Shown piece by piece: positions 1 to 64,000 of a stretch of 64,000 nucleotides of DNA; positions within the stretch are counted from its first letter, which is position 1, and every line of letters starts with the position of its first letter. The notes beneath the pieces are model-generated. The model made no database searches. It saw nothing but the letters and a program-made list of their open reading frames with translations, and was not told where the DNA came from. The DNA comes from Tubiluchus corallicola (lineage: Eukaryota > Animalia > Priapulida), in assembly GCA_030141605.1 (NCBI GenBank), contig JAQGDQ010000022.1, forward strand, positions 1,054,001 through 1,118,000. The letters run 5' to 3'. The position numbers and the translations under genes were made by a program.

Positions 1-411
1 TACTAATTAGTTTAGTTTTTCTAGTGTAATACGTAATCTTTATTAAAAATACTTTTTACAGAAAAGTATAAAATGTGAAACCAGGATAAAACGTATCTAC
101 GGTGCTTTTTACAGACAAAAATGACAAGTTAAAAGATTACGGATAAAAGCCCAGAGAGCCAAGCCTATTTCCATATTCCCTTCGAAAGATAAATAATTGT
201 TAAGATATACATTTTTTAAACATTTTTTAAAAAGTTTACTACTCTGAGCAAAATGTAGGCGCTCCTTACTCCATAGCTTGTCTGGCATAACTAGGCTCAT
301 ACACGCAGTTTGTTTCCTGCATTAAATGAGGCAGGATTATCCACTATGCACCAGATGAGAACTGAAATTAATGTGTTTTTGTTTTCAGTGATTTGATCTT
401 AATTTTACCAG

Positions 412-515
412 GTGTGGCGGGACGCAGCAGTACAGATATTCTATTCTCTAAGCTGTTGCACCGGCGGACTCATTGCCATGTCCAGTTTCAATAAATTTCA
501 TCATAATACTCACAG
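412..515 (+). CDS. SLC6 (sodium:neurotransmitter/amino-acid symporter) internal exon, TM6; 5' part of the gene lies upstream of the window
   Basis: ttttaccAG|GTGTGG...CACAG|GTaaa. Translates to [34 protein letters not shown], the SLC6 'VWxDAAxQIFYSL' TM6 signature. Confidence 0.95.
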
Positions 516-1728
516 GTAAAATACACAATGTGCAGAGTGTGACAAGCGTGCTTCAAAACGCATGATGTTATTTTAGTTTAAGTAATCCGTTTATGTTAAC
601 TAAGCAAATAAATAGAGGTCAAATAATAATTTGTGAAAGATTTGTATATAAGGTAACACATAAAACTTATTTTAGGAACTAAGAAATTGAAGTTATTTTT
701 ATAGGTTGTACACAAATCAAAAATCAATAATGATAAATTTTACATTTTTTTATCAAGATTTTGCTGAAGCTGACATTGTCAAAACAACCATCGAATATTT
801 GAAAAAATCTTCAAAAGGAATGTACAACTTTTTGGACTGAGCAATTCTTATATAACTCTGTATAGGCTTAACTGAAGAATAGTTAGTTGGCCTCTTGTTT
901 GAGAGTTATGGAGACTTTTATCATACATTGATTGTTTTACCAGCCATGAAATTTAGTTTGAATTAGAGTGGAAACGCTAATGTGGTTGGATACGGCACAC
1001 GTCAAGTAAAATGTTATATATCTCCGGTACTTCTGGTATGACTTCCGCTTTATAAAAGCTCCCACCAGTGTTGCGTAAGCTACGAAATCTTGCCATTTAC
1101 TCATTATGCGACTAACAACGAGTATTCTAAATTTTTAGGAAAAAACAATGACAATAACATGACCAAGAGCTAGGGATCCCCCATCTTTTCATGTCGGTTC
1201 AAAAAATATAACATTGATTCGCTACTTCCGTGGCTAATTTATACAACTTGTAGTAATACCTTCATGGCTCTGAAAATATTTAACATAAACTTTTATAATA
1301 CCTTATAATGCACAAATTACTAATTTTATTTACTGTTTGTTTTTTTTTTGACTGAAATTTTCAAATTGTACATTTAATTTCAATTGCCTACAGTTTTTTT
1401 ACTTTTGACGGACCCTATAATTGCAGTGAATCTGTTTGGGTGATAGAAACAAGGGTAATTAATGCATAAATTTTTACAAAATAATTATTTGTTCAGGAGT
1501 CAATGTTAAGCTGACCATGAACCGCTACGATGATCAAAAAATGTGATCGAACCCGATTTTCTAGTACTACACATTAAGAAAGTTCGTTTATTAAACAACT
1601 AAGTTTCTTAATTCTTTGCTATTTTTTACTATTAGAAAAGAACACTTACCTCAGCCATATACCGCTTCATTGTGCACGTATAGTTTAATTATTATCAATT
1701 GTAAGCCAAAACATTTGTGTAAATACAG

Positions 1729-1853
1729 GGATGCAATATTGATACCGATTATTAACTGTGCAACCAGCATCTACGCAGGCATGGCTGTTTTTTCGACACT
1801 CGGTTTCATGGCGCTTGAAAAAAATACAACAGTGGCAGAAGTAGCCGAACAAG
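1729..1853 (+). CDS. SLC6 exon, TM7
   Basis: 125 nt, AG/GT bounded, phase-compatible with both neighbours. (R)DAILIPIINCATSIYAGMAVFSTLGFMALEKNTTVAEVAEQ(G). Confidence 0.95.
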
Positions 1854-2609
1854 GTTTGTACAAACACATAAAATGACGTACTATTCATAGAATCAACTAG
1901 CATGGCTGAATAGACGAACTTATAGTGGACTAATTGTTTGTGAAAATATTTTAATATGGTATTTGTAAATATGTTCATTATATTGTATATAGTTTTTAGT
2001 TTAGCACTTTAGTTTTTTTAGTATGCACTGGACGCATTTGTCTTGAACAGTGTTGTAATGAGGGAACCGTTTTTATGACAAATAAAGAATTAATATATAT
2101 AATATATATATATATATATAAGTAACCGAGCAAAATTTGTATAGGCCGCAAAGGCAAGGTAAAAAAGGTGATATTTGCATTAATTTTGTGTTGTGCATTG
2201 TCATCCTCACGCAAAATTTCAAAATGAAAATTGCACATTTGCTTGATCGTGCAATACGTACGACTGTACCTACTGAATTATGGAATAATTTATGGAGACT
2301 AAGAAAAAATTGACTTCAGGAGCACTCGGCTGTCTTACGTCTAAGAATCTCCAGGGCAAAATTGTAAAAATTTGCATGAACAAAATTAGGAACTAGTAAA
2401 AAAATCTGTCTTTTTTCCATTAAAGTAGTGATAATCAAGTAGTTGAGTAGTTAACACTGTACTGTGATTCTAGCAAGAGATCATTAGCAAGCAAGAAAAT
2501 AAAGGACTAAATCACGAATGACATTCTATTAGCCTATATATAATTATACCCGCAGTCGTTCTATTACATGTATATGCCAACACTTCTTGTTTTTACTTTT
2601 GCTTTTCAG

Positions 2610-2722
2610 GACCCGGCTTGGTGTTTGTCGTTTATCCGGAAGCTTTGGCTAACATGCCCGTTGCTCCAATGTGGTCAATTCTTTTCTTTTTTATGATGAT
2701 CATTTTAGGGTTTGGATCTCAG
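2610..2722 (+). CDS. SLC6 exon, EL4-TM8
   Basis: 113 nt after a strong pyrimidine tract. [38 protein letters not shown] contains the SLC6 GPGLxFxxYPEA motif. Confidence 0.96.
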
Positions 2723-2971
2723 GTAGGCTAAATAAAGTAATGACATATTATTTCTTACCCTTAAAAAGAGAAAGCAAATTGTATAGTTGACAACATCATA
2801 CTACTATTCGTGACGGAGTGAAGATTATTGAAAAATAAGCTTTTTTGTAAAATGTGTTTACATTATGGACTTGTAAAACAAAGTGACAGAGTGCACTGGG
2901 GCCATGTGACAGTTTGTCAAGGTGAGTTCGTAAAACTATATATTCAAAATAAATTTTCATTTATGCTACAG

Positions 2972-3109
2972 TTTACCATTATGGAAGCAATCATGTCTGC
3001 TTTGTTGGATCAGTTTCATGGAATACGTGACAGCACCCTTCGCAGCATCATTTTCCGGTTTTGCTGTTGCGCTTTTGGCTTCCTCATAGGCCTTCCCATG
3101 GTTACAAGG
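2972..3109 (+). CDS. SLC6 exon, TM8 end-TM9
   Basis: 138 nt, phase 0/0, ctacAG|...AGG|GTgag. FTIMEAIMSALLDQF...FLIGLPMVTR. Confidence 0.93.
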
Positions 3110-3414
3110 GTGAGATTATTTCAAACTTTTTGTACGGTTACTTCTGTGTAATTAACATCTGCGAAATTTGGCAAGTGACAGAAACACAGAAAGAGGGAGA
3201 GAGTAACAAAAATGAGAAGGGAGGAAAAGCAAAGGGAGGCGGAAAACTAAGAGAAGAAGAGAGAAGGAAAGAGAAAGAAAGAGAAAAATGAGAGAGAGAG
3301 AGTGAGGGAGAGAAAGGGAAGAGAGGAGAGGAAGGAAAAAACGAAAGAGTGCGAAAGAAAGAAAAGTAAACCGTTTATATGTGAATAAGCCGATAATTTT
3401 TATGAATCTTACAG

Positions 3415-3514
3415 GCTGGTCAATACATAGTTACATTGGTGGATGAAAGCGTGGGCGGCTTGCCTTTAATAATCATCGGCTTTGCAGAAGTGATGGCAAT
3501 TAACTGGGTTTACG
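3415..3514 (+). CDS. SLC6 exon, TM10
   Basis: 100 nt. AGQYIVTLVDESVGGLPLIIIGFAEVMAINWVY(G), donor G|GTAAG. Confidence 0.94.
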
Positions 3515-3799
3515 GTAAGCTCTGCGCGTTTATTTATTCAGCTCTCATAAAACATACTAGTAATTTGAGTAGTAGACAAAGTGAAATGGTTTTGTTGGAC
3601 CAACGAGCTGCAACAGAATTAGTTATAAATAATTATCAAATCACACTGTCGTTTTCGTCATTGTCGTCATTGTGTCCCAGTGTCTAGTTTTCAGAGGTTT
3701 GATAGTGAAACCCGCATTCCGGTCGCGCCACAACAGTTACATTAAGTAATAAGCAGACGTGCTCTATCCTTGCACATTGCTCAACAGTGTCTGCAAAAA

Positions 3800-3901
3800 A
3801 TCATCATCACCGTCGTCATCATTGTCATTATTATTATTGTGGCCCTCATTTTCATTGTTGTCATCGTCATCATTATCACGATTATCATTCTCCATCATCA
3901 C

Positions 3902-3932
<31 letters not shown>

Positions 3933-3998
3933 GTCATCGTCATCACTATTATCATCATTTTCAGAGTCCTCATTATTATTATTGTGGTTGTTGTTGTT

Positions 3999-4029
<31 letters not shown>

Positions 4030-4040
4030 TCATCATCATT
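3800..4040. repeat. Compound trinucleotide microsatellite (ATC/GTC/ATT/GTT)n in an SLC6 intron
   Basis: Directly visible; source of the poly-I/H/S/M ORFs in the track. Confidence 0.95.
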
Positions 4041-4081
4041 TTAATCGTAGTCCTCGTTATTAAAGAAATTTTTTGCTTTAG

Positions 4082-4182
4082 GTTTTTACAAATTTGCGGA
4101 AGACATAGAAATGATGATTGGAAAAAAGCCAAGCATTTATTGGCACATCTGCTGGCGGTACATTGCTCCTGCCATTCTATTG
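4082..4182 (+). CDS. SLC6 exon, IL5-TM11
   Basis: 101 nt. GFYKFAEDIEMMIGKKPSIYWHICWRYIAPAILL (SLC6 'DIxxMIG..P..YW..CW' motif), donor TTG|GTGAG. Confidence 0.95.
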
Positions 4183-4496
4183 GTGAGGCTCCTCTTACAG
4201 CCATTACGACAATTTTAAAAGTTGAGAATTGTAATTAAGCCCAAGCCACGTAGGCAAAAAGACAATTAATTGGTTGTGAGATCAAGTAGCGTTAAACCTA
4301 AAGATTAAACCTCATTCTGGTGTTCGGTTAGACGCAGAACTTGAATGACTAAAAGCTTCATTAAATATTAAGCGAAAAGATACATATGCAATTTAGTGTT
4401 CCTTACTTCAGGCACCAGCCTAACACAGGTGCAATACGTAGTTGTTCTCGGAAAACAAAAATTGAAAATTCGTCATTTGAGTTTTGGATTTTACAG

Positions 4497-4679
4497 GTTG
4501 TGTTCGTTATGAGCTGTGTGCAATACGAGCCCATCACTTACTATACACCAACAGCTGAAGGAGGTGTATACATCTATCCAGACTGGTGTGTAGCATTCGA
4601 GTGGATTATCGTTTCGTTGCCCTTAGGAGTAATCATTGGTGCTTTTTTCTACATATACTGCTCGCGTGGAGGCTGGGAG
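4497..4679 (+). CDS. SLC6 exon, TM11 end-TM12; ends at a GC donor
   Basis: 183 nt, phase 0/0. VVFVMSCVQYEPITY...YIYPDWCVAFEWIIVSLP...RGGWE. Donor GAG|GCAAGT is the site that keeps frame with the last exon. Confidence 0.9.
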
Positions 4680-4884
4680 GCAAGTATAAGACACAGTTAG
4701 AAGCATAGGACTAAATACTTGTTGTCTGTTCTGTTTGACTGTACAGACTAATCTGTTTGCCTGACTGACGGACTGACTAACTGACTGGATGACTGATCGA
4801 CTTAAATGAGTGAATGAATAAATGAATAAATAAAAGAAGGAATGGACGCATAATTAACGAACGAATGAAACTGGATGAAAGAAA

Positions 4885-5228
<344 letters not shown>

Positions 5229-6154
5229 AATTGAATGAATAAATGATGGACCAGGCTTACCGAGTGACCAACCAGTCACCCAAGTTGGTCAGTCAAAGCT
5301 TCAACACAGCCACACGATAACAGTGTATGTTTAAAATTAAAAAAGATCTAATAAGTCGACAGACACTAGATTCTATTAATAATCATGATTGGCTATAATT
5401 TACAATTATCTCAGAACCTATTAGTTTTAAAAAAGTTGACAAAGTTTGAAAAACGTTGCGATATCAAATGTCTTCTCGTACATTTAGTGCTTGAAAAACT
5501 GAGATTACTACAACAAAGTGATTTTTCTTTTAGCGTGTTTATATTGTTAACGTGTAACGTTATAACTATAATACTTAACTTATGATAAGCCAAGTTAAGG
5601 TTTCACAAATAAAATTTGATACTATTTTTAAAAAGCGAATTACAAGTTTATGTAGGCCTAATAAAAAATATTTTGAGGAGATTCTTATTAGAATTGTATA
5701 TCTCCACTGAAGCAAACCAATACTCTATCATTTAGTTTTAGGTTGAGCTTTGGCTTAAGAAATTGTCAGTCTGATGGTTAACATAACAATAGTTATTCTC
5801 TGCTTTATTTTTTCAACACAATTCCTGTATGTTTCGACTGAGAATCTGGGAATTCTCCTGCTTAAAAAAATAGTAAACGGAACTCTCTTTGATAAAAAAA
5901 ACCACAGGGGCAATTTCTGTTATTGTTTTCTTAACCAGGAGGCTTCTGACCCAAAACGAAATTAAGGAAAAGGGTAAAGCAAAAATTTCTTGATAACTTA
6001 CTATACTGTTTGTGACTGTTCTAGTTATTGCTTTGTTAATTAGTTTGAGTGACGTACACAAGAAATTGTAGTTTATCCTTTAAATTTTTTATCAACAATT
6101 GTAGAGTTAGAATTACCTTAGAGTTTTTGGGTGAAATGTGTTTCCCTCTTCTAG

Positions 6155-6382
6155 GCACTCAAAAAAGCTAAAGAACCAGATTGGGACTGGGGACCAGCAG
6201 AAACTGTAGCTCGTTTTAAACGTGCCAGCGAATCGAAGCCAATTATTAGGACTATCAGTCAAGAGCTGGCCATGGCAAACAGCATGACAACCATATCAAC
6301 CGATATAGCTCCAAATGGAACACTAGGCATAATTAATCCGAGCATTGAAGACAATGAAAAGAAAAAAACGAGTTTCTTTTAG
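6155..6382 (+). CDS. SLC6 terminal coding exon (cytoplasmic tail)
   Basis: tttccctcttctAG| then ALKKAKEPDWDWGPAETV...NEKKKTSFF*. Has the SLC6 C-tail 'PxxxWGP' motif. AATAAA at 6766 and 6862. Confidence 0.88.
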   Translation, partial: ALKKAKEPDWDWGPAETVARFKRASESKPIIRTISQELAMANSMTTISTDIAPNGTLGIINPSIEDNEKKKTSFF

Positions 6383-7182
6383 AAAACCACTTTACACTGC
6401 TAAAATTGTTGTTTGGACCACTATTGAATCCAACTCACATTTTTTTACACGTTTAATCGGTCAACAGGGTTTATTTTTAGGCGTGAGATGATTAAATACA
6501 GGGTGAAGACTTATAGCGGTAGGATAGTGAAGGCAATGTGTGGCCATAGCGTTCAACACTTGTGTGCTTAGTGAGACAAAATTAAGCCGTTAAAGTGATA
6601 TTAACATGACAGTCTAAACCATGCGTTAATTACAAGATATATTAACTCTTTTGTCGAATACCAAACCACTTATTTCGACACAATTTATTTTACCACAAAA
6701 GATGAGAAAAGTAGCTAAGTGGCTATAGTGTGTGCTTTGTCACTGAAGGTAAGCAAAGTTTGGCCAATAAATAGATGAGCATTGGTAAGCACTCTCTGGC
6801 AATGAATGCTGGATCACAGCTTACACGGAATCAAACAGCCTGAAAAACAGGAATACCTGCTAATAAATCAACATAGTAATTATGGGCTTTGTACTTCTGC
6901 CAAAATGGCATTTTCATACATGTATCTAACTGTGTAGTGTGTGAACTAGATTTCCAAAGAAGATAGCGGTTTATAGCTAATTGCTTTCATGATTTTTATT
7001 AAATTCACGTGCGTCCCCTGATTCCTTCTAACCAGAACATAATTATACCCTGAGAACTGTACATAGACAAATATATGAATAACTTCAAGAAAGATCTCTG
7101 GGAAAATTAGTTCAGTTTGAAGTCACAATACTACCAAAAATAATTACTAATGAAAAAATTTATGAAGCTTACAGATAATTCT

Positions 7183-7288
7183 TACGAAAGCGTATTAGGG
7201 CCATGATATCCGATTATAAAAACATCTGGTTATAACCAATTTTTTGCCATCCGATAGTCGGATATTATGGCTCTAAAACGCTATCGTA
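7183..7288. repeat. 106-bp inverted repeat with 35-bp arms; small MITE or RNA hairpin
   Basis: 7183-7217 is the reverse complement of 7254-7288 at 30/35 positions. It begins and ends with TA. Confidence 0.85.
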
Positions 7289-7962
7289 CATTCTTAATTA
7301 CTGATGTTTTTGCTTTTTTGACTGCAAATAACCCAACTACCATATACGAAAGTTAGAAAAGCACTTGTGGAATGTGAAATTAGCGAAAGTACATAGCGTG
7401 GTACAATTTCTTTTTTCTTCAAATTCATTTATTATTACTTGTGTGTAATTACTCTTGCTGTGTGCATATTAAGACCATAAATTCAAAAACGTCCATGTAA
7501 ACAGAAGTATAGAAGGGCGCGTTCTTGCTGCCTCTCTGGACAATTTGCTGATATTAAAATTTGCTCTTCAAAATATTCACCGTTTACCAGAATATGGTAA
7601 TACAGAAGCGTTCATAAACGGTACATTTATTTGAATGACTTTACGCTTTTTGAATGTTTTTTCTTAAATCGCTGCCCTCCTGTAATATTTCTATCCGGGA
7701 AGCTGATTGCAGCGTGTAATTGCATAATCTGACATATGAGTAAAACATATCCTCCAATCAGCTACATGTGCAAAACTACATTCATCAAAAATCGCTCCTC
7801 ACCAGTTGTTAGTCCTCAGTGGATTAGTGCTGATGTTAGGCAAGTGCAGTGTCACTAACACCTCTCTTGCCACTATTACAAATCATTTCATGAAATGCGG
7901 TTATGCTGTTCGAAAACTTTTTGCTGTTTCTGCATTGCTTGCTGCTGCTGCTTCCTCTGTTG

Positions 7963-9396
7963 CTATTGCTGGTGCTGTTGTTGTTCTTCTTGTTGCTGCT
8001 GTCCAGTTTGCAGCTGTTGCTGTACTTCTTGCTGTTCAGCACTGACTTCCACTACTAGAGAGTTTGAGTGGTCAGAATCCTTAACTGCAGCCACTGGTTC
8101 AGCAGCATTCTCAGCTTTCTTCTCGATTTGAGACGCTACAGCTTCTTTACTTGCTGACTTATTCAATCCTTCAACTTCTTTGAGTTTTATTTGTTTTAGC
8201 TCTACGTCTAAGGAATCGCGTGACTGCTTGCCCTCAGAAGATGTCGCGTAACTGTCCGTTTTCTTACTACCAAATAGTGTTAACACCGTAGAAAGGGTTT
8301 TTAAATACTTAGGTGAGCTTGATGATTGAGATGTATTCTTCCGCCGTCGCACTACTTTTCGCCCCCCACAGATCTTTGCCCAGTCTGTAATCATGCCCTT
8401 GAAGCTCTTCCTGAAGGCATCATTGTAGAACGAATAAATGATGGTATTCAGCCAAGTATTGGTGACACACAATATCTGCTCAAAGTGAATTAGGAATGCC
8501 ATCGTTTTTTCTTGCTCTGTAGTGGCGCTACCGTAACCAAGTACCCGAGTAAACTGAATGACAAACACAGGCAAGAAACAAAGTGCAAACAACATCACAA
8601 TTGAGATCAACATTTTGATTGCCTTCTGACGCTGAGTTATGGATTCCTTTGGCAGGAATTTTCTTTCAGTGTTTTGTTTCCCCCATAAAATAAAACAAAC
8701 CCTCCCATACATGCCACCAATTACCAATAATGGTATAATGTATAGAATCAAACAAAGAACTACTGTGATGATTACTGCATTAGCATTGTTTTGTGGCCTA
8801 GCACAATAATAAACTATGGTTGAATTAACTCGTTTTTTTGCTACGCCATTGGAAGAATTTACAGTCTGAGATCCAGCCTCGAGTTCTGTGGAGTTGAAGA
8901 ATGCCGCCATTTTGGCCTTGTGATAGGCCATGGCGGCAAAATAACTCATCAGCACATTATAGACGATGTAACAAGACGCCACAACCCAGATGATGACAAC
9001 AGAAATGATGGTTCGCCGCTTGCCGAACTTCGCCTTAGACGGTTGAGCAATTGCGCGAAATCTATCACAAGCAATAGCGATCATCGTGAACAGACTACAG
9101 ATGTAGTTAAACTGGATAACGTAATACACCTTCAACCACTTACAGTTTTGAGGGAAGTCCTCCTGTGTAAAGAAGAGGACACGAATGAACGCGCACATGC
9201 TTATGCCCACCATTAAGTCTGCACAAGATAAAGACATGATGTAGATGTTGACCTGAGTCTTCATATCCTTGTTCCATAAGAACGTTAATATGATGGCCAG
9301 ATTGAATAAAATGATGAGACATACAGTGAGTATGTACAAAGCGACAACTGCTTCCCACCATCCTGGTGGCAAAAAGTACAAGAACGTCTCTGTCAT
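7963..9396 (-). CDS. Class A (rhodopsin-like) GPCR, peptide-receptor-like, intronless CDS, 477 aa
   Basis: Seven hydrophobic segments with FN (TM1), SLSCADL (TM2), Cys before TM3, DRF, W4.50, an ECL2 Cys, YIIP (TM5), FALCFLP (TM6), NTIIY plus helix 8 FRKSF. An in-frame TAA six codons upstream supports this ATG. Ligand class cannot be assigned. Confidence 0.93.
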   Translation of the reverse strand: MTETFLYFLPPGWWEAVVALYILTVCLIILFNLAIILTFLWNKDMKTQVNIYIMSLSCADLMVGISMCAFIRVLFFTQEDFPQNCKWLKVYYVIQFNYICSLFTMIAIACDRFRAIAQPSKAKFGKRRTIISVVIIWVVASCYIVYNVLMSYFAAMAYHKAKMAAFFNSTELEAGSQTVNSSNGVAKKRVNSTIVYYCARPQNNANAVIITVVLCLILYIIPLLVIGGMYGRVCFILWGKQNTERKFLPKESITQRQKAIKMLISIVMLFALCFLPVFVIQFTRVLGYGSATTEQEKTMAFLIHFEQILCVTNTWLNTIIYSFYNDAFRKSFKGMITDWAKICGGRKVVRRRKNTSQSSSSPKYLKTLSTVLTLFGSKKTDSYATSSEGKQSRDSLDVELKQIKLKEVEGLNKSASKEAVASQIEKKAENAAEPVAAVKDSDHSNSLVVEVSAEQQEVQQQLQTGQQQQEEQQQHQQ

Positions 9397-10427
9397 GTTT
9401 CGCGGTCGTTTTTTTTAGGAAACAACGAAGATTTTAAATGGCGCTTGGCAGGAACCAATCTTGGCAGGAGTCAGAAGATTGTTTTGGTTGCACAGCTTGA
9501 ACTTAGCCACGTCAGATATTTATTTTTAAAATATATAAAACTGAAAGTCAATTCATTAACAGTGGCGAGCTTCTCTGTCGCTCTACTGCTATCTTCATGA
9601 ACTTGGACTGGTCCATCAAACTGTTAAACACAATTGTATCCATGCAACGATGTTCCTCTGGTCTGCAAAAATGATTACGAAAACTAATATTGAGCTTTGC
9701 CTTTATCACAAATAATTATGATACACAAAATGTTAATTTCACGTATTATTTAGTTACACTAAACGAATTAATGCACTTAAAATCTAATTTTTACCACAAA
9801 TATATCTAAGTCTGATAACTATATAATCTAGTGTAATTCACAGTCCAATATGGACTAATTTAGAACGACAGAGAAACTATATAGACTAATTCACAATGCG
9901 ACATCAACACTTGATGTATAAAATGTATGTGTCATAGATATTTTAGTGCAAGCTACAGCATTACAAATTTGATGTGAAAGTCTTGCTGTTACCTGACTTA
10001 TTGAGCTATAAGGTAAGTGAATAAAAAACCGGCTATTGTTCAGCCCATTCAGGCTGTATGGCACACCATGAAGAAGTCACCATCCTAAACCACCGCCTGT
10101 TACACTACGTGTATGGATAACTTAAACCATACGTAGGTTCATAGACAACATTGCCCACTTAAAACTGAAAAGCGACTCCAACTAGTGTCACCCATTTGCT
10201 TAAATTACAATGTGCCGTTGGGTCTTCTTAAATTATTCTAAAACAACAGTTATGTATAACTGAGCTGTAGGACCATCAGTCCAGACACTTTTAGTGAAGG
10301 TATATAAACAATTAGTTGCCTGAAATGTTTTGCTATTTCAAATTTCAAATAGAATTCTGCAAACGTATCATGGTCCAAAGCATTATTGTCGTTTATATTA
10401 TCGTCATTGTTTCAGACTGTATCAGGT

Positions 10428-10449
10428 ATCATTATCATTATCATCATCA

Positions 10450-10485
<36 letters not shown>

Positions 10486-10530
10486 TCATCGTCATCATCA
10501 TCATCGGCGTTGTCATCTCATCATCATCAG
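10428..10530. repeat. (ATC)n/(GTC)n microsatellite
   Basis: Directly visible. Confidence 0.95.
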
Positions 10531-11196
10531 TGTCAACGGTCATGAAGTTCTTCTACCCTGGGTCGCTTTTCTGCCCAATATAAATAGCCATAAAGTAAAC
10601 ATTCGGGAAATTAAGCCGCCTGCGAGAAAAACTTCTGGTTTAGTAGTCGCTCATAAAGTAGTAAATCATCCTTGATTCAACTATTGGCTTACTGGAGTGG
10701 GATATATATTGCTGTTAGCTTACAGAAGTGGGAGATATATTGCTATCAGCTTACAGGAATGGGAGATATATTGCTTATTTTCACTTGTGTTAGATTGCTT
10801 GATGTTACAGAAAGCTTAAACTTACACAAACTAAAACAAAAAAGTTGTACAATTGTGCATGATTAGAAATAGATCATACTAGCACTTGTGATAGCATAAA
10901 TCCGAATTAAATAACTTTTCATAAATTAAAAAATATCTAGAAAAAATCATTTTTTTAATTTAGAAAAGTTGTTTAAATTTTTCTTGCTACGCGAACGACG
11001 CAAGCTTACACGATGTATGAAATAAAAATTTCCATCGCTCGATCAAAATAAGTTGTGTCAGGCTGCTACCACCTAACGGCCAGATTGACATCAGTTATGC
11101 TAAAATACAAACCGCGCGGTATGATTGTGTAATGTATATATACAGTTTTTAACATTAATTTCATGAAGGCCTTTTCGCTCCAATTTCAGTTGGCTT

Positions 11197-11361
11197 TAGC
11201 AAAATTAGCATAATGGCATTTTTGGCTAACCTTATTTTGAAAACTAATTTGCAATGATAGCCACAATATCAACTAGCAAAGGCTTTAGCTAATTTCCCTC
11301 TAGCAAAATTAGTATAATGGCATTTTTGGCTAAACTTATTTTGAAAACTAATTTGTAATGA
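11197..11361. repeat. Local direct duplication of about 60 bp
   Basis: TAGCAAAATTAG[C/T]ATAATGGCATTTTTGGCTAA[C/A]CTTATTTTGAAAACTAATTTG[C/T]AATGA at 11197 and 11301. Confidence 0.9.
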
Positions 11362-13618
11362 ATACTATAATATCAAGTATGTGTTACACCACGTAAGTAA
11401 AACGCTCAGGTGAGTAATTATTTGATAATTCACTTAATGCAGATAATGCATATGTGTTGTTATGATCCCCCGTTTTATTTTTGAATTCAATGTGTGCGTC
11501 ATCCGCCCACGTGTACATTGTTGCGGATGGCAATGAGGGTAATGCAGACTTAAGTGGTACATGTAGTGCTTTTATAGTGTGAATTTTGTGCCTTTCATAT
11601 TCATGTGCATACGTTTTATTGTTGCTTTTAATGCAGTGCTTACTATTTGTGCATTGCGATAATTATATTCATTAGTGCTTGCCATGTGCTCTGTTATTTT
11701 TGTGCATACGAGCTTTGTGTTTACGCAGAAATTAATTTTAACTGTTTTGCTGCAAGTAGTTATATAGTTATATCAATAATAACTGTTTTGTTAGCAATTA
11801 ATTAAAAACCATTTTAGTTTGTTTCTTTCATTCTCCGAACGGGATTTACTTTATTCTGTCCTACACGAACAAGTAAAGCATGTAGATAAATAATTTATGT
11901 CAACAAATCAATAAATCCAATAATAATAAATCAAAATAATGGCTAATACAAATCTCATTATCGACTGACACTTTCATTTTGATTTTGTTCTAGAATTTTC
12001 TTTGGATTCATTAATGAAACTAGAAGAAAAGATTTCTGAGAATGTAATACTATACCATATCGTAATGCACAATGTTATATTTTATCATAATTTTGTACCT
12101 ATGATGCACAGCCAAGAGGTCCTTATAATATTTATCGAACGTAACAACTTCGGTTTGGCTAATTTTTGTTACACTCAGAAAAATTGATTTTATCCCTTGT
12201 CATCTCCAAACCTTGTTCTTCAAATAATAATATTTCCTGCAAAATTCTGCTTAGTAAAATCTATCATGCTTTTACACCTAGCTGAAAATAACCGAAACAA
12301 CAACAGTATTTTGATCACTTACTGATAAATCGGTTCTTCACCGAACACTCATCACTGCAACCATGATGGGATTACATGTCTTTTGTATTACATAGATGAA
12401 CGTCACGCACGCTTAGGAAATCTTTCTACACACGCTATTTTATCACTAACAATAATTACATAAAACGTGGCTCATCGACAGGAGGCAGCATGCTATTACA
12501 CCATAAAGCGATAAGCAACCATAAGCGCTGGCAACAGCTACGATAGTTTTTGTGAAGCAGAAAGTAGTAAAAGCAATTTTAATTAATTTCTGTGGCGTAT
12601 GCCAAGAACCAATGCTGTTTCAGTTTTATCATACGTCTGCAGCATGTGTGGTACGCGGCTTTATTATGTAACTAGCCACAAATTAAAATCATCAAAACGA
12701 TCTTTAATGCGTGTTGTATTAATCCTCCTGGCGTCTCTTTTACAAAGGCGCCAATGTCGCTTACATCTTTCATGGTTTTTTATCGTTTCTATTAAACATG
12801 TTCATTAATTTTCACTATTGGACCATTTGCATGGTATGAACTAGTGACTGCTGTCAGCTTGTCATGGACGCATGGTTTCGATGTCTCCCTGAACCTATCT
12901 TACGAACGTAAACAAAATATGCTAACTAGCAGTGGGACCAAGCACTATCTTATCTACGTTCATTCGGAAAAATTTGGTTTGTCCTGGTTTTGTTGTAGAC
13001 TGTGAAATACAGGGTCGTAAAAATTGCTTATTTTCTTGTGTTAGCATATTTTTGTGTTAACTTTTAACAATAACACAAATATGTGTATTAACAATTGTTA
13101 CACCAAATAAAACCAGCGGGCAAATGCAACCGACAGCAAGATAGGCCGGTCACCCCAACAAATATTTCAGACTTCAAAAAAAACTAGCAAAAATTATGTT
13201 TGTTAACATCAGATCATTATGCGTACGTCAAGTTTTTAACAGCTTATCTTGTTAATTAAGACACAGATTCGAGCAGGAATGTTAAAAAAATGAACGACAG
13301 ATGTCGCCACTCTCGAACAGATTTTCCTGGTTAACTGTAACATAACTTGAACTCAAGAAAACTCGTAAACTCCTAAGAAGATAAAGTTACACTTTCTGTT
13401 ATAGTTTTGGCGCTGATATTGCAAGTCAGAGATGCAGTGTTATTTCACGAAGTTACTTAAGAAATTTAATTCACGATAATTTTATACTCTTGGAATGGGT
13501 ACCACTATTTACTATTTACAATAAAGCTAAAACGTAAATAGCTTGCTTATGGCAAAATGTTACTGATGCAAAAACGCTTAATTATAATATTTGAGTCAAT
13601 TATTATTAGTATTATTAT

Positions 13619-13630
13619 TGTGTGTGTGTG

Positions 13631-13662
<32 letters not shown>

Positions 13663-13677
13663 TACGTGCGTGTGTGT
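13619..13677. repeat. (TG)n-(TGCG)n microsatellite
   Basis: Directly visible; a similar array lies at 34923-34975. Confidence 0.95.
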
Positions 13678-15501
13678 AGCTATAATATGGTAGTTACCAA
13701 GTTATAGTGTCATTACATGCCTACGTATATATTCTACCTTAAAGTAATTGGTTATCTTTCGTAGTTTTTATATGTATGTATGTCAAGACTGTAAGGCATT
13801 CTAGTGTACTAAATAATTACAGTACGTAACCTCAAATAAACGATCTGTTAGCTGTGAAACGCAATCTTAATACAAAATCAACAGAAGACATGCAGTGGAA
13901 AACATTGCTATTTTGTTCGATCGCTTTCTTTGTGTTTTTAGCTCAATTTACCTTCTTACTGATGAGTTGTAAGTACCAAACCAAACCAACCATCTTGACA
14001 GTTCGTCGCAATATTTGTTTTTCGTTGCATCGCTTGTGTTGTTGTTTGTACTAAATTACAGATGCACAAACATATTCAATATACACTCAAGTGTTAATTC
14101 CACCTATAGATTACGCAAGTTTGCAGTATTTTAAACCAAAACATATTAATTTTCTACTAAATAAAGGCATATCTTACCATGGCTTGCCAATGATCAGTGT
14201 TGTCTTTGTGAGTATTTGACTGTAGCAAAATTTAGTGTCTCGCAAGTTAGCACAGATACTGGCAGCAGCTTAAATCTTCTTTCGCTAAATTGTGTATGAA
14301 CAAGCCAAGCAAGTGTCGCTTTGCGTAGATTCAACTCAAAGAGTTAAATGTTCAGGATGTTGCTCGCGCATCAGTTTCTTAGTGTACAACAAGTTTTGCG
14401 CAACACAAAAATTCGCGCATGAACTTTGCTTCGCGTATATACGCAGCCAGTCAAAACTAAAAAGCATTAGCATAAATGTGTTTAGGTTTGCAATTTACAA
14501 TTAAGCTAAAAACAGAGTAAAAAACTCTGTTTAATACAGTTATAAAAATCGTCTGTTTCTTTTCTTGGGGATATTATTTTTCTTGAGGTTATTACATATC
14601 TAAAATAGTGTTCTTCTATTCGACCGTGTTCCTACAAAATATGTACTACTTAAAAGTGTTTCTTCAAAGCACATTGGCTCTTCAAATCAATACGCATTTT
14701 TGAGATAGTCAAGAAAAGATATTGAGCTCTTTTACATATTTATGTTTGTGATCCAACTTACTAGTTTTTCGGTTCATTTTGTTCAGTTAGTTACTAAACT
14801 GCATAGTGTCTCAGTAAATTAGTTTTGGTACATTGACTTCGACTTAACTAAAATATTGATTATTCGCTATAAAAATTAAATTATATAATTGTAGTTGTGG
14901 ATGGGCCCCTTTGTCTCTTGGTAACCAATACTTGATCCAGCTAGCCACTGTTCAACTAAGTTATATCGGATTTGATGTCATTTATTTTGATTGTATTGAA
15001 TTGAATTACACTGAATTAGAATGAACTGGATTGGTAAAAATTGAACTAGACTGAGTTGGACTGGCCGGAATTAGAGTGGATTAGACTAAATTGAATTGAG
15101 TTATTAGGTGTTTAATTGAAATAAATTTTTGTTGGGTTGGATTGGATTGGATTGGTTTAAACTACGCTAATAAACAAGTAAGCAATTCATTCAATTACAA
15201 ATATTTTAGGCAAAATGGGTGTTTATATATACAGATAACTGATAATAAACCCAGCAAAGCAATGATTTTAAATGAATTCACTTAGCGTCATATTTTAGTC
15301 CCTTACAAGAAATGACAAATTGCAAAATATTCTACAGCACGCCTGCCAAACAATATTATGTATCACCTGGTTAGCATTTTTTAAGTAAAAAAAACTTGGA
15401 TAAGTGAAAAAATAATTTGGATTCCAAATTATAACGACTGGATATATCTCTGTAGAATCAATTGTTTTTGTAAAAAGGGAACCGAAAGAATGATAGTATG
15501 G

Positions 15502-15992
15502 AAAATTTAGCTAAATCTGGATTCGAACCAGTGCCCTCGTAATCTTAAGTATTCTAAGTCTCCAGCGATCACATGACAGTAAATGACCGGATTATTAGCC
15601 ACAGCAGTCATTGTATAACATGGCACGACGTTGAAAGATTAGCTGCAATATAAACTGTCTCGAGTTTTAGCGAAAATATCAGATTTTTGCTCATGATACC
15701 AACCATTTTAATTTATTTTATTCGCTTTCTGAAACTTGTGTCAGATATGCAAAATTTAGCTAAATCTCGATTCGAGCCAGTTCCCTCGTAATCTTAAATA
15801 TTCCAAGTCTCCATCGATTACATAAATAACCGGATTATTAGCCACAGCAGTCATTGTATAACATGGCACGACGTTGAACGATTAGCTGCAATATAAACTG
15901 TCTCGAGTTTTAGCGAAAATACCAGATTTTTACTCATGATACCAACCATTTTAATTTATTTTATTCGCTTTCTGAAACTTGTGTCAGATACG
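15502..15992 (-). repeat. Tandem duplication of a roughly 245-bp unit with a tRNA-like Pol III head
   Basis: Units 15502-15750 and 15751-15992 are highly similar. The minus strand of unit 1 has a perfect B box GGTTCGAATCC and an A-box-like TGGCTAATAATCCGG. Confidence 0.8.
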
Positions 15993-17829
15993 CGTTTTCA
16001 AGCGGAAACAATTCCGGGTTTATAGCAAATTTTCATTGCATTTTCTCGACCAGGAAATACAAAATTGTGCGAGAATAACATGAGCAATAAAGGATAAAAT
16101 GTCCTCAATGTAATTATCCCTCTGCAATAGGGCAGTATATCTAGAATGTCAGTTTTAAACAGGACCACAAACTGATAGACAAGCATATCCGAGAAATATT
16201 TTGAAGTTGCTTAATTGCCGGAATCATCAGATTTAAATTTTGCAACAAATGAAACAACATTCTTTTCCTATAAAAGCAAATATATGTTACAATTTTTATA
16301 TTTTCAGCTCAGTATTTTGTAGACAACATTTGCATCTTTCAAATACCGCGAGGCTTGCAATGCCCCTTGCGATACGGTATCAAATAGCAATTAAATTCCA
16401 ATCAGTCAGCATAATTAACTTCAAATGAAACTAAATTTGTTTAATGAGTAATGACCTGCGTTTTGTGTGAAAAATAGTTCGTCTGACACGTGCCTGACAT
16501 ATAGAAAAGCGAACACGGCAAAATAGAAAGAAAAGTGGGCACTACAACAACGTACTAACAAGTATAAAGTCAAAACAACCGGCATAATATACTAGACACA
16601 TTTGGTAAGTGCTAACTAGTCCGTACGTAGTTATGAAGAATAGTTCTCACTTATGAATAGGGGGCAATTTCTATTGCTAATTTTACGAAGGGTACTCCCC
16701 TGACTTCCCTTTACTGGTTTTTAAATTCAGATAGTTCCTCTGCTTTACTACTTGTTTTACTTCCACTTTTCATCCTTTATTCTTCGCATTCTTAAATGTA
16801 GAACAGCCGTATCTATACCTAGTTTTTTCCTTCGACTTTCTTATCTATGCAATTCTTTATCGGAAAATTGTGTTCGTACAGATTACCACATCACCTGCTG
16901 CAAGAGGAACAGCAGTGTCTTAATTTTTCAGGCCACACATTTTCACGTTCTTCCTCAGGAGTGAACAGCAAACCTTGTCAAGGGGAAAATGTATAAAAAG
17001 AGACTCTAAAAAAGAACCCTGGAGAATTTCATAACCCTGCGCATTTCCTAGACAACTACATTCATGCCAAAGACCTTCAAAACTGTTTTTTGCAAGAGTC
17101 CAGACAACGGTTTTGAGAATAGTGCTGGATACAACTTCAAAATTCATGATTAAATGAGCTCACTTCCTGAAGATTAAGCATTAATTTTGTGTACAATTTG
17201 TATTCGGAGACCAAAAGCAGCTGCTAGAAAAGCCATTTTTGCCCGACTCGCTGGATAATTTCTTACATTCATGAACTGTCTCAGTTGATCTATGGAACTC
17301 TTGGGAAATGAAAAAGCATCGAATTAATCCCCGAGTTTGTATATTTGACAAAAACGTTTTGAAAATCACCAACAGGCAGCAAAACCAATCTATTCGGGTG
17401 ATTTTAACATGGCGGCAAACCGCTTTTACGGATTACCGCGTGCATGCAAGAATAAAGAAAGGATCTAATTCAGAAACAAGCTACGGATCAGGAAAGCCAT
17501 TTATTCTGTGATGAATGGAGAATTTTAACACAATAATGAGTTGAAATTTGAGCGGTTATTAGATTGCATACAATAGGCGGTAAGCGATCACGCAAGGAAA
17601 CCCGTGGCAGTGAGAAGAATAAGCTAAAGAATTTTACGACAAAGAAGCCATATAACAACCACTTATTGTGACATCATAGTACATGTACCAACATGCCAGA
17701 AGTACATGTGCAAAAGTAATTCGTGCACTTCATTGTGCATAACTTACTGATTCCATTAATTTAGTAAAACATTGTGTGGAACATAAAAGCGAAGAAAAAA
17801 ACTTGTATACTTGTATTACGCCCACTCTA

Positions 17830-18385
17830 AAAATGATCAAGGAAGTAGAGAAGTAAGCAGAAGAACAAGAGTATGGTTATAAGAGTGAGCCTCAGTGCTA
17901 GAACGAAAGCCAGAGGTATTAGTATGGAAAGAATAGAATGGTAAAACTGAAAAAAGGCGAAAAAAAGATTGAAGTAACGGGAAAGAAAGAAGGAAAGAAA
18001 GAAAAAATAAATAAAAGAATGAAGAAAAAGAAAAGAAAAAAGATAGACTGAAAGGAAGAATAGGGAAAAAGGAGAGGAAAAGAAGGAACGAAAGAAAAAA
18101 GAAGAGACGAATAAAATGAAAAAGAGAGAGAGAGAAAAGCAGAAAAAGGAAAAAAGGAAAATAACTAAAGAGGGAAAAGGGGAGCGATAAAACAAAAGAA
18201 CGTACTGCGAATGAATGAATAAATTAATAAAGGGTCGAAGATTAAGTGAATGAATGAATGAGTGAGTGAATGAACGAATGAATGAGCGAAAGAATGAATG
18301 AATGAGCGAATGAATGAATGAATGAATAAATAAATAAATAAATAATGAACGAATGAATTAATTAATGAACGAATTAATGAAGATG
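17830..18385. repeat. Purine-rich low-complexity tract followed by (GAAT)n
   Basis: Directly visible; explains the Phe-rich minus-strand ORF 17827-18195. Confidence 0.9.
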
Positions 18386-18777
18386 AATCTTAACATCCTC
18401 CAAAGCGTTTATCTAAAATTTCTGTAAACGCAGGCAAAAGCGTGATCATTTTCCGTTTAATAATTGCTTCAGTTTCCGGTTCCTGTGGAAAACTTGACGT
18501 AACTTCACTTTGCTATTATCCTTAATTCGTTTGTTGCCTAGTTACTAAAACGCCTGCTACGAAAACAGAACAGTGAAAACAGAAACCTGCAAAAGAGACA
18601 AACGTTAAATGAAAAATTACGTCTGAGTTAGCTTGATTTTTGGGCAAGTGACACCAGCGTCTTCTTTAACTAATGAGGTTGCTAATAATAAGCATGCAGA
18701 AAAAAATGATGTGCCAAAGCGAATGCCCGTTGAGCTATAATTCTTTCATGCCAGGCTACATTACAGTACTGAGGAGT

Positions 18778-18960
18778 ATGGCTGAGTGATCGCGGTGTAT
18801 TCTTAGCTATATAACTCAAGCAACGCTAGGCTAGGTAGTAGTTGAATGAGTGACCAGCCGAAAAGGCGCCAGTTAGTAAATGAAACGGTGACCTGTGGGC
18901 GATCTTGTGGACTTTGGGCGAACTCCTCATCTTTGTCTGGTGAACAACCCCATGAATCGA
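18778..18960 (+). mobile_element. Degenerate SINE-like element with a 5S rRNA-like segment
   Basis: A-box-like TGGCTGAGTG, then CAAGCAACGCTAGGCTAGGTAGTAGTTGAATGAGTGACC, which resembles the 5S internal control region (recalled, not aligned computationally). Confidence 0.45.
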
Positions 18961-20740
18961 AGATACGCCTGTAAAACTTGACTAACGCACCTCTGTCCTA
19001 GATCTATGTAATAAAATTATTACTGGTGGAAAAAGGACACAACAATAACTGGAAACAGAAAACAGAAACCAATACTTCGATTGATTTTTGTAGATTTTTA
19101 TATGTGCAATACAAATTCCCTCTGAATCGAGAATTTGACGACTATATACATCCCTGGCGCATAAAATAAAATGTACAACTACAAAATGTTTTGAGGCCAG
19201 GTAATACAGCTGAATTGTCATGATAATGTGTTTAACGATTGAAGCTAATAAACCTCAATCTTGTAGTGAACGGCTGGTTGACCACTGGAAAAACTGCTTT
19301 TGTTTTTGTGTTTTATACGTGCTGTCCACGCAAAATGCGGCCGCAAACAATAAACGCGGAGTTTAACAAAAATGCCTGATTTTACATGCATACCACACTA
19401 TGTGCGACAGAAAAAATATATCTATTATACAACCGAGGAAATAATGGTTATTGTGTGTAATGAGCACTTTGAGAACACTGAAATTAGTTCCTTCTGTGTA
19501 AAAAGATGTCACTTAACAACAGTTTACCTGTCAACAAATTATCTGTTGTAGCAGCAGCTGCATGCTGAAGAAGTTTAAGTGCATTTGACTTTGCCCCAAT
19601 TTTCCACTTTTACTAACAATGGCAAATGACAGAGTCGCAACCGATTGTAAAATGCGTAGAATGCAACTAAGGAATGTGTCAGTTGTCTCGTCGATAAAAA
19701 ATAAAACCGCAGAACTCATGGTACAGGTTATCTGCACTTCATCTTGTTACCACTCTAAACCACCCTGAAGAAACTGCTAAAACAAATTCTATTTCGATTT
19801 TAACTAACGTTGGTAATTCTTTAAACTAGGACTAATGAAGAGTACTTTTCTTCTTTTTGATTTTGCATTATCACTTAAGCAGACGTTTAAAAAACAAATG
19901 CAATTTAAATGCAGATAATATGGCCCATTGGATATACCAGTTAAAATTCTAAAGGCTAGCATGTAGGGTGCTATCGAGGAATATTTATTTTTATTTTAAA
20001 ATTCACTTCATACATATTGGCAAACCATCCATTTATAACCTACACTATTAATAAAATAGCAATGTAAGACGGATTTGCCATCTAATTTGCGAAAAATTTA
20101 AATGCAGATCTCACCCGTCTTCAGCATTCAGGTCAGCATTCAGCATTGCGATCAGAAAAAAGGAGAGGACGGGGAGAGAGAAAAGGAAAGGAAACGAGCA
20201 TGCAAGCGAAGCGAGCAGCAACGCGAAAGTCAAAGTCGTCGTTACTAGGTCTGTTAGTAGAGTTTGAAAATAATATCGAGAGTCTAATGTACAATAAAAA
20301 TCACTACATGTTTACAATAAAAACCCGCCACATTAAACTTACATGAAATATTACTACAATAAAAAATGCAAATTATGCAGATTAAAAATGCTCATATACA
20401 AAACGGAGACAGTAACAGATGTTTCTGTATTACTGATTCGCCAAATAATGATAAATTTTAGATAAAACAATCACTGTTAAAAAATTCACGTATCAAACTG
20501 TCAGTGGGTTTTAGCGAGTCTCGTTTTTCGACTAATTGGGATTGTAATTATTGTTAACTTATAATTATTTCACTGCCTTTTTGTTTGTCGTTGTTTCAAA
20601 AGTATTCAGTTTGGGCAAGCAAAGCGCTGTTAAAGAACTATCATCGCAATAAATAATAAATAAGTGTTTCAAGCACCGTCTTCAGTGAAACTATGACAGT
20701 TGAAAGAAAACAAAAGCAATTAAGGTTGTCGTTGAAAACA

Positions 20741-20805
20741 AGGGCGTGGTAAATGAAAGGTGAGGTATATAAGCACAGGTAAATGCTGCAGGCTTTGCAT
20801 ATTTA
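20741..20805 (+). promoter_or_regulatory. Probable core promoter of the Gly/Tyr-rich protein gene
   Basis: GGGCGTGG (Sp/KLF box) at 20742, TATATAA at 20766-20772, initiator-like GCATATT about 30 nt downstream. Implies a non-coding first exon spliced to the acceptor at 21563. Confidence 0.65.
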
Positions 20806-21575
20806 AGCCAGCGTGATTTCAGTTGCGACCGCTTTACAGAAAGGTGTGAAAGTGCGATTATATTTATTTGACAAAAAGTAAAAGTGCTGCCTGTGGCAGG
20901 TGTACAAAAAATAAAGCAAAGAAGTGGAAATTACATTAGATCAATATCATATCACAACAATGCTATAATCTTTGAAAATTATAATTTTTATGAATTTTTT
21001 GTTATTATAATAATATTATAATAACTATTTTTATTTGGATGTTTCAGTAATCAACGTTTTAAAAAGCATTGGGTGAAAGTATCCACAGCTTGTTTTATTA
21101 GTGAAAATGAAAAATTCATCATTTTGTTTTTTTCTGTAATTCTCCAAAATGGTTCATGACGACACTTACAATTTGATTAATATTTGTTATACGTTAAAGT
21201 TTTAGTGTGATGATCCTAATCATTCACTTACTTGAAGTGGAGAGTAGGTGTAAAAAAGGTATAGTCTTACGTGTCAAGAAAAAGCAGCAAAGAGTTACCA
21301 TCTATAAGTAAAGAAAGAGGTTTTTATATTAACCTCTTACTCTTACTCTTACTCTTATTCTTACTTCTGTAATTGGAAATCTCGTTATCATTAACTTCTA
21401 ACAATATTGTTATATAATCGTTGCTGCTGTCGTCATCATGCTTCTGGCCAACGTCATTATCACTATGATTATCATCATCATCGCTATCATCCCTTTCATT
21501 ATCATCAACATCATCTATGTTGGTGTGTGTTGTTATGGTGGAAACTAAGCTGTTCTTTTTTAGATCTCAAGCACA

Positions 21576-21611
21576 ATGTACTTGGCTGTTTTACTGGTTG
21601 CATTATTCAGT
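21576..21611 (+). CDS. Gly/Tyr-rich secreted protein, first coding exon (signal peptide)
   Basis: ttttttAG|ATCTCAAGCACA-ATG, MYLAVLLVALFS, donor AGT|GTGAGT, phase 0. Joins in frame to 22151 and gives signal peptide MYLAVLLVALFSARQTLA. Confidence 0.85.
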
Positions 21612-22150
21612 GTGAGTAACTTAATTATAATAACTAATTACATTAATTACACGTGGCGCCGGTATTGTTACTCATCATAATTATATCAATTTACATTCTA
21701 CCACACAGTAATCAATAAAATTCCAGAATGAACGCATCATTGAGTAAAAAGTATTGTCATTATTTAGAACATTCAACGTGTGAGATGCATATAGCAGCTT
21801 CATTCAGCTTTAGTTAATTTACAAATGTTGTTTTTACAAAGTTATAATCACTTAAATAATTCATTTGAATGTGATTCCAAGAAATCTAGATTATTTTCTA
21901 GCCCATTTATATAGCATTCTGTTTTTCTAATGTTTTTTTCTAACATAACTTACCAAACCCTTCATAGAAAATATATGATAGGCTAAAAATTGAAATTTGA
22001 AATATTCCGTTTTTATTAAGAGAAATTTCAGAAAATCAAAATTCGTAAATATTTAACAGCAACTAAAGATTTTAGCAATTTAATTTTTAGTATCTTAATC
22101 CAAGATTCATCATGTCTCGTACGTTTCAGACGTATTTTACTATATTACAG

Positions 22151-23689
22151 GCAAGGCAAACATTGGCTAGTCTTGGTGGCTACGGTTTTGGTGGTTACGG
22201 TGGCTATGGAACAGCTGGTTATGGTCACCTAGGTGGACACGGATATGCCGGTTATGGCGGACACAATGGTGGTTTGTTCAACTATCGAAGATCAGGATAT
22301 GGAGGATATGGAGGTGGATATGGATTAGGCGGATACGGTGGATATGGAGGGGCATATGGATTAGGTGGATACGGTGGATATGGATTAGGCAGCTACGGTT
22401 CATACGGATTAGGTGGCTATGGTGGAACAGATACATATGGATTAGGTGGATATGGATCAGGCAGATATGGTGGCGGATATGGTACAGCTGGATATGGAGC
22501 TGGATATGATAATAATGGATATGGCACAAAGGGACAACATGAAAACGGGCGTTATGGCGGGTACAGTGGTTACGATATAGGATATGGAGGTTTGTACTAT
22601 TTACCAACGCTTCGAGATATAGCTGTGATCGCATTTGGCAATTATGACTATGGTGATTACAACTACAACAACGGCTACGATGGTGGCAGTAACAACTACA
22701 ATGGTATAGCTGTTTCTAATTATGACTACAACACTCGTCCTGATGATTACAATGGACTAGAACAAGACCTCGGAATCTATGATTCGTCTAGCGCCAACAG
22801 GGGTTATCTCATTACAAACGGTGATGATGACGGCGATGATGATGCTCTAGAGCTTGCAGCAGAAAATGGACATCTAAGTAATGCTGGAAGTGGAGGAAGA
22901 GGAGTGCAAGCTGCTGGCGGTCGCAGAATTGGACTCGGGAATGCTGTAGCTTTTGAAGGAACTGAGGAATTCATTGGAACCGGTCCATTCAACTTTGAAA
23001 GCGCCAGGGGCAGAGCAGCATCAAAAACACTCCCCAATTCCTCGCCAGCAACAGAAGAAGCAGTTGTTGGGCGCCATTACGGCACAGGCTATGCCCAGCA
23101 ATGGAATGCCGCTTCAGCTGACCGTGCCGCATCCGGCTCAGGAGTTGCTGCAAGCACACGACAAGCTGCTCGCGATGCCAACCAGGAAGCTCTGGCAAGC
23201 TTTACACAAGCGGCTACTAGCGCCGGAGCAGGAGCCGCAGGAGCCGGATATGCCTTTAGGGCAAATCCTCAGTTCACTGGAATTCAAGCTGTTGGAGTTG
23301 CAGAGCCTGCAGTTCGATTAGGACCCGTTCGTGCAGTTGCGGCAGGACCACCTGCTATCAACAGAGCTTCCATCGGAAGAGGCACTGCTGGTGGGGCAAA
23401 TGTGGTCAGCGGAGTGACTGGGATACTTGTAGACAGCGGTGACGCTGTATCCATCAGTAGTGACGAGGGGGATGCACAAGAAAATGGTGATTTGTATGCT
23501 AACCTATATGGAGCGGCTGGTGAAGCACTACAGAGCCGAGGCTATGGTACTGGTTATAGCGCAAGCGGCTATAATCTGCTGAATGGTGGAACTGGTTATG
23601 GACTAGGCAACTATAACCAGTTAAATGGTGATACTGGTTATGGAGCATACGGCTATAACCAGCTAAACGGATACAACAATTACTATTAG
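22151..23689 (+). CDS. Gly/Tyr-rich low-complexity secreted structural/matrix protein, main exon (about 524 aa in total); composition like shematrin/prisilkin or cuticle/eggshell proteins
   Basis: Long ORF with synonymous codon variation. GYGG/GLGGYG repeats, an Asn/Asp/Tyr block, DDDGDDD, an Ala/Gly-rich region and C-terminal YNQLNG repeats. Acceptor tattacAG at 22150, AATAAA at 23785. Confidence 0.9.
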   Translation, partial: ARQTLASLGGYGFGGYGGYGTAGYGHLGGHGYAGYGGHNGGLFNYRRSGYGGYGGGYGLGGYGGYGGAYGLGGYGGYGLGSYGSYGLGGYGGTDTYGLGGYGSGRYGGGYGTAGYGAGYDNNGYGTKGQHENGRYGGYSGYDIGYGGLYYLPTLRDIAVIAFGNYDYGDYNYNNGYDGGSNNYNGIAVSNYDYNTRPDDYNGLEQDLGIYDSSSANRGYLITNGDDDGDDDALELAAENGHLSNAGSGGRGVQAAGGRRIGLGNAVAFEGTEEFIGTGPFNFESARGRAASKTLPNSSPATEEAVVGRHYGTGYAQQWNAASADRAASGSGVAASTRQAARDANQEALASFTQAATSAGAGAAGAGYAFRANPQFTGIQAVGVAEPAVRLGPVRAVAAGPPAINRASIGRGTAGGANVVSGVTGILVDSGDAVSISSDEGDAQENGDLYANLYGAAGEALQSRGYGTGYSASGYNLLNGGTGYGLGNYNQLNGDTGYGAYGYNQLNGYNNYY

Positions 23690-26287
23690 TCCTATGCGAT
23701 GAGCCTAAAAAATGTAAATAGCATTGTTTAAACGTCGTTAACTGTTAAACGTTTAGAGCAAATGGCTGTATTGATTTCAAATCTAATAAAGTGTGGCATT
23801 TATAGGCCTTTTTAAAATACCAAACTGTATTATGTTTTCGCACTGAAATTAAAGCGCACTCAGTAGAGGATCATTGTCCAAGATCAAGTATCACCTGGAT
23901 CAAACGTGACATCATAATTGATAACCCATCTGCCTATTAAACAAGTACTATATCTACATCACACCATTTTACCGTTATTCAGCATTTTTAGCCAAAAAAA
24001 TCTATGCTTTGAATTTGAAATACCACTCAAGGTCAAATGTACCGTCACCAATGCAAAACTAAAAACATTATTTTTATTTTGCACTATATTTGAAGATTCA
24101 CAGCATTGTGCTTTGCTAAAGACATTCTGCACATGAGCACTGAATGGTGGCACCATCTAACGGAAAAGAAAGCAAATGAAATTTTGTAGCCTCAATACGC
24201 TTCACGAAATACAATTATTAAAAATGAAATAATAACTCCCTGCTTTGAAGCACCATAAAAACACTTTCATATTTTTAGTTTGTTAATAATTGTCCCTTAT
24301 TTTCGTTCTTGCATTTTGTTAAAATTTAGTGCTTTCTAATCGGCTGATTAATAATTATTGAGTTAATATGGCTTTCACGCCTAAATGAATTAGGGAAAAA
24401 TACTAACGTAACGTTACTAACACTTATTAAACTAGCTAAATTCACAGGCTGTTGCAGCAAAAGTTATAAAATGACAGGTGTATTTTATAATTTTGTTGAA
24501 AATGATAGTAAACATCGCGAAAGAGTACTAACATTTACTTGCTAGCATGTAATTGAGGGTACTGCAATTTTTTAAAAAAAAACAACCGTTGACTTTGACT
24601 CTGTCATGTGAACGCATTTACGGTTGTTAAAATGTTTGCCGCGTGAACGTCTGCTGACATGTCTGATTTCGTAGAATTTGTTTTAATCAATGTTAAATAA
24701 ATGCATACAATGTATGTGAGCACGTGTTAACTACTTCAAATTACATGGTTTTAGATTTGTATTGTATATAAATATATATATCCACGTAAAACTATCGAGG
24801 TAATATACTTGTTATTTGTAAGCATGGACCAGGTTTCGAAACAGAATTTACGTTACGTTAACACGAAAGCGTTTTAATAAAATGGAGTGCCCAATGACAG
24901 ATAGATTAAACAAAATCTTCATTAAAACAGAAACTTATAACAAATTATCCATTTAAATTATTCTATTTCGCGTAAAATGTGTCAACTAGTGTTACTTCGA
25001 ATTATGCAAGAAGGAGCATAACTTATTTCCAAGAATATGACTATGGCGTAATAAAAGTAACAACCACAGTAACAGACGAGCTGAGACAAAAGTTAACAAA
25101 TGGAACAGTTGGAGCCATTTTCTTTATTTGGCCATTGGACGTTTAAACTGATTTGCATTCTTTTTGAGGTGTAGTAGCAGCATTTTAAATTCAGCAAGGT
25201 CGAATTGATAAAAATAATTTGCTTTTTATTTTTATAATAAACATTAGGTGAAATAGATAATTTAATTACGTAACTGGCATTACAGGGTTGCTTCATACGC
25301 CGATCTTTATAAGGGAAAATTGTTCGAAGAGGGAACATCTGATTTCATTTTGTAGAAAACCATTTTTGAAATAAAAGTAACAGAATTGGTTTTCTTATAG
25401 GTCTAGATACCTTGAAATTAGTGTCACAATCGCCTCTTAATGTTAGTTTTCAGGGAATTTCTTTTGATTTATATTGTTTGAGCAAAAAATTGGCGGCCAT
25501 TTTGTTTTGTACCATTTTGGACCCATTTCCGCTAATTTTTCAAGTTGAGAATAGTTTTTCCGAATTTAGCATAATCAAATTGATAAAAAGTGGCTATGTT
25601 GCCCATTTTTGGGCTTTTGGAAAAACGCCCTCAGAATTTTATGTAGAAGCACTTTTTCAGGATTTTCTTCTAATTTAAGCTGCGCAAAGTGCAATCCTAC
25701 AAAATTGCCTATATCTTGTCCTAGAAGATAATTTCCTATTTTTAATTTCCAGTCTTTTCTAGAATGATATGCCGCAAGTCATTTGTTTATAAAAGACATG
25801 TCTGCGATTGTACATGCACACTGCTTATGCTCTAATATGGTTTCCTATTTTACGAAGCAATCAACCATGTACACCTGTGCCCTGGCCGCAGCTGCAAGAG
25901 CTTTTGCGTCTTTAACTTTTATAACCGCTTAGGTAGCTGACAAAACTATCAATCTCTCGTAATTGGCATATACGCCATAATGATACAGACACAAATTACA
26001 ACCTGGTTGACACGGGTATTTTATAATGCAACGTAAATGTTCGCCTAATAACGCTGTTGGAACTAGCAAAGTGGGTGGAAAATTAATGAGAAGATTAAAA
26101 CAAAGCGGAGAAAAATGGCTTACTCAAGAGAATTGGTGTGAAGACATTTTTGCAAAAAAATACAATTTTAAAAACACAAATTATTATGAAGAATGAACAT
26201 TTACTAGCGCGTATGTACCACTTTTACTCTTCCCTTTCATCTTCATTTCACACAGGCACATACACGAAGTCACATACACATTCGTTT

Positions 26288-26290
<3 letters not shown>

Positions 26291-26356
<66 letters not shown>

Positions 26357-26500
26357 ACTCTCCCCTCCAAGCTCTGTCTGTCTGCCTCCCTCACTCACTC
26401 AATTTCTGTCTCTCTTTCTATCTCTCACTCCTTTCTCACTCTCTGTCTCTCTCTCTCTTTCTATCTCTCACTCCTTTCTCACTCTCTGTCTCTCTCTCTT
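26291..26500. repeat. (CT)n microsatellite with a degenerate extension
   Basis: Directly visible. Confidence 0.95.
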
Positions 26501-26731
26501 TAGAAACCATAAAAGCCCAAATCCTGGTGCACAATGTACTGTGCAGAGATTTTCCTATTCCCTGTTAAACAAGAATTACATTCTTGAATCGACTGTAACC
26601 GATAACGAAGTTTGCCGGAGAAACCCTCTTGCACTCCGTTAATTTACACCTCAGTCTCTCCAGAGAATGTTGGCTAATAGCCAATTACCATTACAGTCTA
26701 ATTAGATTAGCTGGAAAACGTGTTAATGATG

Positions 26732-27263
26732 ATGATGCGCAGATGAAGCCTACTGGTTAATACTGTTACCGAACACAAGTAATTAGGAAAGTAAAAAATT
26801 CAGCAAATGTTGAAGATGCACTCTGTATAATAAATTAATCCAGCTCTTGGTGGAAATGCAAACTAAGTTTGTCATTTAAATAAATTTGCTAGTTATTTCC
26901 TGTTCACTTAGTCAAGTTAGTTTGTCCATACAGGTCACTTAGGCCTATATACCAATAACCAGCATCATCAATTTTAAACCGAATCTTTTTAATAATATAA
27001 TCCTGGTAATAAATTAATAGTAATAAATAGTTTGGCATCAGATTTAATTAACTGTGAGTCTGTTCTATCAGTAACTTGACTAAGTGAGCAGAAAATAATT
27101 GGCAAATTTTTTTAAATGAAAAAACTTAGTTTGCCTTTCCACCAAGAGCTGGATCAATTTATTATACAGAGTGCATCGTCAACACTTGCTGAATGTTTTC
27201 CCTTACTAATTATTAATTGTGTTCGGCAACAGTATTAACCAGTACGCTTCGTCTGCGTATCAT
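26732..27263. mobile_element. Foldback/MITE-like element with inverted arms of about 205 bp
   Basis: 26732-26938 is an imperfect reverse complement of about 27053-27263 (e.g. GATGCACTCTGTATAATAAATT / AATTTATTATACAGAGTGCATC). AT-rich spacer of about 115 bp. Confidence 0.85.
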
Positions 27264-28742
27264 AAGAATTTACTGTGCAAACAAATATGGACGCCAGCAA
27301 AAGCCCCTTTATTACAACAGCATGTTTTGCGACGAATTGACAGAGATTTTTCAGTCCCAACTCCAAACCAACCGAATTCCAAGACCGCTCTTGAAACGGC
27401 CTGCTACCATTAAAAAATATACGTTAACAATGTGGACGCATCCGCTTTCCTTCACTTGATATGTTCACATATCGCTTCGAGATGTCTTACAACTTAGTCA
27501 GTTTTAATTTTGTTTTTTTTTGGTCAGTTGGTTGCTGACAGGTTAGATCATACATATGCATTTATATGATCTTTTGCTGCCAAATTTTTATATTCTTATC
27601 TGATTCATCAGAAGCGATATACGACTGTAAAGTAAATTATTATAATCAGCAAAGTTTAGATAAAGTAAATGAAATATTTTTTTTGAAATTACATAACTTA
27701 AGATTTCTGAAGACATACACTGACATTGCAATCGTACAGTTACAATAATAATAATAACTGTAGAAAACTTTAACCTTATTTATTTACTTTACCTAAACCC
27801 ATGCTAATCAAAATGTTTTAGTTTACCACATAATCTTACCACATGACCACTGCCTGGCTCATTATCAAGGATATTCCTCTAAAATCTAATATCCTTACCA
27901 TCTTACCCATAATAAGATAAGGTAAGATGATGCCACGTGGTAGCGAGATGTTATAGCATGATTTTAAATACTTTATTTTGATCATAAATACAAAAATACA
28001 AAAAAATTATTGCCTGGATTTAGCTTATTGTAAAGCTCCGCCCACGTTGAGTATTACGGATAAAAACATCATTTGTTTATTTACTATAGACTTTGCCACA
28101 CTGCAAGCCAGAATAGCACTCAAACGCAGGCCCCACTCAACGAGATGCTTGCGGCTTGACCACTGCTTGGCTTATTGTCTAGGATATTCCTCTAAACACA
28201 TAACCGCAGATCGTCATTGAAGACTGAAGTTTATTATAAGTAGTGTGATTACATTGTACTTCGCATCACCAGAAGTTACGAACAATCAATTACCATGCAT
28301 CTAAAAGTCGAAATATTACAAAATTGTGAATTGCTGAATTACATTTCTAGGCTGCATTGCATGATATCTTGTCCATACTGGCACTGTTTTCAGGTCCATA
28401 CTAACAGTTAACATGTGCCACACAACCCTATAACTGCTGCCACACGCAGTTAATTAACCATTGGCAATTGCCTATCATTTTTAACAAACGAAGAACGACG
28501 CTGTAGTGCGGTCACCTGGTGTCTGTGTAGTAGCTACGCTTGGGCGGCACGCGTCGCACAGCTGGCTTCTTTCATATGATAGGGAACATTAATGTTTAAC
28601 AGGGAAGCTTGCAAAAAAATCAGGTCTTCCCCTTAATACTTTGAAAATAACCTTACATATACTTGGAAAGGATGGTTGTTCTTCACATTTGTATTTTCAG
28701 TTTTCTGTTAAGAATTATTGGAAACATATTCGACTCGAACTA

Positions 28743-29008
28743 TTGGTCGAGGGACTCGCTGAACTGAAGAACAGGGGTCAGAAATCACGTAAATGACGTC
28801 TTTAATTTAAGAAAGTAAGATAGCAAATCGAAAACCCGACGCTGTCAATCGATTCTAGCATGTTCCTGTAAAGTTTCGTGACGATCCATTGCGAATTACA
28901 GAGTCTTGAGCTTTTTTCAAAAGTTCATCCCCAATAACAATAGCATGTATGTACAACAGAGAACAACATCCAGGCGAGAGGCAGTTTGAGTCGAGTCCTT
29001 CGACCAAA
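28743..29008. mobile_element. Putative non-autonomous DNA element with short inverted ends
   Basis: TTGGTCGAGGGACTCG near 28743 is inverted as CGAGTCCTTCGACCAA near 28993. No coding capacity. Confidence 0.45.
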
Positions 29009-32000
29009 AACTGAGACGATATTTTAAGCTTAGTTTCTCAGGTTGCCTGCTAAACTCTGCCAAAGCAAGTTACCTGCTTACTGGTCAGTTATTGTATAGA
29101 TTTAGTCACTGGCAAGATACAATTTTACCATACTCCACCCAGCGGTGTTACAACCCTATATCAAACCTCTCACAACGGTATTTTAGCAATATTACTACCC
29201 CACGTGAAGAACCAAAGTTATTGAATAACGGCCGTTGGGGTTATAATCACAGACCCGTTTTTTTTCAAAGAAGCGGGATCTCGAATTATGGCTCGAAATA
29301 TCAAAAAATGGCTTGATCATTGGTTTGTGCTCATAGTGCATTTGGCTTTTTTAAAGCTCAGAAAAATCATCAAATACACGAGAAACACTTCTGTGACTCC
29401 CCGTGAATTTTGTAAAGGCCAGTCCCAGTAGTCTCCACTGGTCACACAATTCGTAACCTTAGAGGGCTCTCAGCGTTTCAACGACAAAAAGAATGTTAAT
29501 CAATACTCAATGGGTCAGAAGTAATCTTCAAATGTAACAAATAGCGAAAGGCACTTCGTACTTATTTATCCCGCTGTCACAAAACATGATTTTTGACCAT
29601 GTCAGTTGCAGATGAGCTGTTTATGAAATAATTCCCTCCAGATTTATAGCTTCTCTTCTCTTACTGAACGGAGCTTTACTGATCCAACGAGCATTAATAG
29701 GCGGCTTCTAATTAGTATTCTTCGCCATTTTAGTGTATAACAAAGAGTAAAGAGTTATACAAAGCGGGTGTATCTCACACCTGCGAGCGGCATTGTCATT
29801 TATTTTTGATGTGCCTCTACGTTTAATTAATTGGCATAATAATGATCACATATATATAAGCGGATTAAACTGTGATACATACAAGAGTGTGGCTGCATAT
29901 TCCTTGATTTTTACGCCTGCACAGTTCAACAGTTGCGTTTAGAGTTTTATGAGTTCTAGCGATTAGAACTTTATAATGCGTGCAAATTCTGTGCACTAAA
30001 TCAGTAAACTAATTTAAGATACATGTTACTGTGCTGCATGTTAGTTTAAAGGTACCAACTTTTCATATGAATGTACAAAATTTGACAAAGGAACATTTAT
30101 AATATGCATGTAAAACTTACAGTATTAAAGTTACAAGTTATTGAGTCAAATTACACAAGTAACCGCACTAGGTAGCTGCGGTAGCAACACAAGCTCGGCG
30201 TGCTGAAGCTAACTTTGTTTCATTTACTAGTTTATCCTACCTTTGCAAACATTTTTTAACGTTGTACAGTGCTACAAATGTAGAATGTTTGCCTCCCAAT
30301 ATGAATTTTACAACGCGAAAAAAATGTTTATTTTCTAAAATGGCTTTTCATCCTAAAAATAATAAAGTTTTTTTGAAAATTTGAACTAAATTGTACTGTA
30401 ATATTAGTCCAATGTCCATTGTGTGCTACATTACCTACTCGTAACATACTTGAAATTAGGCAAGTTTATGCCACATTCACATAACTGAAAAGGTTTTAGC
30501 AACCCGCAATCACACTATAATAGTAATAACTGCACGTGGCACTACGCACTTTTGCTATTTGTTTTTTTCTGGAGATGCTCAATAATTGCACCAATTCGAC
30601 TGTCCATGTCCATCCATCATGCTCTATCGCAAATCTTTGCACGCGCCCACGGGCTTAATTTTATGCAAGACTGAACCATCTGATGAAACCCTTGTGCAAA
30701 ACACGACAGTTTGTAAGCGAACCGCGTGTCCAATTCCCGCCAAATTGCGCTCATCAGCCGTCCTCTTCATCTGCACTTGAACCTCAATAAAAGGCCTATC
30801 AAGATCCTTGTCTCGTTGCCGTGACGTAATTAGCTCCTTCACAGAAATTATTACTGATGACTTAACATTTCGTGAGGACAAGAATAAGTTGGCTTCTCAA
30901 TAAAATTGAAAGATAGTGGAGTGGAGTACTATATATTGAATGAAAATGATGTCATCTCCAGCAATCAAGAGGATTTCTCATAAGAATTTTTCTATTTCGC
31001 AATAATTTTTATAATTTGTAGTTGAATTCAAATTAAATTCTCTGAACAAGTTATCTAACGGTCGTCGCAACAGGTTATATTATACTGTTCCTAGCAAATA
31101 CGAGAATTGTATTCTCTTGAAAATGGGAGAATTGTATCCATAGTTACTTTGGATGAATCTTCCATAAACACTCTTTGCTTTTGCCTAAGAATAGCAAAGC
31201 TTCAGCTTTACTAAAAGTATAACGTATAAAACAAAGAAGGAATTTTTGGTGTCATAAAATGCAAACCAAACCAAAAAGCGAAGAATCATCGCCGCTTTGA
31301 AACACGTGAAAAATTTCCTCTATTGTGCATAGCTTTTTTTCTGCCACCATTGACAAATGTAATGAAAAGTTCAAATACTAGTTAATAGATTTCTGAAAAA
31401 AAGTCAAAGTTTAACTCTTCTTTAATGAAAGAAAGAGTTTAGAAACCCAAAACATCGTTCCGGTCCATGTAGATTTCAACTACAGGCTTCCGTCATCATC
31501 TTAATAAACTTATGAGCTTTTTATTAGTACTGCACATGTAACATAGCCAATAAGTTAGATTTGTTCTCCATGCGTTTATTAACTCATGGATTAGTTTTCC
31601 AAGCATGAGGCTGATTTGGTCAACCTGTTTACAGCTGTTTTGGGCACAAAAATTTCGGATCTATAATTAGTAGTTGTGACGACATTGAATGACATGAAAA
31701 GACAGTTAATTGAAATTCTTTTCTCATTTAGTTTGACTGCATGTCAACTCCTTTTTACACGATGTACGTATCGTACCTGTAATATTCAGGCACAACAAGC
31801 ACGTGCTTATGCTTTGTACTCCTTAGGCTTATCCTTCTCGAATACTAGAATATACCAAACATTGAAAAGCAAGAAATTAATTATGATGTACCGTTTTTAC
31901 ATGATCATTATGATGGCAAGTTGTCAGCTTCCTTCCAGTATAAACCAGCGAGTAAAAATACAAGTAGGTACTTTATTTGTCGGGAAAGAGGGCTTTATTT

Positions 32001-32289
32001 TGAGAAATGTGTGCTTGGCGACGCAAGAAAAAGCAGCAATGGGGATAGCTAGTATGATGATGATGGTTGATCTTATATTTTAAAATATATATTTACATAA
32101 ACTAGCTGCAGGCAAATTTAATTATAAGTACACGTATACAGTAATGTATACTTATAATTTTCATCATCGTTATTGTACTTGCATCATCAAAATTTTCTAA
32201 CAGTATACTCACATTGAAAGGTAAGGGTCAAAAGGCCATGTCGGGAACAATAGGGAAACTCTTACAATATAATGTGCCTATTTTTTGAA

Positions 32290-32945
32290 AAATATTTATA
32301 ATAACACCAATGACGACGGGGCTAACAAACTTCGAACTTACAGGCTTTTTAAAACTGTATATTGTTTGGAAGAATATTTGGCTATGCGTAATAATCCTAT
32401 TTCAAGCGAGCTTATAACTATGGTCACTAGATTTAGAATTAGTGCGCACAAATTGGATATTGAGAGCAGGACGTATCATAAACCAAAAATGTGCTTACCA
32501 AAGAATATATAAAATGTGCGAGATGAATCAGGTGGAGGATGAAAAGCATTTTTGTATGTCCTGCTTACCAAAATGAGAGAAAAGTTGTATTTGAAATATT
32601 TTAAAAGTATTTCCTCCTTTTGCAGAAATGCCTGTAAGTGAACAGTTTATGTTTATTAATGGCCTAAACGATATAGAGATGAGAACCCTAGTAATAAATT
32701 TTATATATGACATCAGTAAAAAAAGGAAGAGAAACAGGATAGCAAATAACTGTAATTCCAACTCGCAGCCCACAAAAATTGTTCTTACTATAGTTGTTTT
32801 TATGTGTTATTATTGTGCTTTGTTAGTATGATGTTTGTTTGGTATTATTGTCCCTACTACGTTTGAGCCGTTCCATCCCATGTAGAGAATCAATGTGTTT
32901 TTTGGTCTTTTTATGTTGTGTGCTCAATAAACTAATTATAAATTA
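32290..32945 (+). mobile_element. 5'-truncated, decayed non-LTR retrotransposon (LINE) 3' end
   Basis: KLRTYRLFKTVYCLEEYL...TRFRISAHKLDIE, then after frame disruption QVEDEKHFCMSC. This is the CCHC-type C-terminal region after the RT domain in many invertebrate LINEs. Ends with AATAAA and an AT-rich tail. Confidence 0.8.
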
Positions 32946-33579
32946 TATACATTAGTAAATTAATGATACAATGTTAAATATATGTAAAGCTAATACGATG
33001 TTACTACGATTTTCAAAAATTACAGCCAGAGAAATACATTTACCGCCATTGAAATTATTGCGCAATATGCCAAATCGCTAATTAGCCTAGAACTAATATT
33101 ATAGAGAACATTTGCATCTATGTGAGCCCATCTATGTAAATAAAGAGACAATGGGCAACCGCAAAGGAAACTGTTTCTGGTCGGTTTCATCTACCATACT
33201 CTTTCTTGCTATTTGCCTCATTAAGGAAGGATGTGCATACACCCAAACGTGGCTAAAACAGTTCTGTCGATAACAGTAATTAAGCATTATTATTCACAAT
33301 TAGCTAGATTCCGATATCGCCACAATCATCTACATTAAGAAGATTCGTCTGTTGAGTGCTGGATCCTGGCTAGTAATGGTGGACAGTATAAAACATTAGA
33401 TTTTCGATAGCGAAAGGACATTTCAGTTTGTAACATCCGAGTGCTCAACTATCAGGCAAATCCCCTCAAATGAGTATTTGTATAATACGTAAATTTCTTT
33501 TATTTACTATGTAGAATCATTCCACACTGATTTTCTGATGAGATCTGACACATACTACCTCTGTACCTTGTCAGCTCAC

Positions 33580-33700
33580 CTTTACAGGTGGATAACAAGC
33601 CTAGCAGGGCGGAGAAGCCGCGCTGTCTGCTGCCCAGCGAGTCGCGGGGATTCGATAATCGCATCAGACTTGTTCAGCCAATCAGATAAAAGCGTGTTAA
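33580..33700 (+). promoter_or_regulatory. Probable promoter of the NSCL/NHLH gene
   Basis: Locally GC-rich island with an E-box CAGGTG (33585), GC box GGGCGG (33606) and AGCCAATCAG CCAAT box (33675), about 500 nt upstream of the proposed ATG. Confidence 0.55.
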
Positions 33701-34169
33701 GGAGAAATCTACTCACAGCGCCAAAAGAGGATGAAATGTTCTCATCACCGACAAAATTTGCTGAATGTGTGCAAGGTGAGGACACTAAGTTCATATGTGA
33801 GTTTAGAGAAATCATTTCTTGTACTGTGTTGACAGCTGTGAAATCCTGTCGCTATCGTGCAATGCAGAAGCACGACACTTCCTTCCACACCAGTAAAAAG
33901 ATTTAGACTATGTAAAACTTATAATGGAATACTGACGAAACATTTGTTTCACTTAACAAGAAGAGACGGCAGTCAAACAGACACTTTCTAGGTTTGTTTT
34001 GCTTTAAAATAAAACGTTGATCTACTGTTTTCAAGCCAGAAACTTTGCAGGAGGAAAACCTGGCGTGAAGATCGAGCAACAGATAGGTTCTGCTTTCCAA
34101 TTCGTTCACATCACCTGTATTTGTTTATCTACGAAACAAAGACAAACGAAAAACTCTTATTTGAAATGA

Positions 34170-34287
34170 ATGACTTCAGATGAAAGTGAAAAGGTGTACA
34201 AACTGGCTGTTCCTCTGCACCACGAAGGGCCCATGGAATGGCCACATCGCACCATTAGGAGTGAAATACACGACCCTGTTTGCATTA
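34170..34287 (+). CDS. NHLH: Proposed first coding exon of the NSCL/NHLH gene
   Basis: MTSDESEKVYKLAVPLHHEGPMEWPHRTIRSEIHDPVCI plus 1 nt, donor A|GTAAGT. Phase 1 matches the acceptor at 41561; the bHLH exon has no in-frame ATG before the domain. Support is phase and position, not homology. Confidence 0.65.
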
Positions 34288-34338
34288 GTAAGTATATAAA
34301 ACTCATAAAACAATTTTATATTATATATATATATATAT

Positions 34339-34412
34339 ATAATGTATATGATGTATATATATCATTTATCATCAATATATATGATATAATGATAAATAAT
34401 GATCTTCTATTT

Positions 34413-34448
<36 letters not shown>

Positions 34449-34516
34449 GAAGATCATTATTTATCATTATATCATATATATTGATGATAAATGATATCAT
34501 ACATCATATACATTAT
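34339..34516. repeat. Near-perfect AT-rich palindrome with a (TA)n centre
   Basis: Arms of about 75 bp are near-exact reverse complements (…AATGATCTTCTATTTTAT / ATAAAATAGAAGATCATT…). Confidence 0.92.
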
Positions 34517-34919
34517 CATTATAATGCCACATATCATTATATATTTTGTATCTGCAAAAAGTAATTATATACCTATACCTTATTACTTAGACGGAAATTC
34601 TAGCGCTTTATTAACTATAACTCTGACTAAAACAGTGGTCAAGGTTTAAAAAGTCGTAAATAAGAGAAACTGACTAACTTTAACTTAAAAGTTCTATACT
34701 GCGTAACGCGAAAGCGCACTTTCCTAGGAACTTCCCTTATAATTAGCTCATAACACAAATTAATTTTACAATCCAAAGGTATAGCGAAAAGGGTCTACTT
34801 TTTATAATCGTTACTTAAAATTCTTTTAAAAACTCTGCAAACATTCAAATCGACGAAACACTCTTTCGTAAAAATATTTTACCTAGTGTGTTATGGCTTA
34901 ATACTTTGCATAAACCTAC

Positions 34920-34970
<51 letters not shown>

Positions 34971-35779
34971 TGCGTAGTTTCAACCCTTTGGGTTCCTAAA
35001 CTCCCATTCATACGTCGATAAATGTTAAAGTCCCCATTGTTACAATAATTTCTTATTATTTGTGGCACGTGCGCGTTTTATGAACACAAATTTGCTTGTA
35101 AATGTCTTTTCTAAAATCTCCAAAGCCAGAAAATAAGCCACGCTAAAGAGTAGATCCATTCGGAGGCAGCACCAGGCAACCCTGCCATTATAGTAGGCAT
35201 TTTAAACTAAATGCAAGAGCGTTATTACGTGTTTGCAAAAAGCAGTCACACAATCAGGTTACGCTGTCGTTGCACTGATCATTTTAAAGTGTACCTTTAT
35301 GCAAAACTAATTTATGCATACCCACTACACACGCTAAAAGAAGAGGCACTGTCGTCCACTCTTTTCCTTTTATAATATGCATGTAATACGTAGTTTTTTA
35401 TAAAAAATATCAGAAACCTATAAACTAAGCTCTAATATCTCCTGCACGGAACTTACCGTGTAATCTTGGAGGATCGTTACTTGCATTAGAGATTCTACTA
35501 ACAGTTCCTATGCTGACAGATTGCTCACGCCTGGAAGCTATTTGTACTGCATACATTATTTATGGTTATTAAGCATTTTATAATTGCCCTATACATCTTT
35601 CATAAAACAGTAAGTAGCGTATCAAACAGGTTAATTATACTTCTCACTTCGAGAAGTACAATATCTGGGAGGTGGCTTAAAAGAGATGATGAAAACGTTA
35701 AATTTTCCTCAAAACCTGCCGATAAAACAGTTGTCAAGTACCCCCATTCATGGAATACTTCGGCGGGTACGTTGTAGCT

Positions 35780-36050
35780 TTGTTCTGTTCTTTCCTTCTC
35801 TCTATTTTCCTTGTTTTCTTTTTTTCTTAGTGTTCATTTTTGCATTTATCGCTTCTTTCCGTATTCCTCTTCCTCGATTTCTGTTTTCTTCAACTCTTGT
35901 TTCCTTTTCCATTTCTTTTTCCTCTACTTTTCTTTTTCTTCTTTGTTACAGTTTTATCGCATATTTTCTTTTCATATTTTTTTAATTGTTTCTGTTTCTG
36001 TATCGCACATTTGTATTTCTTTTTCCTATTTTTAGTTGTTTTTATTTCTC
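35780..36050. repeat. Pyrimidine-rich low-complexity tract
   Basis: Directly visible; explains the Phe-rich ORFs at 35686-36103. Confidence 0.85.
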
Positions 36051-37117
36051 TTATACGGTTACGGGTTTCATCGTTTTTAGCTTTATTTCTCCGATACCAA
36101 TAAATTTAAATCGTATGGTAACCAATAAGAATGAAAATCGAATTAGTAAAAAATAATAACAGGAACCGATAGAAATTAAAAAAGGTAAATTTGTTCAAAA
36201 TTGTGGCCGCTGTCACAGAATGCATTTTTTCTGTACTTTGCCAGTGTTTTTGTTTTGTTTTGTATTTATTTATTTGTGAAGTTTAAAAATTTTTATTTTT
36301 CAAAATGAACGACAAAAAATCCGTAAATTATATAAATTTTGGTAACATTCCAAACTGTAAATAATTTAATTCAGCAACTCTTAGTGATATGTTAGTTTCA
36401 AAAATGTTATAATGAAAAATAATAAATTTCCATTAGGATGAACTGTAAAAAAGATTTGTTTTGATGGAAGCTAATTAGTAATTTTTGGTTTACGGTCATG
36501 CTACAGTTGTCAACTTAAGATAGGCCTAGCGGTTGAGAACTGAGACCTAGTTGCAATATAAAAAGATTAGAAAATTTGTACAAAGAAATTGAAAGAACTT
36601 CAAACTTGACATGGCGACACACTTCATTTACACAGCACATAACGTTACCACACTTGGAGTCAGCAGGACCAAGATTTGGGTATCAGCCGCCTTTCCTCGC
36701 TGTCGAACGAAAAAAAAATCAACGAAAGAGACACTTGACATCTTCCAAGTCACATTTTTAAACCAGGTCATTTATTTAAAGACAGTTCTACATAAATCTT
36801 AAAGCGTGCAAAGATAAATAGACGGACGTTTGTCAGCTGAATTGTGAGTTCAGTAGCACAGAAACACAGATTAGATGTCATTAGCGTACAAATGAAGTTG
36901 ACAACTCATAAGTTTATTACATGACTCACAGGCATAAAGCGGTTGAGACTGGGACTAGCTAACCCAGCTAATGGTGTGTGTACATACCGTCCATCATCAC
37001 GCATAGCTTGTCAACTCAGCTCTGAGAAACTAATTTGATCACACGCTAAATTCCCGGTGGGATCTCACTGCCACTTAGAACTGTATAGATCGTCTAGAAA
37101 GAGCAGAAACGTAAATG

Positions 37118-37206
37118 CTGACAATGCCCGTTGTTTCCTTAATGTATGCCACCGACTGAAGTTAAGCAGCAGCGAGTCTTGTTCAAACTTAGATTAGTGA
37201 CCGCCA
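37118..37206 (+). pseudogene. Degenerate 5S rRNA-derived fragment
   Basis: GAAGTTAAGCAGCAGCGAGTCTTGTTCAAACTTAGATTAGTGACCGCC resembles the 5S A-box to C-box region. Confidence 0.5.
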
Positions 37207-40200
37207 TTAAACTGCTTCACAGATACTTGCCTCAGATGTAATCTGTATTGTTTCAAATTAATAAAGTTTAAACTAAACTGCTTCACTTGCCATGCTAATC
37301 CTTTCATTAGGGGAAGATGTCTATTTTTCATTGTTGATTTTTTTTCTTATTTTGAGACAGAATTAGCTAACGAAAATTATTATAATCGCATCCATGCTCA
37401 TTTGTACTGCAAAGAAGTGTTTTGTAAAGTTGTTCTTAAACAAACATAAAATTTGAAATTTGAATAAAAATTAACATGTTTAAAGTCACATTTTATATTA
37501 ATGTATTACATAACTAACGATAAAATAAAAGCTTTGTTATTACTTCCGTTACATTTACTGCAATTTTTGCAAAAAAACATCCACAAAAATTAAAAAATAT
37601 TTTACTCTGATAAACTAAAGCCTAGAAATTAAGTGAAAATGCTAAAAAGCATTTGAAGTGATAATTTGATGCTCCGTTTGTTTCTTTTTGAACGTGAGTT
37701 TGAATTCGATTATTATGTGAACCGGGCATGACGAAAAATGTTATAAGCTTTTGACTCACTTAAGGAAACATTCTTAAAAAAACAGAAGGGATAACGGAAT
37801 TTCAAAAAAATAAAATATTATCATCCACAAGCACAATACAGTTGTCTAGGTTTGAAGACGTAGATAAGTTTTTATTTACTTATTTTATATCTATGATGCC
37901 CATGATAATTAATTGCTTTTGAGAAAAAAGTCACTTTTAGGAATGGGGGCTGTAATTATTGTAGCAAAAACTTAACAATTCTTTATACAAAATTTACATT
38001 ACCGCATAATTAGGTTACACCATTACCCAGCTATCCTCGATAACTAACTCGCAACTATCCTCGATTCCGCTCTCACCAGAACTATTTACTGCAAGAAAGC
38101 CCTCCCACTGAGTAAGTAACTACAAGAAACCGACTGGCCAACTGTATAAAAAGTTAGAAGCCTCGTCCCTTGTACAGAGGTATTTTTCCACATTTTTACA
38201 ACTGCCTGAACTCAATAAGACTGCTCACCGCCAATTTGTTTAATTATTAGATCAACGTATCATATTAAGCTTTTACTATGTACTGATTCACATATTTTTT
38301 AGCTTATTTCTAATTTCATAGTGCACATTCATAGTGTACCGTTGACTCATTTTCTTTTTACGTTTATATCTAAATCTGAGCCATGATGATCGTGAATTGC
38401 ATCATGATATGCCCCACCGACTAGACATTGCATATGGATTGAAATTAGCCCTAGCAAATTGATGTCAATCTGTTACCGAATTTCACCAACAAAACGCGTG
38501 CTCTGACTCACAATAAGAACATGGCACTTCTCTAAATAATCTATGGAGATGTGAAACTGAGGCTGAACCACATCACAGAAATGCGTCCCTAAATATCAAC
38601 TGTGGATTTGCATCTGCAAAAAGAAACGAAAGGAAATGCATTAATAAGTAAAGGCAGCAGATGCTCTATCCAGCAAAATTTACAGCAATTCCTGTAAATC
38701 GTAACTCGTCTACTTCAACATGAACTATCTAGACTGTGCGGATACATCGTGAAATAAGTCACAAGTGAAAATACCTTATTGTATTTATTGGTTATTACTA
38801 AATAGTTACAATGCATAACTAAAACCATTGTTTACTTATAACTAAATTAACTCTTTACAAATTCAACTTTTATACCCGCGTGTGATTTACGTTGTGATTT
38901 ATCTATAACATAATAATACGAACGTCGCCATTTTTGATAATGATTTTCTTGCTTAGGCCTATATCTATATCTATATCTATATGTATCTATATTTTCGTGT
39001 TATGAGTTTTAGGCTATATCTATGGCACATTTTTTATTACGAGTTTTATGTCTATATTTATAACATAACAGTACCAACTGCTAAAGTTGTAATGCTAACT
39101 GTTTAATTTAAATTCATATACTTTTTATAAATCATGTTTTGAGTGATGTGTATCAGGCAACAACTTCACTTTTATTCCTATATACGCTCAACCTCACTCG
39201 TCGCCAATTTGTACGGTACCAATTAATCTATCTTTGACGTGTCGGAGGAGATGGCTAAACTGCTTTACTGTCATTTAATGAGTGTAATCCCACTGTGTGT
39301 GTCTGTTAGATCAAACTACGTAGCAGGTGTTTTATTATATTACCAGCTCATTTAAGATCTCAACTGAATAGACAAAAAAGTTTCTCTACCAAGACTGGAA
39401 CACACAATAGTTCTAGTTTAGCATTTCTGGAAATATATTTTGTGGTCCATCTATGCACGCTGAAATTAATAGTGGAATATACCTCATTTATTAATCATCT
39501 CATCACGAATCTGGACAAAAGAAAACATGTGGAATTTGAAATGTGGAGTTGGAAAAATCACATTTCTTTCTTCATCTTGTGCAGTAATCATACTTAGTTT
39601 CAAAAGTTGAATTAGTTGTGAATTTATTCTAACAATTAATTAACAATGTTGTGATTAAGAATACGTATAGTTAAAAAAATGAAAATTAAATTGAAAAAAT
39701 ATAAGTAAACTAAGGATCCGGTTATAAAGGAGCATATATAGATTCTTTAAGTAGAAATTTAATCAAAAATTCTCATTAAGCAAAAAGTCAAAAAAGGTGT
39801 TTTGAAAACCTTATAACTCAAACTCAAGTTTTGTAGCTCATTTTCGGTGTAATCCAAGACTTTCTCTTTTTATTGTGCAAGGTCTAAGACACTAGCTTCT
39901 AAGCAACAATGTTCGCTAGAAGCCTGTTGCAGATAAGATTAGCTCAGACATCAGACAGACCGAGAACTGTTCAATAAAAAGTCCGCCTAGCGGCAAAATA
40001 GTTAACGAGTTCCAATTACCAACTGGTTACGGAAACTTCTTGCCACTAACGAAATGTAATCTGTTTCGCCACTCTCTAGAAATTTGTCATCAGTTGGAGA
40101 AAAAATAATGATGATAGGCACAAAAATAGTGAAAACTATTTAGGTCAAATACGGGCAACTTTACAGTCAAATAATACTTTCCTTGCTAATTCATTCTAAG

Positions 40201-41059
40201 CAAGCAAATACTTTAATTCTTACATGATTAATTTGTAAATTATAGAAATTATAAACGGCAAACATGCAAACAAATTTATTTCGGATATATAAACCACAAA
40301 CAATCATAGCCAATCTTTCTAGATTCGAGACTACTCCCGGAGTTGACTTGAGAACGTTGCAATTCCGACGCTTTATTTTGCAACAAACTAATGTCCAGTC
40401 ATTAGCAGTTAAACGGCTGTGGTTCAAATCATGGATACCAGTGGCTCATATTTTTTTCTCTTTTCGTTCCTAATTCACAGTTGCCGCGCTTATAATTAAC
40501 AGGTAAACTTTAATGCGTTCTTTTTGAACTACTATTGCTTTTACGTACTATTTTTGTTAGCCAATGGTTTAATTAAGTAAATTATAATACATGGGTGATG
40601 TGTAAGCAAATTCCTGGCAGCTCTGTCAACGAATTATTTACATAAATCTTAAATTTCTGTGTAAATTGAACCACTCGTGTCGTTCTTGTGAATTATCAAC
40701 ACGTTTCCTATTGTTCCCTTAACAAGAAAGAAAAACTTAGGCAAACGGAAATAACGCTCCAGTCTAAATCTCATATCATTTGCAAAACTGCGTTATTTAA
40801 AGTGACAACACTGTCTGTTTGCGCATTGAGATGAGCCGAACTACTTAATTAAATTATGCGCTGTTTGCATCCCTGCCTCTCTTATGAGCTGTGACATACA
40901 TTCATGCAAGGGCAGCTGGCCGTGTTTACACCAGGCTTTTTATTTATACACGTAAAAAGCATTTTTCAGCCTCTAATAATATTTATATAGATGGATGTTT
41001 GCTGTTACAGTTAGTGCGGTTATCCCAAATGTGTACAAAAATTACCTATTACTGAAGAT

Positions 41060-41298
41060 GTTCTTGGTGCTGTTGCAGCTACTACTGCTGCTACTGTTAC
41101 TGGTGCTACTACTGCTTCTGCAACTGCTGATAATGGTGGTGAAGGTTGTAGCGGACTGGTAATGCTGTCATCGCCGCATTTTTTGCAGATATGGGGTTTT
41201 ATTTGTTGCCAGCGTCGATTCTCCTGCTGCTACTGCTGCTGCTACTGCTGCTCCTACTGCTGCTGCGATGATGATGATGATGATGATGATGCTGCTGC

Positions 41299-41332
<34 letters not shown>

Positions 41333-41440
41333 AATGATGATGACGATGGTGAAGATGACGATCGATGATAATACGTCTGCAGTTGATGGTGGTGATGTTA
41401 GTGGTGGTAGTTATCGTGCTATTGTTGTTGGCTGCTGCTG
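41060..41440. repeat. (CTG/CTA)n and (GAT)n microsatellites in the NHLH intron
   Basis: Directly visible. Confidence 0.92.
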
Positions 41441-41561
41441 CTTAACGACAAATATGACTGAGTAATATAAAATATAAATATAAGTTTTCCACGAATTCAC
41501 ATGATTCTTTGTATTGGTTATCGTTGTAAATTATGTCATTTGGGTTACATTTTTATTACAG

Positions 41562-41917
41562 GTACGCGGCAATTGAATATCACAACAGAAGAAGCTCATT
41601 CGGCTTTATTCACCAACTCCTCCGTCCACTGTTCTGACTTTTCCAACGACAGCGAGTGTACGGAGAATCATGACGACAGAAGATCACTGGCGCAGCTTAG
41701 CAGAGAAGAGAGGAGACGAAGAAGAAGAGCCACACAAAAATATAGAACAGCTCATGCCACCAGAGAGCGCATTCGTGTGGAAGCATTCAACATGGCGTTC
41801 TCTGAACTAAGAAAATTATTGCCCACCTTACCGCCAGATAAGAAATTATCTAAAATTGAGATCCTTCGACTAGCAATCTGTTACATTTCTTATTTAAACC
41901 ATGTTCTAGATGTATAA
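41562..41917 (+). CDS. NHLH: bHLH transcription factor, NSCL/HEN/NHLH family (HLH4C orthologue-like), terminal coding exon
   Basis: [73 protein letters not shown] is nearly the NHLH1/2 bHLH sequence. Acceptor tttttattacAG at 41561. Confidence 0.97.
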
Positions 41918-43403
41918 CTCTTACCAGTTACTAGTTTCTAAAGATCGTCTTTTTCTATGCTTTTATTTAAACTACTTTGCTGTTACTTTCAAGCTTGAAA
42001 CAAATGCTTTATCTATATCATTAACCCAGCACTATGTTTATTATTTAAAGTAAAGTAATCCTTGTTTATAAATATTTATTCCCTTCTGAAAGTTCCAGTT
42101 TCAATGCAATATACATTCCATTTTGCCTATAAAATATTATTTTTACTATATTTTTAATATGAAATTGTGTTATAGAGTTATAGTCACGGTTCTTTTAAAT
42201 GACCTCTGACAAAGAAACAAGCAAACAAACAAAGAAGTAAGCAGGCGATTCATGCTGGCAGTTATGATTATGTATCGTGTGTAGGCTCAAATTACATAAG
42301 ATATTGTGTTATAAATTTCAAAGATATATTAAAATGCCTCTCTTTATGTGATACCTACATTATATTTCATTATATTTTATAAAATACTCAAGTCATTTAT
42401 GTATTATTATTATTAATCATTTTAGACATATGTTAACTTATGTAATGTGTTACCAATTTGCTGCTACTTATAAATTGGTCACCCCTCCAAATCTTCACCC
42501 ACTCACCCCAACCTTTTACATAAAGATAAGGCTGTGAATAATAAATACATCATTTAAAAAACTTTGCTGTAAGCATTTCAAGTTTTGCACTGCTACGACA
42601 GTATCCAGGCAATTAATTAGAATTAAGTTAACAATCTTAACATCAGTTAAGGTTCCGTATTTTATAAAACATTTTATAACTAAACTTTCATTGCATAAAC
42701 TGCTGTTTGGTCATTGCAGTACCTCAGCTTCGGGTAAAATACCTCTCGCGTGCTAAACTAACTCAAGGTAAACTACGATATATTGTGTTTGAAAACAAAG
42801 ATGTGCAATAATATACTCTGTGAGACTATTTGCATTATTGTTTCACGTGTTATCATATGCTGATTCAGCAGCAATGTATAATTACTATTCCACAGATTGG
42901 CATCAGCAATGATGATAGCGTTGCGCACCACTAATTAGGTTCTTATATCGTCTCGTCAGTGGCTAATTAAAGATTCTCTGATGACAGATATGTGTCATAG
43001 ATAAGCAAACAGATTCACAGGACAAAGTATGTGTATCATAAAACATGCATCTGGCTTTTAAATGCTTGCATTTGCATGCTTGGCTTCTGAATCAAGCTTA
43101 ACATATATAAAGTCATGATGTAGTATTTCACCAAAAAATTTGATCTCTTCATTCTGAACTAATTTTCTGCAACATTCACTGATGTAGTGATGATATAAGT
43201 TCGAAAATGTAGTCGCAACTTCGCTCAGCCTGCTTCCAGTGAGTGAAGAAACCGCTAATAATTAAACGAAATGATTTAAATGGAATCGGGCCGAGTGATT
43301 TTGTATACGCCCTCAAACAGAAGAATCGGTACCAGTTCACAAGCAATACGAAGTTACCAGATCGGAGTTAAAGCGGATTTGACTGGGTCTTTGTGAATAG
43401 GTA

Positions 43404-43633
43404 CCGGGAGGCGTAGCCCTGGTAGCCTGCTTGCTGCCCACCTGGAAGGCCGTGGGTTCAACTCTCGACCGAGTCATACCAAATACTTGAAAAATGGTGC
43501 CCCTGGTTCTTCGACCAAGCACACGGGTTTATCAAAATAACATGCGGATAATAATAATCGGGGCCACCTTGGAAATAAATACTGAGTTACTTGGACTACG
43601 TCCTAAACGAAATTATTATTGTTGTTGTTGTTG

Positions 43634-43723
<90 letters not shown>

Positions 43724-43741
43724 TTATTATTATTATTATTA
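43404..43741 (+). mobile_element. tRNA-derived SINE with a (TTA)n tail
   Basis: A-box-like GGCGTAGCCCTGG, B box GGTTCAACTC (43455), core GAGTCATACCAAATACTTGAAAAATGGT resembling the Meta/MESC-type domain, and a (TTG)(TTA)n tail at 43612-43741. Confidence 0.8.
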
Positions 43742-45039
43742 CATTTCTCATTCCCAATGAACAATCGCGCATAATTGTACATATGTAGACCCATGAGTTT
43801 CACCTTGAATTTCGGAGAATTGTTTAAAAGTGGACTGATGATTTGAGTATGATTTGATTTTGATGTGTACTTTCACTTAATCTGTAACTTGAGGATGCGA
43901 AGAAATGTAACGATTTAAGTGAAATAAGGGCTACGTGATTACATTTGTACGCGTAGAAACCCATCGACATCTAAGAGGTGATAAGAGTTAATGAGAAATT
44001 GAGCAGATTTGACTCATGCAAATGTTTGTCCTTTCCGCGGCTGCTATTCTTGCCATTTTAATTTAATTTTGGCATTAAATGCTTAATTATTTGGGATGAA
44101 ATGTAAATCATTGAGTGCTTGAGTAATTTAGCCCTAGACTTATACAATATCCTTATTCCAAGCAAAATAGTGAAACAATTTTAACGCAAAAACGCTTCTG
44201 CGTACAAGTCACAAAATATACAAAACTATATGTAGATCTATAAATGACTATAATGTATATTTATATGGCTTATAGTAATCATCATCAAGCTAAGCCTTTT
44301 TGCTAATAATTATTATACTCGAGTTATCAGCTGACAAATTATACACGTATTTAATTAAATGCAAAACTATAATCCCTCACGACTTCATGAACAACAATCG
44401 TTCAAATTCATCTAACATTGCGTGACAATAATTAACAGGTAATTACACGCTACCATACCTGCCTTACGAGCACAGCAATCTTCGTCAATGGAACCCGCTT
44501 ATTATTGACTTCTGTGTGCGCGCATTGTTCTTACCTGTGTCTGGGTGTGCACCTCAAGCTGGGCCAGGATGCCGAATTGAACATTAATCCAATCTGGACT
44601 GCAGATGGTCAGATGGTAAGTTTTGTGAAAAGCTGACAGAAGAAAAGGCTGGCTTTGTGATGAAATTATCTCAATATAATTTGACTGAACGGTACGGATA
44701 AACAGTGTTTGCTAACAAAGCGTGCAGCTGCATGTCAAACTTGAAACAATAAAATACTTTTACTTTTGATTTGCAACTTATAAGGATAGAACCGTAATCA
44801 AATATACCTCACTATACGTGTTTAATAAAATCAAAATAAAAACTGATTCAGTTCATTAAACAAGCATTAGAAACGAAAATTGTTATTTATTAAGCCCGAA
44901 GCGAAAACAATAAACAAGATTTTTGCAAAATAACTATTCGTCAAAAATTCAAGAACAACAAAAATCCACTTTTTCTTTACGATAATATTAATATTTAAAT
45001 TCGGCTTTTAGATAAACAATTATAAGCTCAGAGAGCTCT

Positions 45040-45190
45040 TGACTGACTACTCCGTTTTTACCCTAAACACCACGTGCCCGGCAGAACAATAACATGTACC
45101 ATTTTGAAAGTCTTTAGTATGGACACGGCCGCTCTACCGAACTCACGACGTCCGAAACAGAACGCGAACACGTTACCACTAAACCGTACC
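45040..45190 (-). mobile_element. Second, related tRNA-derived SINE copy
   Basis: Minus strand: CGGTTTAGTGGTAA...GAGTTCG...CATACTAAAGACTTTCAAAATGGTAC, sharing the core with the 43404 copy. Confidence 0.7.
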
Positions 45191-46423
45191 GTCTGCTATT
45201 ATAGAAATTGACAATGTTTATCTGTGTATGGTGTAACGAAGGTGGATATATTTAGCGCTGTACTCCATCAAGCGTAATCAAAAACTCCAAAATACCAGCT
45301 TTTTGAGCATTTCAAATCAAACCAGATTCACAAAGTCTTGTAAAAAAAATTTAAAATGTAAAATAAAAAACAAAATATGCAGGTCCACATCATATGGCAC
45401 AGAAAAAATGCTTTAGATAACAAAAAACAAGTATAAATCTATACATTTTTAAGCCATTAAATTTTATGAGTGGCGGTACACATTTTGAAGTGCCGGTTTT
45501 TAAATGAAAACGTTTTCAATAGGGCCTTTTCGTTAACTTTTCTGCTGTGTAGTCAGCAACACTGTAAATATGGTTCAGTCGGCAACTCCAGTTGAACAAA
45601 TTTTATCTCGATTTTGACTTTATACAAGCCACAATGAGCAAAGAAAACAAACCACAGAAATTACGGGTATCTCCAGGCAGTTTGGGATTAAGAGGCAAAT
45701 TTAATACATCGGCGTAATTTATCAAAATGCTCGTTTCGTTTTACTTTTGATTAGTCGGCGACGTAACTATGATTACGACCGCCAGGGGCGCTAGTCACGT
45801 GACCTTGCAAATGGCAGAAAAACCTGCATGTATAAGAAAAACTGATTACGTTGTAGATGGGTTAATAATAATGGTTAATAAAACTGTTATGTAAACAAAG
45901 AAGCCAGGAAGAATTGTATCTAGAGATGTACTTTGAAAGATTTGATTTACTTTGAATTAGAAAAATTTTGCTAGATGTGTTTATTTCATTTAAATTAATA
46001 CAATTCATTTAATTTAATAGGTTTATTTTGCATTATTTTATTTGTGCTATTGCATTTAATTTACCTTAGTTTGCTTTATCTTAATTTTACTAATTTTAAT
46101 TTAATTTACTATATTTTATTTTATTTTATTTTACTCTGTCTCATGTTTTTATTCAAAACAAGTATTTAGTGCAACTAATGACATTTTTTATTTCACTAAA
46201 ATCCTGCAAGTATATTGTTGATCTATAATCCCAAATCAAATTTATACTATTATTTTTTATGAAACACAACTGTAATATTAAACATAACAGAAAGGATTAT
46301 AGATTTTTTATGAGTACAAATTATTTTTTCGAATTGTATATATGATACACATATACGTCTGGCTTACGAAAATGTACTGCACTATATTACAAACAGTATT
46401 GGGGCGAGGGAAATATTTGAACA

Positions 46424-46486
46424 AAAACAACCGGGACCATGATGTAATTGGATAGGTGACCACTGGGAAACGCTTCTGGGCATTTT
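46424..46486 (+). mobile_element. Fragment of the 5S-derived SINE family
   Basis: GGATAGGTGACCACTGGGAAACGCTTCTGGGCATT matches the minus-strand copy near 56150-56190. Confidence 0.6.
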
Positions 46487-47164
46487 TATGTTTCGTAGTG
46501 CTTTGGCTTTTTTTATAAGGTTCCGTGGCTCATCCAGAAAAAATGTTCTTGCCAATTATCTAGATTCTAGCTCTCACACAACTATCAGTATTAAATAGGA
46601 TCAGTCATTGAGTGCTTGACTCGAGGTTGCAAAAGAGTAATAAAATGGTTGTACAAATAGTAATTGTAAATTGTTACAAATAAGTTAGTTTTCATTGACT
46701 TTTACATGTAATTTCGTTGCTATAAATTCAAACAACTAAACAGACCGAACAACATGAAATTCTTCGTTGATATGATTCTTGTTTACCCCTGAGAATGATA
46801 AAACTCCTGTCACACGCCATACGCAATGAAGTCTTTTGTCTAAATCTATTAACACTTTCATTTATTCGTGGCTTCCAGAGAGGCCAAAATAGCACCCCCG
46901 AGAACCGGAAAGAGACGAGTGGCAAACAAACTGTCTCTTCTAACAAGATTTACTATGGCTTCGTTTTCGCGTGAAACGTCGTTACACGGGTGCTGGCTTC
47001 CAAGGATTTAGGAAAATCATAAAACGTATAATACATCCGAAGAATAAAGGTCTCCTGGATTAGTTCCCTTCCGCCTAGAAGTTGCGCATTATTTTAACAA
47101 TCTTTTTAATTACGGTTCAACAACAACCTTTGTTTTACCTGGTACATTGACTAAACTCGGTCTA

Positions 47165-47585
47165 GCCATTTCGCCAGCGGTACAGTCGCCAGTAGTATAC
47201 TTCGATGTGGTGCAGTTTACCTGTTCCAGTTGTACATTTCGTCATTGGTGCTGTTCGACAGTGGTACAGTTCGTCAAGGGTACAGTTTTCCAGTACTCAC
47301 TTCACCAGTGGTACATTTTGCCGGTAAAAATACTCTCATGTACGTTATTGCCTTATTCTTTTAATAAAATGTTTCAGTTAGCCAGGGGTACAACTCACCA
47401 GGCCAGTACACACTTCTTCAGTGGTATATTTTGACAGTAAAATTTCTCTGCTGTATGTTATATTGCCTTATTCCTTTAGCAAAATGTTTCAGTTAGCCAG
47501 TGATACAGTTCGTCAATGAAAATTCCCTGTTGTGTTCGACGTCAGTTACCTTTCTGTTCAACAAATGTTTCAGTTCGCCACTAAG
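47165..47585. repeat. Degenerate minisatellite, unit about 16 bp (CAGTTCGCCAGTGGTA), with longer duplicated blocks
   Basis: Repeated CAGTT(C/A)GCCAG/GGTACA. The block TTATTGCCTTATTC…AAAATGTTTCAGTTAGCCAG recurs at about 47345 and 47460. Confidence 0.7.
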
Positions 47586-50500
47586 ATTTCTCTGTTATAT
47601 TCCATATCCTTTACCTTTCTAAAAAACATTTGACAAAACCTCTGATTTTTTTAGCCTAACGTTATTGTTCGCTATAACAGGTATCAGCTAACATCACCAG
47701 TTATTTGTTTTAAAAACTGTGACCTAGTTGCAATTTGTAAAAGGTCACCCAAGTACATTCTGTGTAGTTTTCATTTAACGCCACTAGATTTTTATCTTCT
47801 GTGAAGTTTCAAGCGCTTGCTTGCTTCTTCGACTGCATATTAAAAGGAAAACTGACTTTTGACTTTGAACACCAAAGGTCACCCCGAGCCCTTCAGTACA
47901 CTCTGCCCATCCTTGGATGTTGCAAGCCGAGAAAGCTTATTTGCGGTAGTACTTTGGAATTTTGCACAATAGTCTGTTTTTCTGTCTCTCTTCCTTCCCC
48001 TTTTCAACCATTAAGTGGCTTTGTGCCACTTGTTCGATCTAAAATGAACTGTCTCTAGTATTTGAATCACACTTCTTTGTTAAGTATGTTTTGCTAGTTA
48101 AATAAAAATCACGATGTCACGGTTATTGTTGCTTTAGAAACTAACTAATTTCTGATTTCTCTAGCCACATACTGCCTAGGGAGTGCCTAACCACTGGTGA
48201 CTAATTATTTTCCATACATGTGTAGTTTTAGCAATAGCGACTTTGCGTAATCCCAAATTAAGCATACTCCTTTAGGTTTTTTCTAACATACCACACCGGT
48301 ATCAAAAGGTCAGATGGCAATTAAAGGACCACAAACAAACAACATGTTGTACGCTGTGGTTCCAAAAGTTTCTTCCTCAGCGCAGACTAGTTTGGGATCA
48401 GGTGTTGAGAGAAACGAATCTAAATTAACTGCTCATTTGCTTCGTTTCTACAGCGGTTGTCTCATTCGCTGTGATCAATGTAATGGTCTCAGCTGGCAAG
48501 TTTTTGAACTTGTTGAATATTTCCTAAAGTTGCTTAGCATCTATGATTGGCGGCGCTTGACTAGCCGATTCTCGTCGTTCAACTGTCTTCGTAACGGTAC
48601 GAAAATGGCAATTATAATTGGATTATGATAGTAGGAAGTTAATATCATTGGATTACTGTCTTTATTTAAAAATAATAGCCTAAATAGTCCCAATTTATTT
48701 TTGCTAGCTCGTCGTTTCTGCTTTCCTTGCTTTTAGTGTTATCGTGTAATTGTGAACACGGTTTGTGATTATCTGAGAAAAAATTTGAACTGTTTAAAAC
48801 CGCTTTTATTGTTTACTGCCCAACTGATTGTAATAAATTTACTGTATATATTTTTATATAGTTCAGGCTTGCCTAATGTAAATAGTTGTGGCTGGACCGC
48901 AATCTGGGCAAATATTAAAAAACTTAGGAAGAGCCGCTAAACAAGCAACCGCGTTCAGATGAATTTGCCTCAAGATAGTACTAAGAAGCAGTTTTCGTCA
49001 ACGGTCACCCATTTACTGATTGCTAAACATGAAGGCAAATTTGTTACAACTACAGGGAAACAGTCTATAGATAAACATAAATAGTTGAAATTGATTAATG
49101 TTAGCAAAAATTTTGGTGTTATATCGCAGCCTATAGTGTCAGTAAGAACTCCGAAGATTTCACATCAGAACCTGAATCGCTCTAAGCAGGTGAAAAAACA
49201 TGAAACAATAACGAAGTTTATTAAAATAGACTGTATATTAAATCAACCGGCTATACTAACAATACGTCCTTGGATCATTTTGCGAGCAACAATTATAGCT
49301 AGTACACAAATCTCCCAATCAGGCGTGTGACTCGACATTAACCTAATGAATTACCACAATCGGATTTTCAGGTCGATTAATCTGGCACACGTGCAGACAC
49401 TCGGAGAGGTACGTGTCGTGACGTCACAATCATCCTGCAGGTAATTTACGAGCACATAATCTTCATAAATTTAAGAAGCTATCGAATTACACCTGAAAAT
49501 CAGCTGCTAATGCGGCGCCTCACGAGGTAACCCCTTCACCAGTACCCTCTCACCTGCCCAAACCATTGTGCGGTAATTCGGATTGACGGAAGGAGATTAG
49601 TAATTGGGTAATGAGCGATAATATTTTCACAAAAGGCGGTCGACGTCCACGTGCCAGTTGATATGGCAATTAGTGAACGCCTATAAAGTGTCTAAATGGA
49701 CCAAATAATCAAGCTTTTTAAACGGGAAACAAATAGTTTCGTTGCAAAAAAATTTTTAAATTCTTTTGTGCCGATTCTTTTATATTGCAACTGCTTTGTG
49801 TTGTTTAGCAGCTTATGTTAGCAGATTCTCGCTGCACAAAGTTTTATACGAATGAAAGGTTAATATTATAACTGTGTTCGTGTGATGTGTGCAAACGGTG
49901 CTGCACACCATGCAGTCGTCATGGTGTTTCATTTTTCGCGGTCAGTCTGATTTAATTCAGTACATTAAACTGCAAAATTAAGAACACATTATTTGAATAT
50001 TCAATCTTATATTGTAGTATCAAAAAATCATCCTCGTTAACTGGCTAGCTAGCTTCTGGTTCCGCCAAACTGTACAATACTAGCTAGAATAATAATAGTA
50101 AGTGTATAAAGATTTGTGAAAATGGTTTTAAACTTTTAATTAATATTGACCGAAAAACTATTTTTTGCATTTCATGTAGATAATGACGTTCAACTGCGAA
50201 AGAGTAAAGGTGGAAAGTTGCAAAACAGTATTCTCATCTTTCTCACCATCCTCCTGGTATCATCTGTCAGCCGGCGAACACTTGATATAGTTGTGTTCGC
50301 CATGAGTTACTTGAGCAAAACGTACTTCAGTGACTTGCTAGGTCTTTCCTGAAGGATTTGGTCCACAGCTCCTTATTTGAATATTCGGAGCACCCTGGCT
50401 CGTGAGCCAGGGGTCCCCCATCCGCCACCCGGGGGATGCGCCCGGTAGGGGTTTACTCCCGCCCCCTCCCCGAGAAAACAGTATTAAATAGCTAATTTCA

Positions 50501-51419
50501 TTTTAGGTTTGTTTTCGTAGTGACTGGTTTCTCGACAGTAACAACGATATTTCGACTTTCAACTTTCAGAAGTAGTTTTGAGTGAAAATGAACATTAGGG
50601 GTGAACAAACACTATAAAATTCGAATCAAGTGGAATTCTTGACTTTTGTATTCGAATGGTGTCGAATTTCAAGTTTTGAAAGAATTTTAAGTATTAAAGA
50701 TTTAAATTGCAAACAAGTAATTAAAAACAGTAATATGCTTGGAATTCAATTTACATCTGAGATGGCAAAGACTGTGCCTGCAGATACGTGGTGCCACTGA
50801 TTTACCACTAAGACTATAATGACTGATTTGTATTGCTGAAATTAACTATCGCACTGGAAATAGCTTGGCGCCCTTGTAATCTCATTATCTACTTATCGTT
50901 TTAAGTGATATCTTTGAAATTAATTGTTTTGTACGTCTTAGTTGCTTCTGATTACTCATTAAATTTAAAGGATATCAAAATGAATTTCCTTTTGCAAGGC
51001 ACGCTTTCGATACAATATTTTCTAATCTACTATAATATGACGCGCAATGCAGCTTGCATTGCAAACGCAAACTCTCCACCAAATTGCCACTCTCGCTACT
51101 TTTACAGCAGCTGGCTCACATTGCTTTCATTCTACCATAAAAACTATTAAAAAATTCCGAACGGAAGTGGTGATGACAGGCCACTGTGACATAGCAGTGC
51201 CTAGTTTTTTGCTGGATTATTGCTATGTTTACCTGCCTTGAGGGCAAAGTTTTTTTTTTATTTTTGAATTCTGCCTGTCCAATGTCTACAATAGACGAAA
51301 CAGGTATAATAATTATGATGATGATGGTAACAATTTGTTAAAAAACTGTGTGCTAAATTTTTCTGAATGCATGATATATGAAATGTTTACTGACAAAGAA
51401 ACAAAAGGAATTGGGGCAT

Positions 51420-52231
51420 CGAACTGTGCAAATTTATGAATCATAATTTGACGTTCGAATTGAGTTCGAATAAAAAATCGCTCGAATCGAATTCAAATCT
51501 TTAGAATTTTTCTTCCAATTCTGCATTCAAACTCGAATGCTCGATGCGTATGAATGGATGTTAACAGAATTTTTTGTAAAATTTAATAGTTACATCATCA
51601 TCAATGCGTTGTAGTGTCTTTATTGCTCAGTAAAAAATCGAATCGAATTTACAACTTTCAAACTTAAATCAAACCGAATTTGGGCATCTTCGAGTCACTT
51701 ATAAAATGGGTCTCACAAAGATCATGCATATTACTTGAGTTTGTTCTGTAGTAAAAACATTAGTAACCTGGAAATCGTGGCTAAACTGATTGCATGATGT
51801 TTTGATAATAAAAAAAGTAATATGTAGTAGAGATTGAGAAGTCTCAACCAGAAAGTGAATTCGAATAGAATAGAATTTGTAATTTTCGAACTCGAGTCCC
51901 ACCGAATTTCGAGATTTTGAGTCCAAATAGAATACTAATCAAGTTTTAAAAATTTTCGAATCAATTGTTGAATCACTAATAAAAAACGTTTCATAAAGAT
52001 CATGCATATATTATTTGATTTCGTTCTGCAGGAAAAAGATTAATTTTGTTTAAAAAAATTGTACACAGAAATCGCAGCTAATTTGTGCTTACTGTATGAT
52101 GCTTCAAATATTTTAATGATAAAGAATGTTTGTAGTTAAAATGCTGAATTATGCAAATCTATAATTTTAGGTTCAAATCGAATTCGAACATTCTAGTTTG
52201 ATTAAAACTCGAACGTAAAAGTTCATCCCTG
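51420..52231. mobile_element. Cluster of degenerate copies related to the hAT-type MITE at 52246
   Basis: TCGAA-rich. The block AAGATC(A/G)TGCATAT…GTTCTG(C/T)AG occurs at about 51718, 51996 and 52383. Ends in GTTCATCCCTG, a TIR-like end; another TAGGGGTGAAC end lies at 50596. Confidence 0.6.
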
Positions 52232-52245
52232 TCATCAGCTGCAAG

Positions 52246-52585
52246 TAGGGGTGACAATTTTCTACCAGAAAGCGAATTCGAATCGAACTGGATTTGTAAC
52301 ATTCCAATTGAACCGAACTTCAGTATTTAAAATTCGAATTGAGATTTCGAATTCGAATTCACCAGTAAAAATTAGTCTTTCAAAGATCGTGCATATTACT
52401 CGATCTTGTTCTGCAGTAAAACCTCTAATAGTTTGTTTAAAATTGTGCACAGAAATCGCAGCTTAATTATGTTAATTGCATGATGTTTCAGTCATTTTAA
52501 TGATAAAGAACATATGTGATTGAAGTGTTGAATTATTCGAATCTATAGTTTTAGGTTCGACTCCAACGTTCGTTGCTGACCCCTA
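52246..52585. mobile_element. hAT-type non-autonomous DNA transposon (MITE), 340 bp
   Basis: Termini TAGGGGTGACAA…TTGCTGACCCCTA. 8-bp target-site duplication GCTGCAAG (52238-52245) / GCTGCAAT (52586-52593). Confidence 0.82.
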
Positions 52586-52706
52586 GCTGCAATTTGTAAA
52601 AATTTGTAACACTGACCGATTGATGTGTTGAGTTTACTTAACAAACTCAGATCGAATGTGAATTGAAACGCGTTTTCAGCTTCGTAGTTCATGCTGCATT
52701 CATTGA

Positions 52707-52714
52707 TCACGTGA
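52707..52714 (+). promoter_or_regulatory. CLEAR-type E-box (TCACGTGA), candidate TFEB/MITF site of the PPT1 promoter
   Basis: Palindromic TCACGTGA 47 nt upstream of the PPT1 ATG. CLEAR elements near the TSS are characteristic of lysosomal genes. Confidence 0.65.
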
Positions 52715-52760
52715 AATTTGCAGAAAGTTAGTGTTTGGTGGATTTATCTACCGAAGAAAG

Positions 52761-52866
52761 ATGATTTTGTTGCTGGGTTTATTTCTTTTCGCGTTTTCAA
52801 ACGCGGAAAATGTAATTTTTGTGCAGCAAAATGAAACTTACCCAGTTGTTATGTGGCACGGAATGG
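52761..52866 (+). CDS. PPT1: Palmitoyl-protein thioesterase 1, exon 1 (signal peptide)
   Basis: MILLLGLFLFAFSNAENVIFVQQNETYPVVMWHGM(G), with the PPT1 'PxVxWHGMGD' motif split by a phase-1 intron. Confidence 0.93.
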
Positions 52867-53719
52867 GTACGCGAACTATTTCTTAGTAATCTTTTAATTC
52901 ATAAACTTACTTCAGTTATTGTGACTGTAGACTAGTGTTTAATTTAACATCAGTTTTAAGTTTCCTTTGTTTATAGAGTATGAATCGTCAGTTATTTCTG
53001 GTTGTGTGACTCCGATAACTTTTCAGTTCATTTGCCACCCATTCCCCAACCAACGTTATATTGTTATAATTTTTCTGCAGTTGTCACAATATACTTATAT
53101 AGTTAACCTTCCAAATTAGAACTGGCAGTCAACATAGTAATTACTAACTCGAATATGGTAGGTGGAGTGCTTTCCGCTGTAGTTCCTACCATTCAGTTTA
53201 ACTTGTATTGATAATGATAAAAGTTTTTCTTGTGATCGAGATGCTAGCCAATTAGCCACACATTTATTTAACTGTTATTGAAAATACTGAAGCTTAGTTC
53301 CAAGTGTAAAAACTGCATAGTTTTAGGTTTGCCTAAACCTCAAATTATCTGTCCCCTGCCTGATGAGCCACACATCTGTGGTTGCATCTACTGTTGACAT
53401 TATAATTTTCAATGCCACTTGAAGAATGGGAATCAAACCTTCTGTGGTAACATATGTGAATGTGTTGGTAAGTGGTGGGCTGTGGAGATGAAATGAGCAG
53501 CAGTATACTATGAAATTTCATTGAGCACTGTCTATGAAAAACAGAACAGCCACAAATGTGGAACAAGGTGATGCATAGCGTATTAACATAGAGCAAATTC
53601 AACACATGGCATATGTGTGTTGTATTTCCATATCATGGGCTGCTTAGCTTTATTCTGTTTTATTAATTCACATCAGTTGGAATTTGGATAGTGTGGGTTA
53701 CTGTGCATAAAATGTAGTA

Positions 53720-54583
53720 TGGCAGGCGCCGTTTAATAGACTCACTTTGGGACGAAGTGTTTTGACCCAATTAACCGACTCAGTCAATTAGCCAAAGGTT
53801 TAGTATATTATACAAGTTATACAGGGTTTAGCCTACTATACAAGTACGAGTCATCACTCATCACTATGCATTGCAAAGGCTTTAAATGGATTTTAGAAAT
53901 GAATTAATGTCAAAAATACCCATGTGCAATTATTGAAGAATCATAATTTATATAAGGGAACTAATAAAAAAAGAAAAAAAATTGCTAAGGTCGGTTGCTT
54001 CATTTCTTCACATAGAAGTTGGTTTAAGAAATTCTCATAGTGATAAAAACATTGAAAATCTGTGCTGTATACTGCACATATTCAAGCAAAATACCTAGTC
54101 ACCTATTGCTTCAGCTGTAGTTGGTGATCACCTTGTGAAAAGCTGCAAGAGCTTCAAAAAAAAGCACTGGGCAAATGATTAAATGTTTAGCTTCCAGAAC
54201 TAATGAGGTTATAAACAACAGCAATGGATAAACGGGTGGCAGATTCAAAGCAAAGCCACTATGCCAACATATTAGCACATATGATAAACACACTGGACTT
54301 GCTTACACACGAAGCTGTACTTAACATGACTGTTTCTACATAGATTATAGTGCACAAAAGCGATGTAAAGATGACATAAAAGCAGTAAAAGCTGTTTGGG
54401 TACGCACAAGTATTTTATTTTAAGTGCGTGAAGTAAAAATATCGAGCCAGTTATGCAGAGGTATTTGGAATTAGTTACTCAGAGTTTTTTATATGCATTT
54501 GAATAGGAGCAGCCTGTTTCAGGGGTTTTTGAGTCAAGTGACTGAGTCTATTAACCGTGAGTTTAATAAACGGCACCGTACTG
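53720..54583. mobile_element. Older pogo/Tigger-like non-autonomous element in PPT1 intron 1
   Basis: TA-flanked. Both ends are homologous to the element at 59990-61103 (GGCGCC..TTAATAGACT…GAAGTGTTTTGACC; GAGTCTATTAACCGT…TACTG-TA). TIRs are diverged. Confidence 0.75.
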
Positions 54584-54707
54584 TAGTGAAAGTGCTGGTT
54601 TTAGATCTAACAGATTAGTAGGTAATATATTGTTTTGAGATTTTCATAATGTACCTGATAGCTGAAATTGTACCCTTTCAGGCATATGAGAACAAGTTGG
54701 GGATAAG

Positions 54708-55301
54708 ATGGCTCACAGAGGGGTACTTTCCATTACCAGTCCAACAACTGTCGCAGATTTGTTAAAAGTGCTACATGAAGTGCAGCCAAATCGTGTGGGC
54801 GTGAGAAATCTCTTTGGCTCTATAACACACTTTGCATTTCCAACTAACCCATTTGATGAAGTTTACCCGCGCTTGCTGGTTGGCGATAAATCGATCGCTA
54901 TGAACAAAGATCGACTGAAGTTTGAAGGTGTTACTCATGTGCTTAATACCGCTCAGGGTGGACGATTTGCGCAGGTGAATACAGGCCCCTCTTTCTACGC
55001 AAGTATTGGTGTTCAATATTACGGAATTTGTGCTGAGGATAGTTTCGAATATAAGCTGTCTACTCATTTCAGTGAGTGTGCGTTTTTCATAGACAGTGCT
55101 CTGCAGTCTGGAGGAAAAGTACTCGTGCACTGCTTTCAAGGAATAAGCCGATCGGCTACGATTGTTGTCGCATTTTTAATGATGAAAAGAGGCATGTCAG
55201 CCAAGGAGGCTTTGCGTACAGTTCGTCTGAGACGAGAAGTATATCCAAATGATGGCTTTTTGGCCCAGTTGTGTGAACTAGAATCTGTCTTAAGATCTTG
55301 A
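54708..55301 (+). CDS. Atypical dual-specificity protein phosphatase, DUSP3/13/26-like, intronless, nested in PPT1 intron 1
   Basis: 197 aa. DEVYPRLLVGD, GVTHVLN, general-acid loop AED, catalytic VHCFQGISRSAT, PNDGFLAQL. Acceptor ccctttcAG at 54681, AATAAA at 55640 and 55761. Confidence 0.95.
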   Translation: MAHRGVLSITSPTTVADLLKVLHEVQPNRVGVRNLFGSITHFAFPTNPFDEVYPRLLVGDKSIAMNKDRLKFEGVTHVLNTAQGGRFAQVNTGPSFYASIGVQYYGICAEDSFEYKLSTHFSECAFFIDSALQSGGKVLVHCFQGISRSATIVVAFLMMKRGMSAKEALRTVRLRREVYPNDGFLAQLCELESVLRS

Positions 55302-55914
55302 ACTAGAAAGAAATGCCAAAGAAATATTGAAATTTTTTATATACTTGATTCATTGTCTTCTTTATACTTATTGGACTTTGTTTTAGGGCATTTTAGAATG
55401 TCATGCAGTGTCTGTGATTAGAACTTAAATAGGCCTTGTAGTGGGCTAGTGCTGTGATTATATTGTTTTCAATTTTTAATATAAATTTATTGTTATTTTT
55501 CAGATGTTTTATAAAAAACTATTTTAAGAGATTACTTAAATACACAAGTAATATTTTGTTCAAAATGTAACATTTAGGGAAACTTGTTGTCACATTTAAG
55601 TCTTTTACTGGCTATCTATCATTCTTCAATGTTTCTTTTAATAAACTCTGATTACTTGTTGAAAAAAGGAAAAATGGAAATAAGTGTTGTGTATCACATT
55701 CTCATATGTTGGTGTTGCATTATTAAAAAAAATGCTTTTGATAAATACGTGAACAATAGCAATAAACTGGAAAAAGTTATTTATTTTTCTCTGAATTACG
55801 TACACTGGCAATCAGCAAGATGTGTCAAGGATGTATATTTTATGGATCTGATTGTCTTGATTTCTCAAAAACATGTTGAAGAAATGGTTAAAATATTTCT
55901 AATCTGGACATATT

Positions 55915-56235
55915 GATTTTTATTTTTCACTTGAATAAGTTTGGCATTAATTTTAGAAAGGTGTTTTTTGGGTGTGTGGCCTGCACTACTCCATGTAAAA
56001 TGTTGTATAAGTGTAAATTTTGACACTTGATGGCGGGGCTTACCAGATATTGAGTGGCTATGGCAGGACTGGAATTGTTGGTCTATCTCAGCTAGGTAAA
56101 GATGTGACACTGAACCAGCAGATCTGTGGGTGGCAGTATAGATGATAATGCCCAGAAGCAGTTTTTCCCAGTGGTCACTCATCCATTCACTAACCAGGTT
56201 CCTCATTGCTTAGTTTCTTTAGCCAAGTGTGCTTT
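55915..56235 (-). mobile_element. 5S rRNA-derived SINE-like element (SINE3-like)
   Basis: Minus strand GAAACTAAGCAATGAGGAACCTGGTTAGTGAATGGATGAGTGACCACTGGGAA closely follows the 5S internal control region, then a unique body and an A-rich end. Confidence 0.65.
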
Positions 56236-57348
56236 TTTGCTAACATTACTTTCATGCCATGTAGTTCGAGCACCATTCAAAAATATAATTTATTATTTCC
56301 TTAGTTTAAAATAGTCTTAGGTACATTGCTCCGTGGCTGTTCTCGTGGAAGTTTACAAATCCAACTTAATTTGGTATAGATTTGGATAAATTTGCATTAT
56401 TTTTGCACTTTAAGTGCCAATAATGTTTACTTTGCCATTATATCGATTTTGATTAAGTGTGTGATTTGTTGAAAAAATATTGCAGCTGTTGCTAAAATGT
56501 AGTCAGTGAACTGCTTTTAATTCCTATGCTAGCAAACTTGGCTTAGTTTTTGTAAAATGTTGGACATGAATTCTTAACAGCATTTTGTAATTGTCTGCAT
56601 AAAAGATGGAAAGTTTAACAAATCAAATTTTATACAATTTTAACCCTGACATTTTCAAATGGGTTTGTTGTTACTTTTTCTTCGTTGTTCTAGATACATT
56701 ACTTGGAGCCTCTTGTTTTCTTTAAACTTCCGTCAAATTTAATCAAATTGTAGTACATATTTGTTACATTCATTTTAAGTTATGGCCTGAATATACCAAA
56801 GAATTGTTGTGTTTGCCAGCAGAGTTGTTTGTTGCATTGTTTGAAAATTTATGTGAAATATACAAGCGTTTCTTTTGAATGCAGGATTGTTAATGTTTTT
56901 GGATTTACATTGTCAATCTGTTAACTGGTAGACAGACCATTTACATACACAAGACATGAGATCGTCAGCATTTGTTGTTTATTTTCCTGCCATATAGGTT
57001 GCCAAGCTAATTATGTACAAAAAGACATCATTTAGCACAAGTTTTTGGTTTTTCTAATTGCTTTTTTAATTTTTTTGCCATTGTGTTTGTATATGTGCAA
57101 GGAACCTCTAGGAGCCAGAATGTTTGCATCTGTACCTACAATAATTGCTCCACTTGTACCTGCAGCAATTACAAGCTCAGCTAAATTTTACATTTGTGAA
57201 GCCAAAACAGTGTCTTTGCTCCTTACTAAAGTAGTTCAGAGATTACAAAATGTAATAGGTATAATAGTTTTTGTTGCTCGCAGCTTCTTTGACAAATTCA
57301 TATACGAAATTATGTTTTAGGTAACTGACTTTATACGTCCTTTTTCAG

Positions 57349-57497
57349 GTGATACTTGCTGCAATCCTCTTAGTTTGGGCTCCATCCAGCGACTAATTGA
57401 GAAGCATGTCCCTGGAATTTATGTGCATTCGCTAGAGATAGGTAGCGGGTTTGTAGAAGACATGGAAAATGGCTTCTTTATGAACTCAAACGATCAG
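57349..57497 (+). CDS. PPT1: PPT1 exon 2
   Basis: 149 nt. [50 protein letters not shown]. Confidence 0.96.
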
Positions 57498-58527
57498 GTT
57501 TTAACATTTTGCTTAACTACGCATTTGCACTAAAGCATTTCATGTGTGAAGAACTGGTAATAGCCAATATCTAAATAACTTAATTATCTTGATAAAAGTC
57601 TTAGCCCAATCTTAGCATATGATTTGAAGGCTTTCCTTTACCTGATAGGCCTGTCTCATTAAGCAACAATGGTCTTGTCACTTAGGAGTTCTGAACAGTA
57701 GCTAAGAGTTAGCACTATTTTCAGTTTTAATGTATTAAGTGGTTATGTATACTGGCTTTGCACTACAGTTACTAACCTAGCCAAGTCATTTGCATATATT
57801 TATTTATTACTGGAAAACGATAACAGCTTTTGCACAAGTATACATGAAAACGCCCACAGACCAAAACAAAGCAACATTGTTTTACACCACATTTCACAAC
57901 TCCTTATACACTTATGCAATAAGCCATCAAGTTTACCTGCATCTGTGAAAGCTATGTAGGTGTCACATTTTTCCACATAACAAAGAACAGTAACTATAAA
58001 GTACTTGTTGCAAAGACAATAATTGCCCTCTTACATGTCTTTATTTAAATGTAGGTGACAAGGTAGTCTGTTTACTTTCATTTTTATATGTGTTACATTT
58101 TTCTTCAGTGTGATGAATAATAGTCTCAAATAAATTCTTTTTTAAGAGAATAATGTGACAAATTATTATGCATTATTACATCAGGCTGTTCAAATCTTTT
58201 GTTAGTCTTGTTAACAAAAATTTTGCCGACTGTGATAAGCTAAAAAAAAGATTTCAACAGCCCTGAAGTTGGTACAGAATTAGGTATTATAGTGCAAAAA
58301 CCTCTTTTGGTGTAGGATTTGCATCTTTCTATTCTACTCACTTTTCAAATACAACAAATTTTAAAATAATGTCATTAGTGAATGGTATCAATATCGCTGT
58401 AATCAACAATACTTGAGGAGTCTTGTTTAAGAGTTGTCACAACTTGCTTGTGTGTTGTATGATGTTGGTATTAACAAATCATTGAAAACAGACAAGTTGT
58501 TACTAACACTTTATGCCACTTTTGTAG

Positions 58528-58616
58528 ATAGCACTTGCCTGTAAGAAAATTGCAGCTGATCCAAAGCTAAGAGGAGGCTACCACGCAATGGGTTTCTCTC
58601 AAGGTGGACAATTCTT
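58528..58616 (+). CDS. PPT1: PPT1 exon 3 (catalytic Ser)
   Basis: 89 nt. [29 protein letters not shown](L), nucleophile motif GFSQG. Confidence 0.96.
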
Positions 58617-59989
58617 GTAAGTTATACACCATTGGGTTTTCAGTTCTTAAAAAACGATTAAGGAAGTGATTCGTATAACTAATCTGGAAAGCAGAGGAAT
58701 TTTTTGTCAGTGCTTGTTTACGAAATATTTCAAGTTTTTGCTGTAACTGAGGCCTGGCAGATGGGGTAGACTCGTTTTCCAGAAAAGTTTTTGCCAGTTT
58801 TCCCTGACACAAAAAAAAATCACAGAAAACTTTTTTGCCAGAAAAATTTATGTCACAGAAAGAAATTCCCAGAATAGCCATTTCCCAGAACCATCATTTC
58901 CCAGAAAATGAAATTCATGGAAAATGTAATGTTAGATGATGCAAAATCAAAAGTAGTTTGTTTTAATTACGTGTATTGATTAATACCAATTATGTGATAA
59001 GAAAATGTGATCAATTTGTTAAGACAAGAAAGTAGATCTGTAACATAGGAACAATCATGTTGATCTTTACATATACGCAATAGTGAGTAATCGCGCCATT
59101 GAAGTGAAGCCGTGTCGAGCTTGTTGTCTGACTGCTTAGGAATCTCACTTTGGACAGTTCCTTTCACTGTTATGCCGAATTATTTTGCTGACTTAAGGAG
59201 GATGTATATGCATCTGATTGTGACTGTGACATCTCTGCTTGTTCAATATTTCATCTCAGTGAATTATTTTTAAAATGAACTAGGATCCGGTCATGAAAGA
59301 ACCTGCAAAAAAATCTTGTAAAGGAGCTGATTCAAAATTTATTGAGCAAATTTGGACTTCATTATAAGGCTTGGTGTTTTCATTTTCTAGATTCTTTATT
59401 AAGCTTTATTTCAAATCATTTGAAAATCAGGTAAATTTGAGGTGGTTATATGGCAAATGATACAATGCAAATTGAATCTAATTTGACGTAGAGAGGGAAA
59501 GGCAAACAGAAAAAACCTGAAGGCTTTATCCTACTAAAATAGCAAATCGTGCAACTAAAAACGCAACTACGATTTTTCTGTTAAAAAAATATTTCCGGGA
59601 AGTTTTTTCTGTAAAAAAGTAAAAAAGTTTCTGGGAAACAGACCTAAACCCTGGCAGATTGGTAGCCAGGCCGATTATTTTGGCTTCAGGAATATTTTGA
59701 ACAAGACAGAATTTTGACAGTTGGCAACAACAAACTAATAATTAATTTCAATAATATAAGCATTAGGCACTTATTGTTTTTTTAAATTAGTTTTCTGCTT
59801 TGGTTTGAATTTTGAATGCACTTTAATTGTGAAAGAAAGCAAGAGTTCAAATTTCAGTAAATTGTTTTGTGGTAAGTCCTTTCTAATGTAATGGTTTTAA
59901 GAGCTAAAAAGTGAATCGGATGCTAAATATTTTACTGAATGCACGAGTAAATTAAATACAGAATTTATACAGATTTTAAAATACTTGTA

Positions 59990-61103
59990 CAGTAGGCGCC
60001 ACTTAATAGACTTGCTTTGTGACCGAAGTGTTTTGACCAAATTAACCGACTGAACCTATTAACCAATGGGTATAGTATTACTGGTATAGAAGTATGAATC
60101 ATCAGCCTAGTATACAGTGCAAAGGTTTTTAATGAATTTTAGAAACAAAGTAATGCTTAAATTCTTTTGAGCCATTAAAATTTTAAAAAAATATTTAAAA
60201 ATATTAATTTATATAAGTGATAAGCTTATCTCTTGTAACATAGTGGGAATTGAATCTCAAGTGAATCGGGTGTAACTAAAACAGTTCTGAATCATCTGTT
60301 CACTGACATTGCTCCATGACATAGAGATATGTAAATGAGCTCCAGTAAATGCAGTGTGTTGAGGAGGCTGCGGCATTGTCCAAATCCATTGCTTCTAACA
60401 CTTTCGCATAATTGACGTACTTTGGGAAATTTTCGACTGCGCTGCAGGCGCATCTCTACCCCATCTTTGAAAATTTATCGTACTGCTCTAAAATTTTCAG
60501 TTTCTCCTTAACTGTTAGATCTTTATGCTTATGCTCCATTTTTCAAACTTCTTAACTTTATGTTCTTATTTGCTGTAAAATGTTTACTTTTGTAAGTCAC
60601 GAGGAATACTGGCTGATTACTGTACCAACGTCTTTGACTGTTAACTGATTAAGAGTGAAAGCATGATTTGCTTAAAAGCTTCAAAAGGAAAACCTCTAGA
60701 CAAGTGATGAAATGTTTAGCTTCCGGAAATTCTTGGGTAATGAGGTTAATTGCAGTGGACGAGCGGGTAACAGATTCAAAGCAAAACTGCTGTGCTACCA
60801 TATTAGTATATGATAAATGTACCTGCTTATAAGCAAAACGGTACTTAACGTGATTGTTTCTACGTATATTTTGGTGCACAAAAGCCAAGTAAAGATAACA
60901 TAAAAGTAGGAAAGGCTCTTTGGGCAAATATAAATGTCTTGTTTTAATTATGTGAAAGAAAAATATTGAGTCAATTATTTAGAGTTACTTGAGTCAATTA
61001 CCGACAGTTTTTATGTACATTTGAATAGAAGTGGCCCGTACCAGGCATTTTTAAGTCATTTAAGCGATTGAGTCTATTAACCGTTTTTAAGTGGCGCCTA
61101 CTG
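59990..61103 (-). mobile_element. pogo/Tigger-family DNA transposon, internally deleted, with a transposase N-terminal remnant
   Basis: Perfect 17-bp TIR CAGTAGGCGCCACTTAA / TTAAGTGGCGCCTACTG and TA target duplication. Minus strand from 60539: MEHKHKDLTVKEKLKILEQYDKFSKMG*R…KISQST, a broken CENP-B/psq-type HTH. Confidence 0.9.
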
Positions 61104-61226
61104 TATTTTAAAATACGAGGCACGGTTTTATCCGTAATAGAATTGTTCTGTACTTTTTAAACTTTAAGCATCTAAATTGGTTTTGTAGAAAATTTATTGC
61201 TACTGCAAAATTTTATTTTTAATCAG

Positions 61227-61297
61227 GAGAGCTGTTGCACAAAAATGTCCAATTCCACCAATGATAAACCTGATTTCATTTGGAGGACAACATCAAG
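61227..61297 (+). CDS. PPT1: PPT1 exon 4
   Basis: 71 nt. [23 protein letters not shown](G). Confidence 0.96.
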
Positions 61298-62209
61298 GTA
61301 TAGTGTCGCTGATAACAGCCATTTTCAATTACAGACCTGTTACACATTTTAGTATGATTTTAGCAAGTTTTATCAACATTTTGCAACAAAGGTTCGGTTA
61401 GGTTCTCCCTGCTAAATTGGATGGAAAGAGGAAATGATTCGATTTCAGGCTGAGCCAAAATCTTATGGTGAAGAAACCAGGAATTCAGTGTTGTACAGTT
61501 TCATCAGAAAATTATTAGAATGAAACTTGCCAGAATTCCATTCCATAGTCCTTCATGCTGGTTGTCATGATGGAATCGTTGTTGAGCTGACAAATGGCTA
61601 AATCGCTTGCCCACCAGTCTACTGAACTGACGAACCATTCAATACCGGTATCTTTTAGCTGGTATACTTTGCAAGGATGAATGCCACCACAATAGACAGG
61701 AATGAAAAATAAATGACATTTTGGCCGCATTGCAATATGTAATAATGAATTTTTGGCATATGCTTTCAGTGATTGAAGCGTAAATTTATGTCAAATTGAA
61801 GTTATGGCTTATATGAATGAAAACTTAATCAATAGCACAGTCATCACATTGAATAAACTTTTTTCGGCACGGATGATTCTTTTTCCTTCATATTTTAGCT
61901 ATATAACGTTGCCCTGACAGTATTGATATAAGCAGTAGTCAAGATGTTTTTGTTTTGAATTGAATGACAGTGGTGAAATGATAAACTTGGAGGTGTCTTT
62001 TGTCTTTAAGGGTAGTATTTGTTAAGTAATGATGCATGTTGAGCTTTTTTAAATTGCAGTTCAGTAGGAACATTTTATTCTGAAGGAACTACACTTACAG
62101 TCTGTGTGTCAGTATGTGATGCTGTTACAAATATCAACTGCTTTCATCACTGTGTGCCATCCCTAGGCATGTCTAATAGTAAGAATTGTTATGTATTTCG
62201 CATTTTCAG

Positions 62210-62297
62210 GTGTGTATGGCTTCCCACGTTGCCCTGGTGACAACTCAACACTCTGCGATATTGTTAGGAAGCTCCTGAACTTGGGAGCATATACTAG
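62210..62297 (+). CDS. PPT1: PPT1 exon 5
   Basis: 88 nt. [29 protein letters not shown](S). Confidence 0.95.
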
Positions 62298-62621
62298 GTG
62301 ATCATTCACCTGCTTAAGCCATCTATAGTACCTGATATTTTAACTGTGTCTTTTTCAGTGTGCTCAGCAACATGGCTGAGTTGTTCCTAGTTAGTTTCTG
62401 AATGGGCTAGAGAAGTTTTACGTCAATGTGAACTTATTTTGCCAAGAACTTCAAATTAAATGCTTGTCCTGGAAATCTGGAGCACAAGGAAATTGTTTGC
62501 TAACTTATCCAGTATTCCAAACTCTGACAAGTTGTACATGTCGAGTATGATTTAGTATTTAGTATTTACTCTAGTCTCTAATGTGAGCAAACTAACAGTT
62601 CAGAATGTTGGGACTGAATTA

Positions 62622-62700
62622 TGACTTTGATTATAGGGGGCTAGTAACGATCACATTGACTTGTAATCCCAAGGTCCTTGCTTCAAACCAGCTCAGTCAC
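62622..62700 (+). pseudogene. Degenerate tRNA-like sequence or SINE head
   Basis: TGACT…AGTCA ends, anticodon-like loop TTGTAAT, T-loop-like TTCAAA. Stems are broken, so it is not a functional tRNA. Confidence 0.35.
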
Positions 62701-63056
62701 AACTTTTCGTACATTTCTGTGCTTTCAGTTAAGTTTTGTTGCGAAAATTCGTCATTATTCTCTCAGATTTATAAATAGTTAATTTATTGTGAACTGGAAA
62801 TTTGTTTGCCACTGGTTTAGAAGTGTGCTATTGGCCATTTTGCATTTGCTTTGCTACTTCTGCAATTATAATCAATTAGGTTTGAATAAAAGGAAAAATG
62901 CGCTTTCTACTTTTAAAACATCGTAAAAAAATTTCTGTGTTATCAGGTCTTTAACTTCTCAAATTAGATACTGCTGCTGTTCTATGATTGCTAAAAGTAA
63001 TACAATTGTTTGTTTTTTCATGCACATTATCATTTGATGGACGAACACATTTACAG

Positions 63057-63071
63057 CTTTGTGCAGCACAA
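63057..63071 (+). CDS. PPT1: PPT1 exon 6, 15-nt microexon
   Basis: tttacAG|CTTTGTGCAGCACAA|GTATGT, phase 2/2. Supplies (S)FVQH(N), filling the gap between AYT and LVQAQYW. Confidence 0.88.
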
Positions 63072-63292
63072 GTATGTATTTGTAGTTTTTAAACTGTATA
63101 GTTTAATATTAGTAATTGTGTCGCATTAAGCAGTAATCAAGATGGCAACTGTCATTATAACAACTTTTAATGTGTACAGCTAATAGATAAGCTTAATAAT
63201 AATCGTCAAAAATAATAAACTCACTAATTATAGATGATACCGTAATTATAATTAGGCTAATAAATAGGTTTATTTTATAATTAAATTTGCAG

Positions 63293-63383
63293 TTTAGTGC
63301 AAGCGCAGTATTGGCATGATCCACTAAATGAAGAACTGTACCGAAATAAAAGTATTTTCCTTGCAGATGTTAATCAAGAAAAT
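63293..63383 (+). CDS. PPT1: PPT1 exon 7
   Basis: 91 nt. [30 protein letters not shown]. Confidence 0.96.
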
Positions 63384-63577
63384 GTAAGTTATTGATATTG
63401 TCTTTTTAGTACACCTTCTCAATATCATGTGTTTCTGCTTTTCCTCTTGTAGCATATTGTTGATTTATATACCCGAAACCTAAGTCTAATGTTACTATAC
63501 AGCTTAATGTTATTGAATAATTATTTAATAAGGATATTATTTGTATTTTGTATAGCATGTGCTCTTATTATTTGCAG

Positions 63578-63676
63578 GTCAAGAATCCAAAGTACAAGGA
63601 AAACCTGGCAAAACTGAAGAATTTTGTGATGGTTATGTTTGCAGATGATACCATGGTGGATCCGAAAGAATCTGAG
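63578..63676 (+). CDS. PPT1: PPT1 exon 8 (catalytic Asp region); gene continues beyond the window
   Basis: 99 nt. VKNPKYKENLAKLKNFVMVMFADDTMVDPKESE. Confidence 0.95.
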
Positions 63677-64000
63677 GTAAAAAAATTGAATTCTTTAATG
63701 TAGATTCAAATTTTTAGTAATTTAAATGTTGAAATCAGAAATCGATTATCTATTAGTAGCAAAAATGACATTAAGATCTAAAAGTTTTCCTGAAATTGTT
63801 AAAAAAAGCAAGTGATATGTAAAGCACTAAGTTGTCTTGGCATACCATCTTAAAAAACATTAACAGACAGACACGTATTGTTCCATGACTAGTTTGAAAG
63901 CATTTCACGTGCTGCCACACAGCAAACTTGGCACTCTGCAAAATAGATCTGCTACTCAGTGGCAGTGCTGATTGTGGTAGGACTGGCATCTTGCTTATGA

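Follow-up and report, generated by a model that had tools for sequence, protein, structure and literature searches.

The nested genes

The window analyzed here, a 64,000-nt stretch of a Tubiluchus corallicola contig (JAQGDQ010000022.1, positions 1,054,001 to 1,118,000), carries PPT1, whose C-terminal exons lie past the window end, and, on the same strand inside PPT1 intron 1, an intact intronless ORF for a dual-specificity phosphatase (DUSP). Both the nesting and the integrity of the ORF had been recorded in the first-pass annotation, and its coordinates for the PPT1 exon 1 donor, intron 1, and DUSP are all correct on recomputation:

52761-52866, plus strand: PPT1 coding exon 1, with a hydrophobic signal-peptide-like N-terminus
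52867-57348, plus strand: PPT1 intron 1, 4,482 nt, GT-AG
54708-55301, plus strand: ORF of a DUSP3-like dual-specificity phosphatase, intronless, 197 aa
57349-57497, plus strand: PPT1 exon 2
58528-58616, plus strand: PPT1 exon 3
61227-61297, plus strand: PPT1 exon 4
62210-62297, plus strand: PPT1 exon 5
63057-63071, plus strand: PPT1 exon 6
63293-63383, plus strand: PPT1 exon 7
63578-63676, plus strand: PPT1 exon 8

The host has a Palm_thioest domain, the GxSxG nucleophile motif, and the hydrophobic N-terminus, and its reading stays open for 236 aa. It is 94.7% identical over 226 aa to P0121, a PPT1 of 303 aa found on a 1,224-nt contig from a near relative and spanning the exon 1/2 boundary, and 82.8% identical over 192 aa to Priapulus caudatus PPT1. 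Exon 1 ends at a phase-1 donor (TGG/GTACGC, at 52867).

The nested ORF runs for 594 nt free of stops and frameshifts and scores 102.6 bits against Pfam DSPc (cut-off 33.5). Pfam finds phosphatase families only in the 197-aa product, which lacks the N-terminal MAPK-binding rhodanese domain; the HCxxGxSR loop is intact, the general-acid Asp111 is kept, and the catalytic residues D111, H141, C142, G145, S147, and R148 do not vary among the 28 sequences of the alignment. At the sequence level these are the features of a DUSP3/VHR-like atypical phosphatase, and activity is predicted. The AUG has A at −3 and G at +4, a strong context for initiation; DUSP is predicted to be a cytosolic enzyme, likely translated from this AUG. 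Its best single-domain match, P. caudatus DUSP3-like XP_014667516.1 (59% over 184 aa), has no signal peptide and an N-terminus about 20 residues longer; no DUSP protein from the relative that supplied P0121 was found, a blank that carries no weight as evidence. In the tree, the window DUSP is sister to P. caudatus DUSP3-like (support 99/96), on the shorter of the two end branches (0.33 vs 0.82); both the placement and the branch length argue that it is not a decaying copy.

How did a phosphatase gene come to lie in this intron? An alignment-based scan of metagenomes gave 78 DUSP loci (a scan with a single protein found nothing). An AG acceptor lies at a phase-2 position, residue 61/62, in 18 of the 78, which by eye fall into about 11 groups with distinct flanks; intron scoring covers these 18, and most of the other 60 loci are short contigs, perhaps transcripts. 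In four of the 18, another intron lies near residue 136. Neither intron is present in the window DUSP, and the absence of the family's coding intron points to retroposition, by which DUSP likely arrived in PPT1 intron 1. No target-site duplication of at least 7 nt exists between 54585-54707 and 55655-55760, although old insertions lose them, and the A-rich tract after the first AATAAA, as strong at 11 of 216 such sites, is a marginal candidate for a relic poly(A) tail; precise intron loss is therefore an alternative. Searching the 78 metagenome loci by tblastn gave no PPT1 match, most loci being too short to tell. PPT1 and the listed DUSP3-like gene lie on sequences of different length in six of six species (Priapulus, with a PPT1 model that lacks exon 1, Argiope, Tachypleus, Cherax, Ridgeia, and Homarus), a result blurred by paralogues, mixed assemblies, and that missing Priapulus exon.

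Signals around the phosphatase ORF

The ORF is preceded by a pyrimidine tract and a CAG at 54681, which the first-pass annotation took for a 3' splice site. This proposal holds up: scored with matrices built from 14 sites each (the acceptors being the 14 hand-annotated in the window), 54681 lies in the top 1.2% of plus-strand AGs (41 of 3,471, itself included, score as high), ranks 6 of 263 within PPT1 intron 1, and is outscored by eight of the 14 true acceptors (leave-one-out), while an acceptor this good occurs in 1.9% of random 30-nt stretches. A 5'-UTR intron for DUSP is thus likely. The branch-like CTGAT to which the same annotation pointed is present, 26 nt before the AG, but such a pentamer occurs in 30% of random 36-nt stretches. 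The candidate signals at and around this acceptor are as follows:

52560-53060, no strand assigned: CpG-undepleted zone that takes in the probable promoter of PPT1, its exon 1, and ~190 nt at the start of intron 1
52707-52714, no strand assigned: palindrome TCACGTGA, which we take to be a CLEAR/E-box-like motif with a putative function, 47 nt upstream of the PPT1 ATG
52912-53028, plus strand: four clustered TCAGTT hexamers, a candidate region for alternative transcription starts that would yield a DUSP first exon
53158-53473, plus strand: putative donors within the intron that could serve a DUSP first exon, with GT at 53158, 53327, and 53468 (matrix scores 2.6, 3.6, and 3.7; top 1-2.3% of GTs)
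~53715-54584, no strand assigned: high-copy element resembling a non-autonomous DNA transposon, with terminal and subterminal inverted repeats
54622-54681, plus strand: closest candidate for a 5'-UTR intron, 60 nt long, with donor TAG/GTAATA (top 1.7% of GTs)
54686-54706, plus strand: six-codon upstream ORF, out of frame, in a weak context, its AUG overlapping the UGA at 54687-54689 and its stop 1 nt before the DUSP ATG
55640-55766, plus strand: candidate poly(A) signals at 55640, 55722, and 55761, the first followed by the A-rich tract

The CpG-undepleted zone holds 19 CpGs vs 16.5 expected, with an observed/expected ratio of 1.2-1.5 upstream. Positions 53238-54707 are depleted (16 vs 47 expected), which makes a CpG-rich mid-intron promoter less likely, and 54585-54707 contains no CpG at all; the DUSP ORF is not depleted (24 vs 28.3 expected). 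At synonymous positions, DUSP has 16/80 CpGs and PPT1 7/66, a difference that is not significant (P = 0.17). The pattern set of TCACGTGA has seven matches in the window, weak evidence taken alone. Four TCAGTT hexamers, presumably matches to an initiator-like consensus, fall within 111 nt, a clustering for which shuffling gives P = 0.0016 over the whole window; because eight motif types had been scanned beforehand, the cluster is a lead only. Six intronic donors score 2.6-3.7, as compared to 0.1 for the PPT1 exon-1 donor (leave-one-out). The 60-nt intron would be shorter than all 12 introns measured in the window, the smallest of which has 194 nt.

The repeat just upstream of the acceptor had been overlooked in the first-pass annotation. 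Its inverted arms pair 53725-53745 with 54557-54577 and 53771-53789 with 54536-54554; a second copy lies near 59990-61093 (71-74% by self-BLAST), and the summed contig depth exceeds 1,000 in most bins, vs about 2-35 in unique parts.

Possible origins of the DUSP mRNA

With confidence and doubt about equally balanced, we favor a non-coding first exon of DUSP's own within PPT1 intron 1. Transcription would start in the intron, most likely at its CpG-rich, TCAGTT-rich 5' end, and the first exon would be spliced from a donor at 53158-53468 to the acceptor at 54681; alternatively, the start site could lie in the 37-nt gap that separates the repeat from the donor at 54622. The mRNA would be polyadenylated near 55640-55780, and DUSP would be translated from its own AUG. 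Five of six candidate intronic leaders contain one to three upstream AUGs and the other contains six, as does the leader supplied by PPT1 exon 1; in leaders made via the 53158 donor, the ORF of one AUG overlaps the DUSP start, which counts against an exon of DUSP's own. Among mammalian expressed retrocopies, about 86% have new promoters and about 11% borrowed ones, figures that, in the available excerpts of the source, cover all retrocopies and not just those in first introns (PMC4772013).

Joining 52866 to 54682 does give the reading that was claimed: 37 codons, the UGA at 54687-54689, six codons, and the DUSP ATG in frame. The weight placed on the frame and the UGA is not warranted, since both are at chance level: frames match one time in three, and eight codons contain a single stop with a probability of 32% (at least one, 40%). 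We read them as a coincidence within ordinary 5'-UTR sequence, and an in-frame fusion of PPT1 exon 1 to DUSP is not supported. Among the six upstream AUGs of the joined leader, the first, in a good context, opens the 37 codons, and a further one opens 39 codons that run over the DUSP start; with these six, the leader would be a poor template for DUSP. The five AUGs beyond that of PPT1 had escaped notice earlier.

Sequencing runs add little. Run X1 behaves like DNA across 52300-58800 (introns covered, repeats deep); one of its contigs, spanning 54563-54924, has no difference at 54687-54689, so this contig does not reveal the UGA as an assembly error, although X1 may be the window's own sample. 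Run X2, which we guess to be RNA, has 14 records on 52300-58800; seven of the eight pieces listed lie on the repeat, and the remaining one (55413-55573, five differences) is too little to count as expression. Among 15 listed joints of 22 in 52300-58800, none links 52866 to 54682 or 57349, which is uninformative either way.

Could DUSP instead borrow its first exon from the host? We consider it possible, though doubtful, that the DUSP mRNA starts at the PPT1 promoter, is spliced from exon 1 to 54682, and ends by intronic polyadenylation, yielding a low DUSP output through reinitiation, leaky scanning, or exon 1 starts downstream of the PPT1 AUG. The zone at 52560-53060 is the sole CpG-undepleted stretch upstream of the acceptor, which makes a shared PPT1 promoter possible; the acceptor looks real, and PPT1 pre-mRNA would pass it before that of exon 2; Taf9 in Ak6 and unc-17 in cha-1 are precedents; and the one exon missing from the P. 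caudatus PPT1 model is exon 1, perhaps because the scaffold breaks off within intron 1. Against sharing stand the upstream AUGs, with the well-placed 37-codon ORF and the 39-codon ORF across the DUSP start, the loss of one PPT1 mRNA for each such transcript, the several intronic donors that outscore that of exon 1, the scaffolds of different length that carry PPT1 and DUSP in P. caudatus (222,238 and 299,932), and the coding nature of PPT1 exon 1, the common exon of unc-17/cha-1 being untranslated. Yeast data, in the excerpts available, link longer upstream ORFs to less reinitiation (PMC5389480). More tentatively still, the CLEAR-like promoter might drive both genes in a TFEB/MITF-type lysosomal regulation, with the 37-codon signal-peptide ORF metering the phosphatase. 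An unspliced transcript, started in the 3' end of the repeat or in the next 120 nt and making the acceptor incidental, is unlikely: the element ends ~97 nt before the acceptor, and the CpG content of the ORF is what would be expected just downstream of a start site, but chance would put an acceptor this good within 30 nt of a chosen position in just 1.9% of cases, the 54585-54707 interval has no CpG, and the synonymous CpG difference from PPT1 is not significant.

It is less likely again that DUSP is a silent or barely expressed recent retrocopy with a working DUSP3-like parent elsewhere in the genome; its lack of coding introns, its uneroded CpGs amid a depleted intron, and the marginal A-rich tract would fit, but the open frame, the full set of catalytic residues, the short branch, and the strong context of the AUG, with the acceptor and the poly(A) signals in place, speak against this. 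Trans-splicing at 54681, in which a spliced leader would free the DUSP cistron from PPT1 pre-mRNA, would remove the problem of upstream AUGs, and an AUG 26 nt after the acceptor is the usual geometry in nematodes; we nevertheless judge it very improbable, as a literature search found no Priapulus report that combines trans-splicing with a spliced leader, and 52000-58000, a stretch so small that it says little, has no match to a spliced-leader RNA family. Least credible of all is decoding of the UGA, through programmed readthrough or as Sec, to give a 241-residue signal-peptide DUSP in the ER or lysosome. The one stop is in frame, and UGA is described as the leakiest stop codon in the available excerpts of PMC4615788, but the hallmarks are absent. 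The +4 base is G, not the C of leaky UGA-C and UGA-CUA/CGG, as the first-pass annotation had itself cautioned; the 119 nt 3' of the UGA fold no better than shuffles (z = +0.53), with no stem-loop; and Rfam has no SECIS match at E ≤ 5. The PPT1 exon-1 motif WHG occurs in 0 of 234 DUSP-motif proteins, none of which has the motifs of both enzymes, and no 241-aa fusion is among the best 120 of 321 matches listed (108-345 aa). A catalytic cysteine would also be ill-suited to an oxidizing lumen. A loose SECIS-like pattern with a single match, at 55749, was rejected for want of Rfam support, and Rfam matches to IMES-3 and snoR1 fall far under the gathering scores.

Meaning and known nested systems

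As it stands, the locus is a point of gene annotation: a DUSP3-like gene hidden in PPT1 intron 1. A literature search found no description of a PPT1/DUSP nested pair, and we know of no functional link between PPT1 and DUSP3. If the shared junction were the main source of DUSP mRNA, the locus would become a test case, in an early-branching ecdysozoan, for downstream initiation past a 37-codon signal-peptide ORF and for co-regulation of a lysosomal hydrolase with a signaling phosphatase. Intronless genes inside introns are no rarity: of 84,483 annotated animal retrogenes, about 20% are intronic, according to the available excerpts of PMC5408686.

The geometry that a shared first exon needs, an inner ORF in an early host intron, read in the same direction and preceded by a 3' splice site, is present at PPT1/DUSP and, if the sharing is real, the architecture is already known from two systems. 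The mouse and human Taf9 retrogene in Ak6, termed a "hitchhike" nested retrogene, is, as DUSP probably is, a retrocopy integrated in a host intron near the 5' end that encodes an unrelated protein; it is expressed with upstream Ak6 exons, as the available excerpts describe (PMC5408686, PMC4772013), and exonic sequence is shared in human (PMC7749173). There, junctions and CAGE starts have been demonstrated, whereas the PPT1/DUSP junction is a prediction, and the PPT1 exon, unlike that of Ak6, contributes a 37-codon signal-peptide ORF plus four more AUGs. In the C. elegans cholinergic locus, as described in the available part of PMC3875643, cha-1 also has the other gene, unc-17, in its first intron and in the same orientation, and the choice between them is made by alternative splicing and polyadenylation; in contrast to PPT1/DUSP with its coding exon 1, the common exon is untranslated and both products serve a single pathway. 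Mcts2 in H13 and Nap1l5 in Herc3 offer the other model: as partly available accounts have it, these intronless genes in host introns use their own promoters and can affect host polyadenylation, but their promoters are CpG islands and they are imprinted, while DUSP has a CpG-depleted upstream region and a predicted 5'-UTR intron.

PPT1 and the phosphatase ORF in its first intron

The nested DUSP feature in PPT1 intron 1 is real: the coordinates that the first-pass annotation gave for PPT1 exon 1, intron 1 and the DUSP ORF are correct, and the ORF is intact, as it stated.

Features of the window
412-6382, plus strand: 3' exons of an SLC6 sodium:neurotransmitter symporter
7963-9396, minus strand: intronless rhodopsin-family GPCR, 477 aa, Gln-rich tail
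22112-23689, plus strand: Gly/Tyr-rich ORF, 525 aa, no Pfam match; presumably akin to a cuticle or egg-envelope structural protein
41501-41917, plus strand: intronless bHLH gene, 138 aa, which we take to be NSCL/HEN-like
52761-52866, plus strand: PPT1 coding exon 1, phase-1 donor
52867-57348, plus strand: PPT1 intron 1 (gene model)
~53715-54584: high-copy inverted-repeat element, upstream of the acceptor at 54681, putatively DNA-transposon-like
54708-55301, plus strand: DUSP ORF

Through seven further exons up to 63676 the PPT1 reading stays open, giving 236 aa. Over 226 aa it shares 94.7% identity with P0121, a PPT1 of 303 aa predicted on a 1,224-nt contig; because 1,224 nt cannot accommodate the introns, this contig is likely a spliced transcript from a near relative. 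P0121 spans the exon 1/2 boundary, as the gene model predicts; among the matches listed, the named PPT1 closest to it is that of Priapulus caudatus (80%). A 15-nt microexon (63057-63071) is required for the open frame and is matched by P0121. The P. caudatus RefSeq PPT1 (P0157, XP_014669955.1) begins within exon 2, without a signal peptide, and is likely an incomplete annotation. Intron 1 has its second-best acceptor at 53080 (matrix score 7.2), possibly a poison or UTR exon; a cassette exon there would end the PPT1 frame after 43 codons.

The best named single-domain match of the DUSP is a P. caudatus protein (59%), with which it forms one clade in a 44-row tree (support 99/96), and its short branch suggests that it is under selection. 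The PPT1 and DUSP matches together make a priapulid other than P. caudatus the likely source of the window. Metagenome contigs scanned with a 28-protein alignment yielded 78 DUSP-matching loci. Introns were scored in 18, all with a match that is interrupted in phase 2 at residue 61/62, just after an AG. Judged by eye, their flanks form about 11 distinct groups, and four of the 18 have a second intron near residue 136. The 60 unscored loci are mostly short contigs, perhaps transcripts; a few others are long ORFs with several domains and no introns. The window DUSP has neither intron. Retroposition would be the simplest reading, the alternative being precise intron loss; an A-rich tract behind AATAAA at 55640 is equalled at 11 of 216 such sites, and a search around the DUSP found no target-site duplication. 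On three metagenome contigs (50-54% GC), ORFs without introns encode 1,282-1,856 aa and contain three DUSP3-like domains in tandem (L026 1708-6465, L050 3853-7701, L053 2139-7709). Two strong sites that resemble acceptors, at 55386 and 55503 on the 3' side of the DUSP, may be U-rich UTR sequence.

Is the nesting conserved? In P. caudatus, PPT1 and the DUSP3-like XP_014667516.1 lie on different scaffolds (222,238 and 299,932 nt), which speaks mildly against it; exon 1 is precisely what the PPT1 model is missing, so a scaffold break in intron 1 could conceal nesting. Five further animals have PPT1 and DUSP on separate sequences, with paralogues as a caveat.

The acceptor at 54681 and the in-frame UGA

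Scored with small matrices (14 acceptors and 14 donors hand-annotated in the window), the acceptor at 54681 reaches 4.28, a value attained by 41 of 3,471 other plus-strand AGs in the window; it ranks 6 of 263 within intron 1, and eight of the 14 true acceptors outscore it. A random 30-nt stretch contains a site this good 1.9% of the time, and together these figures make a 5'-UTR intron ending at 54681 likely. Joining 52866 to 54682 does give the reading first proposed: 37 codons, a UGA (54687-54689), six codons and the in-frame DUSP ATG. As a sign of a PPT1-DUSP link, the frame match is at chance level (1 in 3). The eight joined codons would be expected to contain one or more stops 40% of the time, and a branch-like pentamer would precede the acceptor 30% of the time. 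Any phase-1 upstream ORF, for example via donor 53162, terminates at the same UGA, so nothing links this stop to PPT1.

Readthrough of the UGA, which would yield a signal-peptide-bearing DUSP, is highly improbable: the base at +4 is G, whereas PMC4615788 names C as the leaky one; folding of the following 119 nt is no better than that of shuffled sequences; and an Rfam search returned no SECIS. Nor was a fused homologue found: the exon-1 motif WHG or the PPT1 nucleophile motif occurs in none of 234 fetched DUSP-motif proteins, and a strongly hydrophobic N-terminus, present in 83% of 132 PPT1 proteins, marks 2 of 209 DUSP proteins, both fragments beginning in the catalytic loop.

Possible start site and first exon of the DUSP message

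DNA methylation is predicted in P. caudatus (PMC8821070), so CpG depletion is, by inference, informative. CpGs are at expectation in 52560-53060 (19 vs 16.5 expected), near it in the DUSP ORF (24 vs 28.3) and depleted in 53238-54707 (16 vs 47.1) and 55302-57348 (14 vs 50.4). Upstream, only one zone looks promoter-like, that of the PPT1 promoter together with the initial 190 nt of intron 1, which favors a DUSP message starting there, on exon 1 or shortly after. The stretch 52912-53028 holds a cluster of four initiator-like TCAGTT hexamers (P=0.0016, seen after eight motif types were tested), and a motif in the promoter is CLEAR-like. A TTCGAA-rich high-copy repeat family (51400-52570) abuts the promoter upstream.

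Does the DUSP then borrow PPT1 exon 1? Of the 126 GTs in the interval from exon 1 to the acceptor, six are candidate donors (2.6-3.7, vs 0.1, leave-one-out, for the exon-1 donor), the score of GT 54400 being inflated by its match to a training site. The 9-mer at 54397-54405, in the repeat element, is identical to the exon-1 donor. Donor 54622 lies 37 nt beyond that element and would leave a 60-nt intron; the shortest among 12 measured introns has 194 nt. The joined leader has six upstream AUGs: the PPT1 start, with A at -3, opens 37 codons, one 39-codon ORF overlaps the DUSP start, and four ORFs are short. Against a shared exon, reinitiation declines as uORFs lengthen, at least in yeast (PMC5389480). 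Five of six intronic leaders tested have 1-3 upstream AUGs and one has six; in those via donor 53158 an ORF overlaps the DUSP start. Selection appears to act on the DUSP, which makes a translatable leader more likely; we therefore give an own first exon, which would be spliced to 54681, an even chance and find a message carrying PPT1 exon 1 doubtful. Under either reading, low-level 52866^54682 splicing may occur; two sequencing runs aligned to the locus gave junction evidence neither for nor against it. That one CLEAR-like promoter drives both genes, the 37-codon signal-peptide ORF metering the phosphatase as a uORF, is rather unlikely.

Comparison with known systems

A literature search found no paper describing a PPT1-DUSP pairing. 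If exon 1 is not shared, the DUSP would be a nested retrogene that has a start of its own. This is the more frequent situation in mammals, in which ~86% of expressed retrocopies have new promoters (PMC4772013). If it is shared, the locus would operate as Taf9/Ak6 (PMC5408686, PMC4772013, PMC7749173) and unc-17/cha-1 (PMC3875643) do; unlike in either, the shared exon would bear a long signal-peptide ORF.
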